Below, piece after piece: positions 1 through 64,000 of a stretch of 64,000 nucleotides of DNA. The notes under the pieces were generated by a model that did not search any database, was not told where the DNA came from, and saw nothing but the letters and a program-made list of their open reading frames with translations. Every line of letters starts with the position of its first letter. Positions within the stretch are counted from its first letter, which is position 1. Made by a program: the position numbers and the translations under genes. The stretch is from Mobula hypostoma (lineage: Eukaryota): assembly GCF_963921235.1 (NCBI RefSeq), contig NC_086097.1, positions 52,392,001 to 52,456,000 of the forward strand. The letters are read 5' to 3'.

Positions 1-1062
1 GGGTCCCGGTGAGGGGGAGGGTCCGACAGATAGGCCTGGGGGGTCACCTGGGGTGTCTGAACAGGGAGAGTCAGCAGAGGAAGTCCAGAGGCCTCAGAGG
101 AGTAGGCGTCCCCCGGAGAGACTAACTTATACAGCGCCGGGAGAACAGGGTGTGATCTCTACAGCCCTGGGAAGTTGTGTCACTGCTTTATGCACCTGGG
201 TTGGGTTTTGTGTTTTACAAGCAGCACTGGTGAACTCTGTTAACGTCATCAGGGCATGACTTTTATTGGTGGGGGGAGAGTGTACGGGATCTTTCTTTCT
301 TGTTAAATTTAAAATGGCTTCTTTTGTTATGTTATACTGGGGAATGCTGAGAAAGTGTCTAACTAGACAGTTGCTTGGGTTATCGTAGATAGCAGGGTGC
401 TATTAACCGATGGGTGGTCATGTATCGTTTTGTTTTCGGATACAATGCTGTATCATATCACTGTGGACGGGGTTTTTGGCGGGGAGTCAGGAGAGACGAG
501 GAGGACGGCGGACGTGCGGGGGTTTTTGGTGGGGAGTCGGAGGAAAGACGGGGAGGACGGTGGACGGGGTTTTTGACGGGGAGTCAGAGGAGAGACGAGG
601 ACGGCGGACGTGCGGGGGTTTTTGGCGGGGCGTCGGAGGAGAGACTGGGAGGATGGTGGACGGGGTTTTTGGCGGGGAGTCGGAGGAGAGACGAGGAGGA
701 CTGGACATGCCGAGAGGCTCTGGTCGATCACTCCGGGTGGTCCCGAGCCGTGAGTCGACAGGATCCGGGTGATCGTCAGGAATCGATTGAGCTCCAACGG
801 TTGCACGCGAAGAACTTGGACTTTGATAAGTGTTGGCACCTTTTTTCCCCCCATTACTTCCCTTTCTGTATCGAATTTATATTAATGTCATAGAATTAGT
901 AATATCTATAAAGTGTACTTGTTAAAATTTACAGGGTGTGTTGGCTGATGATTGATGTTTGGGCTTGATTCGGGCGGCAACCGACCCTGTGGGGAGTGTT
1001 GAGGCAGGTGCTGGATGAGATTTCCCCTAGACATATACGAGCCAATATAATAGAACGTTACA
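1..1062 (+). mobile_element. 3' end of a Gypsy-like LTR retrotransposon: pol tail, polypurine tract and 3' LTR (281-1062)
   Basis: ORF ending at 259 with an integrase-tail-like RSRRPPERLTY motif; PPT ggtggggggagag at 268-280 abuts TGTACG; the LTR ends CGTTACA at 1062 (TG...CA inverted termini); CpG-rich, suggesting a young insertion. Confidence 0.8.
463..701 (+). repeat. G-rich tandem repeat inside the LTR (~96-97 bp unit, ~2.5 copies, five ggggtttttggcggggagtc subunits)
   Basis: gtggacggggttttt recurs at 463, 560 and 656. Confidence 0.85.
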
Positions 1063-4000
1063 TTGGGAAGGAGAAAATAACAGTTTGAAATTACAGAAAG
1101 TGAGGGAAAAGGATAAGTAGTGCAAAGGATACTCTGACTGAACATTGCTGGGATAGTCTTGGGGTAAGCTGTAAATGAAGAAACCTTGTATTGGAAGGCA
1201 TTTAAAAAGGGAGAAAATGTGAACAAAGGAGGATAAGAGCTGTAAAATTATGGAATTTGGAAAAAATACAAACAAAGCACAATATCAGAGTGGATAGTAA
1301 AAGCTTTTTCAAGTACGTACGTCAGTCAGTCAGTCAGTCAGTAAAGAGAGATGAGAGTGGACATAGGATCACTAGAAAATGAGGCCGGAGAAATCATAAT
1401 GGGGAACAAGGAGATGGCAGTTGAACTAAATGAGTATTTTGCATCAGTCTTCACTGTGTAAGACACAAACAGTGTGTCAGATATTGTAGTGTGTGAAGGA
1501 AGAGAAGTGAGTGTAGTTACTAAGGGAGAAGGTGCTCAAAAAGCTGAAAGATTTAAGGTTGCATAACTCACCCAGACCAGATGAACTGCACCCTAGGGTT
1601 CTGAAGGAGGTAGCATTAGAGATTGTGGAGGCGTTAACAATGATCTTTCCAAAAATCATTGGACTGTGGCTTGGTGCTAGAGGACTGGAAAATTACAAAT
1701 ATCACTCCACTCTTCAAGAAAGGCGAAATGCAGCAGAAAGGAAGTTATAAATTACAAAGTCAGTTAGCTTGATCTCAGTGGTTGGGAAGATGTTGCAGTC
1801 AATTATTAAGGATGAGGTTATGGAGTACTTGGTGACACAGGACAAGATGGGACAAAGTCATCATGGTTTCTTTAAGGGAAAATCTTACATGACGAACATG
1901 TTGGAATTCCTTGAGATTACAAGTAGCATTGACAAAGGGGATGCTATAGATGTTATATATTTGGGCTTTCAGAAGGCCTTTGACAAGATGCCAAACTTGA
2001 GGCTGCTTATTAAAGTTAAGAGCCCATGGTATTACAGGAAAGTTACTAACATGGTTAGGACATTGGCTGATTGGTAGAAGGCAGCGAGTGGGAATAAAAG
2101 AATCCTTGTCTGGTTGGCTGCCAATTAGACGATGGAATATATGGCTTTGTTGCCAGGTTAGCAGATGTTATGAAGATTGGTGGAGGGGCAGGTAGTGTTA
2201 ATGAAACAGGTAGGCTGCAGAAGGACTTAGACAGATTAGGAGGATGGGCAAGAAGGTGGCAAGTTAAATACAACGTGGGAAAATGCATGGTCATGCACTT
2301 TGGTAGAAGAAATAAATATGCAGACTATTTTCTAAATGGGGAGAAAATCCTAACATCTGAGATCAGAATGAGGGTTATTATCACCGGCATGTGAAGGGAA
2401 ATTTGTTAGCTTAGCAGTAGCAGGTTAATGCAATACATAGTATATAAGAAGAAGGAAAAAAAAGTAAATAAATAAATTACAGTATGTGTATATTGAATAG
2501 ATTAAAAATCGTTCAAAAACAGAAGTATATTACAAAAGTGAGATAGTGTTCACGGGTTCAATGTCCATTTAGGAAACAGATGGCAGAGGGGAAGAAGCTG
2601 TTCCTGAATCACTGAGTGTGTGTCTTCAGGCTTCTGCACCTCCTACCTGATGGTAACAATGGAAAAAGGGCATGCCTTGGGTGCTGGAGATCCTTACTAA
2701 TGGACGCTGCCTTTCTGAGACACCGCTCCTTGAAGATGTCCTTGGTACTTTGTAGGCTAGTACCGAAGATGGAGCCGACTAAATTTATGACCACCTGCAG
2801 CTTCTTTTGGTCCTGTGTAGTAGCGCCCTCCCCCCCCATACGCGACTGTGATGCAGCCTGTCAGAATGCTCTCCATGGTACATCTATAGAAGTTTTTCAG
2901 TGTTTTTGTTGATATAACAAATTTCTTCAAACTCCCAATGAAGTATAGTCACTGCCTTGCCTTCTTTATAGCTGTGTCAATATGTTGGGACCAGGTTAGA
3001 TCCTCAGAGATCTTGACACCCAGGTTGGGTATGTGTTCCTTCATTTTACCCTTCCTGAAGTCCACAATCAGCTCTTTCGTCATACTGACATTGTATGCAA
3101 GGTTGTTGCTGCGACACGACTCCACGAGTTGGCATATCTCGCTGCTGTATGTCATCTTTTCTCCATCTGAGATTTTGCTAACAATGGTTGTATCATCAGC
3201 AAATTCATAGATGGTATTTGAGCTATTCCTAGCCATTAGAGTCATGGGTATATAGAGAGTAGAGTAGTGGGCTAAGCACACACTCCGGAGTTGCACCAGT
3301 GTTGATCGTCAGCGAGGAGCAGATATTATCACCAATCCGCCCAGATTAGAAATCGGGGATCCAATTGCAGAGGGAGGTGCAGAGGCCCAGTTTTGTAACT
3401 TCTCAATCAGGATCTTGGGAATGATTGTGTTAAATGCTGAGCTATAGTCAATGAACAACATCCTGACATAGGTGTTTGTATTGTCCAGGTGGTCTAAGGC
3501 CATGTAAAGAGCCATTGAGATTGCACCTGCTGTTGACCTATTGTGGTTATAGGCAAATTGCAGTGGGTCCAGGTCCTTGCTGAGGTAGGAGTTCAGTCGA
3601 GTCATGACCAACCTCTCAAAGCATTTCATCACTGTAGATGTGAGTGCTACTGGGCGACAGTCATTCAGGCAGCTCACATTATTCTTTTTAGGCACTGGTA
3701 TAATTGCCAAGGGACTTGGGAATCCTTATGCAGAACACCCTAAAGGTTAACTTGCAGGTTGAGTCGGTGGTGAGGAAGGCAAAAGCAATATTAGCATTCA
3801 TTTCAAGAGGCCTTGAATACAAGAGCAGGGATGTGTTACTGAAGCTTTATAAGGCAGTTTTGGGCTCCTCGTCGTAAGAAAAGATATGCTAACATTGGAG
3901 AGAGTCCAGAGGCCGTTCACAAAGATGATTGCAGGAATGAAAGGGTTATCATACGAGGAACGTTTGATGGCTCTGGGTCGATACTTGCTGAAGTTCAGAA

Positions 4001-4385
4001 GGATGAGGGGGGATCTCACTGAATCCTTACAAGTGTTGAAAGCCCTAGAGAGAGTAAATGTGGAAATGATGTTTCCCATGGTGGGGGAATCTAGGGACAA
4101 GAGGGCACAGCCTCAGGATAGAGGGACGTCCATTTGAGAAATTTCTTTAGCCAGAGGGTGGTGAATTAGTGGAATTTGTTATAGGCAGCTGTGGGGGCCA
4201 GGTTTTTGGGTGTATTTAGGGCAGAGATTGATAGGTTCTTGATTGGACACGACATCAAAGGTAGGGGGGAGAAGGCCGGAGAATGGGGTTGAGGAGGGGA
4301 AAAAAGAATCTGCCATGATTGAATGGCAGAGCCAACTCAATGGGCCAAATGGCCAAATTCTGATCCTATGTCTTGGGGGTCTAAA
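1063..4385 (+). mobile_element. Decayed CR1-type LINE (ORF2 RT region to 3' end), split by a Rex1 insertion
   Basis: Fragments PRPDELHPRVLKE, QSHHGFFKGKS, YLGFQKAFDKMP, YEERLMALG and RMRGDL; the sequence resumes at 3708 (caagggacttggga); (GTCA)n microsatellite at 1321-1342. Confidence 0.85.
2363..3707 (-). mobile_element. 5'-truncated Rex1/Babar-type LINE
   Basis: [33 protein letters not shown]...DPLQFAY...[18 protein letters not shown] motif, GATTCT-type tail near 2363. Confidence 0.85.
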
Positions 4386-5236
4386 ATCTGAAATATTGAG
4401 GTGTAGAATGTGCCCAACGGGTCAGGCAGTATAAATGGAGTGTAAAGAACTGAGCCAATATAGTAAACATGATCTACAGCTAAACTGGACAGTTCTAATA
4501 CAAACAGAGAAAATGAGATGCTTGACTGGGCCTTTTTAATCACAGTGCAGGAGGATACAGACATTGGAAGTGGGATGGAGAATTAAAGTAGCAGGCAATG
4601 GGAAGCTCAGGATTGATCCTGTAGACAAAACATAAGTCATCCAATCTGCATTTTGTTGTGGGGTTGGAAATTTGTAGCTATAGGGACAGATTAGCCAGAG
4701 GGGGCAGACAGGAGAATTAATTGAAGTGTATAAAACTAAGAATCCTATATGGAATGGAGACTGCAGATGCATTCAGGTCTTGACTTGAAACATTGGCTAT
4801 TACTCTGCCTCTACAGATGCTACCTGAACTGAGTTCCATCAGTTTGATTTTTGCTCTTGGATAGAGTAAAGAAGGAGGGTTAGTTTCTTTGGTAGAGGAA
4901 ACGTTGGCATGAATATAGGTTTTTCAGTGAGGACTGCAAATATTGTGGGGCAGACAACATGAATGGTAGTTTAGTTGCTCAGGGTATGAAAAGGAACATC
5001 CAAATTTATTGGATTTTATTGGAGCTATAGATGTATGAATATTTCAGAATCATGAAAGTTGAAATTAGAGCACTCCTGCCTATGTTGTCAGTGTTAACGG
5101 CCCCACTTCATGATAATACAATTGTGAGCATCAAGTATTTCCAGGTCATTAGAATATTTGCTGAGATGGAGGGTGTCCTATTATAATAGTACTCAAAAAA
5201 AACCCACAAAATGTACTATGAAACATAGAATATTTA

Positions 5237-6838
5237 CAGTGGCATGCAAAAGTTTGGGCACCCCCAGTCAAAATTTCTGTTACTATGAATAGTTAAGCAA
5301 GTAGAAGATTTTTTTGATCTCCAAAAGTCATAAAGTTAAAGATGAAACATTCTTTTCAACATTTTAAGCAAGATTAGTGTATTATTTTTGTTTTGTACAA
5401 TTTTAGAGTGGAAAAAAAGGAAAGGAGCACCATGCAAAAGTTTGGGCACCCCAAGAGATTTGAGCTCTCAGATAACTTTTACCAAGGTCTCAGACCTTAA
5501 TTAGCTTGTTAGGGCCATGGCTTGTTCACAGTCATCGTTAGGAAAGGCCAGGTGATGCAAATTTCAAAGCTTTATAAATACCCTGACTCCTCAAACCTTG
5601 TCCCTGCAATCAGCAGCCATGGGCTCCTCTAAGCAGCTGCCTAACGCTCTGAAAATTAAAATAAATGATGCCCACAAAGCAGGAGAAGGATATAAGAAGA
5701 TAGCAAAGCGTTTTCAGGTAGCCGTTTCCTCAGTTCATAATGTAATTAAGAAATGGTCATTAACAGGAACGGTGGAGGTCAAGTTGAGGTCCGGAAGACC
5801 CAAGAAAACTTTCCAAGAGAACTGCTTATAGGATTGCTAGAAAGGCAAATCAAGACCCCTGTTTGACTGCATAAGACCTTCAGGAAGATTTAACAGACTC
5901 TGGAGTGGTGGTGCACAGCGACACCTGCACAAATATGACCTTCATGGAAGAGTCATTGAAAAAATCTTTTCCTGCATCCTCACCACAAAATTCAGCGTCA
6001 GAAGTTTGCAGAGGAACATCTAAACAACCCTGATGCATTTTGGAAACAAGTCCTGTGGACTGATGAAGTTAAAATAGAACTTTTTGGCCGCAATGAGCAA
6101 AGGTATGTTTGGAGAAAAAAGGGTGTAGATTTTCATGAAAAGAATATCTTTCCAAATGTTAAGCACTGGGAGTGGATCGATCATACTTTGGGCTTGTGTT
6201 GCAGCTAGTGGCACGGGGAACATTTCACTAGTAGAGGGAAGAATGAATTCAATTAAATACCAGCAAATTCTGGAAGCAAAGATTGCACCATCTGTAAAAA
6301 AAAAAGCCAAAGATGAAAAGAGGATGGCTTCTACAACAGGATAATGATCCTAAATACACCTCAAAATCCACAATGGACTACCTCAAGAGGCACAAGCTGA
6401 AGGTTTTGCCATGGCCCTCACAGTCCCCCGACCTAAACATTATCGAAAATCTGTGGATAGACCTCAAAAGAGCAGTGCACGCAAGATGGCCCAAGAGCAG
6501 AAGTAGGAGCCTTTTTCAAGGAAGAATGGGCGAAAATGCCCCAAACAAGAATTGAAAGACTCTTAGCTAGCTACAGAAAGCATTTACAAGCTGTGATACT
6601 TGCCAAAGGGGGTGTTACTAAGTACTGACCATGCAGGGTGCCCAAACTTTTGCTTCGGGCCCTTTTCCTTTTTTGTTACTTTGAAACTATAAAAGATGGA
6701 AATAAAAAAAGTAATCTTGCTTAAAATATTAAAGGAATGTGTCATCTTTAACTTTATGCCTTTTGGAAATCAGGTCATCTTTTACTCGCTTAGTAACAGA
6801 AATTTTGACCGGGGTTCCCAAACCTTTGCACGCCACTG
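5237..6838 (+). mobile_element. Full-length Tc1-family (IR/DR, DD34E) DNA transposon with frameshifted transposase
   Basis: TA|CAGTGGCATGCAAAAGTTTGGGCACCCC ... GGGGTTCCCAAACCTTTGCACGCCACTG|TA; inner direct repeats near 5431 and 6636; GEGYKKIAKRF HTH; QDNDPK-(34)-E in [15 protein letters not shown]. Confidence 0.93.
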
Positions 6839-7029
6839 TAATATGAATTCCATTATGCAATTGCTATTTCAAGACCAGACACCATTACTGAACTTTGAAT
6901 TGGTTTCCCCAGATTGTTACTGAACTCATCTCTTCTGGAGAACATCCGTCTATTGATCTCAAACAACTTCTGTTGCAAAGGTCACATCAAGCTTCCTACA
7001 GTGTATAATTAGAACAGCTATAGTAGATG

Positions 7030-7395
7030 TGTGGCGATGTGGAGATGCATCTCTACCAAAGGAGGTGTAAGGCGCTCCTTTCTTTTGCTAGCCTGCAGGT
7101 GAGCCTTGGGCAAGGTGTAGCACCTGCTTAGCCCCTCAGTCAGGGTCACCTGAAGCCATGGGAGCAGGTGGTGGATGGTCATATGAATTGCTGGTGCATA
7201 TTGCTGGTTATACGACTGCTAACGCCAGGCAAACAATCTCTGAAGAGTATTGATAATGGCTGAGGTCACCCATCTTGTAAAGACACTTGCCAAAGGCAGC
7301 AATAGCAGGCCACTTCTGCAGAAAAATTTGCCAAGAACAATTGTGGTCAAAGACCGTGGTCACCCACATCATACAACACAGCACGCGATGATGAT
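7030..7395 (+). mobile_element. Probable SINE or non-autonomous retroposon with an RTE-like 3' tail
   Basis: GC-richer island ending in (GAT)n; contains an aaggcagcaatagcaggccacttctg motif resembling RTE-related tails. Confidence 0.35.
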
Positions 7396-9004
7396 AGTAG
7401 CACCATTGTCCTTTGAACCTAGGGTTCTTCTCAATATGTTTTCCACTTTGATGTTTTCCTGTTTTATGGTGTCTATTTTTCATCGTGGATGACAAATGCA
7501 GTCAACCGTACAGCTCTGTTCCTGATTATTGGGGTGGGGTGGTGGTGATTTTTTGTGCTTCCTGGAGAATTCCTTGAGCCAATACATACATAATCCTACT
7601 AAAAACTGAACTTTGTACAAGGTCTTTCCAAGATCTCATCTTGGGAGATGCAGTGGGAAGGTATAAGAAGTGTCCATTGAAAAAGGTTTTGGGGAAAGTA
7701 ATCGTGATCCTGTAATTTTCAAAGTAATTATGGATAAGGATAGTCTGACAGTAAAGGCCCTAAATTGAGGGAAGGCCAACTTCAGTTACATAAGGTAGAA
7801 CCTGGCAAGTGAAGACTGGGAACAGCTGCTTGTGGGTAGAGAAACATTTAACATGTGGGAGTCTTTTTAAAAGTGAGATAATGAGAGTTTAAAGCCAATG
7901 TGTTCCCATATGGGTAAAAAGTGAGGAAAGCAGGATTAACAAACCTTGGGTGTCTGGGGATAGTAAGGATTTGATGGAAAGAGAAGGCAGCATTTTTTTA
8001 TATAGGCAACTGAAAACAGGATAATATAAATTGTAGGAGAGTACTTAAAATAAATTGGGGCCCAGAGAGCCCATGAAATACTGCTGGCAGATAGATTATG
8101 AAGAATCCCAGCCTTTTTATGAACATAAGGTAACCAGGAAAAGAGAAGATTCCCTTCAGGTCCAAAGAGGTATTAAGTGTGTGGAGCCAAGGGATATGTG
8201 TGAAGTCTTGAATGAATACTTACCATTTGCATTCACCTAGGGAAAAGGCATGGGTTCAAAGAAAGGGAGGATTTATAGGTTTGCAGATGACAGAGCTCAG
8301 TTATTTCACTCACTCGAACACCCCAGACCCAACACGTCTCGGATGTAAATTATCTTTGCAGCACTGCAATTATCACATTAAGCACAAATGGAATGTTACT
8401 GCTGTGTACAGTGCATCTTTAGTTGAAACTTCCCAGCGCCAGTGAACTTTTCGACTCATCTCTCAAGAGGCGTGTTGCATCTTTTTGGACTTAATGTTGA
8501 ATTCAAACACTAGAGACATTTACCTAGACGGCATTTTTTTAGATTCCTTTATTTACATAGTTTCATTTATATATCCTCCAGATTTATCATTGAAATTTTT
8601 GCTTGTTGCATTATCATCATCCCTTTTATTACTTAATTCCTGATGTTCTGTTTTATGGCCTGTGGAAACATAGGAAAAGCAGTTGCCTGTTCAGCCCCTT
8701 GAGCCTTCTCCACATTCTAACATTGCAGCTGATAACTAAATTAAAAACATGCTTTGTTCCTTATCTTTTACCAAATATCTATCAATCAATCAATCATATA
8801 CAAAAAATTGTCATCAGTGATTGTCTGCAGAAGAACACTAGCTTTATATTTAGAAACAAAAACATGCTAATTTCACTAATGAGAAATCTGAAAATTCTGT
8901 TCAAATTTTTAGGCTTTATCCTAGATTTCTCAATCAACAGAAATAATGTATATGCTGAGAAACTATCTGAATATTTTTAATGGTAATTTTTTTTGTCTCC
9001 ACAG

Positions 9005-9085
9005 TGGATAAATACAAGAATTGTACAGCAGATAGTGTAAGAAATGATGCCCCTAAAGGCACTGATCCACTTATCAATTTGGATG
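9005..9085 (+). CDS. RTRAF: RTRAF (RNA transcription, translation and transport factor; C14orf166/hCLE) internal coding exon; upstream exons lie outside the window
   Basis: ccacag|TGGAT...GGATG|gtaagt; 81 nt, phase 1-1; reads (V)DKYKNCTADSVRNDAPKGTDPLINLD, similar to recalled human AEKYKDLVPDNSKTADNATKNAEPLINLD. Confidence 0.88.
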
Positions 9086-9746
9086 GTAAGTAAGAGGAAT
9101 GTTTTGCCACTGTTTGCTGTAAGGGATGAATTTAAAGTATTTTTACAGATTTAAAAAGTTTTAGCTGCATATTTCTGTTTGAAGGCCCTGATGTATTTCT
9201 GAACATCTTTGAAATTTTCATCTTTGATTTTTTTTTATTACAGCAGCTTGTCAATTTTGTAATCTCTGATGTTTTTTCATGAGTTCTTGGACATAATGTA
9301 CATATGGGTAAAACTGTGTTTAGTTGGTAATTGTGTGAATTAGTATTATTTCTGCCTTAAAATTCTTGTGGAACTTGTATACATTCTAATGTATCAGATC
9401 GAATTGCTGATTTTAGGCTTTTTACTAATCTAGTTACTTCCACTTTAGACCAAAATGCCATTATGTTGGAATTGTTCTGCTTATTTGGATTGGCTTAGAA
9501 ATGGTTTTGGTTTCCTTCAAGGAAGAAAGTAATATCATGTTATAAGTTGCGCTCTAATCCTGCTCCCAGACATTAAGTCAGGAAATTTTTTTACTGTATC
9601 ATCTTGGAAATGTATCAACTCCTTAAAAAAAAATTAAAATTTTGAATGGAATCCTCAAAAAATTGACAAACTGTTTATTAATATTGAAAATTAGCTGTAC
9701 AGGTACATGTCCAAGAATCCACACTAAGAACCTTTTTTAGTATATT

Positions 9747-12510
9747 AGACCATAAGACATAGGGGCAAAATTAGGTCATTCAGCCCATTGAATCTGCTCC
9801 ACCATTCCATCACGGTCGATTTATTATCCCTCTTAACCCCATTCTCCAGCCTTCTAGTAGCCTTTGATATCCTTACTAATCAAGAACTTGTAACCTCTGC
9901 TTTAAAAATACTCAATGATTTGGCCTCCACTGCCGTCTCTGGCAATCAGTTCAAAAGATTCACCAGCTTTTGGGTAAAGAAATCCCTTCTCATCTCTATT
10001 CTAAAGGAACATCCTTCTATTTTTGAGGCTGTGCCCTCTGGTCCTAGACTTTTCCACTATAGGAAACATCTTCTCCATGTTCACTCTATCTATGCTTTTC
10101 AATATTCGATAGGTCTCAGAGAGATCCCCCTCATTCTTCTAAACTCCAGCAAGTATAGACACACAGCCATCAAACCCTCCTCCTACATTAATCCTTTCAT
10201 TCCTGGCATCATTCTCCTGAACCTCCTAACCCTGATCCTTTCCAATGCAGGCACATCCTTTCTTAGCTAAGGGGCCCAAACCTGCACTCAGTACACCAAA
10301 AGGAGTCTGACCAATGACTTATAGAGCCTCACAGTTACATACTTGATTTTGTATTCTAGTCCTTTCGAAAAGTATGCTAATATTGCATTTTCTTTGCTAA
10401 CCATTGTCTCAACTTTGCAAATTAACCTTTAGAGAATCCTACCAAAGGATTCCCAAGTCCCATTGCAACTCCAATTTCTGAATTTTCTCCCCATTAGGAA
10501 AGCCTACATCTTTATTCCTTTGACAAAAGTGTATGGCCAGACACTTCCCTGCACTATATTCCATCTGCCACTTTCATTCATCTAATCTGCCTCTCCTTCT
10601 GTATTCATTGCTTCTTCGACACTAGCTTCCCCTCGACTTATCATTGTATTGTCCACACACTTGGCCACAAACCCGTTATTTCTGTCATCCAAATCAATGA
10701 CATATAATGTCAAAAGAAGCGGTTCAAGTGCCAACCCCTGCTATATTTGTAACACTAGCACAGTATAATTGACATTTAACTTTGATCTGCTCATGGTATA
10801 AACTGAAGTGGTCTGCAATATAACTATATTCTCAGTTCTTACTTCAGTTTTAGATCTTTGCTTATGCTATAATTTTGAAATTCTGTGAATTTGTCTTGCT
10901 CAATTTTGTGTACCTTCTAGGAAGAGAATAAAACTATTGGTTAATTGTTATCACTTCCTTATTGTTTCTGATTCACTTCATCTGTATGGAGTCATAGATT
11001 ACAGCATGGAAATGGGCGCTTTGTCCCATTTCATCCAAGTCAACTGTTGGCCAGCATGCTGGTCCCATCTGCCCACATTTGGCCCATAGCCCTATAAATC
11101 TCTCCTATCCATGCAATTGTCTAGTTGGCTTTTAACTGTTGCTAATGTGCCCACCTCTACCACTGTTTCTGTTAGCTCATTGCAATTAAGTTTCACCCTT
11201 TGAGTCAAGAAGCTTCCCCTGCTATTCCTTTTAAATCTCTTGCTCTGATCTTAAAACTACGGCCTCTTGCTTTTGGCACCTCCTCCCTGGGATAAAGGCT
11301 ATGTACTTCCACCCTGTTTTTCGCTCTTATCAAGTCACCCCTCAATATCTTGCGTTCCAGAAAATAAAATCCTAGTCTAAGCAACCACTCATAACTCAGG
11401 CCCCCCAAGTGTAGGCAAATATCACAGTAAGTCTTTACTACGCTTTTCTAGTTTAATAACAGGTCACCAGAACTGTTCACAATATTCCAAGTGAGATCTC
11501 ACTGAACTTTTGTATAACTGCAGTGTAAATTTCTCATTCCTAAACTCAGTACCTTGCTTGATAAAGGCCAGCTTGCCAGGTGCATTTCTCACCACCCTAT
11601 CAGCCTAAGGCCCTGTTTCTAGAGTACTTCACTCCTAAATCCTTCTGTTCCATAACAATTCCCAGGATCCTACCATGGTTTGATCTCTCATTTATCAGGA
11701 TTGAAAACCATTTGCCAGTCCTTGGCCCACTTACCTAGCAGATCAAGATCCCCTTGTAATTTGTATATCTTTCTACACTCTCTTCAACAGCAACTATTGT
11801 AACTTCATCTACTGACTTATGCTTGTACATTCACATCCAAATTGTTTTTGTTATAAACATCAAAGAATCCCAGCACTAACCCTTGAGGCACACTGATACT
11901 CAGGGGCCTGCAGGCTGAGAAGCAATCTCAGGCATCGTCCTTCGCTTCCCACCACTGAGCCAATTATGAATCCAAATGGCTATGTCCTGCAGGAAACCAT
12001 GCAGTCTAACTTTTCAGACGTCTGCTGTGAGGGGTCTTTTGAAAGACCTTGCTAAAGTCTATATAAATAATATTTACTGCCCTACCCTCACTACCTTATT
12101 GGTTACCTCCTCCAAGAGATTTGTCAGCATGACTCTGTCCCTCTAAATGTTGGTAGGTCCTGCCCTTCAGATCCCATTCAGTAATTTACCAGCACTGATG
12201 TCAGAATTGCCGGCCCGTAGTTTCCTGGTTTGTTTTTGCTACGCTTTTTAATCCATGGTACCACATTAGCCACGCTCCAGTTCTCTGAAAACTTGCCTGT
12301 GGCAAGTGATGAAGCAAAAATTCAAAGACCTCTGTAGTTTCTTCTCTGGCTTCCTTCAATGTCCAGAATGCACCAGGACGGTCCTTAGGGATTTATCCAC
12401 CTTATGCAGTTTTTAAGGCCTCTAATACCTCCTCCCTGCTAATCTCTATATGCTTCAGGACATTACCACTCATTGCCTTCATTTCCTTAGCTTCCATCAT
12501 TTTCTCCACT
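9747..12510 (-). mobile_element. Two decayed CR1-type LINE fragments (about 9747-10740 and 10990-12510)
   Basis: Reverse-strand CR1 3' tail (ccataagacatagg...), LRGDLI and RGRSFKI motifs. Confidence 0.75.
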
Positions 12511-13656
12511 GTAGAGTGGAGGAAGAGGAGAAAACTTTGGAATTTTAAAGAAGGCTTATTGTTTCTATTAGTGAATGTCATTTGTAGTTTATATTACCAT
12601 TTTTGTTGAGCTTTTTGAAAATTTATAGATGGTAAAATGTGGTATTGCAAGAACACCAGAACGTTATAAGATGCCATTACAGCCACTATGCCTTTGTTTG
12701 CAAGAATATTTGGCTGATTCCATGGAGATGCTCAGCAAGTAAAAGTTGCATAGCTAATTTATGCAAAATTGATGGCAAGATGTAACTGCTGTGATCACAT
12801 AACCATTGCAGAATAGTGCTGAGAAGGTCCAATGTTAACTGCTCAGCAGTTTGTTTGAGGTGACTTCCTTTATTGACATTCCAAGAATATCAAAAACTCA
12901 GCGAAGTTTTAATAGCCAGGCATGCAGCAATTTTTTTAAAATTCCTAATTACTTGAACTTGTAAATAATGCATTAAAATGCTAGTAAAATATGCTAGGCC
13001 TCACCTTTAGTTAATTTGACAACTACAGCTATTGCTGGGTCATTCTTCAGGTCAATTTCTACATTTGCACTTTTAGTACTAATTCAAGTCATAACTTCCC
13101 TTGCTATTTTGTTGATGTCAACTTCAATACATCCACAAATTTACTGGATCAAAGCTACTTGTTTCAAACCATTCTATGTCCTAAAGAAGATTCTTGGCCC
13201 GAAATGTCAACTATTTATTCTGCTGAGTTCCTCGTGGGTTTTGTGTATGCTACTCCAGATTTCTGCCCCTCTTTGTATAGGGCCCTGGAATATTTAGTTT
13301 GAATCTGTTATCTGTTCTGCAAGTCAGGGTCTGAGTTTGCTACTACAGGATTGAGGAGGACAGTGCTTTTAATTGAATGTTCACCAGTGTTGCTGTTACA
13401 TCAAACTTCAGGCCTGAAAGCTTCTAGTTTCTCACATTAGCAAACAGCCTGTAGATGGTGCTATTTATAGCTATGGGTCTTGTGCAGCATCTTACACATC
13501 AAAATCCTGATTCTATTGCTAATGTAATGAGGGGTACAATAAATTACTTTATTTCATTCCTTAGACTTGTATCAAAAATTCAAGGTTACCCCTTTTTTTT
13601 AACTTAAAGTTATAATTTCCATTTCATTATAAATGTCTTGATTCTTTTTAATACAG

Positions 13657-13745
13657 TTAACAACCCGGACTTTAAGGCTGGTGTGATGGCATTGGCTAAT
13701 CTCTTGCAAATCCAACGCCATGATGACTACTTAGTAATGTTGAAG
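13657..13745 (+). CDS. RTRAF: RTRAF coding exon
   Basis: atacag|TTAAC...TGAAG|gtaag; reads VNNPDFKAGVMALANLLQIQRHDDYLVMLK, essentially identical to recalled vertebrate RTRAF; phase matches the preceding exon. Confidence 0.96.
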
Positions 13746-13785
13746 GTAAGCACTAGTGAACTTTAAAGAAGTTGCATCGACTTTT

Positions 13786-14051
13786 GGGGCACCAAGGCAG
13801 CGTAGCGGTTTGCGCGACTCTATGACAGCTCGGGGCATCGGAGATGGGAGTTCAATTCCGGCATTGTCTCATCCGCCCTGGGGAATGTATGGGTTTTCCC
13901 CAGTGCTCCGGTTTCCTCCCACAGTCCAAAGATGTACTGGGTAGGTTAATGGTCATTATAAATTGTCCCATAATTTGTTTAGGGTTGCTGGGATGTGAGG
14001 CTCGAAGGGCCAGAAGGGCCAACTCCGAGCTGTATCTCTAAATAAAATAAA
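13786..14051 (+). mobile_element. tRNA-derived V-SINE (HE1-like elasmobranch SINE)
   Basis: A box (gcagcgtagcgg) and B box (gagttcaattcc), V-domain gtgctccggtttcctcccacagtccaaaga, tail gctgtatctctaaataaaataaa. Confidence 0.8.
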
Positions 14052-14711
14052 GCACATGACCTCCAAACAAGATTGGCTGAAGAAAGATTTTAGTGTCGAT
14101 ATATAGAATATTAACCAACCACGCTTTATAGTAAATCTACATTTCATTTAAAAAATTGCAAATGGCAGATAGAAAATTGAAGCAGAAAATATAGGAGGCA
14201 TAAAGCGAGTAGAGGGAGAAAATATAGATTAGTGTTGGTGTGGAGCCTTTTGTTGAGCTTCAAGAGAAGCAAGGTGTGGAAGAGATAGCAAGGCAAATAG
14301 CACTTGTTTTAAAAGTATAGGGTTAAAATTTTGCTGACTTAGTAAATCAAAATAAAACGTAAGAGATGGTCTGCAAATTAGATATCTTCTGTGGAGAATC
14401 AAAGTGAATTATTGATTACAAAGGAAATAGGTAATAGATTCAGGAACTGGTACTGCATTTATACCCTGCCAATGGTGATGAGGCAGTTAAAAGCCTGAAT
14501 TGGTTGGGAAACCAAAATTAGAGGAGTCTTGTAGTTCTGGAACAGCTTGCCATGATAGGGAGAGACCAGCGTCTGAGAGACTTGAAAATAGCATGAGAAT
14601 TGTAGAATTGATTTACTGAAAGAAATGGGTTATTGCTTAAAAGTGAACTAGTTCAGCAAGCAGGTGCTTGGGAGAATAGATTTTGATGAGAGCTTGGAGA
14701 AGAGTAACTGG

Positions 14712-14748
14712 AGTCCTGATGAAGGGTCTCGTTTTGAAACATTGACTG
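14712..14748 (+). ncRNA. Degenerate Penelope-type minimal hammerhead ribozyme motif
   Basis: agtc-CTGATGA-agggtctcgtttt-GAAA-catt-gactg inside a short Penelope-derived repeat. Confidence 0.4.
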
Positions 14749-15382
14749 TTTACTCTTTTCCGTAGGTAAATTCCTCCAGCATTTTGTGTGTGTTAACTCA
14801 ATGCATTCAAGTTTAGAGGCTGAAAGATGGGACGCCAGCCAGGCTTGAAATAACCATGTCTAGTGGATGATGATTTTAGTATGAAAATAGATTGGCTAAT
14901 TTCATCAACTATATCGAACAATTTGCGAAAATTCTATGTTGATCTAAGATTATTTTGCTAGGGCAGTGGTGATTTTGGTAGCTAGGGAAAGGTATTTATG
15001 GTGGGGCCAAAGGCAGTGTTATGTCAACCATGGGACATGGTAGAGTTGTGTGTCACCAAGTGTGTTTAGAAACCAGTTGAGGGAAGTAGCAGCAAGTCTT
15101 ACATGATCAGAATGGGAGAGTGATGCATAAAGGATTCCCTGGCTTTGACCAGATGAATAATGCTTTATTTCCGATATAGTTCAGAAACAAGTCATTTAAT
15201 TCTTCTTCTACAAAGCATTTTACAAAATTAATCAGTATATTAGTTTTAAAAATCTATTGTCTTTCACTTAATTGAATGAAATGAGTTGTCACAATAACTA
15301 CTTAGCTTATGTTATAGTTGTAGAAATACAGCTTGTGTCTCAATTTGGCATATAGATTGATCTTCAATTATTTTGATTTCAG

Positions 15383-15451
15383 GCAATTCGTATTTTGGTG
15401 CAAGAGAGATTAAGCCCAGAAGCCATTGCAAAAGCAAGCCGTACAAAGGAG
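15383..15451 (+). CDS. RTRAF: RTRAF coding exon
   Basis: tttcag|GCAATT...AAGGAG|gtaag; AIRILVQERLSPEAIAKASRTKE; phase 0-0. Confidence 0.95.
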
Positions 15452-15989
15452 GTAAGGAAGTGTTTTCAAAAGAAACTAAGATTTTTTTATTTTGCTTAAG
15501 TTGAATTACATGTATAATAGTGTGAGAATGGGTCATCTTTGGGCTTTCGATCCTAATGTTTTTAAGAAGTATCAACCTCACATAGTTTTAGCATGGAGGA
15601 AGAATATAACATAGCTGCAGCATGATAAACTGTCCATCTTTCTTATTATAGGCGCCCTTTATATAATTCGTATATAATTAATATGGTCAGCCTTATCAAC
15701 CTATTGTGCTACAATTGTTCATTTTAATTATTACCTTTCAGACTAAGTGAAGTGATTTCTAAAATGGGTTGGAGTTTTAATTGGCTTCATAACTTTGCTG
15801 CAAATATATTAGATTGTTTGATAGAATGTTTATGGAGCCAAATTGTTGGTGATAGTCCACATTTAAATTGCTTGTTTTAACATATTTATTTTACGCTTAA
15901 TACATGCAGTGGTTATTAGTACTTTAAAACTTTTTTTTTAAATAGCAGTAACTAAAGGGGTAATGTGGGCTCTGGTTAGACTCATCTAT

Positions 15990-16165
15990 GCTTGAGAGCT
16001 CGTGGGTTTCCTCTCAGTGCTTGAGTTTCCCCTCACAGTCCATAGATCTATCAGTTAGTAGGTTAATTGATCATTGTAAATTGTCCCAAGATTAGGCTGG
16101 GTTTAAACAGGTGGGTTGCTAGGTGGGGTGGCTCATTGGGCCGGAAGGGCCTGTTCTGTGCTGAA
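15990..16165 (+). mobile_element. Partial V-SINE (HE1-like)
   Basis: gtgggtttcctctcagtgcttgagtttcccctcacagtcc...gggccggaagggcctgttctgtgctg. Confidence 0.65.
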
Positions 16166-16892
16166 TCAATCAGTCAATCAATAGCTTAAGGTTCCGTTCT
16201 GGAAGTCTTTGACACTTCAACTTCCTTTCCAAAAAGCCACTGACGCTCGTTCAATTGAAAATTTCAGAATGTTATTGATAGATTTGCTTTGTCAGGCAGG
16301 GTGATTAATAGATATGAACCCAAGATTAAAGTGTAGATCAGCTGTGATATAATTGGTGGAATGAGCCTCAGGTGTAAGTAGCTTAGTTCAGTTCCTAAAC
16401 TAATATTTGGCTATAATTTGCTGCAACCATATTTTCACCTTTTCAGCTTAGTTTATTGATGGTTGATTTACTTCAGATTCATTACCGAGACACTTGACGG
16501 TATTCATCTCCCTCTACGATTTCACAGAGATGGTCTCTTCAGTCCTTTCCATTCATATTACTACAATACATCTTTGCCAGGATATGGAGCCCAACACTGC
16601 CCTCTTTTCTCTAGTAGTAGATGTTGTTTAACCATACCTTTAACAGTTTTGATTATTTTTGAGCTTTCTATATTGTAATAATCAGTGGAATCCGATGAGA
16701 GCTGCCTAACTGGATACACAGTTGGCTTGATGGTAGAAAGCAGAGAATGATGGTAGAAGATTGATTCTTGGACTAGAGGCCCATAACTAGTGGTATTCCT
16801 CAGAGTTCAATGCTGGGCCTATGTTTGTCATCAATATCAACAATTTGGATAAAAATGTCCAAGATTAGTAAGTTTGCTGTGACAGTCAAATA

Positions 16893-17495
16893 CCTGCCTC
16901 GATGTCGAAGGTCAAGGTTCGTCATCTGCTGTGGCTGATGTGGAAGGCTTGAAAAACTACAGTATGCTTGACTGCTTAGCCTCGCGCATTTTTCTATCAT
17001 CTCATGCAGTTGCTTCACGTTCAGTTCCTGGACGACTTCACTTTCGATCCGTTTGCTACTGCATTCGGTTTCGACTGTTACCCTTTCCTCTTCCAGTTGC
17101 ATCAGCTCTTCATCTATCAGTTCTTGGTCAAACCTCTTCAACGTCATCTTCGTTAACTTCCACAAGCCAAACTCACTTTGCCCTTACTTCGTTCACCACG
17201 ATTGAAACGCTTAATTATGTCTAGTTTTACGCTAAGTGTAACACCTTTACGAGCTCTTCTAGGCTTTTCCAATACCTGAGAACTCACCTTGCTAACAGCT
17301 GCTCACAGGAAAGTGTTTAAGCAATGCCAGCTAGAATGCAGTTCCGGGGGAGGAGCTTGGCTGCTCGGGGCGCGCGCTGCCTTTTTTTTCGTAACAGTGA
17401 AAACACCTTCTGTTAGCGTAAACAGGTAACTAATGTAGGTCTTTCATAATGGTGAGGTTTCGTAAAGCGAACGTTTGAAAAGCAGGGGACACCTG
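16893..17495 (-). mobile_element. Truncated Tigger/pogo-like DNA transposon (same family as 37442-38998)
   Basis: TIR cgaacgtttgaaaagcaggggacacctg|TA; internal sequence matches the copy at 37.4-38.1 kb; ELIDEELMQLEEE acidic segment. Confidence 0.8.
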
Positions 17496-17859
17496 TAAAG
17501 TGGACAATAACGTTGTCAAAAATTACAGGGGTACCTTGATCAGCTGAGTAAGTGGGCCAAAGAATGGCAAATGGATAAGTGCAAAGTGCTGAATTTTGGA
17601 AAGACAAATCCAGAAAGGATTTTCAGTGAATGGCAAGGCCCTGTAAGATCTTATAGAACAGAGACCTTGGAGTATAAATATATGGTTTACTGATAATTGC
17701 AGTTGCAGGTAGACAGGTTTCAGAGAAACTTCAGGGGAAGTATTTTTCCACAAAGGTTGTTATCTGTGTGGAATCAGCTGCCACAGAAAGTGGTTAAGCC
17801 AGCTACAATAACAACTTTCAAAGAACTTGAAATTTTTTAGGACTTTGATCATAATGCCA

Positions 17860-20800
17860 TTAATTTCAAGGTAATTAAGGAAAGGGGTAGGGTCTGGTTC
17901 TTGGGTTGAGATCCTAAATTGGAGAAGGGCCAATTTTGATGGTATCAGAAAGGATCTGGTAGGTGTGGATTGGGACAGGTTGTTTTCTGCCAAAGGCATA
18001 CTATGTAAGTAGGAGCCTTCAAAAGGACAATATTGAGAGTGAAGAGTTTGTGTGTTCCTGTGAGAATAACAGGCAAGAATAACAGGTAGAACTGAGAAAC
18101 TGAGAGAGAACTGAGACCCTGGTTAAGAGAATGGAGGTGAGTAGCAGGTAGGAACAAATAAAGTACTTGACGTGTATAAGAAATGCAAGAGAACCCTTAA
18201 GAAGAAGATCAGGCTTGCTAAAAAAAGACGTGAGTTTGCTCTAGTGGACAAGGTGACAGAAAATCCCAAGGACTTCTACAGGTAAATTAAGAGCAAAAAA
18301 AAATAACAAGTTGACAATAAACTGGTCCTCTGGAAGATCAAAATGGTGATCTGTGAGTGGAGTTGAAAGAGAAGGGGAAATATAAAATTTTTTTTTTGCA
18401 TCTGTATTTACTCGGGAGATGGTTGCAGAGTCTATAGAAATGAGGCAAAGCAGTAGCGAGGTCATGGACCCAATCTAGATTACAGAGGAGGAGGTGTTTG
18501 CTGTCTAGAGACAAATTTGGGTGGATAAATTCTCAGGGCCTGATGAGGTGTTCCTGTGGGAGACTAGTGCAGAAATTGCAGGGTTCCTAGCAGAGATAGT
18601 TAAAACATCTTCAGCCATGTGTGAGATGACAGAGGATTGGAAGATAGCTAATGTTGTTCTATTGTTTAAGAAAGGCTCTAAAAATAAATGAGGAAGTTAT
18701 AGGCCAGAGAGCCATCAATTGTGAGAAAGTTATTGGAAGGTATTCTAAAGGATCGATATATGAGTGTATGGATAAATGGGGATGACTGGGGATAGTCAAC
18801 ATAGCGTGTGTGTGGTAGGTAGTAACTAACCAAACTTGGAGTTTTTCGATTAAGTTATCTGGAAAGTTGAAGGCCAGGCAGTGGATGTTGTCTGCATACA
18901 TTTTAGCAAGACTTTTGACAAGGTCCTTCTTGGGACGTTGGTCAAGAAGGTTCAGTTGCTGCGTGGCATTCAAGATGAGATAGTTAATTGGGTTAGATAT
19001 TGGCTTTGCAGGAGAAGCCAGAGAACGGTAGTAGATGATTGCCCCTCTGATTGGAGGCTTGTGACTAGTGGTGTGCTACAGAGATTAATGCCGGGTCTGT
19101 TGTTGTTTGTCATAAGAGTATAAACATAGGAGCAGAATTAGGCCATTCATCCCATCGAGTCTGCTCCGTCATGGCTGATTCTGGACCCCACTGAACCCCA
19201 TACACCTGCCTTCTCGCCATATCCTTTGATGCCCTGACCAATCAGGAAACTATCAACTTCCACCTTAAAGATACCCACAGACTTGGCCTTCACCTCAATC
19301 TGTGGCAGAACATTCCACAGATTCACTGCTCTCTGGCTAAAAAAAAAAATCCTCCTTGCCTCTGTTCTAAAAGGTCGCCCCTCAATTTTGAGGCTTTGCC
19401 CTCTAGTTGTGGATACCTCCACCATAGGAAACATCCCCTCCACATCCGTGCTATCTAGTCCTTTCAACATTTGATAGGTTTCAATGAGATTTCAGCCCGC
19501 CCCCCCCCCACATTCTTCCAAATTTCAGTGAGTACAGGCCCAAAGCTGCCAAGTGCTCCTCGTATGTTAACCCTTTTATTCCTGGAATCATCCTCATGAA
19601 CTTCCTCTGCTCGCTCTCCAATAACAACACATCCTTTCTGAGATATGGGGTCCAGAACTGTTGACGGTACTCCAAGTACGGCCTGACAAGTGTCTTATAA
19701 AGCCTCAGCATTATCTTGTTGCTTTTATATTCTATTCCCCTTGAATTAAATGCCAAAATTGCATGTGCCTTCTTTACCACAGACTTAACCTGTAAATTAA
19801 CCTTCTGGGAGTCTTGCTCGAGGACTCCTAGTCCCTCTGCACCTCTGATGTTTGAACCTTCTCCCCGTTTAGATAATAGTCTGCACTATTATACCTTTTG
19901 CCAAAATGCATTATCATACATTTTCCAGTACTATTCCATCAGCCATTTTTGCCCATTCTTCCAATTTGTCTTAAGCTACATCCACACTACACCAGATAAT
20001 TTTGAAAACGAAGCTTTTTCTCTTCATTTTGACCTTCCGTCCACACTGAAACGGCGTTTTCAGCCCCCGAAAACAGAGATTTTCAGAAACGGTCTCCAGA
20101 GTGAATAAATCTGAAAACGCCTAATATCCGTTGCAGTGTGTACAAGGTAACCGGTACTTTTTAAAACCGCTGTCGTGACGTGCTGGAACAAATGACGACA
20201 GCGCAGCATTTCATTGTTTTCTTCTTATTAATATTACTACCTTATTGTCGCCAAACAATTGATACTAGAGTGTACAATCATCACAGCAATATTTGATTCT
20301 ATGCTTCGCAGAACCTAACAATTTCAGAACAGACGGCAACGAGACTGAAGCCAGAAGAGTTAGAAATGTACTCACCAAATACTTTGACCCATAGCTTACT
20401 GAATAAATAAGTATACTCACTTTGGCCTGTTTTCTGTCCTTGCTTGTATGAAGGTGGTTTACCAATTTATGCAAGTACTTCTCTGACAATAGATATGTAA
20501 CAGCCTAATGTAACATTGTGTGGAAATACAAGATAACACTGATGTAGACATGTTTTATACATTTAACAAGGTGCTTTATTAATGCACATAGTTAGTCAGT
20601 TTTTCAATGTTCGTCGTCAACCAGGTTATACTGTCCGTGAACTCCCTGTCGGTTACCTCCATACGCTCCAGTATTTGTTTTTTTTAGTTTTAAGTTCTCC
20701 TGCGCGAGAGCCAAGAGCAATTCCTTTTAAGTTTTTCTACTCTGTAACTGGAGAAACGCGCACTAAGTATACCGTTTCCTCTTCGCTTGTTTTCTGTGTG

Positions 20801-22007
20801 TCCTGCGCGTGCTCAGTAGAGGAGATTCGCCCAAATATCCGTGTTAGTGTGGACAGAGATATTTTGAAAAACGTTTAGTGTGTACCCCTGTCGTTTTTAC
20901 TTGAAAGCAGCTTTTTCAAAACGATCCGGCGTACTGTGGACGTACCCTTAGTCCTGCTGCAGTCGTATTGCTTCCTCAGAACCACCTTCTCCTCCATCTA
21001 GATTTGTATCATCTGCAAACTCTACCACAAAGCCATCAATTCCATCATTCAAATCATTGACAAACTGTGAAAAGTAGTGGTCCCAATGCTGACACCCGAG
21101 GAACACCACTAGTCACTGGCAAACAATGAGAAAAGGCCCCCTTTATTCCCTCTTGCTGCCTCTTGCCTGTCAGACATTCCTCTATTGATGCTAGTATCTT
21201 GTAATGGCAACTACTGTATGTCAATGATTTGGATAACGTAAATAGATCAACTAATTTGCGGATGTCACCAACATTGGGGGTGTAGTAGATAGCAAGGAAG
21301 ATTCTTATCAAAGCTTGCAGTGGATCTGTTCCAACTGGAAAAATGGGCTGAACAATGGCAGATAGAATTTAATGCAAATGTGAGGTGTTGCTGTTTGGGA
21401 GCAACCTGTATAGGTCTTAGAGGGTGAGCGGTAGGGCAGTAGAACAGAGGGACGTGGGAATACAGATCCATAATTCCTTGAAAGTGGTGTCACAGGTAGA
21501 TAGGGTTGTAAATAAAGCTTTTAGCACATCGGCCTTCAAAAACCAATGTACTGAGTACAGGAGTTGGGATGTTATGTTGAAATTATATAAGACTTTGAAG
21601 TATTGTGTTCAGTTTTGGTCATCTACCAGTTAGAGGGTTAAGATGTAAATGAGATTGAAAGAGTGCAGAGAAAATTTGTAAGATGTTGCCAGGACTTGAG
21701 GTCCTGAGTACCAGGGAAAGGTTGAATAGGTTAGGACTTTATCTTCAGAACATAGGAGAGGAGATTTGATAGAGGGATATAAAGTTGAGGTGTATATATA
21801 GAGTAAATAAAAGCAGGCTTTTTCCAATGAGATTACAACTAGAGATCGTGGGTTAAGGATGAAAGGCGAAATGTTTTAAGTGGAATATGAGGGTTAACTT
21901 CCTCACATAGAGGAGTGGTGAGAGTATGGAATGAGCTTCCTGTGCAAGTGGTGGATGTGGGTTGGATCTCATTTTAGAGAAATTTGGATAGGTACATTGA
22001 TGAGAGG
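17860..22007. mobile_element. Cluster of CR1-type LINE fragments in both orientations (+ ~17860-19110; - ~19111-21200; + ~21215-22007)
   Basis: FSKTFDKV, VTSGV, KTLVRPYLEY and FFSQRAVNLWN motifs. Confidence 0.8.
19974..20947. mobile_element. Non-autonomous PIF/Harbinger-type DNA transposon nested in CR1
   Basis: TIRs agctacatccacactacaccagataattttgaaaa and ttttcaaaacgatccggcgtactgtggacgtaccc; TTA target duplication on both sides; the host CR1 rejoins as ccaatttgtc-tta-gtcctgctgc. Confidence 0.82.
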
Positions 22008-22408
22008 GTAAACACAAAATAATTTGCAGATGCTGGGATCAAAGCAACACTCACAACACGCTGGAGGAACTCAGCAGGTCGGGCAGCATCCATGGAAACA
22101 ATGAGTCGATGTTTCGGGCTGGAACCCTTCGTCAGGACTGAAGAGGGAAGGGGCAGAGGCCCTATAAAGAAGGTGGGGGAGGGTTGGAAGGAGAAGGCTG
22201 GTAGGTTCAGTTGAAAAACCAGTAATTTGAAGGACAAAGGGGTGGGGGAGGGGAAGCAGGGAGGTGATAGGCAGGAAAACAATGGGTAGTAGAACGAGGC
22301 AGAACCATGAGGGAGGTGATAGGCAGCTGGGGGGGGGGGAACCTCATGGTTTCACCTCTCTCTACTACCCATTGTTTTCCTGCCTATCACCTCCCTCATG
22401 GTTCCGCC
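22008..22408 (-). mobile_element. Penelope-derived repeat with a hammerhead motif and an inverted end
   Basis: acacgctggaggaactcagcaggtcgggcagcatc core shared with the GIY-YIG-bearing copy at 31 kb; 35-bp perfect inverted repeat. Confidence 0.75.
22104..22140 (-). ncRNA. Minimal type I hammerhead ribozyme motif (Penelope type)
   Basis: Minus strand cagtc-CTGACGA-agggttccagccc-GAAA-CATC^gact: intact core boxes, stem I agtc/gact, stem II ggg/ccc, no helix III. Confidence 0.6.
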
Positions 22409-23860
22409 AATTGATATTTGGGAATTTAAAATTTCCCACCATGACAACCCTGTTATTATTACACCTTTCCACAATCTGTCTCCCTATCTGCTCCTCGATG
22501 TCCCTGTTACTATTGGGTGGTGTATGAAAAACTCCCAGTAGAGTTATTGACCCCTTCCTATTCCTAACTTCCACCCACAGAATCTCGGTAGACATTCCCT
22601 CCAAGTCTTCCTCCTTTTCTACAGCCGTAACACTATCTCTGATCAACAGTGCCACACCCCCACCTCTTTTGCCTCCCTCCCTGTCCTTTCTGAAACATCT
22701 AAAACCCGGCACTTGAAGTAACCATTCCTGTCCCTGAGCCATCCAAGTCTCTGTAATGGCCACCACATCATAACTCCAAGTACTGATCCACACTCTAAGC
22801 TCATCTGCTTTGCTCATAATACTCCTCGCATTAAAATAGACACATTTCAAACTGTTAGTCTGAGTGCGTCCGTTCTCTTATCACCTGCCTATCCTCCCTC
22901 TTGTATTGTCTTCAAGCTTTCTCTCTTTGTGAGCCAACTGCCTCTCTTCAGTTTGGTTCCCACCCCCCAGCAATCCTAGTTTAAACTCTCCCCGATAGCC
23001 TTTGCAAACCACCTTGCCAGGATATTGGTCCCCCTGGGATTCAAGAACAACCCATTCTTTTTGTACAGGTCACTCCTGCCCCCTCCTCTAATCCCTCAGC
23101 CACGCATTTAACCTCCACCTCACTCTATTCCTATACTGACTGTCACGTGGTACAGGCAGTAATCCTGAGATGACTAAGCTTCGTGGTCCTGCTTCTCAAC
23201 TTCCTTCCCAACTCCCTGTTGTCTGCTTTCAGGACCACCTCCCTTTTCCTGCCTTTGTTGTTGGTACCAGTATGTACCACAACCTCTTGATGTTCTCCTT
23301 CCCACTTCAGGATATCATGAATGCGATCTGAAACATTCCGGACCCTGGCACCTGGGAGGCATACTACCATCTGTGCTGTTTTTCTGCGTCCACAGAATTG
23401 CTTGTCTGAACCCCTAACTATAGAGTCCCCTATCACTGCTTCCATCCTCTTCCTTTACCTACCCTTCTGAGCTGCAGGGCCAGACTCTGCCAGAGGCACA
23501 GCCACTGTTGCTTCCCCCAGGTGGCCGTTACCCCCCGCCCCCCCCGCAATAAGTACTCAAGCAAGAGTACTTATTGTCAAGGGGTACAGCCACAGGGGTG
23601 CTCTCTAGCCTCTGACTCCTGCCCATCACTCTCCTGACTGGTACCCACTTAATTGTCTCCCCAAGCCCCGGTGTGACTACCTGCCTATAGCTCCTCTCTA
23701 TCGCCTCCTCACTTTCTCTGACCAGACGAAGGTCATGGAGCTGTATCTCCATTTCCCTGACACGCTCCCTAAGGAGCTGCAGCTCAATACACCTGGCACA
23801 GATGTGGCTGTCCGGGAGGCTGGGAGTCTCCCGGACTTCCCACATCTGACATTGAGCTGG
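22409..23860 (-). mobile_element. 5' portion of a CR1 LINE: ORF1 (zinc finger/leucine zipper and SGNH esterase) plus ORF2 APE endonuclease
   Basis: CQMWE...CARCIELQLL; VIGDSIVRG...CLPGAR...VVVHTGTNN; YFNARSI...AITETW...GGGVALL...GNFKFP. Confidence 0.88.
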
Positions 23861-24202
23861 AGAATTTGCAAGTGGGAAGAAGTGGAGTGATATTAGGAAA
23901 CTTGACTTTAAAGCATTATTTAGCAAGCAAGTCACATATTGATATGCAAAAGCTCCGGTGAAAAAAATCCTTCATTGCCTGCTACATATGTTTTGTGAGA
24001 TTGCAGATGAACAAGGGTGAAAACGAACAAACCCAGAGGAGATCGAAGTTCTTATTGACAGTGTTTTACGAGCTGTTAAAATGAATACCTCTCTATATAA
24101 AATTCAGTGTGCACCATGTCGTCACTGGGCAAAAAAAATTCACAGTACAAGATTTTTGTGCACATTGGTCTTTACAAATTGGAGGGAACATTGATGGTGA
24201 GT

Positions 24203-24720
24203 ATCCTTAATGATGGATACCAACTTTTTGAGGCACTGCCTCTTGCAAGTGCCCTCTGATGGGAAGCATTACAATTGTGATGGGACTGCCTGGGTGCAGT
24301 GTCTTGTGATCCTGTGCATTGGAGCCTCCATACTAGACAGTGATACTATTAAACAAAATGTTCCCCACTTACAGTGATAGAAATTTCCTAGAGTCTGATG
24401 TATTACGCAACATATATCAGTGATAATAAACCTTGTTCTGCACCAAATCTCCTCAAACTCTGAAGAAAGTAGAGCATCTGGTGTGCCTCCTCTGACTGTA
24501 TCAATGTGTAAGACCCAGGACAGATCCTCTGAGATGTTGATGCCCAGAAACTTGAAGCTGCTCATCCTCACCACCATTGACACCTCCTGAGGTTAGGTGT
24601 GTGTTCTCCTGACTACCCCTTCCTGAAGTCCAGAATCAATTCCTTTGCCCTTTTGATGTTGAGTATGAGGTTGTTATTACAACACCCCTCAACCAAATGA
24701 TATGCCTCACTCCTGTGTGC
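24203..24720 (-). mobile_element. Rex1-type LINE fragment
   Basis: SSFKFLGINISEDLSW motif. Confidence 0.65.
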
Positions 24721-25483
24721 CCTCTGAAAACTCACTTGTGTATAAAATATCCAGCGGTCTGTCTGTAAATTTTAGTAGTCACTCTAGAAAATTTAACCTG
24801 GACTGTTGACAGTTTGGTTCTCTGATTTGAAAATTTTTAATCTGTTCTGTCACCCTGATTGTAATTATTGACTCTAGTAATTTCCTACTGACAGGTATTT
24901 GGGTTAATCCCCTGTTTTTTATTCTTTTAAAAAATACTACTAGCTTCTCTAAAATCATTCCCTAAAACCACCTCATTCCTTCAGCAAATCAAACAGTGTC
25001 CATGGAAAGAGTTTATGCCATGTGTTCTATCTCCTCTTTTACTAATTTGTTTCTTATCCATTCCTATCTAAGATAGCTAATGCAGTGGAACAGTTTTCTT
25101 TTGCTTTCTATGCCATTACCAGTGGATACTGGTTCTGAAAAATTTCTGTGACAGTATGCTGAATCCTTTTGGGGATGAATGGAAAGCAGAGGATTTGTTA
25201 TGAATTAGCAGCCAAAGTCAGAAAGGGAATAGATAACTAGAGCACAGAGTTCTGGCTGTGCCAAATTCTATCAGCAAACACAGGCTGTATTTTCAGTACC
25301 ATTAACACTGAAGTTTATGCGTCTCCCAGTATTCTAATTGGTGACTGTCTTATAAACATAACATTTTGCATTTGCGGTTCAGCTCTGAACTGAATACTAA
25401 CATGCTTAACAATAATAAAAAGAGTACATTTTTCTATCCTTAAGTTTTTAGCTTTTTATGGTGATGTAACTAAAGATATACAC

Positions 25484-25745
25484 TGTAGCATAGTGGTTAA
25501 CTATTACAACTCGGGGCATTCCGGAGTTCAATTCCAGCAACATCTGTAAGGAGATTGTACCTTCTCCATGTTGGAGTGTAGGTTTCCTCCAGGTGCTCCG
25601 GTTTCCTCCCACATGCCAAAGATGTACTGGTTAATTGGTCACTGTAAAATGTCCTGTGTTTTAGGCTAGTGTTAAATAGGCGGGTTGTTGGGCAGTACAT
25701 GTTGGGCTAGAGGAGGTCTGTTCTGTACTGTATCTCTAAATAAAA
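25484..25745 (+). mobile_element. V-SINE (HE1-like)
   Basis: A and B boxes, ggtttcctccaggtgctccggtttcctcccaca, tail ctgtatctctaaataaaa. Confidence 0.8.
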
Positions 25746-26014
25746 GTAGAGTCCTTAGCCAGGGATTATCAAGGTATGTAGTTACGGCTCTAGATAATGA
25801 AATTTGCCCCATTTATTCAAGAGAAACAGGGAATTAAGTAGCTTCTGATGGCAATGTCAACTGCTTAGATATGAAACTTAATTGAGCTGTTTGTCTAGAG
25901 CATATCTTATGAATTTGGAGGAGTAAAGATAATTGCTGAAAGGGCAGGAGTATGGCTTTAACTGATTTGATATTTTGTACTGTTTTTCCAAAATATTCCT
26001 TTTCATTTTTTCAG

Positions 26015-26063
26015 GGTTTTACTGTATCTTTAGAAAAGCACCTTCTTGGCTTTGATACTGGAG
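26015..26063 (+). CDS. RTRAF: RTRAF coding exon
   Basis: ttttcag|GGTTTT...ACTGGAG|gtaag; GFTVSLEKHLLGFDTG (recalled human GLPVALDKHILGFDTG). Confidence 0.93.
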
Positions 26064-27604
26064 GTAAGTAGAATGATACTGAATTGGCAGTCTTATTATT
26101 ACCTCTTTGGGAACATTCTGTAGTTAATTTGAATAGGGAAAAAGAAACACAAGCAATCATTTCTTTTATTATATGTTGTGTATTGACTTGATAAAACCTG
26201 CCCTCTCTATCCTCCGACACTTTCTGTCACTCTCACCCCACCCTGCTCTCCCTCCACTTTCCAACTACTCCACTTACTTCCACCTCAGCATGAAGACAGA
26301 AAATCCATCACTGTGCAGTCAAACAAGTCTAAGACCAGAATGTCTTGTTTCATACTGTTTGTACCCACTTCCCTACTATAAATTGACAATGTAGATTAAC
26401 TCGTTACACGTTTGTTTTGAATTGTTTGCGGTGAATGAACTGCAAGACAGAAGGAGCAATACCTCTCAGCATCTACTGCTTAACCTTATCCTTTTGCAAC
26501 TTCCACAAAACTTGATTAATTTTTAATTTATTGTACAATTGTATTAATTATACATTCTGACATCCAAACTACTTTTGCATGGACAATCATCATGAATGTG
26601 TAATGATTTATGACTATAATCCAGCTTCTGCTCAGCAGCCTTGAGGCAATCCTGAGTTATGTTCAGGGTAATGCTCTGAATTTCTGTGGGGAAAATGTGG
26701 CAAAAGACAAACATTGTACATCGTATTTTTTTTCTAACAAGTCATTACAGTAGGTATCGATGATATTATTTTAGAGATGTCATTTAATACCTTGTAGTCA
26801 ATCAATTTGGAATCCTGTGTGGTAATGGGATTATTTTGAGGATTGTTATTTTCAGATGTATTGGCATTCTTGTTATTGTACAAGTGAGTTCATTATATTG
26901 CACTGTCTAGATATCCATGGTTCAAGCTTTGCAGCGCCTCAATCATTTCCATTTTTATGTCTTATATGTATCTTCTCTGCATCAGTTAAAGTGGCTATGC
27001 TTTTTTTTTGATTTGGGAAAAACTGAGACCAAAAAATTATTTGGTGGGTTTCACTATGTAAAATTACTAGCCCCTTTTGCAGCTATCAGATAAATTCTAC
27101 CTGGGCAGTCTCTAATCTGGTAGCATGAACATCGAATTTTCAAACTTCTGGTAATTACTCCCCTCCACACCCAACTGCCCCTTTTTTCTTTTCTCACACG
27201 TCCCAATGCAGATGAACCATTTCACCCACACACTTTCTACCGGGACCTTGCCCCATCTTCCTCCCTTCATTCCATGGTCCACTGTCCCCTCCTATCAGAT
27301 TCCACCCATCACCTCCAGCTGCTGACATCATTCCCACTCTCTCCCTCCCTCGTTTGTCTAACACCCTCTTTACCTGGGTTAACCTTTTTTATTGATTATC
27401 CATTCTCCACCTCAGATCAGGTGAAGGGCCTCGACCCTCTACATTGATTGTCCATTCCCCTCTATAGATGCTGCCTGATCGACTGAGTTCCTCCAGAACT
27501 TTGTCTGTTGTTGCAGATTCTATTTCAAGCTATATTTTGAATTTTTACCACTGATAGACATTTATATGTAACTTCTGAATTTAGATTTAATATTGATTTA
27601 ACAG

Positions 27605-27759
27605 ATGCCACTCTGAATGAAGCTGCAAGAGTCCTTCGACTGCTGCATATTGAAGAACTACGAGACCTTCAAACCAGGATTAATGAAGCTATTGTAGCTG
27701 TTCAGTCAATAATAGCAGATCCCAAAACTGACCACAGGCTGGGAAAGGTTGGAAGATGA
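27605..27759 (+). CDS. RTRAF: RTRAF last coding exon with stop codon
   Basis: aacag|ATGCC...GGAAGATGA; DATLNEAARVLRLLHIEELRDLQTRINEAIVAVQSIIADPKTDHRLGKVGR*, the conserved RTRAF C-terminus. Confidence 0.97.
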
Positions 27760-27865
27760 TCAAAAGATTAAAGTTTGACATTCTGTACAGCTTTGCAATT
27801 TTGAAACACTGTAGACACAAATAGAGGGCAAAGAACTTTGAGTCTGGATAACTTCACTAAAGTAA

Positions 27866-27871
27866 AATAAA
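27866..27871 (+). terminator. probable RTRAF polyadenylation signal AATAAA
   Basis: First AATAAA, about 107 nt after the stop; ATTAAA variants follow at 27873 and 27888. Confidence 0.6.
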
Positions 27872-27900
27872 TATTAAAATATCAGAAATTAAAAGATGAC

Positions 27901-27906
27901 TTTATT
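27901..27906 (-). terminator. candidate NID2 polyadenylation signal (AATAAA on the minus strand)
   Basis: TTTATT on +, at the far end of a ~2.2-kb repeat-free AT-rich stretch downstream of the NID2 stop; alternatives at 28044 and 28144. Confidence 0.4.
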
Positions 27907-30089
27907 GTCAAGTTGGAACAAAGTACAAGAGTGTGCATACAATAATTTTGTCTACTTTTAATCACATTTTAGATGGTATATACACTTTACAAAAGGAAAT
28001 GGACAAAAGTATAAAATTAAACTGTTTAGATTCTGTCAATTATTTTATTCCTTTACAAGAAAAATAATTTGCATGGAACAACAGTAAATCTTATACTCTA
28101 GCATGAAACAAATACAAAATAATACAGATTTTTAAAGAACAGATTTATTTAATCAAATATTTACTGGTGCATAAATCATCTGAGAATATGTACTAATCAA
28201 CATAATAGCTCACAGTGAATACTACAGCTAGAATGGCTTAATTTATTTTTCAGTGATAAACAGTATATTGATCATTTGAGAATTGCTTTTTCCATTAGAG
28301 AATTTGTTTGAATTTCAAATGGAGGGATAGCCTAATGTTTCTAAAAAGAAAATCAATGCTGCTTGTGTAGAAGGAATCATTACTTTTCAATCCTCTTGTC
28401 CACTTTCATCTGGGTAGCTTTTCAATTGCTTGTAGAGGCATGGTAGCAGGCATTAACCTGCCATGTTTATATGCTGTAACAGTATGATTGTGGTGCTTCC
28501 AAGAATTATTCAAAGTTAGAATAATTTGAAGAAACATATTTTCTGATTCTGTGAAAAATCTGCCTAGTGCCAGGCTATGATTAATAAGTTTAAAGCACAA
28601 TTCTTATCTAAAAGGCTACAATAGCTTGGGGAACAGACCTCCTTTATTTTGCAGCAATATAATTTTTATAAATCAGGTTAACTACTAATAGCATTTACAT
28701 TAACCTAACGATACTGACTTTAGCTCAATTCCATAAAGTTCAAAATGTAAATTGAAGAGATCATAGAATTTCCTGGAAAAATCTTAAGAGGTAAGCATAT
28801 TCTTCAAACTTCTTGAATTTTATATGAATAATCATTGTAGATTTGCAATAATACTCATTAAAAATAAGTCCAATCCCATTTGCACCTATGAGGTTAGCTG
28901 CTTTAACAAACTATTTGGATCCAATCTTTCAAATGTACCCCCTTCATCTTAATGATAAAGAAAAAGTTAATATCAAGCTTCCTTCCATGCTATTTTGATT
29001 TTAATCCACATCTCCTGCTCTTTCAACTATGCAATTGTCTGAATTCCAGTACAAAAATATGTTCTAAGAGATTGCTCTTCTGGGCTTCTCATCACATTAA
29101 TTTAATTGTAAAATCATTGGATATATTTAATACAACTCCTTGATATCTCCTAGTAACATAAATACTGCATATTACTAAACCATAAAAATTTTTGATCACC
29201 AAAAATGAACTATCTAACTGCCAGAAAAAATATTTGTTTCCCTTTATTAAATAACCTAATTTTTTTAAAGCAACCATAGTTGGAAAACCTCTCCAACTAT
29301 TGGGAACACTTTGTAAGGACTTGGTGTCAAGTGGAAAAGAATTTTGATAAGTTTTTTTCCATTTTGATCTTCCTTTGAAGGAATTATTAAACTATTCAGG
29401 TTTCTCTTTGAACATATGCAAAATTGTTGATGTGCATTTCACAAAAATCCAGTTGCTGCTTTGTTTCAGATTGCTGCCTATTAGCACCCTTTCTAGTAAA
29501 TTTTATCAAGTATTGGTTAGGTAAGAATATGTACAATAATCTGCAACTTTTTTTGTGCTTTTTGTTATCAAAAATGCTGTATTCAAAGAACTAAAAATCT
29601 CTAAATTTGACCAGGCCAATAATTATTTGGCACCTGGCTAATAAACTGATAATTATTGTCCCCCTTAGATGTCAAGATTTAGAAAGATGGTTAGACTTCA
29701 GGTGGTTAGCATAATACAGAAATGCTATAATTGAAAAGAAAAAGAATTTGTAACCTTAGAAAAATATTACTTCCCTTAAAGCCTCTACAGCTTAAAGTTA
29801 CTGTGTTCTTATAATTTCAAAATTAGAGGCCTCGTACGCTGGTATTTATACTAGGCAGTGATTGTCTAAAATTTAACAGTCAGTATGGTAGTGGTTTTCT
29901 TTTAAGTAATGAGGTATGAAAATTAACAAAACTAGTTATTCTGTAATACATTTTAGTTCTCTTACTTAATGGGGGTTGGGGGGTGGTGAGGGGTAACGGA
30001 GTTCACTTCTGTCTGCAGCACCCTGGTCCAAATAGTCTTCCCTCCATATGTAGAATGATGAAATACTGTCGCCATTATCAGTAGAGACA

Positions 30090-30100
30090 TTATTTTCTTC
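30090..30100 (-). CDS. NID2: NID2 terminal coding exon (G-R-K-stop)
   Basis: Minus strand ctgggcag|GA AGA AAA TAA completes ...CPY-G-R-K*, matching the recalled human ending CPTGRK*; the acceptor pyrimidine tract is weak. Confidence 0.75.
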
Positions 30101-30704
30101 CTGCCCAGAAATATTTTCATAAAGTACCGATAAATGTTTTGACAAAGCAATGTCACTTTGAGAAATAAATAGACTTCATTATAAAATTCACTGAACCTTC
30201 TAGGATGTTTGGTAGCATTGATTTTACAGCCTTCAGGAATGCTTACTAATAGATAGTTAACTATCTCTATAAACATGGGTATTGTCCTTTCCTGATGTTG
30301 ATTACTGTCAGCCACCTGGTGATTGTATCCTCCAATATTGCCATCAAACACACTGGAGCTGATTACATTTACTAATTTTAAACACTACAAATATGTTTAT
30401 GTTGTGTATAGTGTACAAGCTATTAAGGTAGGAATTGAAATACAAAAACCTAGAAACTACATTAAAGAACAATTTCTAAAGTTGATAAAGGTAAATTAAA
30501 GTTAGATATAGGAGATGGCAATAAAACTATCAAACACATTGAAACTGCTCAGAACTTGAACAGTTGAAGATTCAGTATTACCAGAATTGTATATTATGGA
30601 CTGAAAAGCAATAGGAACTACTTTTAGAACAAAGTTCATGCTGTAGTACTGCACTGAATAGATTTACTTTTTCTTAGCAAGAAGCTTTATGTTTTTATTC
30701 TTAC

Positions 30705-30817
30705 CATATGGACAACGAGGGTAAGCAACAGTTATTCCATATAGATGTGATCTCTGATCGGGTAGGTACTCATCAGTCATCTGGCTGCCATCTTTAGGCA
30801 CAACAATAATTCCATCT
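30705..30817 (-). CDS. NID2: NID2 exon, end of G3 domain
   Basis: ttttcag|A...G|gtaag; [37 protein letters not shown]. Confidence 0.95.
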
Positions 30818-31052
30818 CTGAAAAATCACGAAGTTAGAGTAACAAATTATGCCCCTGCTGAAATGAAGGATCAAGTCTGGCTTCTTTAGTATCCAAAGAA
30901 TACTGCCCATGTTGATCTATTCAAATAGTTTAAATTAGCAATCCTTTATGAATCTACTTTTGTAAAACACTGGAGCAGGAGAGCTCCTTGGCTTCAGTTC
31001 CCTTTTCACAGATTACTTCCCTCACCCAGCACATTGCTGCTCTGTTCAGAAC

Positions 31053-31805
31053 AACACACACAAAATACTAGAGGAACTCAGCAGGTCAGGCAGCACCTAT
31101 GGAAATGAATCAACAGCCCCTTCAGGACTGAAAAGGGAATGGGGAGGGGAAAGAACAGTTAAAGGTGATGAAGCCAGGTGGGTGGGAAATGTAATGGGCT
31201 GGAGAAGAAGGAATCTGATAGGAGAGGAGAGTGGACCAGAGGAGAAAGGGAAGTGATGGGCAGAGATGCTCAGCGAAGTTGTTCCCCATTTATAATGTGT
31301 CTCACCAGTATAGAAGGCATATTGGGTGCACTGGACACAATAGACAACCCTAGCAGATTCACGGGTGAAGTGTTCCCTCACTTGTTTGGGGCCCAGAATG
31401 GAGGTGAATGGGCAGGTGTGGCATTTCAGCCATCTGCAGGGATATATGTTGGGAGGGAGATTAGTGGAGAGGGGAACATGGAAGGAGCAATCCCTATGGA
31501 AAATGGGAAGGGTGCTGATGTAACAATACGGAGGTGGTGGATGCTGAGGATGATGTGTTGGATGTGGAGGCTCATGGGGGTGATAGGTCCTCTATCACTG
31601 ATAAGGTAGCGGGAAAGTGGTGTGAGCACGGATGTTCGGGAAATAGAGGAGATGTGGGTGAGGGCAGCGTCGATAGTGGAGGAAGGGAAACCCCATTCTT
31701 TGGAAGAGAAGGATATTTCTGATTTTCTGGATAGGGAAGCTGTGGTGGTACTTTGTATGTGTTGCTTTGGATTCCCAGCATCGGCAGACTTTCCTCGTGT
31801 TTATG
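31053..31805 (-). mobile_element. Penelope-like element remnant with GIY-YIG endonuclease
   Basis: FTRESARVVYCVQCTQYAFYTGET is a GIY-YIG-type VxYC..C..YxGET motif; short inverted terminal piece at ~31755-31802. Confidence 0.75.
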
Positions 31806-32651
31806 CTATGTTCAAAAGTTGAACCCAATCACTTCTTTCTCAGTAAGCTTCAGAATGTGGTTTAGAACATTCTCCTGAGCTCCTATTTCACCATCTCTAA
31901 TCAGCTAATCACAAACCATCCTTGCCTTCCGAGGAGTAATCTGCTAAGTATGCCCATTTAAGCACGCGCAGGACATTAAAACTGGATTAAACTTTCTCAC
32001 ATCAATATTTTGAAACTCCTGCCCCTGAAGCATAGCAGCTGCAAATTACATGGGAACAAGTATGTTCTCCCTTTACGTATCACGAATGGAACTCTCAACA
32101 GCACATGGAAACCCTTACGGTCTGCAACTGTTTAAAGGCAACATCCAATCCTGGGGAAGTGGTCTGGAATTTTCTTTAAATGAAGTTTTTGTCAGAGATG
32201 TATGTACCCCTTGATGAATTTTAAAAACTAAACGTTGGATGTTCCTCACTAAGGCAAAGTAGCACAGTCAATGTCTGCCATTTGGCACCACTTGAAATGC
32301 CCAATGATCCTTGTGTATGTATGTGTATTATATACACACCCAAAAAAACACATGATCTGTATCAAATTTTCCTTATGTGCATCACATAAGTTGCACAATC
32401 ACATTTGGCAGAGTTTTTAAAAAGAATTATGTAGCACACAAAATGTATGACAGTACATGAGAGTTCCTAGTTCAGTGACTGTTAATTGCTCAGGATATCA
32501 CTATTGATTAAATAAACCAATCTTCACAGTGAATTTGTTGTTTAAAATAGTACTCTGTTTTTGGATCTGACAAATATCCACAACATATTAAAACCATGGC
32601 TTTATATTCAAATCAATAATTCCAGCAAGTGTGTGTGTTCTTTTTACTCAC

Positions 32652-32775
32652 CTTCTCCAGTCTGTGTAGTAAAAATGGTTTGAGTAGGCAACAATACTGA
32701 AAGGATAGTTTAGACCACTCTGCACTACTCGTCTTCCTGTCCCATCTGGAAATATGCACTCCAGATCTTTGGTTC
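32652..32775 (-). CDS. NID2: NID2 exon, LY/YWTD repeat
   Basis: aag|GA...AG|gtgagt; [42 protein letters not shown]. Confidence 0.95.
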
Positions 32776-32909
32776 CTTTTCATCATAAAGATACAAGACA
32801 TTTTTATACTTCCAGCAGCAAATTTCAGAAATGGAAATAACTAATTTTAAGACATAGCTGTAGAATAAAATAGCATATTTTCCTTTTAAAACCAACTTAT
32901 TAAACTTAC

Positions 32910-33067
32910 CAGCATCAGCCCAGCAGAGTTGTGAGGAAAATGGGTCAAATGTCAACCCATTGGGCAACCCAATATCATTTTTAACTAATATCCTTCTATT
33001 AGTTCCATCTAAGTGAGAAGTTTCAATTTTAGGAGCTTCACGATTCCAGTCTGTCCAGTAAAGGTTA
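32910..33067 (-). CDS. NID2: NID2 exon, LY/YWTD repeat
   Basis: ttgcag|T...G|gtaag; [52 protein letters not shown]. Confidence 0.96.
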
Positions 33068-33592
33068 CTGCAAAGAAACCAGAGGTGCGTTAAGATTTAA
33101 TACAAACCAGTCAGTCCAAGTATCTAATCTAAAAACAGTAAGACCCTATCATTTAGCGTTTATAAAACCAACCATTATCTTCTGAGGTTATCTTAAAAGG
33201 AAACATTTGTTAGCCCCAGGGGTTGTGTAATTCCATTGGAACATTGGTGGAATGAGCATTCTTTGCAGATCAGCACACTGGAATGTAAATGCTCTTAATC
33301 CTAAAAACAGGATTTTACATTATAATATTGAGTGTATTAACAGCTGTACAACATGTTACCAAATCATATAATTTAGATGGCTATCATATATTAAAACATT
33401 TTGTAGAAATGCTGCTGTTTGCTTGACAAATTTTAAAGGTGTAATCAGAATATCTATACAGTATAGGTTTCACATGCATGCCTATCTGGAAATTAAACAT
33501 TCCAAGTATTTTTTCCCAAAACTTTCTGAAAAATGAAACTCAAGAAGCTAAAGTTAAATCTGTAAACATTTAGAGCTTCAGGTGAAACCTAC

Positions 33593-33764
33593 CCACTATG
33601 AGAGTCCACTACAATTGCTCTGGGATTTACCAGATCAGTATCAACAAGAACTCGCCGTTTGGACCCATCGATTGCAGCTGTTTCTATTTTATCTAATCCA
33701 CTATCGGTCCAAAACAGATTTCTGCGGATGTAGTCTATGGTTAGTCCTTCAGGACTAGTCAGTC
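33593..33764 (-). CDS. NID2: NID2 exon, LY/YWTD repeat
   Basis: ttttag|GA...GG|gtagg; [58 protein letters not shown]. Confidence 0.96.
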
Positions 33765-34759
33765 CTAAAATGGAAGCAGAAGTAAAAGGAAGTATAAAAC
33801 ATTTAATATGTACCCTATCGTTTAGAAACTGTTAATATATTTTCTTCCATCATAGTACGGGCATCTCCGCCAAACACAGACTTGCCTACTAGAGGAGACA
33901 TCACAGTTATTTTTTCACCTTTTTTTCCCCACCAGCCAGAGTTTTAACCAGTCTTTTCAGGCAACAGACTGATTCATTTGCACTTCTTCCTTTTCGATAT
34001 ACAGCATTTGCTTTTCACAACGTGCCCTTCACCTTTTTGGGATAGTTCACAAGAATGACACTGAGCTTGCCTGCCATATTAATCCCCTATTCCACTCCAG
34101 TTCTGGTCTCTGCCTTTGCCTTCTGCCACTGTTCCAATGAAGTTCAACTAATTTCAGTAGGAAGATTGAAAGATTTGTTACTGAGATAAGAGGATCAGCA
34201 ATGTCCATATTGAACAGAAAATCACACTGAAAGGCTCTACTGCCATTCCTATTCTCTGCTTCTACAGAAGCTCTTATATATTAATCTCATGTTGTCCCTG
34301 TAGATCACTACATTTCTGGAACAATGAACTTGCTGTACAAGTTTCACATTTTAGAGCAATAATTCTAAATTAAAATTAATGCAAAAGAAAACAATTTTCT
34401 CTCCTGTTCTCAAGACAGTGAATCAAGTTGGCTAAAATTCCACATTGCTGGACAGTTGTCCAGTTTTTCTAACAATTTGGACATTCTCCATGTCTGGACT
34501 TAGCAAACCAAAACCATCCTGGGTCTGATTGTGTTTGCTTCTTGTGCACATACTTCAGCAGAGCACACAGAGACTGGTGATCAGGATGGGGATTGGAAGG
34601 CAACTTTTTTATCTGTCAATCTATGTACTTGTGGTATCCTCCCTCTTTGCGGAGGGAACTACTCCGGCCCCAATAGTGAATTCAGTACAAATGTGTTTAC
34701 AGAGCTGGGAAAATGTAGTTCAGAGTGGGATAAATTAGTGCACTATTGAACATTTAAAG

Positions 34760-35100
34760 ACATGTGAGGACTTGATAGGGTGGATGTGCAGAGGATCCAG
34801 AACTAGAGGGCACAGCCTCAAAATTGGGCAACCCTTTAGAACAGAGGTATGGAGGAATTTTTTTAGCCAGAGAGTAGTTAATCTGTGGAATGCTCTGTTA
34901 TAGACTGGTGGAGGCCAAGTCAGTAGGTTTATTTAAGGCGGAAGTTGATTGTTGCCTGATCGGTCAGGGCATTGTGGTCAAGGATATGGTGAGAAGGCAG
35001 ATGTATAGGGTTGAGTGAGATCCGGGATCAGCCATGATGGAATGGTGGAACAGACTTGACAGGCTTAGTGGCCTAATTCTGCTCCTATGCTTATAGTCAT
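34760..35100 (+). mobile_element. CR1 3' end fragment
   Basis: agggcacagcctcaaaatt...ttagccagagagtagttaatctgtggaatg...ggcctaattctgctcctatg. Confidence 0.75.
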
Positions 35101-35377
35101 GTATATTTCAATATATGTAGCTACCATTAGTGGAGATGCAGCATGGAAGGATGACCAAAACAATTAAATATTTAATACTCTACTAGATGTCTTAACTCTT
35201 CAAGAAATATTAATACCCCTGAAGATAACTAATGTTCATTATGCCTATTAAAGGATAATTCTTAATGTCAAGTTTCTTTAAAAATCCTATAGCAGTTTCT
35301 CTCTCACAATCAGGATTTTGTATTTACCTAATACAAAAGCACAATGATTTTCATAACCAGAACTACTGAGAACTAAC

Positions 35378-35507
35378 CTGTATTAATGATTATTTCTGGC
35401 TCTGCACCAGGTTCCAAACTAACTCGATTGATAGTTCGGCCTGCAACATCAGTCCAATAAACCATCTTATCCCTGCAGTCATAATCAATACCAATAATAA
35501 TTGAACC
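35378..35507 (-). CDS. NID2: NID2 exon, LY/YWTD repeat
   Basis: ttccaag|GGT...ACAG|gttag; [43 protein letters not shown]. Confidence 0.95.
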
Positions 35508-36061
35508 CTTGGAAAGGAAAAATAAACCAAAAAAGGTTAATCATCTCATAGACCAGTAGCTGGTAAATTAACATAAATAAACTTATTCTGGACAAACTTG
35601 CAGATCTGTAAGGAACTAGAGAATCTCACATCAATGGTAGTTTGCAATAAACAACAAACTGAACATCATCAATGGAACCTACAAGTTAATGTGTGGCTGC
35701 TGCCACTTTCTTTCCAGGTATGCATCCGTGTCCTTACCAGAGTTTTTCCCACTTAGTTTACTGATGTCCAGTTATAAAAGATAAAAGAGTAGTTAAAATA
35801 TCAAATACATAGAGGTAATGATTCATTGCATTTAAAAACAAGGGGAAAAATTGCAGCAGTTATATAACATGAACTTTCATCCGCTCAGTTTATCGTTAGT
35901 GGTTGCCTGCACCTATCAACAATTCCTTTCAGTTTCCTTTGGACTGACGGCAAGGGAATTGGGGGAAGGGAGAGAGACAGACAGAGAGGAGTGGGGAGGG
36001 AAGAGGCAGCAAGAGAGGCAAATTGTGCTGAAATAAAGAACTACAGCATGGCAAGGCTAAT

Positions 36062-36320
36062 AGACCCACTGCCTCACAGCACCAGAGGCCCACTTTCAAT
36101 CACAGCCCTGGTGGAGTTTGTATATACTCTTAAGAACACGGGTTTCCTCAGTGTCCTTAGGCTTCCTCCCACATCCCCAAAGACGTGCAGGTCGCTAAGT
36201 TGCTTAACTACTGCAAATTGCCTTTTGTGTGTGCAGAATCGGGGAGCTGATGAGAATGGGAAAATGTAAGTAAGTGTTTGATGGTCTGCACAGGCTTGGT
36301 AGGTCAAAAGGACCGTTAAA
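36062..36320 (+). mobile_element. V-SINE copy (older)
   Basis: gggtttcctcagtgtccttaggcttcctcccacatccccaaagacgtgcagg V-domain. Confidence 0.65.
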
Positions 36321-36776
36321 AGTCGATGACTCTAGACAAAATATATAGAAAGCCATTCGGCCCCTTCAGCCTACCTCACCATTCAGTGAAATTGTACATG
36401 ATCCTGTACCTCAAACCCATTTTCCCAGCTACTGTCCAAATCTTCTTCGTCCAAACAGCTAATGATTAGTAGTGAATGGGATAGATTAGTTTACTCTGAA
36501 ACTGGTAACAGAATCAATGGGCCAAACATCTTCCTTTCAAAAGTGTAAAGAAATGTGAAAAGAGTGTAATTCCAGCCTTAACAAAAAACTTACAAGTCCT
36601 GCAGTTACAAATATTTCCAGTCCCAGTGCTTGGTCTGATTTCTTAATAAACTTAATTGGAAATTATGAACTATTTATACTTATCGTAGAGTGGGAAAAGT
36701 CACACTCCACTTTCCTCTCTCCCATGGGCAAAGGAGCTATATACTAATGGAGACACTTAAAAAGTAGATACTTTAC

Positions 36777-36946
36777 ATGAAGAGCTAACAGGCTCTTGGC
36801 TTCCTCTGTGTTTAGCCGAGTACCATTCAGGGGCAGGTACCCAATGTGCTGTCCCTGAGCATACAAAAGGAAAACCCCTCTGGGTGGTGCAGTCAGAACA
36901 GATGCTGTAGTTGGCTGAGTGGTGGGAGGTGCAACAGTTGGTATAC
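36777..36946 (-). CDS. NID2: NID2 exon, Pro/Thr linker and start of G3
   Basis: actag|GT...CAT|gtaaag; (C)[56 protein letters not shown]. Confidence 0.95.
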
Positions 36947-37441
36947 CTAGTAAATACAGAAACAAGGTGTAAACTTGTGTTTGTAAAAGCACCATGGTTG
37001 TAATACAATTTCATTCAAAGACAATTCGCAAGAATCATTATATTTTTATATATGTATATTATTTTTAGTATAGAACATTTTCGACATTTGTGAGCCTTGG
37101 CTCAGTTCGCAGCCCTCTCATCTAAAGACTGTTAAAGAAGTTCTGTGACTTCAGCAAAAAGCTTAGGACACTATTTTAATAAAATTCTCAGGGAGCATTG
37201 CCATCCAAGGTGTCATTCTTTGGATGCAAGATGCATCACATCATTCAAAGAGTAAGCTGTGCAAGGGTCCTGGTCTCATGCAAACCATCATGACCAAAAC
37301 CAATTACTTGGTCATTATTTGTTGCTGCTTGCAGACAAAGTAAGACAAAGTGGCTGTTGTCTACAGCTGACTATAATTCAAAAGAATACTTAATGAATTT
37401 CATTTCATTTTGGAATTCCTTAAGCTGTGGAAGGCACTACC

Positions 37442-38998
37442 CAGGTGCCCCCGCTTTTCGAACATTCACTTTACGAAACCTCACTGTTACGGAAGACCGA
37501 TATTAGTACCCTGTTTTCGCTTTCAGAAGGTGTTTTCACTGTTACGAAAAAAAAATTCAGCGTGCGAAAAAAGCAGCGCACGATAAAAGGCAGAGCGCGC
37601 CCCGAGCAGCCGCTCTCCCCTGGATTGGGAACTGCTTTGCTTTAACACGTGCCTGTGAGCAGCCGTTTGCAAGATGAGTTCTATGGTATCGGAAAAGCCT
37701 GAAAGAGCTCGTAAGGGTGCTACACTTACGGTAAAACTAGACATAATTAAGCGTTTTGATCGTGGTGAACGAAGTAAGGTCAACGTGAGTTTGGCTTGTG
37801 GAAGGTGACGAACATGATGTTGAAGAGGTTTTGGCATCCCATGACCAAGAACTGACAGATGAAGAGCTGATGCAATTGGAAGAAAAAAGGATAACAATCG
37901 AAACCGAATGAGTAATGATAAAGTACGACTTTAATTTTGAAAGGGTACGTCGGTTTAGGGGATATTTGCAGGATGGTTTGAGTCCTTATTAAAGAACTGT
38001 GAGATAGAAAAATGTGCAAGGCTCAGCAGTCAAGCAAGCCTTCCACCTCAGCCACAGCAGACGACGAACCTCGACCTTCGACATCGAGGCGGGCAGAGAT
38101 AGAAGAAGATGAGCTGCCTGCTCTAATGGAAACAGACGATGAGATGACACCCCAGTGTCCCACCACCCCAACCCCCAGGCCACAGACAGATACCGATTCG
38201 CGGAGAATGCAAAGGTAGCCGGGAGACACACAGCATATCTTTAAGAAAAAAGCCGAAATAAACATGCTAATTAATTAGGTGCCACCGACCACGTAATTGT
38301 CGGCCCAGATCAGAGACGACGCAATCAGAAATCGGCACTGATCTGGGCCGACAATTACATGTCGGCGGCACCTACTTAATTAGCATGTTTGTTTCGGCCT
38401 TTTTCTTAAAGATGTGCTGTGTACCTCCCGGCTACCGTTAGACCCCTGTGTTCTTCGCGGCAATGTATCGGTTCGCAGCCCAGAGGGTGGGGGCCACTGC
38501 ACCAGCCAACCTGCAACGACTCAGTCTAACACACCATCATGTGTGCTCTGCGCTGTCTTCCCAATTCCAGTAAGTGATACTACACTGTACATACATTATT
38601 TCTACTTTATATCGGCTGTGTATTTTTACGTGGTATGATCTGGCAGCTTCATTGCTTAAAGGTTACTGGAGAGCACTTGCATGAGATTTTCTGCCAACGG
38701 CGCTTGCATGCGATTTTCGCTATGGAGAGCAGTGCAGTAATGATTGTGGAAAAGAATTTCTACTTTATCTAGGCTGTGTACCTGTATTTATCATATCATT
38801 CCTGCTTTTACTATGTGTTAGTGTTATTTTAGGTTTTATGTGTTGTTTGGCATGATTTGGTAGGTTATTTTTGGGTCTGCGAACGCTCACAAAATTTTCC
38901 CATATAAATAAATGGTAATTGCTTCTTTGCTTTACGACATTCCGGCTTACGAACTGTTTCATAGGAATGCTCTACATTCGGATGGCGGGGGAAACCTG
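37442..38998 (+). mobile_element. Internally deleted Tigger/pogo-family DNA transposon with a long internal palindrome
   Basis: TIRs caggtgcccccgcttttcgaac and ttcggatggcgggggaaacctg|TA; MSSMVSEKPERARKGATLTVKLDIIKRFDRGE (CENP-B/psq-type HTH start) at ~37674; DDE core deleted. Confidence 0.85.
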
Positions 38999-39094
38999 TA
39001 TCTGAATGCAGATTCTTTCCTCCAAGAATAAAGTACCCTGATTTCACATTCTGAAAAGCTCATATTAAAACCTTTACCAGATATCACTTTCCAT

Positions 39095-39470
39095 TATAAG
39101 ACCATAAGATGTAGGAGCAGAATTAGGGCATTTGGCCCATCAAGTCTGCTGTGCCATTTCATTGTGATTGATCCAATTTCCCTCTCAGCCCCAATCTCCT
39201 GCCTTCTCCCCATATCCCTTCATGCCCTAACCAATCAAGAATCTATCAACCTCTGCCCGAAATATACATAAAGACTTGGTGTCCACAGCCACCTGTGACA
39301 AAGAATTCTACAGATACACCACTCTCTGGCTAAATAAATTCCTCCTCATCTCTGTTGTAAAAGGACGCGTCTCTATTCTGAGGCTGTGTCCTCTGGTCTT
39401 ATGCCCCCACCACAGGAAACATCGTCTCTACATCCACTCTATTAAGGCCTTTCACCATATGATAGGTTCA
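39095..39470 (-). mobile_element. CR1 3' end fragment
   Basis: ataagaccataagatgtaggagcagaattagg tail on the reverse strand. Confidence 0.75.
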
Positions 39471-39549
39471 TTAGCAAACCCTCATCCTTTTCCCTTTGCT
39501 ATTAAAAAGCTTAACTTTTACAACCAAAGTAAAAGATGCAAGCTCTCAC

Positions 39550-39771
39550 ATGCTGGTGGAGTGCCAGGTTCAGTCCGCGTTCCTTGAATTTCTCGACCGT
39601 CTTTATCCACACACCAACAATAACCACTGTTTCCATAGCACTGCAAAGGACTGAAGTCTCCAAGCTCTGTGCACTGAGGTACATACTGGTCATCAGCTGG
39701 TCTGCCACCATAGTCTTTCAGAAGGTTGAACCTCCAGCGCTCACACACTGTCTGCGGTTGCGGTGAGAGTT
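39550..39771 (-). CDS. NID2: NID2 exon, most C-terminal thyroglobulin type-1 domain (likely ortholog of mammalian TY2)
   Basis: ttccag|AA...T|gtgaga; 222 nt; [76 protein letters not shown] and CWCV motifs. Confidence 0.96.
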
Positions 39772-41324
39772 CTGGAATACATCACATGATTTTGTTAAAA
39801 TACTGAATCCACTTTTTGTGCAACAACACCTTAGATTAGATTATGAGGACACGCAGTCCTCTTTTATTTTCATTTAGTAATGCATGTATTAAGAAATGAT
39901 ACAATATTCCTCCGGTGTGATATCACAGAAACACAGGACAGACCAAGACTGAAGAACTAACAAAAACCACATAATTATAACATATAGTTACAACAGTGAA
40001 ACAATACCATAACTTGATGAAGAACAGGCCATGATCACAGTAAAAAATTACTTATAATAATTCAATTAATAGTCATACAACACAGAAACAGGCCCTTCAA
40101 CCCATATAGACTGGGCAGCCTCATTGACTTGCAGCTAGACCCCATACCCCTCCCATCCATGTGTTTATCAAAATCTCTCTCAAAATGTTGAAATCAAACC
40201 CCATCTACCACTTCTGTTGACAGCTCATTCCACATTCTCGCCACCCTCTGAGTGTAGAAATTCACTGATGTTCCCTTTAAACATTTCACCTTTCACCCTT
40301 AACATATAACCTCTAGTTCAAAGTAAATTTATTATCAATGTTTGTATACCATATACAGCCTTGAGATTGTAAACAATAGTAAAGAGATAAACAAAGAAAT
40401 GCAATAGAATCCATGAAAAACCACATACAACAAAGACCGACATCATCTAATGTGCAAACAAACAAAACTTGTAAATAATTTTAAAAAGTGAACAAATAAT
40501 ACATGGAACATGAGCTGCAGAGACCCAGTAGTGAGTCTACAGGCTGCAGGGTCAGTTCATGCTGAAGCCAGTGGAGCCAGTCCAGGGGCCCAATGGCTGT
40601 ATGACAACGTCCACTCTCAAACCTTCCAATGTGGGACCCTAGACTCCTACACTCTCCGCCTGATGGTAATAGCAAGAAGAGAGGGAGACAGGTCAAAGGC
40701 ACGTAGGCGTCATAAGCTCAAGTAGGGGACCTTGGCTGGCACAAAGTAGTGGGGCTGATAGTGGTTCATTTTCCTCTCCTGGAGCCTGACCTGGTTTGAA
40801 CTCTGCTCCAGTGACAGCCATCCTTCATCTTCAAGGTGCCATACCTGCATTCCCAAGAGTCAAGTTCACCAAATCCTTCAGGAGGTTGTAAAACTGCTCG
40901 TTCATTTAGTTCAAAAGTACATTTCTTGAAGGGAAATTACAGGCTATGTATTGCAGCAATCATCAAAACCAGGTGAATATTTAATAGTTTTTGAGCTGTC
41001 TACCAAATGTCACTGTATACCACCAGCACTATTTTGGAGTTCTAGTCTAACCCAACCTCAGCGGAAAAAGCCTGCTTGCATTTACCCTATTACCCCTCAA
41101 TTTTGTACACTGCTATCAAAGCTCCTCTCATTTTCCTACGCTCCAGGGAATAAAATCCTAACGTATTCAACCTTTCCCTATAACTCAGGTCCACAAACTC
41201 CAGCAACATCCTTGTAAATTTTCTGTGTTCTTTTAAACATATTGATATCTTTCCTGTAGGTAGCAGACCAGAACTGCACACACTACTCAAAATTAGGCCT
41301 CACCAGTGTCTTATTCAACTTGAA

Positions 41325-43995
41325 GTCTTTGAAGAACTACCACCAACATATCATCTGTGAAAGCAGAGGAGCCAACACACCTGACCATTTAGGATGGTGG
41401 TGAATATTGGTAGCGCAGGTTGAGGTGTTTGATGTTGTGCTGTTCACCAAGTTTGGCAAGTAGCTTGCAGATGTTTCATTGCCCATCTAAGTGACACCCT
41501 CAATGCACAGTTATTGGTCTTTCTTTCTGGAAGTGCTCGTGTTTATATACACCCCTCCCCACCTTCTGGTTCGCTTGCTGCGGTCCTGACTGGCCACCCC
41601 TTCAGTTAAGCAGAACAATAGAATCCAAAGGTCAACTAAAGGGGTAGTCAATCGGGACTGAGACAAGCGAATGGGGAGTGGGGGGGGGGGCGCGGCTATG
41701 TAAATGTGAGCACTCCCAGAGAGAAAGGCCAACAACTGTGCATGAGGATGTCGCCTCAGCTGCAAGCTAACTGCCAAGCTCGGCAAACACTGTAACATAA
41801 AACACTTGACCATTGTTATGCCACGATTAAGAACGCTTATCGTGCCGTCCAATACTAACACTTTGGAAAGTTCAGTCACCTGGCTGTACTTCTACTCCCA
41901 CCGTATAGGCAGGGACTAAAGACAACGGCACCAATGGTAAGGACCAAGAGGCATGGTCAGGGGAGGTGGAGGAGTGCTTACAGGACTGCTCTGAGTCAGT
42001 GGACTGGGTATTATTCAGGGATTCACTTCAAATCTGAATGAATACTCCACAGTTGTCTTCATTAAGATCTGTGTGGTTCTGTGTGTGCCAACAAGAACAT
42101 ACCAGACATACCCAAACCAAAAGCTGTGCATGAACCAGGAGATTTGTAGCCTGCCAAGAGTTAGATCTGTGGCATTGAAGACTGGTGATCCAGAACTATG
42201 CGAGTAGTCCAGTTACGACCTATGGAAGGCTACTTTAAGAGCGTGAAAACAATGTTGATCAAAGTTCGGGGTGGGATTGGATGCGTGCCAGCTCTGGCAG
42301 GGTTAGCAGGCCATTATTTTCTACAAAGCCAAACCCAACATCATGAATGGCTGTGCTGTTGAATTCCCAGATGAGCTCAAAGCCTTTTATGCATGCTTTG
42401 AAAGGGAGAATAAGGCTGCATCTGTGCGAATCCCTGCAGCATCTGGTGATCCTGTGATCTCTGTCTTAGAGGCCAATGTCAGAACATCTTTCAAGAGAGT
42501 GAACTTTCACAAGCTGTCAGGTTCTGATGGTGTACCCGCTAGGGCACAAAAAACCTGTGCGAACCAACAGGAGGGCGTGTTCAAGGACATCTTTAATCTC
42601 ACACATGCTTCAAAAGGGTGGCAATCATACCAGTGCCCAAGAGCAGGGTGAGCTGCCTCAACAACTATTGTCCAGTTGCACTCACATCTACCGTGATGAA
42701 GTGCTTTGAGAGGTTGGTCATGGCCACAATCAACTCCTGCCTAATCAAGGACCTAGATGCCCTGCAATTTGTCTATCACCACAACAGGTCTATAGTGGAT
42801 ACAATCTCACTGGCTCCCCACTTGGCATTAGATCACCTGGACAATAGCAATACCCATGTCAGCCTGCAGTTTATTGATTACAGCTCAGCATTGAACACAA
42901 TCATACCCTCAGTTCTAATCAACAAGCTTCAAAACCTGGGCCTCTGTCCCTCCTGCTGCAAATGGATCCTTAACTTCCTCTCTGGGCGACTACAGTCTGT
43001 GCAGATTGGAAATAACATCTCCTCCTTGCTGACAATCAACTTTGGCTCACCTCAAGAATGTGTGCTTAGCCCACTGCTCTACTCTCTCTACACCCACGGC
43101 TGTGTAGCTAGGCACAGCTCAAATGCCATCTATAAATTTGTTGAGGACAGAACTATTGTAAACAGAATTTCAGATGGTGTACAGGAGCAAGATAGATCAG
43201 CTGGTTGAGTGGTGTCACAGCAACAACCTTGCCCTCAATGCCAGTAAGACCAAGGAATTGCTTGTGGACTTCAGGAAGGGAAATCATGGGAACACAACCA
43301 GTCCTCATCTACGAATCAAAAATAGAAAGGGTGAGCAGTTTCAGGTTCCTGGGATCAACATCTGAGGATCTGCCCTCTTTGTAGTAGCATCAACATATTG
43401 ATGCAATTACATAGAAGGCATGACAGCAGCTATATTTCATTAGGAGTTTGAAGAGAATTGGCATGTCACCAAAGACACTTCTACAGATGCACTGTGCAGA
43501 GCATTCCAGTTGGTTGTATCACCATCTGGTATGGAAAGGCCGCAGCACAGAATCAGAAAAAGCTGCAGAAAGTTGTAAACTCTGCCAGCTCCAACATGGG
43601 AACTAGCCTTTCCAATATTGAGGACACCTTCAAAAGGCAATGGCTCGAAAAGGTGTCATCCCTCATTGAGGATCCCATCAGCCAGGACATGTCCCCTCTG
43701 ATTGCTACCATCAAGAAGGTAGTACAGGAGCTTGAAGACACCCTCAGCATTTCAGGACCAGCTTCTTCTCCCACACCATCAGATTTCTGAATGGACAATG
43801 AACCTGTGAACACTCCTCACTTGTAACTTGTGATTATTATTTGCTCTCTTTTTGCACTACTAGTTGAATTTACTTTCATATATACTTCTGTTGTAATTTA
43901 GTTTATTTTTATTATTATGCATTGCGATATACTGCTGCCCCAAAACAACAAATTTCACAACATATGCCAGTGGTATTAAATCAGATTCTGATTCT
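41325..43995 (+). mobile_element. Rex1/Babar LINE (endonuclease end, RT and 3' tail) inserted in a minus-strand CR1 and itself interrupted by a Penelope-like piece (~41390-41800)
   Basis: ORF 42618-43208 [17 protein letters not shown]...[15 protein letters not shown]; tail gattctgattct; flanking caacttgaa (41316) and caacttcaa (43996) as TSD. Confidence 0.85.
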
Positions 43996-44204
43996 CAACT
44001 TCAATATAATATCCCAACTCGTACTCAGTGCTTTGATTGACGAAGGCCAATATGCCAAAAGCTCTCTTTACCACCCTATCTATCTGTAATGCCACTTTCA
44101 TGGAATTATGGATCTATATTCCCAGATCCCTCTGTTCTACCAAACTCCTCAGGGCCCTACCGTTCACTGTGCGTGTTCTGTGTAATCCCCTGCATTATTC
44201 AATC

Positions 44205-45012
44205 AACTATTGGAGTTCAACACAGATAAGTGTGAAGTGGTTCATTTTGGTAGGTCAAATATGATGGCAGAATATAGCATTAATGGTAAGACTCTTGACA
44301 GTGTGGAGGATCAGAAGGACCTCGGATTCCGAGTCCATAGGACACTCAAAGCTGCTACGCAGGTTGACTCTGTGGTTAAGAAGGCATACGGTGTATTGGC
44401 CTTCATCAATCATCGGATTGAATTTAAGAGCCGAGAAGTAATGTTGCAGCTATATAGGACCCTGGTCAGACCCCACTTGGAGTACTGTGCTCAGTTCTGG
44501 TCGTCTCACTACAGGAAAGACGTGGAAAACATAGGAAGGGTGCAGAGGAGATTTACAAGGATGTTGCCTGGATTGGGGAGCATGCAATATGAGAATAGAT
44601 TGAGTGAACTCATCATTTTCTCCTTGGAGCAATGGAGGATGAGAGGTGACTTGATAGAGGTGTACAAGATAATGAGAGGCATTGATCACGTGGATAGTCA
44701 GAGGCTTTTCCCCAGGGCTGAAATGGCTAGCACGAGAGGGCATAGTTTTAAGGTGCTTGGAAGTAGGTACAGAGGAGATGTCAGGGGTAAGTTTTTTTTT
44801 TACGAGAGAGTGGTGAGTGTGTGGAATGGGCTGCCGGCGGCGGTGGTGGAGGCAGATACGATAGGGTCTTTTGAGAGACTCCTGGATGGCTACATGGAGC
44901 TTAGAAAAATAGAGCGCTATGAGTAAAGTCTAGGTAGCTCTAAGGTAGGGACACGTTCGGCACAACTTTGTGGGCCGAAGGGCCTGTATTGTGCTGTATG
45001 CTTTCTATGTTT
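44205..45012 (+). mobile_element. Young CR1 3' fragment
   Basis: 238-aa open frame FNTDKCEVVHFG...LVRPHLEYC...RMRGDLIEVYKIMRG...; (tttctatg) tail. Confidence 0.9.
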
Positions 45013-45870
45013 CTGTTTTTCTTTAAAAAAAATAGAAGGTAGGTCAGTATGGTGAATATTTAATTACAAGATCCTATATTTAAATACTAGGTATTACATG
45101 TCAGTAAGAGATTAAAAGCAACTCGTTAGAAGGATAGTTGCAGAAATAGATTTCAACAAAAACAGTTAAAAACAGACAAGTTAGATATCAGTTTGGAAAC
45201 ATTTAAGCAAATTAAGAGCCAAACTGTACAGCAGGTAAGTAAAAACTAAAATTAAGAGAAAACTAAAATGAAGTATCTATTAGTTGAAGGAAGCCATCTT
45301 GTAGTTGAACGTGAGGAAATAATAGAGAAGCTATATAACCATTTCTCCTCAGCTTTGCAGAGGAGAACTGAAGGCACAAAGGAGCTCCTGATGAGGAAGT
45401 GGAGGTCACCACTGAATGTAAGCATTCACAGAGAAACTGCATTTAAAAAAAGCCAATTGGCTTAAAAAAGGAAAGCAATCAAGCTTAAATGATGAGGGCC
45501 CCCAGAACAGAAAAAAGATTGTCGAAGAAACAGCAAAGATTTTAAAATCTGGTAGAAAAAGTTGTGTGTTAACTCCAAACTTCGCAGTAGCTAAATTGGA
45601 TATCATAATGTGATACCAAATTAATGATGACATTGTCTTACAAGGAATAGCTTAAAATTTAAAGAGGGAAAATGAATTTGTTTAAGTGACATATTAGGTA
45701 ATGATATAATTGACTTTGAGAATGTACTTGGTGTGCCTCAACTAAAACTAAAGGCCAATGGTGTGAATGAGTAAATAGATCTGAAGAAAAAAAAGCTTAA
45801 AAACAAAAGTTAGAAATAATACATAAGCAAATTAAGAGCAAGATTATATTACAAGAAGGGAGAAAAAGTA

Positions 45871-48800
45871 CGGTGTCTATAAAAAGAATTCACCTCCCGG
45901 CCCCGGAAGTTTTCATGTTTTGTTGTTTAATGTTTTATTTTCATGCTTAATTTAGCTTTTCTGACACTGATCAACAGAAAACGACTCTTTAATGTCAAAG
46001 TAAAAACAGATCTCTTAAAAGTGATCTAAATTAATAACAAATATAAAACACAAAATAATCAACTGCATAAGTATTCAACACCTTTAATATAACACACAAA
46101 ATCATCACTGTTGCAGCCAATTGGTTTTAGAAGTCTCATAATCAGTTAAATGGAGATCTGTTTTTGGAGACCTGTGTGCAGTCAAGTCATTCCAGTTGAT
46201 TGTAGTAAAAATACACCTGTAAATAGAAGATTCAACCTCTGGCAAGTCAGTATCTTGGAAAAAACTACATCATGAAGACAGAAGAACACTCCAAACAACT
46301 CTGCCAAAAGGTTATTGAAAAACACAAGTCAGGAGATGGGTACGAGAAAATTTCCAAGTCACTGAAAATCCCTTGGAGTACAGTTAAGTCAATCATCGAG
46401 AAATGAAAAGAATATGGCACAGATGTAAATCCGCCTAGAGCAGGCCATCCTTAAAACCTGAGTGACCGCGCAAGAAGGCGACTAGTGAGGGAGGCCACCA
46501 AGAGACCCTATACAACTCTGGAGGAGTTACAAGCTTCAGTGGCTGAGATGGGAAAGACTGCATGTAGAACAACTGTTGCCCAGTTGCTTCACCAGTCACG
46601 GCTTTATGGGAGAGTGGCAAAGAGAAAGCCACTGTTGAGAAAAATTCACATGAAACATTGGCTAGAGTTTGCCAGAAGGCATGTGAGAGACTCTGAAGTC
46701 AGCTGGAAGAAGATTCTATGGTCTGATGAAACCAAAATTGAACTTTTTGGCCGTCAGACTAAATGCTATGTTTGGTATAATCAAAAACACACCATCCCTA
46801 TCGTACAGCCTGGTGGTGGCTGCATCATACTGTGGGGATGTGGCCTGGAAGGCTCGAGAAGGTAGAGGGTAAAATTAATGCAGCAAAATGCAGGGAAATC
46901 CTGGAGGAAAACCTAATGCAGTCTGCATGAGAACTGTGACGTGGGAGATTTGTTTTCCAGCTAGAAAATTACCCCAAGCATAAAGCCAAAATTACCACAG
47001 GAATGGTTTAAAAACAACAAAGTTAATGTTGTCCTGAAGTGGCCATGTCAGAGTCCAGACCTCAAACCAATTAAGAATTCGTGGCTGGACTTGAAAGGGG
47101 CTGTTCACTCATGATCCCCCCCATGTAATCTGACAGAGCTTGAGCAGTATAAAGAATGGGGAAAAACTGCAGTGTCTAGATATCCTGGCAGGGAGATTAG
47201 CGGGGGCTACTGAGGTGACTTTAACCTAGAATGGTTGGGGGGTGGGAATCAAATTAAAGAGGCTAGGCGTGAGGAGGTTAGTTCACAACAGAGGGATGGG
47301 AACCAGTGCAGAGAGACAGAGGGGTGTAAAGTGAGCGTAGAAGCAAAAAGTACAAAGGAGAAAAGTAAAAGTGGCAGGCCGACAAATCCAGGGCAAGCAT
47401 TAAAAAGGGCCACTTTTCAACATAATTGTACAAGGGCTAAGAGAGTTGTAAAAGAGCGCCTGAAGGCTTTATGTGTCAATGCAAGGAGCATTTGTAATAA
47501 GGTAGATGAATTGAAAGTGCAGATTGTTATTAATGATTATGATATAGTTGGGATCACAGAGACATGGCTCCAGGGTGACCAGGGATGGGAGCTCAACGTT
47601 CAGGGATATTCAATATTCAGGAGGGATAGACATGAAGGAAGGGGAGGTGGGGTGGCGTTGCTGGTTAAAGAAGAGATTAACGCAATAGAAAGGAAGGACA
47701 TAAGCTGGGAAGATGTGGAATCGATATGGGTAGAGCTGCGTAACACTAAGGGGCAGAAGACGCTGGTGGTAGTTGTGTACAGGCCACCTAACAGTAGTAG
47801 TGAGGTCGGAGATGGTATTAAACAGGAAATTAGAAATGTGTGCAATAAAGGAACAGCAGTTATAATGGGTGACTTCAATCTACATGTAGACTGGGTGAAC
47901 CAAATTGGTAAAGGTGCTGAGGAAGAGGATTTCTTGGAATGTATGCGGGATGGTTTTTTGAACCAACATGTTGAGGAACCAACTAGAGAGCAGGCTATTC
48001 TGGACTGGGTTTTGAGCAATGAGGAAGGGTTAATTAGCGATCTTGTCGTGAGAGGCCCCTTGGGTAAGAGTGACCATAACATGGTGGAATTCTTCATTAA
48101 TATGGAGAGTGACATAGTTAATTCAGAAACAAAGGTTCTGAACTTAAAGAGGGGTAACTTTGAAGGTATGAGACATGAATTAGCTAAGATAGACTGGCAA
48201 ATGACACTTCAAGGATTGACGGTGGATATGCAATGGCAAGCATTTAAAGGTTGCATGGATGAACTACAACAATTGTTCATCCCAGTTTGGCAAAAGAATA
48301 AATCAAGGAAGGTAGTGCACCCGTGGCTGACAAGAGAAATTAGGGATAGTATCAATTCCAAAGAAGTAGCATACAAATTAGCCAGAGAAAGTGGCTCACC
48401 TGAGGACTGGGAGAAATTCAGAGTTCAGCAGAGGAGGACAAAGGGCTTAATTAGGAAGAGGAAAAAAGATTATGAGAGAAAACTGGCGGGGAACATAAAA
48501 ACGGACTGTAAAAGCTTTTATAGATATGTAAAAAGGAAAAGACTGGTAAAGACAAATGTAGGTCCCCTGAAGACAGAAACAGGTGAATTGATTATGGGGA
48601 GCAAGGACATGGCAGACCAATTGAATAATTACTTTGGTTCTGTCTTCACTAAGGAGGACATAAATAATCTTCCAGAAATAGTAAGGGACAGAGGGTCCAG
48701 TGAGATGGAGGAACTGAGTGAAATACATGTTAGTAGGGAAGTGGTGTTAGGTAAATTGAAGGGATTGAAGGCAGATAAATCCGCAGGGCCAGATGGTCTG

Positions 48801-50635
48801 CATCCTAGAGTGCTTAAGGAAGTAGCCCAAGAAATAGTGGATGCATTAGTGATAATTTTTCAAAACTCATTAGATTCTGGACTAGTTCCTGAGGATTGGA
48901 GGGTGGCTAATGTAACCCCACTTTTTAAAAAAGGAGGGAGAGAGAAACCGGGGAATTATAGACCGGTTAGCCTAACGTCGGTGGTGGGGAAACTGCTGGA
49001 GTCAGTTATCAAGGATGTGATAACAGCACATTTGGAAAGCGGTAAAATGATCGGACAAAGTCAGCATGGATTTGTGAAAGGAAAATCATGTCTGACGAAT
49101 CTCATAGAATTTTTTGAGGATGTAACTAGTAGAATGGATAGGGGAGAACCAGTGGATGTGGTATATTTGGATTTTCAAAAGGCTTTTGACAAGGTCCCAC
49201 ACAGGAGATTAGTGTGCAAACTTAAAGCACACGGTATTGGGGGTAAGGTATTGGTGTGGGTGGAGAATTGGTTAGCAGACAGGAAGCAAAGAGTGGGAAT
49301 AAATGGGACCTTTTCAGAATGGCAGGCGGTGACTAGTGGGGTACCGCAAGGCTCAGTGCTGGGACCCAGTTGTTTACAATATATATTAATGACTTGGATG
49401 AGGGAATTAAATGCAGCATCTCCAAGTTTGCGGATGACACGAAGCTGGGTGGTAGTGTTAGCAGTGAGAAGGATGCTAAGAGGATGCAGGGTGACTTGGA
49501 TAGGTTGGGTGAGTGGGCAAACTCATGGCAGATGCAATTTAATGTGGATAAATGTGAAGTTATCCACTTATTATCTGAATGGTGGCCGATTAGGAAAAGG
49601 GGAGGTGCAATGAGACCTGGGTGTCATTATACACCAGTCATTGAAAGTGGGCATGCAGGTACAGCAGGCGGTGAAAAAGGCGAATGGTATGCTGGCATTT
49701 ATAGCGAGAGGATTCGAGTACAGGAGCAGGGAGGTACTACTGCAGTTGTACAAGGCCTTGGTGAGACCACACCTGGAGTATTGTGTGCAGTTTTGGTCCC
49801 CTAATCTGAGGAAAGACATCTTTGCCATAGAGGGAGTACAAAGAAGGTTCACCAGATTGATTCCTGGGATGGCAGGACTTTCATATGAAGAAAGACTGGA
49901 TGAACTGGGCTTGTACTCGTTGGAATTTAGAAGATTGAGGGGGGGATCTGATTGAAACGTATAAGATCCTAAAGGGATTGGACAGGCTAGATGCAGGAAG
50001 ATTGTTCCCGATGTTGGGGAAGTCCAGAACGAGGGGTCACAGTTTGAGGATAGAGGGGAAGCCTTTTAGGACCGAGATTAGGAAAAACTTCTTCACACAG
50101 AGAGTGGTGAATCTGTGGAATTCTCTGCCACAGCAAACTGTTGAGGCCAGTTCATTGGCTATGTTTAAGAGGGAGTTAGATATGGCCCTTGTGGCTACAG
50201 GGGTCAGGGGGTATGGAGGGAAGGCTGGGGCGGGGTTCTGAGTTGGATGATCAGCCATGATCATAATAAATGGCGGTGCAGGCTCGAAGGGCCGAATGGC
50301 CTACTCCTGCACCTATTTTCTATGTTTCTATGTGCAAAGCCGATAGAGACCGATCCACACAGGCTCAAGGCTATGATTGCTGCCAAAGATGCATCTCATA
50401 AATACTAACTTGAAGGGGGAAGAGTAATTATACAGTCAATTATTTTGTGTTTAATAATTGTAATAAATTTAAACTCATCTGTAGAAATCTGTTTTCACTT
50501 TGACACAAATCTTTTTCTGTTGTTCAGTTTCAAAACAGCCAAATTAAATTCCCTGTGATACAATGTTGTAAAACAATAAAATATGAAAACTTCCGGGGGG
50601 TCGGGGTGGGTGGTGAGTACTTTTTATAGGCACTG
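45871..50635 (+). mobile_element. Tc1-family (Passport-like) transposon, split by a CR1 insertion
   Basis: TA|cggtgtctataaaaagaattcacc ... ggtgagtactttttataggcactg|TA; MKTEEHSKQL...KHKSGDGYEKISKSL; LWSDETKIELFG; WPCQSPDL. Confidence 0.9.
47181..50332 (+). mobile_element. Near-complete CR1 ORF2 (APE endonuclease and reverse transcriptase), young insertion
   Basis: 792-aa uninterrupted ORF 47235-49613 (NARSI, GITETWL, GDFN, SDH, PGNYRPVSL, DFQKAFDKV, GVPQGSVLGP); FADD follows a frameshift at ~49370; tail tttctatgtttctatg. Confidence 0.96.
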
Positions 50636-51737
50636 TAAAATTAAGTGATGCTGTACAGTATTTTTCTTCAAAAATATCACAATTAAGAGAAATATAAACT
50701 TTACTTCTTAAGTGTAAAAATGAGCAGGAAAAAGTACTGAGCAGCTGCAACTTTTGGATTAGTAAATCAGGCAGTGTCTCCTGTGTGGCTCAGTGATATG
50801 TGTTGTAACCAAATTGAAGATTTATCTGCTAAAGGATGTAAATGAAAAAATTGAAAAGATGTGGAGACTTGTTGGGTGTTTTCAGCATTTTCTGTTTTTA
50901 TCATTTAAAATCTGTGGAGTTGCTCAATTTTATGCAGCTTAGCCCAACTCATCCCCTGAAGACAAGAAATCCAATTGCCAATAAAAAAGACCAAGGCTGA
51001 TCCAGACAAGGCAAAATTTGAAAAAAAGTAGATCAACAAAGCAAAAACAAGCTGTATCCCATTGACACACAAGGCAAAAACCAGCATGTTGACAAAAGCA
51101 TAATCTTCTAAATCATGAAACACTCATCAGGTCAGCCAGCCCATTACTCTGAACATTTTCAGCATTTTCTAATTTTATTTCACATGTCCTGCAACTGCAG
51201 CTTCTTTTCTCCTCTAAGGTTTCTAATGCCTTCCTGTTTTAGAAAGTCTCCCTTTGAATTGGAAAATTGCATGTTACTCTTATGTTTAAGTCAGGTGAGA
51301 GGGAAAACCAGGAAACCATTGACGAGTTCACCTGAGATCTGCTGACAGGAAATTGAAAGGAGAATTAAAGATAAAATGACTGAACATTTTCTGCTTATCA
51401 GAATGAGCCAGCAGAGATTTGTAAAGAGTAAATGATATGTGATACACCTGAATAAATAGACTGATTGCAGCGACGGAAAGCTCCATAGTTGTGACTGTTA
51501 TTTATTAGATGTCTTCTGGACACTCAGAAAAATCCCTCAGAAGAAACCCCTGAAGTTAAAATCCATGGATCTGATGGGAACTTACTGCCCTGGCTAAGAA
51601 GTTGACTGTGAAGGTAGAAATAGTTCACTTACTGATACCATTGGCAGGATTTAACTGCTGATGTCTACAACGTTCTGACTTTGGGCCATGACTTGCCACT
51701 GTGATTTATTTGTGAGGAGGACAATGCTATAGAAAGA

Positions 51738-53108
51738 CCACTGTTTCTCTATGAGTTTCCAATTTCCACTGTTGCTGAATTAGAGAGGGTAGTCAGGCGG
51801 TTTCTGCGACGGGAATAACTGCAAACTGAGGCTCCCCCTGAAATCCATCGAGGAGGAGTTCAAGGTTTTGAGAGGTGCTGCAGTTCCGTGAACCTTCAGA
51901 TCCAAAGGCAAGAGTGGCGGTGAGAACTGGAAGAAAGCGGAGAGCAGAAGCTGCAGTGGAAGAAGCTGAGACACGGCTGCGCCACAAAGTGCTGGTGGGG
52001 GCAGTCGCCAAGGGAAGAGCTGGACGTGGAAGCCTTGAAGTCCCCCATTTTGACAAAGTACAAGGGAAAGGGCGACGAGAACTGGTCCAGAATGAAGTAA
52101 GGGCAGCTGTGGAGGAGGAGAGGACCAGCAGAGCAGTGGCGATGAAACAGCAAGGAGCCTGGACCAAATAGGAGCAGGTGATCGAGCGAAAGATCACGTG
52201 GAACGACCTCTCTGGAAGGTGGATCCACACCGCATCAAGTTCCTTATCCAGGCTGTTTATGATGTCCTTCCTAGCCCATCCAACCTACACTGCTGGGGCC
52301 TTGTAGAACGACCAGCTTGCCCCCTCTGTGAGAAGACCAGTTCGCGAGAGCATATTCTGAGCTGCTGCCCCAGAGCTCTTGCCAATGGCCGTTATTGCTG
52401 GCGGCATGACCAGGTCCTCCAGACAATTGCTGAGACAATCTGCAGCACCCTTAACATCTGCCGGAAAACAAGTCCGGTCATGAATACTATCTGCTTTGTC
52501 AAAGAGGGGGAAAGACCAACAGAACACCAGAAAGCAACCGGGTTGCTCTTCACTGCGCAGGACTGGAAGCTAAAAGCAGACCTGGGAAAACAGCTGCAGT
52601 TTCCTCCCCACATCACAGAGACTACACTGCGGCCCGACATTGTGTTGTAGTCCGACTCATTGAAGCACGTTCTTACGCTTGAGCTTACCGTGCCGTGGGA
52701 AGAACACACGGAGGAGGCCTATGAACGGAAAAGAGCCAAGTATGAAGATCTGAAGAACAATTGCCAAAGGCGAAACTGGAGTGGAAAGTGCTGGCCCATG
52801 GAGGTCGGGTGTCATGGCTTTGCAGGCCAGTCGCTCTGCAAAGTATACACTGCACTTGGAATCAGGGGAGAGAGAAGGAGAGACATTTCTGTCCCCACAG
52901 ATGCAGCAGAGAAAGTGTCAAGATGGCTCTGGATAAAGAGGGCAGATCTGTGATGCTAGGGCATAGGCCGGGGTCTGTTCAACCCCGGTCAGGTCGCCTG
53001 GGCGAGGGTGTATGATGTTGAAAGACCTGAAACATCTGACGACCCCAGTTAACATCACTGATGATGTGCCCTAGCTTAGCATCATGCAGATGTTTCTGTA
53101 AGAAGAAG
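51738..53108 (+). mobile_element. 5'-truncated Hero-clade (R2-like, restriction-like endonuclease) non-LTR retrotransposon
   Basis: AVYDVLPSPSNL, CPLC...HILSCC (CCHC knuckle), WRHDQVL, RPDIVL...LELTVPWEE...KRAKY (PD..E RLE); several stops and frameshifts. Confidence 0.85.
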
Positions 53109-56100
53109 GACTATGAAGGTAGAAATAGGTCACTTACTGATACCATTGGCAGGATCTAACTGCTGATGTCTGCAACATTCTGATTTTGGGCCACAACTTA
53201 CCACTGTAATTTATTTGTGATGAGGACAATGCAATAGAAAAGCCCATATACATGTTTGCCCATAAGTGACAATCAGACAGCATTGTAAGCAATGCAGATT
53301 AAATCACAAATAGAACTGTCACCTCACAACTCTACAGAGCTAGGTTCAGTACAGATCTTTGTGTGGGATGTACATGTTCCACAGTTAACTGGGACCCCTG
53401 GTTCCTCCCCCATCCCAATGATGTGTTGGCTGGTAGATTATTTAACCACTGTGAAATGCCCTGCCCTAGTGTGTGTGATGGTGAGTGGTAGAAACTGCAG
53501 GAGATAATAGGAATGTGCAGAGGATAGGTTGCAAGGAAAATTAGTGGGGTCAAACAACTACTTGTTAAAATGACAGACTTGAAGGAAATGTAGAAAACTA
53601 CGTGAGAAATGAACTTCAACATAGCCAAACTTGAGGTCATTTGCCCGAGACCTGAAAAGACAGAAATATTTAATATTTAATCAGCAAGAGGAACTGATGC
53701 TAAGACTGGAGCTATTTCTACTGGTTTAGGAGGTCTACAACTAGGGGCATCATGTAAAACTTGAAACCAAACCATTCAGGAATAATGTTAAGAAAGAGGC
53801 AGATAACAGAAAAGGAATTATACCAAAGAAAGTTGATGCCAGTTCAGATATTTTTATATTTGAGCTTTAAAAATTACTGCTCATCAATGAAGAATAATAA
53901 CAATAACAACTTATAGAGCACTTTTAAGTATAAAGAACTTTCCATATGGATGATGCGGTTCAAAGAGCTTTACAGTGGGATAAAAGTACAAACATAAAAA
54001 TAAAATTAAAATAAAAAGAGAAAGAAACATGAAAATAAAAGACAAAAGATGTTGGTTAAAAGCAAGGTTAAATAAATGGGTTTTGAGCCAGAGTTAAAAG
54101 TGTCAACTGAGTCTTCATTCCTTATAGTTTTAGATATTGAATTCCAGGGTTTAGGAGCATGGTTCAAAAAGCTGATCTTTTGAGGAAGATTGTTTAAATT
54201 TAAAAGAGTGGCAGAGAAGACCTGGGAAATCGAGCAGGATTAGACAATGAAAACAATTCTGTGTACACTGGTCCTAGGCCATTAAGAGCTTTAAAAACAA
54301 TATCAATTCTCAAATAATTCTAAATGAAGAGCATGACAGGTTAGAATAAGGATCTGTCACAATCACATTAAATAGGAGAAGAGCCTCACAAGGATAGAGA
54401 ACCAAATCCTAGTCCTACAATTTCCTTCCATTTTAAATTTTGGTTTAAATTGAAATTTAATTTTAATTTAAATTGAAATTGAAATCAAGTGGAAATTGGA
54501 CAGTTTAAAACACAGGCATCAGGTTGTAGCCGGCTGAAAGGTTATATCCAGGTGATAACTGAGAATTATCTTGCCCCATCTAGCAATAGTTAGCGAGGAC
54601 TCAGAAACATATAGCAAAAGGGCATATATAATGGATTTGGGAAAGGAAAGACAAGTCCAATTAGAGTGGATAGTTTTAGTGAAAAATGATGGGCTGAATG
54701 GCCTTTTCTTCAGTTTCCATGGTTGAGGGTTTCTAGTTTAAGATGATGCTGGTGAAGTCCAGTGACTGCTTATTGGCGGCAAACAAAACAAACAATACAA
54801 TAAATACTTTGTTAATAACACTTTTTCTGTTATAATCTCTGGAAAATGATCACCACAAATAATGGAGAGGCAAGGCATAGTCTGAGGGTTGAAGGAGCGG
54901 ATGCGAGGCAGAGCCAGGGCAAGCAGAGGTGAGGCATAGTTGAGGCCCATCCACCAAAACCTGAAGTTTGATAGATCTAAGTGCCAGGCTATTTTGGAAA
55001 GTTCAGGTACGGGCTGAAATGTGGCGGCGCGGTCCGGGCCCAAGACATTTCGAAGCCACAGGGCCCATGTCCTGGAGTGAGGAACGACCTGATGTTCGAA
55101 CAAAGTAAATGGCTGGCCATATTGAAAAGGGAGGGTGTCGGTACCAGACGCAAGGGTTGGGCTGGTTCTGTTCACTGCTCGGGGACTTTATTCAGCTCTG
55201 TGCTGAACTAAGCTGTGGATCTCCTCCAGGCTTTGTGTCTGTGGACACACTTTTGTTCTGAATGCTTTTTGCTTACTTTTATTGTTTGCACAATTTGTTT
55301 CTTTTTCCCTCTCTGCACACTGGAGGCTTGGCTGTCTTTTTTTTAATGGGTTCCTTTGTTTTGTGGCTGTCTGTAAGGAGATGAATTCAAGGTTGTACAA
55401 GATAAACATACTTTGATAATAAATGTGCTTTGAACTTTTGAAGTTTGAATATCATACCCATAGGCATGAACTTGATTTTGGAGATTATTTCAAGAATAAC
55501 ATGCGCAAAAAATACTTTTCCAGCAATTTTATCTAAAGTAGCTACTTTCTAATTAATGATATAAAACATCTTCGTTTGTGACAAGGCATTGGCCAAGTAG
55601 CATGGACAAATATAGTGGCACCATTCTGGATCAACTAATTAATTCTTATAGTGTCCCCACTGCTAAATCATCATAAAGATTTAGTCTCCATTATCGTGCA
55701 TAAGAGAGGGAATGGAATGTTAATTGTTCATCATGACAAAGCATTTACTGAACTGCATTTTATTAAAATCACTTTATAATTGCTGGTCCAGAAACTGTGG
55801 TCTTTTTTTAAAACAATTATCCAACTAACTCTTTCTATCTCCATTATTCCATTTAGTATCCCATTGGCTTCCAGCTCTTCCCCCCCCCCACCCGCACTAC
55901 CACCTTCACCCACCCTAATATCTCCACACAAAGTAAAGAATTTGTTCAATCAATCATTAAAACGTAATGTATCCCTCTCACATTTTGACACTCAGTTATT
56001 CCCCTTCAACACACACTGAACATATTCTTGGGTTCAGAGTTAGCTGGCTCTCCCCTAAGCAGATTCTAATCTTTGAGTCTTTAAACCACCCTTACTGCCA

Positions 56101-58257
56101 TGGTCTAGCTGTACAACCACAGGATCTGGAAATTGTTACATTCACACACTTTGTACTGGATATTTATTTATTTATTTATTTATTGAGAGACAGCATGGAA
56201 CAGGCTCCTTCCAGCCCTTCGAGCTGTGCCACCCAGCAGCCTCTGATTCACGGGGAGAGTGTACAAACCGCTTACAGGCAGCAGCAGCAAATGAACCCAG
56301 GTTGCTGGTATCATCAAGCATTGTATTGACCTCTACGCTACTGTGCCAACCCAAACAGGCCCTTCTGGCCATGTGCCCGTGCCACCCAATTACACCCATA
56401 TGATCCATTAACCTATTATGAGGGGTGCTGGAGAGAATATTAAGCCACAGAAATTGTTTACAAGGTGCCTGATTAAACAAATCCTTTAAAGTTGTGCAGG
56501 GGGAGCTAGGGTGGAGGAAGCAAATGGAGTACTAAGTCCATTAAAACACAAATATTTAAGTAGTAAATATCTGGAAAGATAAGCCACTAGAAAACGTTTC
56601 CTTATGATTTAATAGGAAAACACTGCAGCTCATGAGTCAAAGGCAGCACACAAAGCAATCCCATTTCCCAGTAAATTTCTCTGTAACCTATTCTCCCCAT
56701 GACCTGATCAATTCCCAAATTCCAAATTTCACCTACACAATAGAGGCAATTATCAGAAGCAATTCAACCATAAAGCTGCAAGACTTTTGGGAAATGCACA
56801 TAAACTGCTAGAGGAACTCACCCGATCAGGCATCATCTACAGAGGGAAATAAACATTGTGGTTCAAACCAGAGGAAAGGTATCCTCAATAGTATGCAAGT
56901 GTGACTGGAGGAGCAGAACTGTTGCATATTCTTGACAGGCATAAAGTCTCACAACCAGCTATTGGAGTGGGGGTCATTCTTGAAGTAACACACCTCATTT
57001 CCTTGATGACCCAGCTCTCTTCACTGGTCAAACTCTGGGCTACATTATACTGAGAGTTGCAGATTCCTCTCACATGCTATTGTAAATTCTCCTGAGTGTA
57101 GGATTCGGCAGGAGAACTGAGTAGGCTGACAGCTTATTGGAATGCAAGAGGGAAGTTCAGCTGCATACGGGCGGCAGGACCCATTCCCGAGTTCTCTGAC
57201 CACCACATTTGAACCCAATTGCTCGTAGTTTGGACATTTGTCTGATTTAAAGACATTGGGCTACAAACATCTGTTTAACTAACAGATTCAACATTGCTTA
57301 GATGCATAGCTGCTCACCCAAGTGTACATTGCTACACTTTGCATTAGCGATACTACAACCTGAAACACAGACAACCTCAAACGTCCAGTTCTCTATATCA
57401 TTTAACTATGAATATTCAGCATCAGTTAATTAATGTAAGGTTTATAAAACAACATGTCTTTGAAAATGTGACAAATATGCATTTAAAGTACAGTTACTTT
57501 TAGGGACAACTTTATTCAGTCATATATAGTATCTATTGGTATTGTTGTGACAGTGACCTTTTAAACATCTCTAAGTTACCATCAGCACTCTGCGTAAATT
57601 CCTACAGATTGACTGGCAAGATGAATGATCAAATGTCAGCAGCTCTGACCATGTCACTAGCTCTGCTTCCCTTATAACAATGAATCACGTCTGAAGATCC
57701 AGTCACATAACTTGAGAGCTTGATATCAGGCTCCCAAAACTGATACACTGCTACGAGCCCCCTCAGGGCAAATGTCTGCCAGGTCACAGAGGAAAGGATT
57801 CAAGGATATTTTCAAGGTGACCATGACAAGAAGTGTAACATCCCCACTGTTTGGTCAAAACAGAAGATGAATGTTTAGCGTGGCACAGAGTACTTCAAGA
57901 CCATGTAGTGAAAGCACAAAGAAGCCCAGAGTAAACAACAGCAGCATCTGACTTCACCACCTACTGGCTGCTGTCCCCACCTACGTCAGACTCTGCAAGC
58001 CTCACGTCAGCTTCATCAGTCAGCTCAGAGTTTGGAGTGGAAGCATGTCATCCTCGAGAAAGGGGGTTATAGTACAAAGTCTGGATTTCAATAGCCTATT
58101 TTTGTTATTTACAGAATTTTAAATCACAAGTGGTTTGAAGATTACTATTGAACTTATTCTGATGCCAAATTTGATGGAGCAATGGAGTGAGAAACCAATT
58201 ATGTTTCCCAACAGAAATCATTACAACGCTCTCCAAAGTAAAATTGCGCCCACTCAC

Positions 58258-58503
58258 CTGGCTGCCCACATTGTGGATGAGCGCTTCCAGGAAGAGTCCG
58301 AGTCCCAGAAATTTCTCGCCCCAGTTCATCCACACACCAGCACTGCCCTGTGCTGCTGTGACATTGCAGAGGCTTGAAGTTGCCTTCGGCATCACACTGA
58401 GGGACGTACACACCGACAGCAGGTCGAGGTCTGCTCTGACTGAGCTCCGCCTGTACTTGATCCCGCAGCTCTACACAAGGTGGCTTTGAATTTTCCGTCA
58501 ATA
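58258..58503 (-). CDS. NID2: NID2 thyroglobulin type-1 repeat exon (intact)
   Basis: ctag|TA...G|gtgagt; 246 nt, phase 1-1; LTENSKPPCVELRDQVQAELSQSRPRPAVGVYVPQCDAEGNFKPLQCHSSTGQCWCVDELGREISGTRTLPGSAHPQCGQP; six Cys. Confidence 0.92.
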
Positions 58504-58859
58504 CTAGTTAATCGCAAAAAAAAAACACAACACAATTTCAAATCAGCAGAAATGAAATATATTAATTATGGTATTACAACATCTATAATAATGCATGATT
58601 GTTTTTCATTCTTGTAACTTCATCACAAAATTAAAAATGAATTTTTTCTCCTACAACTGGGTCCAATAACAAATGAGTTTCAACCGAGATCTTCAAATGC
58701 TTTCTCTTTTACTGCCTTGTGGTTTTCGTCTGATACTGTGGTTATTTACCACACATGAAAATACACATGGAAGCTAAAGAGTAGGCCACTCAGCACTTCA
58801 AGTCAGCTCCATCAATCAATATTCTTTCAATAAAGTTTATTTTTTAAATAAAAGTTTGC

Positions 58860-59530
58860 ATTGGTTTATTATTCTCACTTAACTGTTACATCTTTTCATA
58901 AGGTACAGTGAAAAGCTCATCTTGCATTCTGTTCATACAGATCAATTGATTACACAGTGCATTGACATAGAACCAGGTAAAATAATAATAGAATACAGAA
59001 TAAAGTGTAAAAGTTACAGAGAAATTGAAGTGCAGTGAACAATAAGAAGTGCAAGAGCATAACAAGATAGATAGTGAGATCAAGAGTCAATATAATTGTA
59101 CAACAAGCCCATTCAAGGGTCTGAGAACAAAGTGATGACTTGAGCCTGTTGGTATGGACTTTCAGGCTTCTGCCTGTTGGGAGAGGAGAGAAGGTCTGGG
59201 ATGGGTGGATCTTTGATTGTGCTGGCTGTTTTACTAAGGCAATAAAAAATATTGACAGGGTCCAGAGAGAGGAGGCTGGTCTCCATGATGAACTGAGCTG
59301 TGTCCGCACCTTTCTGCAGTTTCTTGTGGTCACGTGCAGAGCAGTTGCCATACTAAGCCATTATGCTTCCAGATTTAATACTTTCTATGGTGCGTCAACA
59401 AAAATTGGTAAGAGTTGATGGTGTCATGCCAAATTTCTTTAGACTCCTGAGGAAGTAGAGACATTAGTGAGTTTTTTGGCCATGACATCAATGTGGCTGG
59501 ACAGGAACAGGCTAGTGGTTATATTCAAAG
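58860..59530 (-). mobile_element. Rex1-type LINE 3' fragment
   Basis: tttattattctcact...acagtgaaaagctcatcttgcattc tail and agactcctgaggaagtagag core typical of the family seen elsewhere in the window. Confidence 0.6.
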
Positions 59531-60312
59531 TTCAAATAAATATATTATCAAATTATATACATGTTACTGTACCATATGAAACCCTGAAATTTGTTTTCTT
59601 ATGGGCGTACTCAATAAATCCAATAACCATAATAGAATGCACATATCATCCGGAAGAAGATGGTGCCAGCAAACAACGCTACCAGAGGCAACGTTCTCCA
59701 GATAGACTACAAAACTGTTTCTTTCACTTCTTCTGTGTCTTCTTTTTTGTTTAATATGGTTCTGGTCCTTTTGGAGCACATGGTCTATAATTTCATGGCA
59801 TGTTTTCAGGCAGATTGAACGATCTTGCTGGTCACAGGTCTCCAATCTGAAGAGTTTTCCACAATAATGACGGATGCCCAACTAAATTAGCTACACTGAC
59901 TTTTTTTTTCAACCACAGCACCACATTTTAATCAGCTGTAACTTCAATCTTACATTTGTGTCAGAAAGTTCAAGGTGACTAATACAGTACTAGGGGAGAG
60001 GTGTAGTGTCAGACGTCATGTTTCTCAGATTAGATATCAAACTAAAATCTCTTAGTATTGTGTAGATGAAGGATGGTCAAGGTGTTTGCCAAATGTTCTG
60101 AGCATGCCATTGCTTGGAAAAGAGATGACCTGGTTTGAAGAATTTTGTTTGTGCGCAGTGGCCGTATTCACTCCCATATTACAACAGCAACAGTACTATA
60201 AAGTATGCAAGTTTATTGTAAAAACACTTATTCCAAGATCAACTCGTGCTATATATGTTTCTACTTTTGATTATGACACTACATAAATGGCTTCATTCAA
60301 ATTCTGACTGGC

Positions 60313-60558
60313 CTGACTGCCCACAAAGTGGTTGACCAGTCCCAGGTCCTTTACGGATCCCAGGAAATTCCTGCCCATTTTCATCCACACACCAGCAATA
60401 ACCCATACCACTGTGGCACTGTATTGCCTTGTGGTTTTCTGCGTCATCACACTGGGGGACACAGACTCCAGTTGGATGATCAAGTCCATATTGGCTCAGT
60501 TCTGTTAGCACTCTCTCATGGTGCTATGCACAGGCACTCTTTGGATGTTCAATATATT
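60313..60558 (-). pseudogene. NID2: Degenerate thyroglobulin type-1 pseudo-exon within NID2
   Basis: YIEHPKSACA*HHERVLTELSQYGLDHPTGVCVPQCDDAENHKAIQCHSGMGYCWCVDENGQEFPGIRKGPGTGQPLCGQS; in-frame TAG at 60524-60526, no AG at the homologous acceptor, donor GCCAGT instead of GTCAGT. Confidence 0.85.
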
Positions 60559-61336
60559 TGAATAAGAAATTTAAAAAAACACACACACAGGCAGGAAACA
60601 TTTATGAAACAAATGCAAAAATAATTCAGACTGGGTCACTGCATGGTCATATCTATCCCAGAAAATCACAACGTATGACAAAGCTCACATCCACTACTCT
60701 AAATTTATTGTTAGTTACTTTTTCTGTATCCTGTACCTATCAGAACCCACACTTACAAGTCAGGTACAATTTGTTGCAGACAGAAACTTAGATTCCAGGC
60801 TCAGTTGTTTGCAAGTATACTTACACCAGAGTAGATTACAGTATGTGAAAGTTAAATGACAGCAATTACATAGAACAGTACTGCAGAGTACACATCCTTT
60901 GGCCAACAATGTTGTGCTGACCTTTTAACCTTCTCCAAGATCAATCTAACCCACCCTTTCACATAGCCCATTTTTTCATTTGTTCTGTTAATAAGAGGAT
61001 TATTCCTGCTGGAGTTTAACTGGGAGGATGTTTGTTTGGGTATGTAAGATTCATTTCTATGGAATTTACAAGGGATAAAATCCTTTGGAATATAACTAAT
61101 TGTAAAGAAACAAAATGAAATTAACAAACACACACAATGTTTGCAATGAGCAGAGTGGTTGAATTATCTTAACACAGTTTCTCAATTGCAATCTATTTTT
61201 TCATAAAGAACAACATTGTTCACATCAGCATTTCAGAGTAAAGACAAGCTGAATCAGAATCAGACTTATTATCACTGACCTATGTCGTGAAATATGCTAT
61301 TTTGGGGCAGCAGTAGAGTGCAGTACATAAACAAAG

Positions 61337-61723
61337 AACCTAGAACATAGAGGTCTACAGCACATTACAGGCCCTTTGGCCCACAATGTTATGCCGACCA
61401 TGTAACCTACTCTAGAAACTAGCTAGAATGTCCCTAGCACATCGCCCTCTATTCTTCTAAGCTCCATGTACCTATCTAAGAGGCTCTTAAAAGACCCTAT
61501 TGTATCCACTTCCACCACCGCTGCTGGCAGTGCATTCCACGCACCCACCACTCTCCGTGTGAAAAACGTACCCCTGACATCCCCTCGGTACCTATTTCCA
61601 AGCCCCTTAAAACTATGCCCCCTTGTGTTAGCCATTTCAGCCCTGGGAAAAAGCCTCTGGCTATCCACGTGATCAATGCCTCTCATCATCTTATACACCT
61701 TTATCAGGTCACCTCTCATACTT
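61337..61723 (-). mobile_element. CR1 3' fragment (same subfamily as 44205-45012)
   Basis: RGDLIKVYKMMRGIDHVDSQRLFPRAEMANTRGHSFK. Confidence 0.88.
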
Positions 61724-61753
61724 TGACCTGATAGAGGTGTCTAAGATGATGAG

Positions 61754-61871
61754 TCTTTTTCTGTTGATCAGTGTCAAAAAAGCCAAATTAAATCCACTGT
61801 GATTCAATGTTGTAAAAGAATAAAACATGAAAACTTCCTGGGAGTGGGGTGAATGCATTTTAGAGACACTG
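61754..61871 (+). mobile_element. Isolated right-TIR fragment of the Passport-like Tc1 family
   Basis: Closely matches 50510-50635 (ctttttctgttg...gccaaattaaat...catgaaaacttcc...cactg|TA). Confidence 0.8.
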
Positions 61872-62599
61872 TATCTATATACTGTCTATATGTATATTGT
61901 CATGTCCATTTATCACGCAAGGGGAAAAAAAATCACACATAAGCCCTCATGCATTATGATATACTTTGGGCGTGTTATTCTTGATAGATCTATTTAGTGT
62001 CAAAGATCACTTGTACTCAATGGCTTATCAATAAAAAATAAACTGGATTTAAAAACATTATAAAGATATGAAGATCTCTGGAATACCTGGTAAGCTAAAG
62101 AGAGAAATATTTTAATCAAAGGAAGTTAACTTGGTCATTTCTCATAATTGTTTCTCAGTTTCAATCCCTTTTCTCTTTAAGTCTATTTGCAAAGCTTAAT
62201 TGACAAAAAATTATCCAAAGCTGAAAACTTGAATTAATGTTTAATTAACTTAGAGAACAATGATGCCAAAGAAAATAAATGAATGGATGTAAGGGTTGGC
62301 GAGAGTGACTTATAAGAAAGATGAAGAGGATTAGATGGGTGACATAATCAAGAGAGAACCCAAAGATCACAACTGAAAATGAATGTAATTAATGCAGTTA
62401 TTTTAGATCAATAATAGTTCGTGTAGTGCCAACTGCACTTTGCAACTAGAAATGCTAAAATTAATTGTTTTCATTATGATCAGTTTGTATTATGTACTGG
62501 TGGTTCATCAAGTTTTTAAATCAGTCTCAACAAAAACAATTTGTTAAGCTTCTTTTTTTTTACACACAATTGGAAAGGTGTTTTAAAATGCTGACTGAC

Positions 62600-62839
62600 C
62601 CGGCTCCCCACAGCGTGGCTGACCAGTTCCAGGGGCTGTCCTCGTCCCGGGAACCTCCTGTCCATTCTCGTACACACACCAGCAGTATCCTGTGCTGCTG
62701 TGACACTGCATCAGCCTGAACTTTCCTTCTTCGTCACACTGAGGGATGTGGAGTCCAACGAGAGGCCCGCGCAGGCTCACCTCTGCTTGTGTCTGTTCTC
62801 GCTGCTGCTCACAAGCAGACTTTGAACGTTCATTGGCCA
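62600..62839 (-). CDS. NID2: NID2 thyroglobulin type-1 repeat exon (intact)
   Basis: ttattag|TG...G|gtcagt; 240 nt, phase 1-1; VANERSKSACEQQREQTQAEVSLRGPLVGLHIPQCDEEGKFRLMQCHSSTGYCWCVYENGQEVPGTRTAPGTGQPRCGEP. Confidence 0.92.
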
Positions 62840-64000
62840 CTAATAAAATAGAATGGTTTTGAAACAATTTCTAATAAAAGTTGCAATTCTCTCAAAGAGC
62901 CTCTGTTGACATCACTTCTATTAAACCTAGAGGGGGCCCTGTGGGCTAGAAATTTTGCAACCGCCAAGGTGCATTTAATAGACACAAGGTATATTGACAA
63001 GGCAACCTTGATATAGGAGTGCCTTGGGCAAGCATTTCTAAAATAACCAGTCCAAGCTCTCCCAATACTCTCAAGGGGAACTGCAAGAGGAATAACTCCA
63101 TTCAGTGTGCCCCAGTGGAGCAATCTCACTGGTGTATAAAAGCAACTCACACCAGGAAATGACCATTTAAGTGTTTGGAACATATATTATAGAACAGTAC
63201 AGCACAGGAACTGGACCTTCTGCCTAAATTGCCTGCACCGAACACAATTCCAAATTAAACTGCATCCCTTCTGTCTGCAAATGATCCACTTCTCTCCATT
63301 CCTTGCATAGTCAGATGTCTAGCTAAAAATCTCTTAAACACCACTACTCTATTGTACCTGCTTTCATTACCACAATGGAAGGAGACGAAGCTAAACAAAG
63401 TAGCCATTACCATCTTCTTTCTGGAAAAATCAATGGCTTTCTGTAACCTAATGTGGAAAAGCAGCTATATTAGGTAATTTCTCGGCAACTCAGTTTACAG
63501 GAGAGGAACCATCCTTGAGCTAATGATTTTTAGTTCCAATGCATCTCACATAATCCACCACCACAGTTCATCTGTATTTCATCACACCCAACGCAGTTTA
63601 TAATTTCATTACAGGCATAACTGTCAAAACTTTAATAGGGTTTCTCAGTACAGTATCGTTATTAAATATTTATTCTGAATAACTTATAGCAGGGGAATTT
63701 TGAAAAATCCTGAAGAAAACGGAACAGCAAGTCAGCTGTCGGAGGCTCTGTACTCGATGAATTGCGCTCTCCCTCTCTCGTTGGAGGGCGAAAGATTGTT
63801 GCCGATTCTGCGGGCGGAGAACTTGGGCGGAGTGGGGGAAGGTGGCGCGAGAGATTTTTAGCACTGTAAATCAGTGAGTTGTTTTGTTCTGTCTCCCCTC
63901 TCACTGTGAAAGGGGACACTTCCCTTTCCCTTTATTGGGGAGAGAGACAGCCTGTGGCATGTCGAATTGTTGGGTGAACGAACAATTTTGCTGTCCTTCA

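Follow-up and report, generated by a model that had tools for sequence, protein, structure and literature searches.

In nidogens, the G2 domain binds collagen IV and perlecan and the G3 domain binds laminin gamma-1, as is known from the mammalian and zebrafish proteins, and the thyroglobulin type-1 (TY) domains are counted in the literature as part of the rod. Nidogen domain composition has been called highly conserved. Mammalian NID2 (osteonidogen) has the order NIDO-G2F-EGF-TY-G3, with four EGF modules in the rod and two TY domains in ~1390 aa; an EGF module after G3 is found in NID1, not in nidogen-2. Zebrafish Nid2a has six TY domains in print, and teleost nidogen-2 gene models carry up to 12, with isoform models that step by ~80 aa. 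Outside the nidogens, thyroglobulin has eleven tandem TY domains, and the thyropins (MEROPS I31: p41 fragment, saxiphilin, equistatin) are inhibitory, with loop 1 as their specificity loop; in saxiphilin the TY repeats block cysteine proteases at around 1 nM.

Nidogen-2 of the ray Mobula hypostoma shares with mammalian NID2 the domain order, the lack of an EGF module after G3 and an orthologous last TY, and with zebrafish Nid2a and teleost nidogen-2 the additional TY domains N-terminal of G3. It differs from the mammalian protein in having 19–20 rather than two TY domains, 1–2 rather than four rod EGF modules, and a length of ~2650 aa. Shark and ray arrays are about twice as long as those of teleosts, and their repeats cluster separately. 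The ray protein has about twice as many TY domains as thyroglobulin, and they are much more uniform; its repeats share with thyropins the six-cysteine type-1A form with QC and CWCV motifs, but do not appear to derive from the saxiphilin group. LPA kringle IV and the tenascin FN3 cassettes are likewise arrays of same-phase exons with copy turnover and in-frame skipping; ray NID2 differs from these in being a core basement-membrane linker whose edge copies are conserved. The earlier note could not tell whether the expansion had already been described in fishes. For zebrafish the six TY domains have been, and for the NID2 array of sharks and rays our literature search turned up no paper, the array being present only in automatic annotation.

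The window analyzed here is a 64,000-nt stretch of the M. hypostoma genome that contains the 3' part of the array, with the following features:

62600–62839, minus strand: live 240-nt TY exon A of phase 1-1, encoding the third-last repeat of the protein
60313–60558, minus strand: TY pseudoexon B (246 nt, dead)
58258–58503, minus strand: live 246-nt TY exon C of phase 1-1, encoding the penultimate repeat
39550–39771, minus strand: TY exon D, last repeat (222 nt, phase 1-1), fixed across jawed vertebrates
36777–36944, minus strand: nid2 exon with Pro/Thr linker and start of G3 (tblastn, ends approximate; 100% identical to the 20-TY model)
35376–35507, minus strand: nid2 G3 (YWTD/LY) exon, matched to the 20-TY model
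33592–33765, minus strand: nid2 G3 (LY) exon, PF00058
32908–33066, minus strand: nid2 G3 (LY) exon, PF00058
32651–32776, minus strand: nid2 G3 exon, matched to the 20-TY model
30700–30819, minus strand: last nid2 G3 exon (ends approximate)
27541–27756, plus strand: frame of the C-terminal RTRAF exon (PF10036, E = 2.7e-29), a tail-to-tail neighbor outside the array

The gene is nidogen-2, as had been proposed from the sequence alone. Each of A, B, C and D matches PF00086 (E = 1e-16 to 1e-24; B via the part after its stop), and these minus-strand exons are followed directly by the PF00058 (LY/YWTD) propeller exons of G3. The 20-TY model (P0218) also contains NIDO and G2F, both encoded upstream of the window; it stops two residues past the last G3 exon, without a terminal EGF module. 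The carboxylesterase-like C-terminal domain of thyroglobulin is absent from this model but present in the control P0285. The last TY domain clusters with the last TY of NID2 and not with NID1 (clade support 99–100). Against the 20-TY model the nine live window exons showed 96.5–100% identity, the two lower values reflecting alignment overrun. A, C and D matched at 100% the last three of the 19–20 TY repeats in M. hypostoma NID2 models, and in XP_062904811.1 and XP_062904848.1 they were 100% identical together with the G3 exons. Both accessions are automatic annotation only, under the name "uncharacterized protein nid2a", and one Mobula NID2 isoform carries the label thyroglobulin. On the practical side, giant NID2 models of this kind get wrong names.

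The expected four TY units, three of them intact, were recovered: A, C and D have open frames and AG/GT ends, encode six-cysteine domains with a helix plus a beta-hairpin, and in D the codon of the sixth cysteine is shared with the next exon. The start-to-start distances of the closely spaced copies are 2055 and 2287 nt, in agreement with the proposed 2.1–2.3 kb. An nhmmer profile built from A–D found no fifth copy in the 64-kb window (next match E = 8.2), nor a hidden TY copy in the 18.5-kb intron between C and D. Between the A, B and C units, introns showed no likeness outside the exon edges and pieces of mobile elements.

Pseudoexon B lacks an acceptor AG, has a GC donor and carries a TAG stop at 60524–60526. 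Nine of its 32 conserved columns are altered; the QC and CWCV motifs are present, plus one extra cysteine. Rescue by a cryptic acceptor was rejected after nine AGs had been tried, the in-frame ones either carrying a stop or dropping the first cysteine, and no use of any of the nine was seen in contigs. B is also missing from the RefSeq nid2a protein models of M. hypostoma. Its orthologue is a live repeat at the same position in the electric ray Narcine.

Contigs from four runs of two studies, presumed rather than recorded to be RNA, all contained a joint between 58503 and 62600 with CT..AC ends, which connects A to C and skips B; no contig covered B in these runs. Over 30 letters, the loose contig end of C agrees with the beginning of D at 28. 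Thus exons A and C splice into nid2, as the earlier note had supposed. Upstream, contigs link a further TY repeat to A, and A-like variant copies are also present; the loose end behind 62842 codes for the end of a TY repeat outside the window. Together with the 16–17 upstream repeats in gene models, this bears out the suggestion that the array runs beyond the window edge. Variants that skip an exon in frame, as predicted, are present among the gene models (isoform X4 is without exon A), and exon skipping may set array length in vivo.

The number of TY domains in NID2 proved to have been understated by the earlier count of at least four. Across the 15 elasmobranch species retrieved, NID2 contains 11–27 TY domains, at least 15 in 14 species and at least 11 in all, according to automatic protein models in which near-identical repeats may be mis-assembled. 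Among the matches listed (120 of 1133 homologues), all 19 elasmobranch NID2 models have 11–26, with up to 27 among isoforms. Elsewhere we counted seven in chimaera, three each in coelacanth and gar, up to 12 in teleosts and 1–3 in amniotes, in a sample without hagfish, lungfish, amphibians and skates. In all 15 elasmobranchs the array lies between EGF and G3. The rod EGF modules, four in the sampled coelacanth and amniotes, number just 1–2 in rays, where the link from G2 to G3 therefore consists almost entirely of TY repeats.

Trees of individual repeats (~75 columns, many open forks; a quick version is cited here) showed stability between species for the first repeat and for the last two. A copy orthologous to C by position is present in 12 of the 15 elasmobranchs, sharks and rays alike, while A belongs to a fast-turnover ray subfamily from the middle of the array. 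A recent local triplication of A, B and C was rejected (AU test, p = 8.2e-5): the three are 63–68% identical in nucleotides and C is old. Among internal chondrichthyan repeats, 268 of 269 have exactly six cysteines, so folding is conserved; the nearest neighbor lies in the same genus or family for 223 of 269, and in Mobula alternating repeat pairs are 95–100% identical. These three observations indicate that copies are interchangeable and free to vary in number. By parsimony the jawed-vertebrate ancestor had ~3 TY domains and the elasmobranch ancestor 15–18. Hence elasmobranchs did undergo an expansion, though an old one, and mammals with their two copies are reduced. The proposed lineage-specific duplication therefore stands for elasmobranchs as a whole and falls for the A/B/C trio; the objection that three or more repeats might be ancestral holds to the extent that mammals lost copies, but the elasmobranch rise to 15–27 is still an expansion. 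Repeats of ray-finned fishes cluster apart from chondrichthyan ones with weak to moderate support, pointing to possibly parallel expansions in teleosts and chondrichthyans. We regard the exon anatomy and the history of the array as near-certain.

We propose that the ~20 TY repeats would form a long, flexible, length-variable spacer between G2 and G3, a reading to which we give an even chance, and that the array likely gains and loses copies when phase 1-1 exons cross over unequally. Free variation in the number of interchangeable copies is expected of a spacer. The inter-TY linkers are Pro-rich and 11–14 residues long, and a motif scan of the array found no RGD and a single N-glycosylation motif. 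In an AlphaFold prediction of A-C-D-G3 (pTM 0.54), TY cores mostly had pLDDT 83–89 and linkers below 50, which is weak evidence of flexibility as low linker pLDDT is frequent in repeat proteins; the predicted G3 superimposed on the nidogen propeller 1NPE with an rmsd of 1.4 (TM 0.96 by target). Counting against a spacer, the zebrafish paper interprets predicted models to mean that the extra repeats loop away. Moreover, the fin fold of zebrafish nid2a morphants, whose protein has six TY domains, is rescued by mouse Nid2 mRNA encoding two, so the extra length is dispensable there. A link of repeat number to the thickness of glomerular basement membranes found no support: thick ones occur in sharks as well as in hagfish and axolotl, and those of bony fish are compact, despite the up to 12 repeats of teleosts.

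The same rescue would fit a near-neutral accordion, in which symmetric exons duplicate and die, selection purges misfolded copies, and their number has no adaptive meaning. The 1–27 range across vertebrates and the dead copy B inside the array agree with this, and the module appears prone to expansion, having also multiplied in frog saxiphilin-like transferrins (7–12) and in a TY-only protein of smelt (26). However, drift alone should have dropped some lineages to 2–3 copies, whereas elasmobranch counts are high on both sides of the shark–ray split, although the middle has turned over almost completely, and the penultimate and last copies are kept by position; we consider the accordion unlikely. 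Large counts might instead reflect mis-assembly or mis-annotation, or a TY-only gene of its own that gene prediction merged with nid2, given that many Mobula repeats are 99–100% identical, that TY-only genes occur in fishes, and that a common source may underlie both the window and the RefSeq model. Agreement among 15 species on the position of the array, and contigs that link upstream TY, A, C and D one to the next and include the A-like variants, make an artefact extremely improbable.

The earlier note also suggested a protease-inhibitor array, in which the repeats or fragments released from them would inhibit or titrate papain-family cathepsins as saxiphilin or p41 TY domains do. Saxiphilin is among the best single-domain PDB matches, loop 1 is variable and loop 2 conserved (1.19 versus 0.68 bits), and nidogens are attacked by cathepsin S. 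Yet the literature demonstrates no inhibition by nidogen: entactin does not inhibit papain, and NID1 TY acts only at 100-fold excess and is itself cut by cathepsin S. Nor does the likeness to saxiphilin appear specific: a hemichordate papilin-like protein has the shared loop-2 motif too, which is thus not diagnostic, and frog saxiphilin-like repeats are as close to NID1 repeats as to NID2-internal ones (mean identity 0.47 versus 0.47). The frog repeats fall outside those of NID2, which gives no support to an origin of saxiphilin TY from NID2 internal repeats. The ESM Atlas returned generic TY clusters and nothing more. The inhibitor claim thus found no positive support, and we rate it unlikely. 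A multivalent array that binds a matrix partner, for instance hemicentin-1, with raised avidity would accord with domain swaps in which the affinity for hemicentin-1 depended in part on the mouse TY domains, and with the conservation of the G3-proximal copies C and D; but the last two TY domains plus G3 already bind hemicentin, and the middle copies turn over too quickly for a fixed interface, which makes this reading improbable.

Returning to the spacer, the nidogen-2 linker is likely a much longer, length-variable tether and not a protease-inhibitor array. We think it quite doubtful that giant NID2 proteins (~290–360 kDa, 15–27 TY) are both a splice-tunable laminin–collagen IV ruler and a multivalent cathepsin shield. 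If they were, repeat number would be a selected parameter of basement-membrane spacing, tuned by lineage and tissue, which teleosts would have invented a second time and amniotes would have lost. The window displays the dynamics of the nidogen-2 array side by side: a last copy that is fixed, a penultimate one that is old, a copy dead here but live in electric rays, and a young copy. Across vertebrate gene models the connector between G2 and G3 of nidogen-2 ranges from 1 to 27 TY domains, a natural allelic series for relating linker length to laminin and collagen IV spacing and for the role of TY domains in nidogens.

Four thyroglobulin type-1 (TY) exons of nidogen-2 (nid2/NID2), labelled A to D in transcript order, lie in the window, together with the end of a neighbouring gene:

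62600-62839, minus strand, TY exon A, 240 nt, live
60313-60558, minus strand, TY exon B, 246 nt, dead copy
58258-58503, minus strand, TY exon C, 246 nt, live
39550-39771, minus strand, TY exon D, 222 nt, live
27541-27756, plus strand, C-terminal RTRAF exon (PF10036), convergent with nid2

Exons A, C and D share phase 1-1, open frames, and AG and GT ends. B lacks the AG, has GC in place of GT, and carries a TAG stop at 60524-60526. The earlier note had counted at least four TY stretches (58258, 60313, 62600 and 39550), three of them intact, and this count holds, with B as the defective copy. An nhmmer model built from A to D found no fifth TY copy in the 64-kb window. The linker and the YWTD propeller of the globular domain G3 are encoded by six exons from 36944 to 30700. 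RTRAF presumably neighbours NID2 in the human genome. All nine live exons match within the final 527 residues of P0218, the RefSeq Mobula hypostoma nid2a isoform X1 protein model (NIDO, G2F, EGF, 20 TY and G3 domains), seven at 100% identity and two at 96.5-97.5% with the alignment running past the exon edge; the window thus ends the array with three of its 19-20 repeats, by a model that is not independent of it and may stem from the same assembly.

Contigs were mapped on 57001-64000 from four public runs, which come from two studies and two coded organisms and are RNA by guess only, with one of the four flagged as probably DNA. A joint between A and C (58503-62600, CT..AC ends) occurred in all four, and none covered the bin 60277-60510 inside B. 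Exact GT-AG joints and sparse intron cover argue for cDNA, although the contigs may instead derive from a processed DNA copy. One run has a loose end at 58258 that matches the start of D in 28 of 30 letters; another loose end, behind 62842, codes for the end of a further TY repeat, and a third for a linker absent from the window. Both of these peptides are present in devil-ray NID2 models, the TY end immediately upstream of A. A and C therefore belong to the nid2 transcript, as the joint indicates, and the array runs beyond the window edge, as the earlier note had suspected, given the TY end behind 62842 and the 20 TY of P0218. Its further proposal of in-frame skipping is borne out by gene models, in which A is absent and the upstream repeat is joined to C (one of four listed M. 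hypostoma models, one of 11 full-length M. birostris models); among the contigs there is a weak hint, in that the C contig of one run stops where the exon does, and depth over the A-C joint is roughly one third of that over C. TY counts also vary across isoform models (20-27 in Scyliorhinus canicula, 14-15 in Narcine). A-like variant contigs were abundant, and five of seven variant sites among those listed were synonymous, with 45 rows beyond the listing; depth gives no copy number. The M. birostris nid2 isoform X12 model, auto-named thyroglobulin, stops shortly past the TY array and lacks G3; if real, it would be a secreted protein that lacks the domain for laminin binding.

Among the best 120 of 1133 homologue matches were at least 19 shark and ray NID2 models from at least 15 species, and all 19 had 11-26 TY (one isoform, 27). 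That these counts are an artefact is very improbable. Elsewhere we counted seven in chimaera, six in bichir, three in coelacanth, paddlefish, gar and eels, 1-12 in teleosts (low values likely reflecting partial models), three in ducks and malkoha, two in turtles, lizards, platypus and tenrec, and one in marsupial models. All TY counts, those of sharks and rays included, come from retrieved models and so are lower bounds; sampling was without amphibians, lungfish, hagfish and skates. NID1 and lamprey nidogen-2 have one TY, and a Ciona nidogen-like protein three. Cys counts give 1-2 rod EGF modules for rays, 2-3 for sharks, and four for coelacanth and amniotes. Parsimony (35 taxa on a textbook tree) placed three TY in the jawed-vertebrate ancestor, seven in chondrichthyans, 15-18 in elasmobranchs and two in amniotes, but, because copies get replaced over time, it does not tell retention of three from their regain. 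The lineage-specific expansion claimed earlier thus stands for the 11-27 TY of sharks and rays, but not for the first three, which parsimony already gives to the jawed-vertebrate ancestor. In ducks and a malkoha the two internal copies are closely similar, which points to a recent duplication within birds; both retrieved marsupial models keep the last TY only, by loss or isoform choice. Parallel TY accordions occur in other genes: saxiphilin-like proteins of frogs have 7-12 TY, and secreted TY-only proteins of teleosts, labelled thyroglobulin-like, have 14-26.

In a repeat tree (FastTree, 76 columns, many open forks), the last TY formed a single clade across jawed vertebrates (support 99-100). 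Internal repeats clustered by lineage: 270 chondrichthyan rows were one group (support 92), within which 242 shark and ray rows shut out all chimaera repeats (support 95). Of 269 internal repeats, 223 had their nearest neighbour in the same genus or family. In the tree, C fell in a 12-member clade (support 97-99) whose members are all penultimate repeats, drawn from 12 of the 15 elasmobranch species; the type is missing at that position in all three carpet sharks. B paired with a live same-position Narcine repeat (support 97; 63% identity), with which it shares six residues rare elsewhere, and A lay among ray repeats at 82-90% identity. Of 32 conserved columns, nine are changed in B and one each in A and C; since the live Narcine copy is changed at seven, part of the divergence of B is older than its loss. 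A, B and C are 63-68% identical in DNA, and their units showed no intron likeness past the exon edges and mobile-element pieces. A joint A+B+C group was rejected (AU p=8.2e-5, 68 rows), which, with the breadth of the C clade, speaks against a local triplication. The Mobula array includes alternating repeat pairs at 95-100% identity. Unequal crossing-over would leave stable edges and a homogenised middle, and the fixed edge copies and uniform middle fit this prediction; the expansion mechanism is ordinary. The C-D intron (39772-58257) measures 18.5 kb against ~2 kb array spacing, with no TY copy inside, and may shield the fixed last exon D from crossing-over.

Other elements include a broken Tc1/mariner (Sleeping Beauty-like) transposase at 5556-6625 (plus strand; HTH_SB and DDE_3 in separate frames), a G-rich tandem repeat at 463-701 (~5 units, period 47 or 96), and, by eye, CR1/L2-type LINE-like pieces at 1517-2391, 3704-4134, 17511-19120, ~60850-61850 and elsewhere. 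Three tested pieces gave no Pfam match; those in introns had very deep cover in the runs.

What the array does can be approached from its modules. Exactly six Cys are kept in 268 of 269 internal repeats, hence each copy must fold, while copy identity and number are loose. Near-neutral turnover of repeats is unlikely as the explanation. Linkers between TY are Pro-rich and 11-14 residues long; AlphaFold gave confident TY cores and low-confidence linkers (pTM 0.54), and the G3 model overlays the 1NPE nidogen propeller. In mammals, the TY domains are part of the rod, with G2 as the binding site for collagen IV and perlecan and G3 as that for laminin. The simplest reading would be a long beads-on-a-string tether, and we put a spacer role at about an even chance; by our own estimate of 3-4 nm per module, 20 modules may span 60-80 nm. 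Against it, mouse Nid2 is reported to rescue zebrafish nid2a knockdown, and glomerular basement-membrane thickness does not track repeat number.

The earlier note had offered an extended rod or a protease-inhibitor array, and the rod is the half we favour. Cathepsin inhibition or decoy by the repeats is unlikely: saxiphilin is among their top structural relatives, but frog saxiphilin-like repeats are as near to NID1 as to NID2-internal repeats and are not nested among the latter, and published assays on mammalian nidogen were negative or weak. Multivalent binding is more doubtful still.

The array is a real feature, an unusual form of the known protein NID2, and is already present in automatic annotation. 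Novinec et al. 2006, the main survey of TY proteins, may mention fish duplications. Six TY domains are given for zebrafish Nid2a in a supplementary figure legend (bioRxiv 10.1101/2021.11.24.469833); further sources are 10.1101/2025.06.18.660348, PMC3464141, PMC7863939, PMC8322073, PMC10889554, PMC10746531, PMC10972974, PMC3429489 and PMC6584486. Within the searchable literature, outside which most subscription journals lie, we found nothing on a shark or ray NID2 TY array among the papers listed, and no match for nid2 with shark and thyroglobulin or for nidogen with thyroglobulin and exon duplication. The shark and ray array holds about twice the repeat count of thyroglobulin; that a core basement-membrane linker carries an array of this size throughout sharks and rays appears not to have been described in that literature, and is directly testable.
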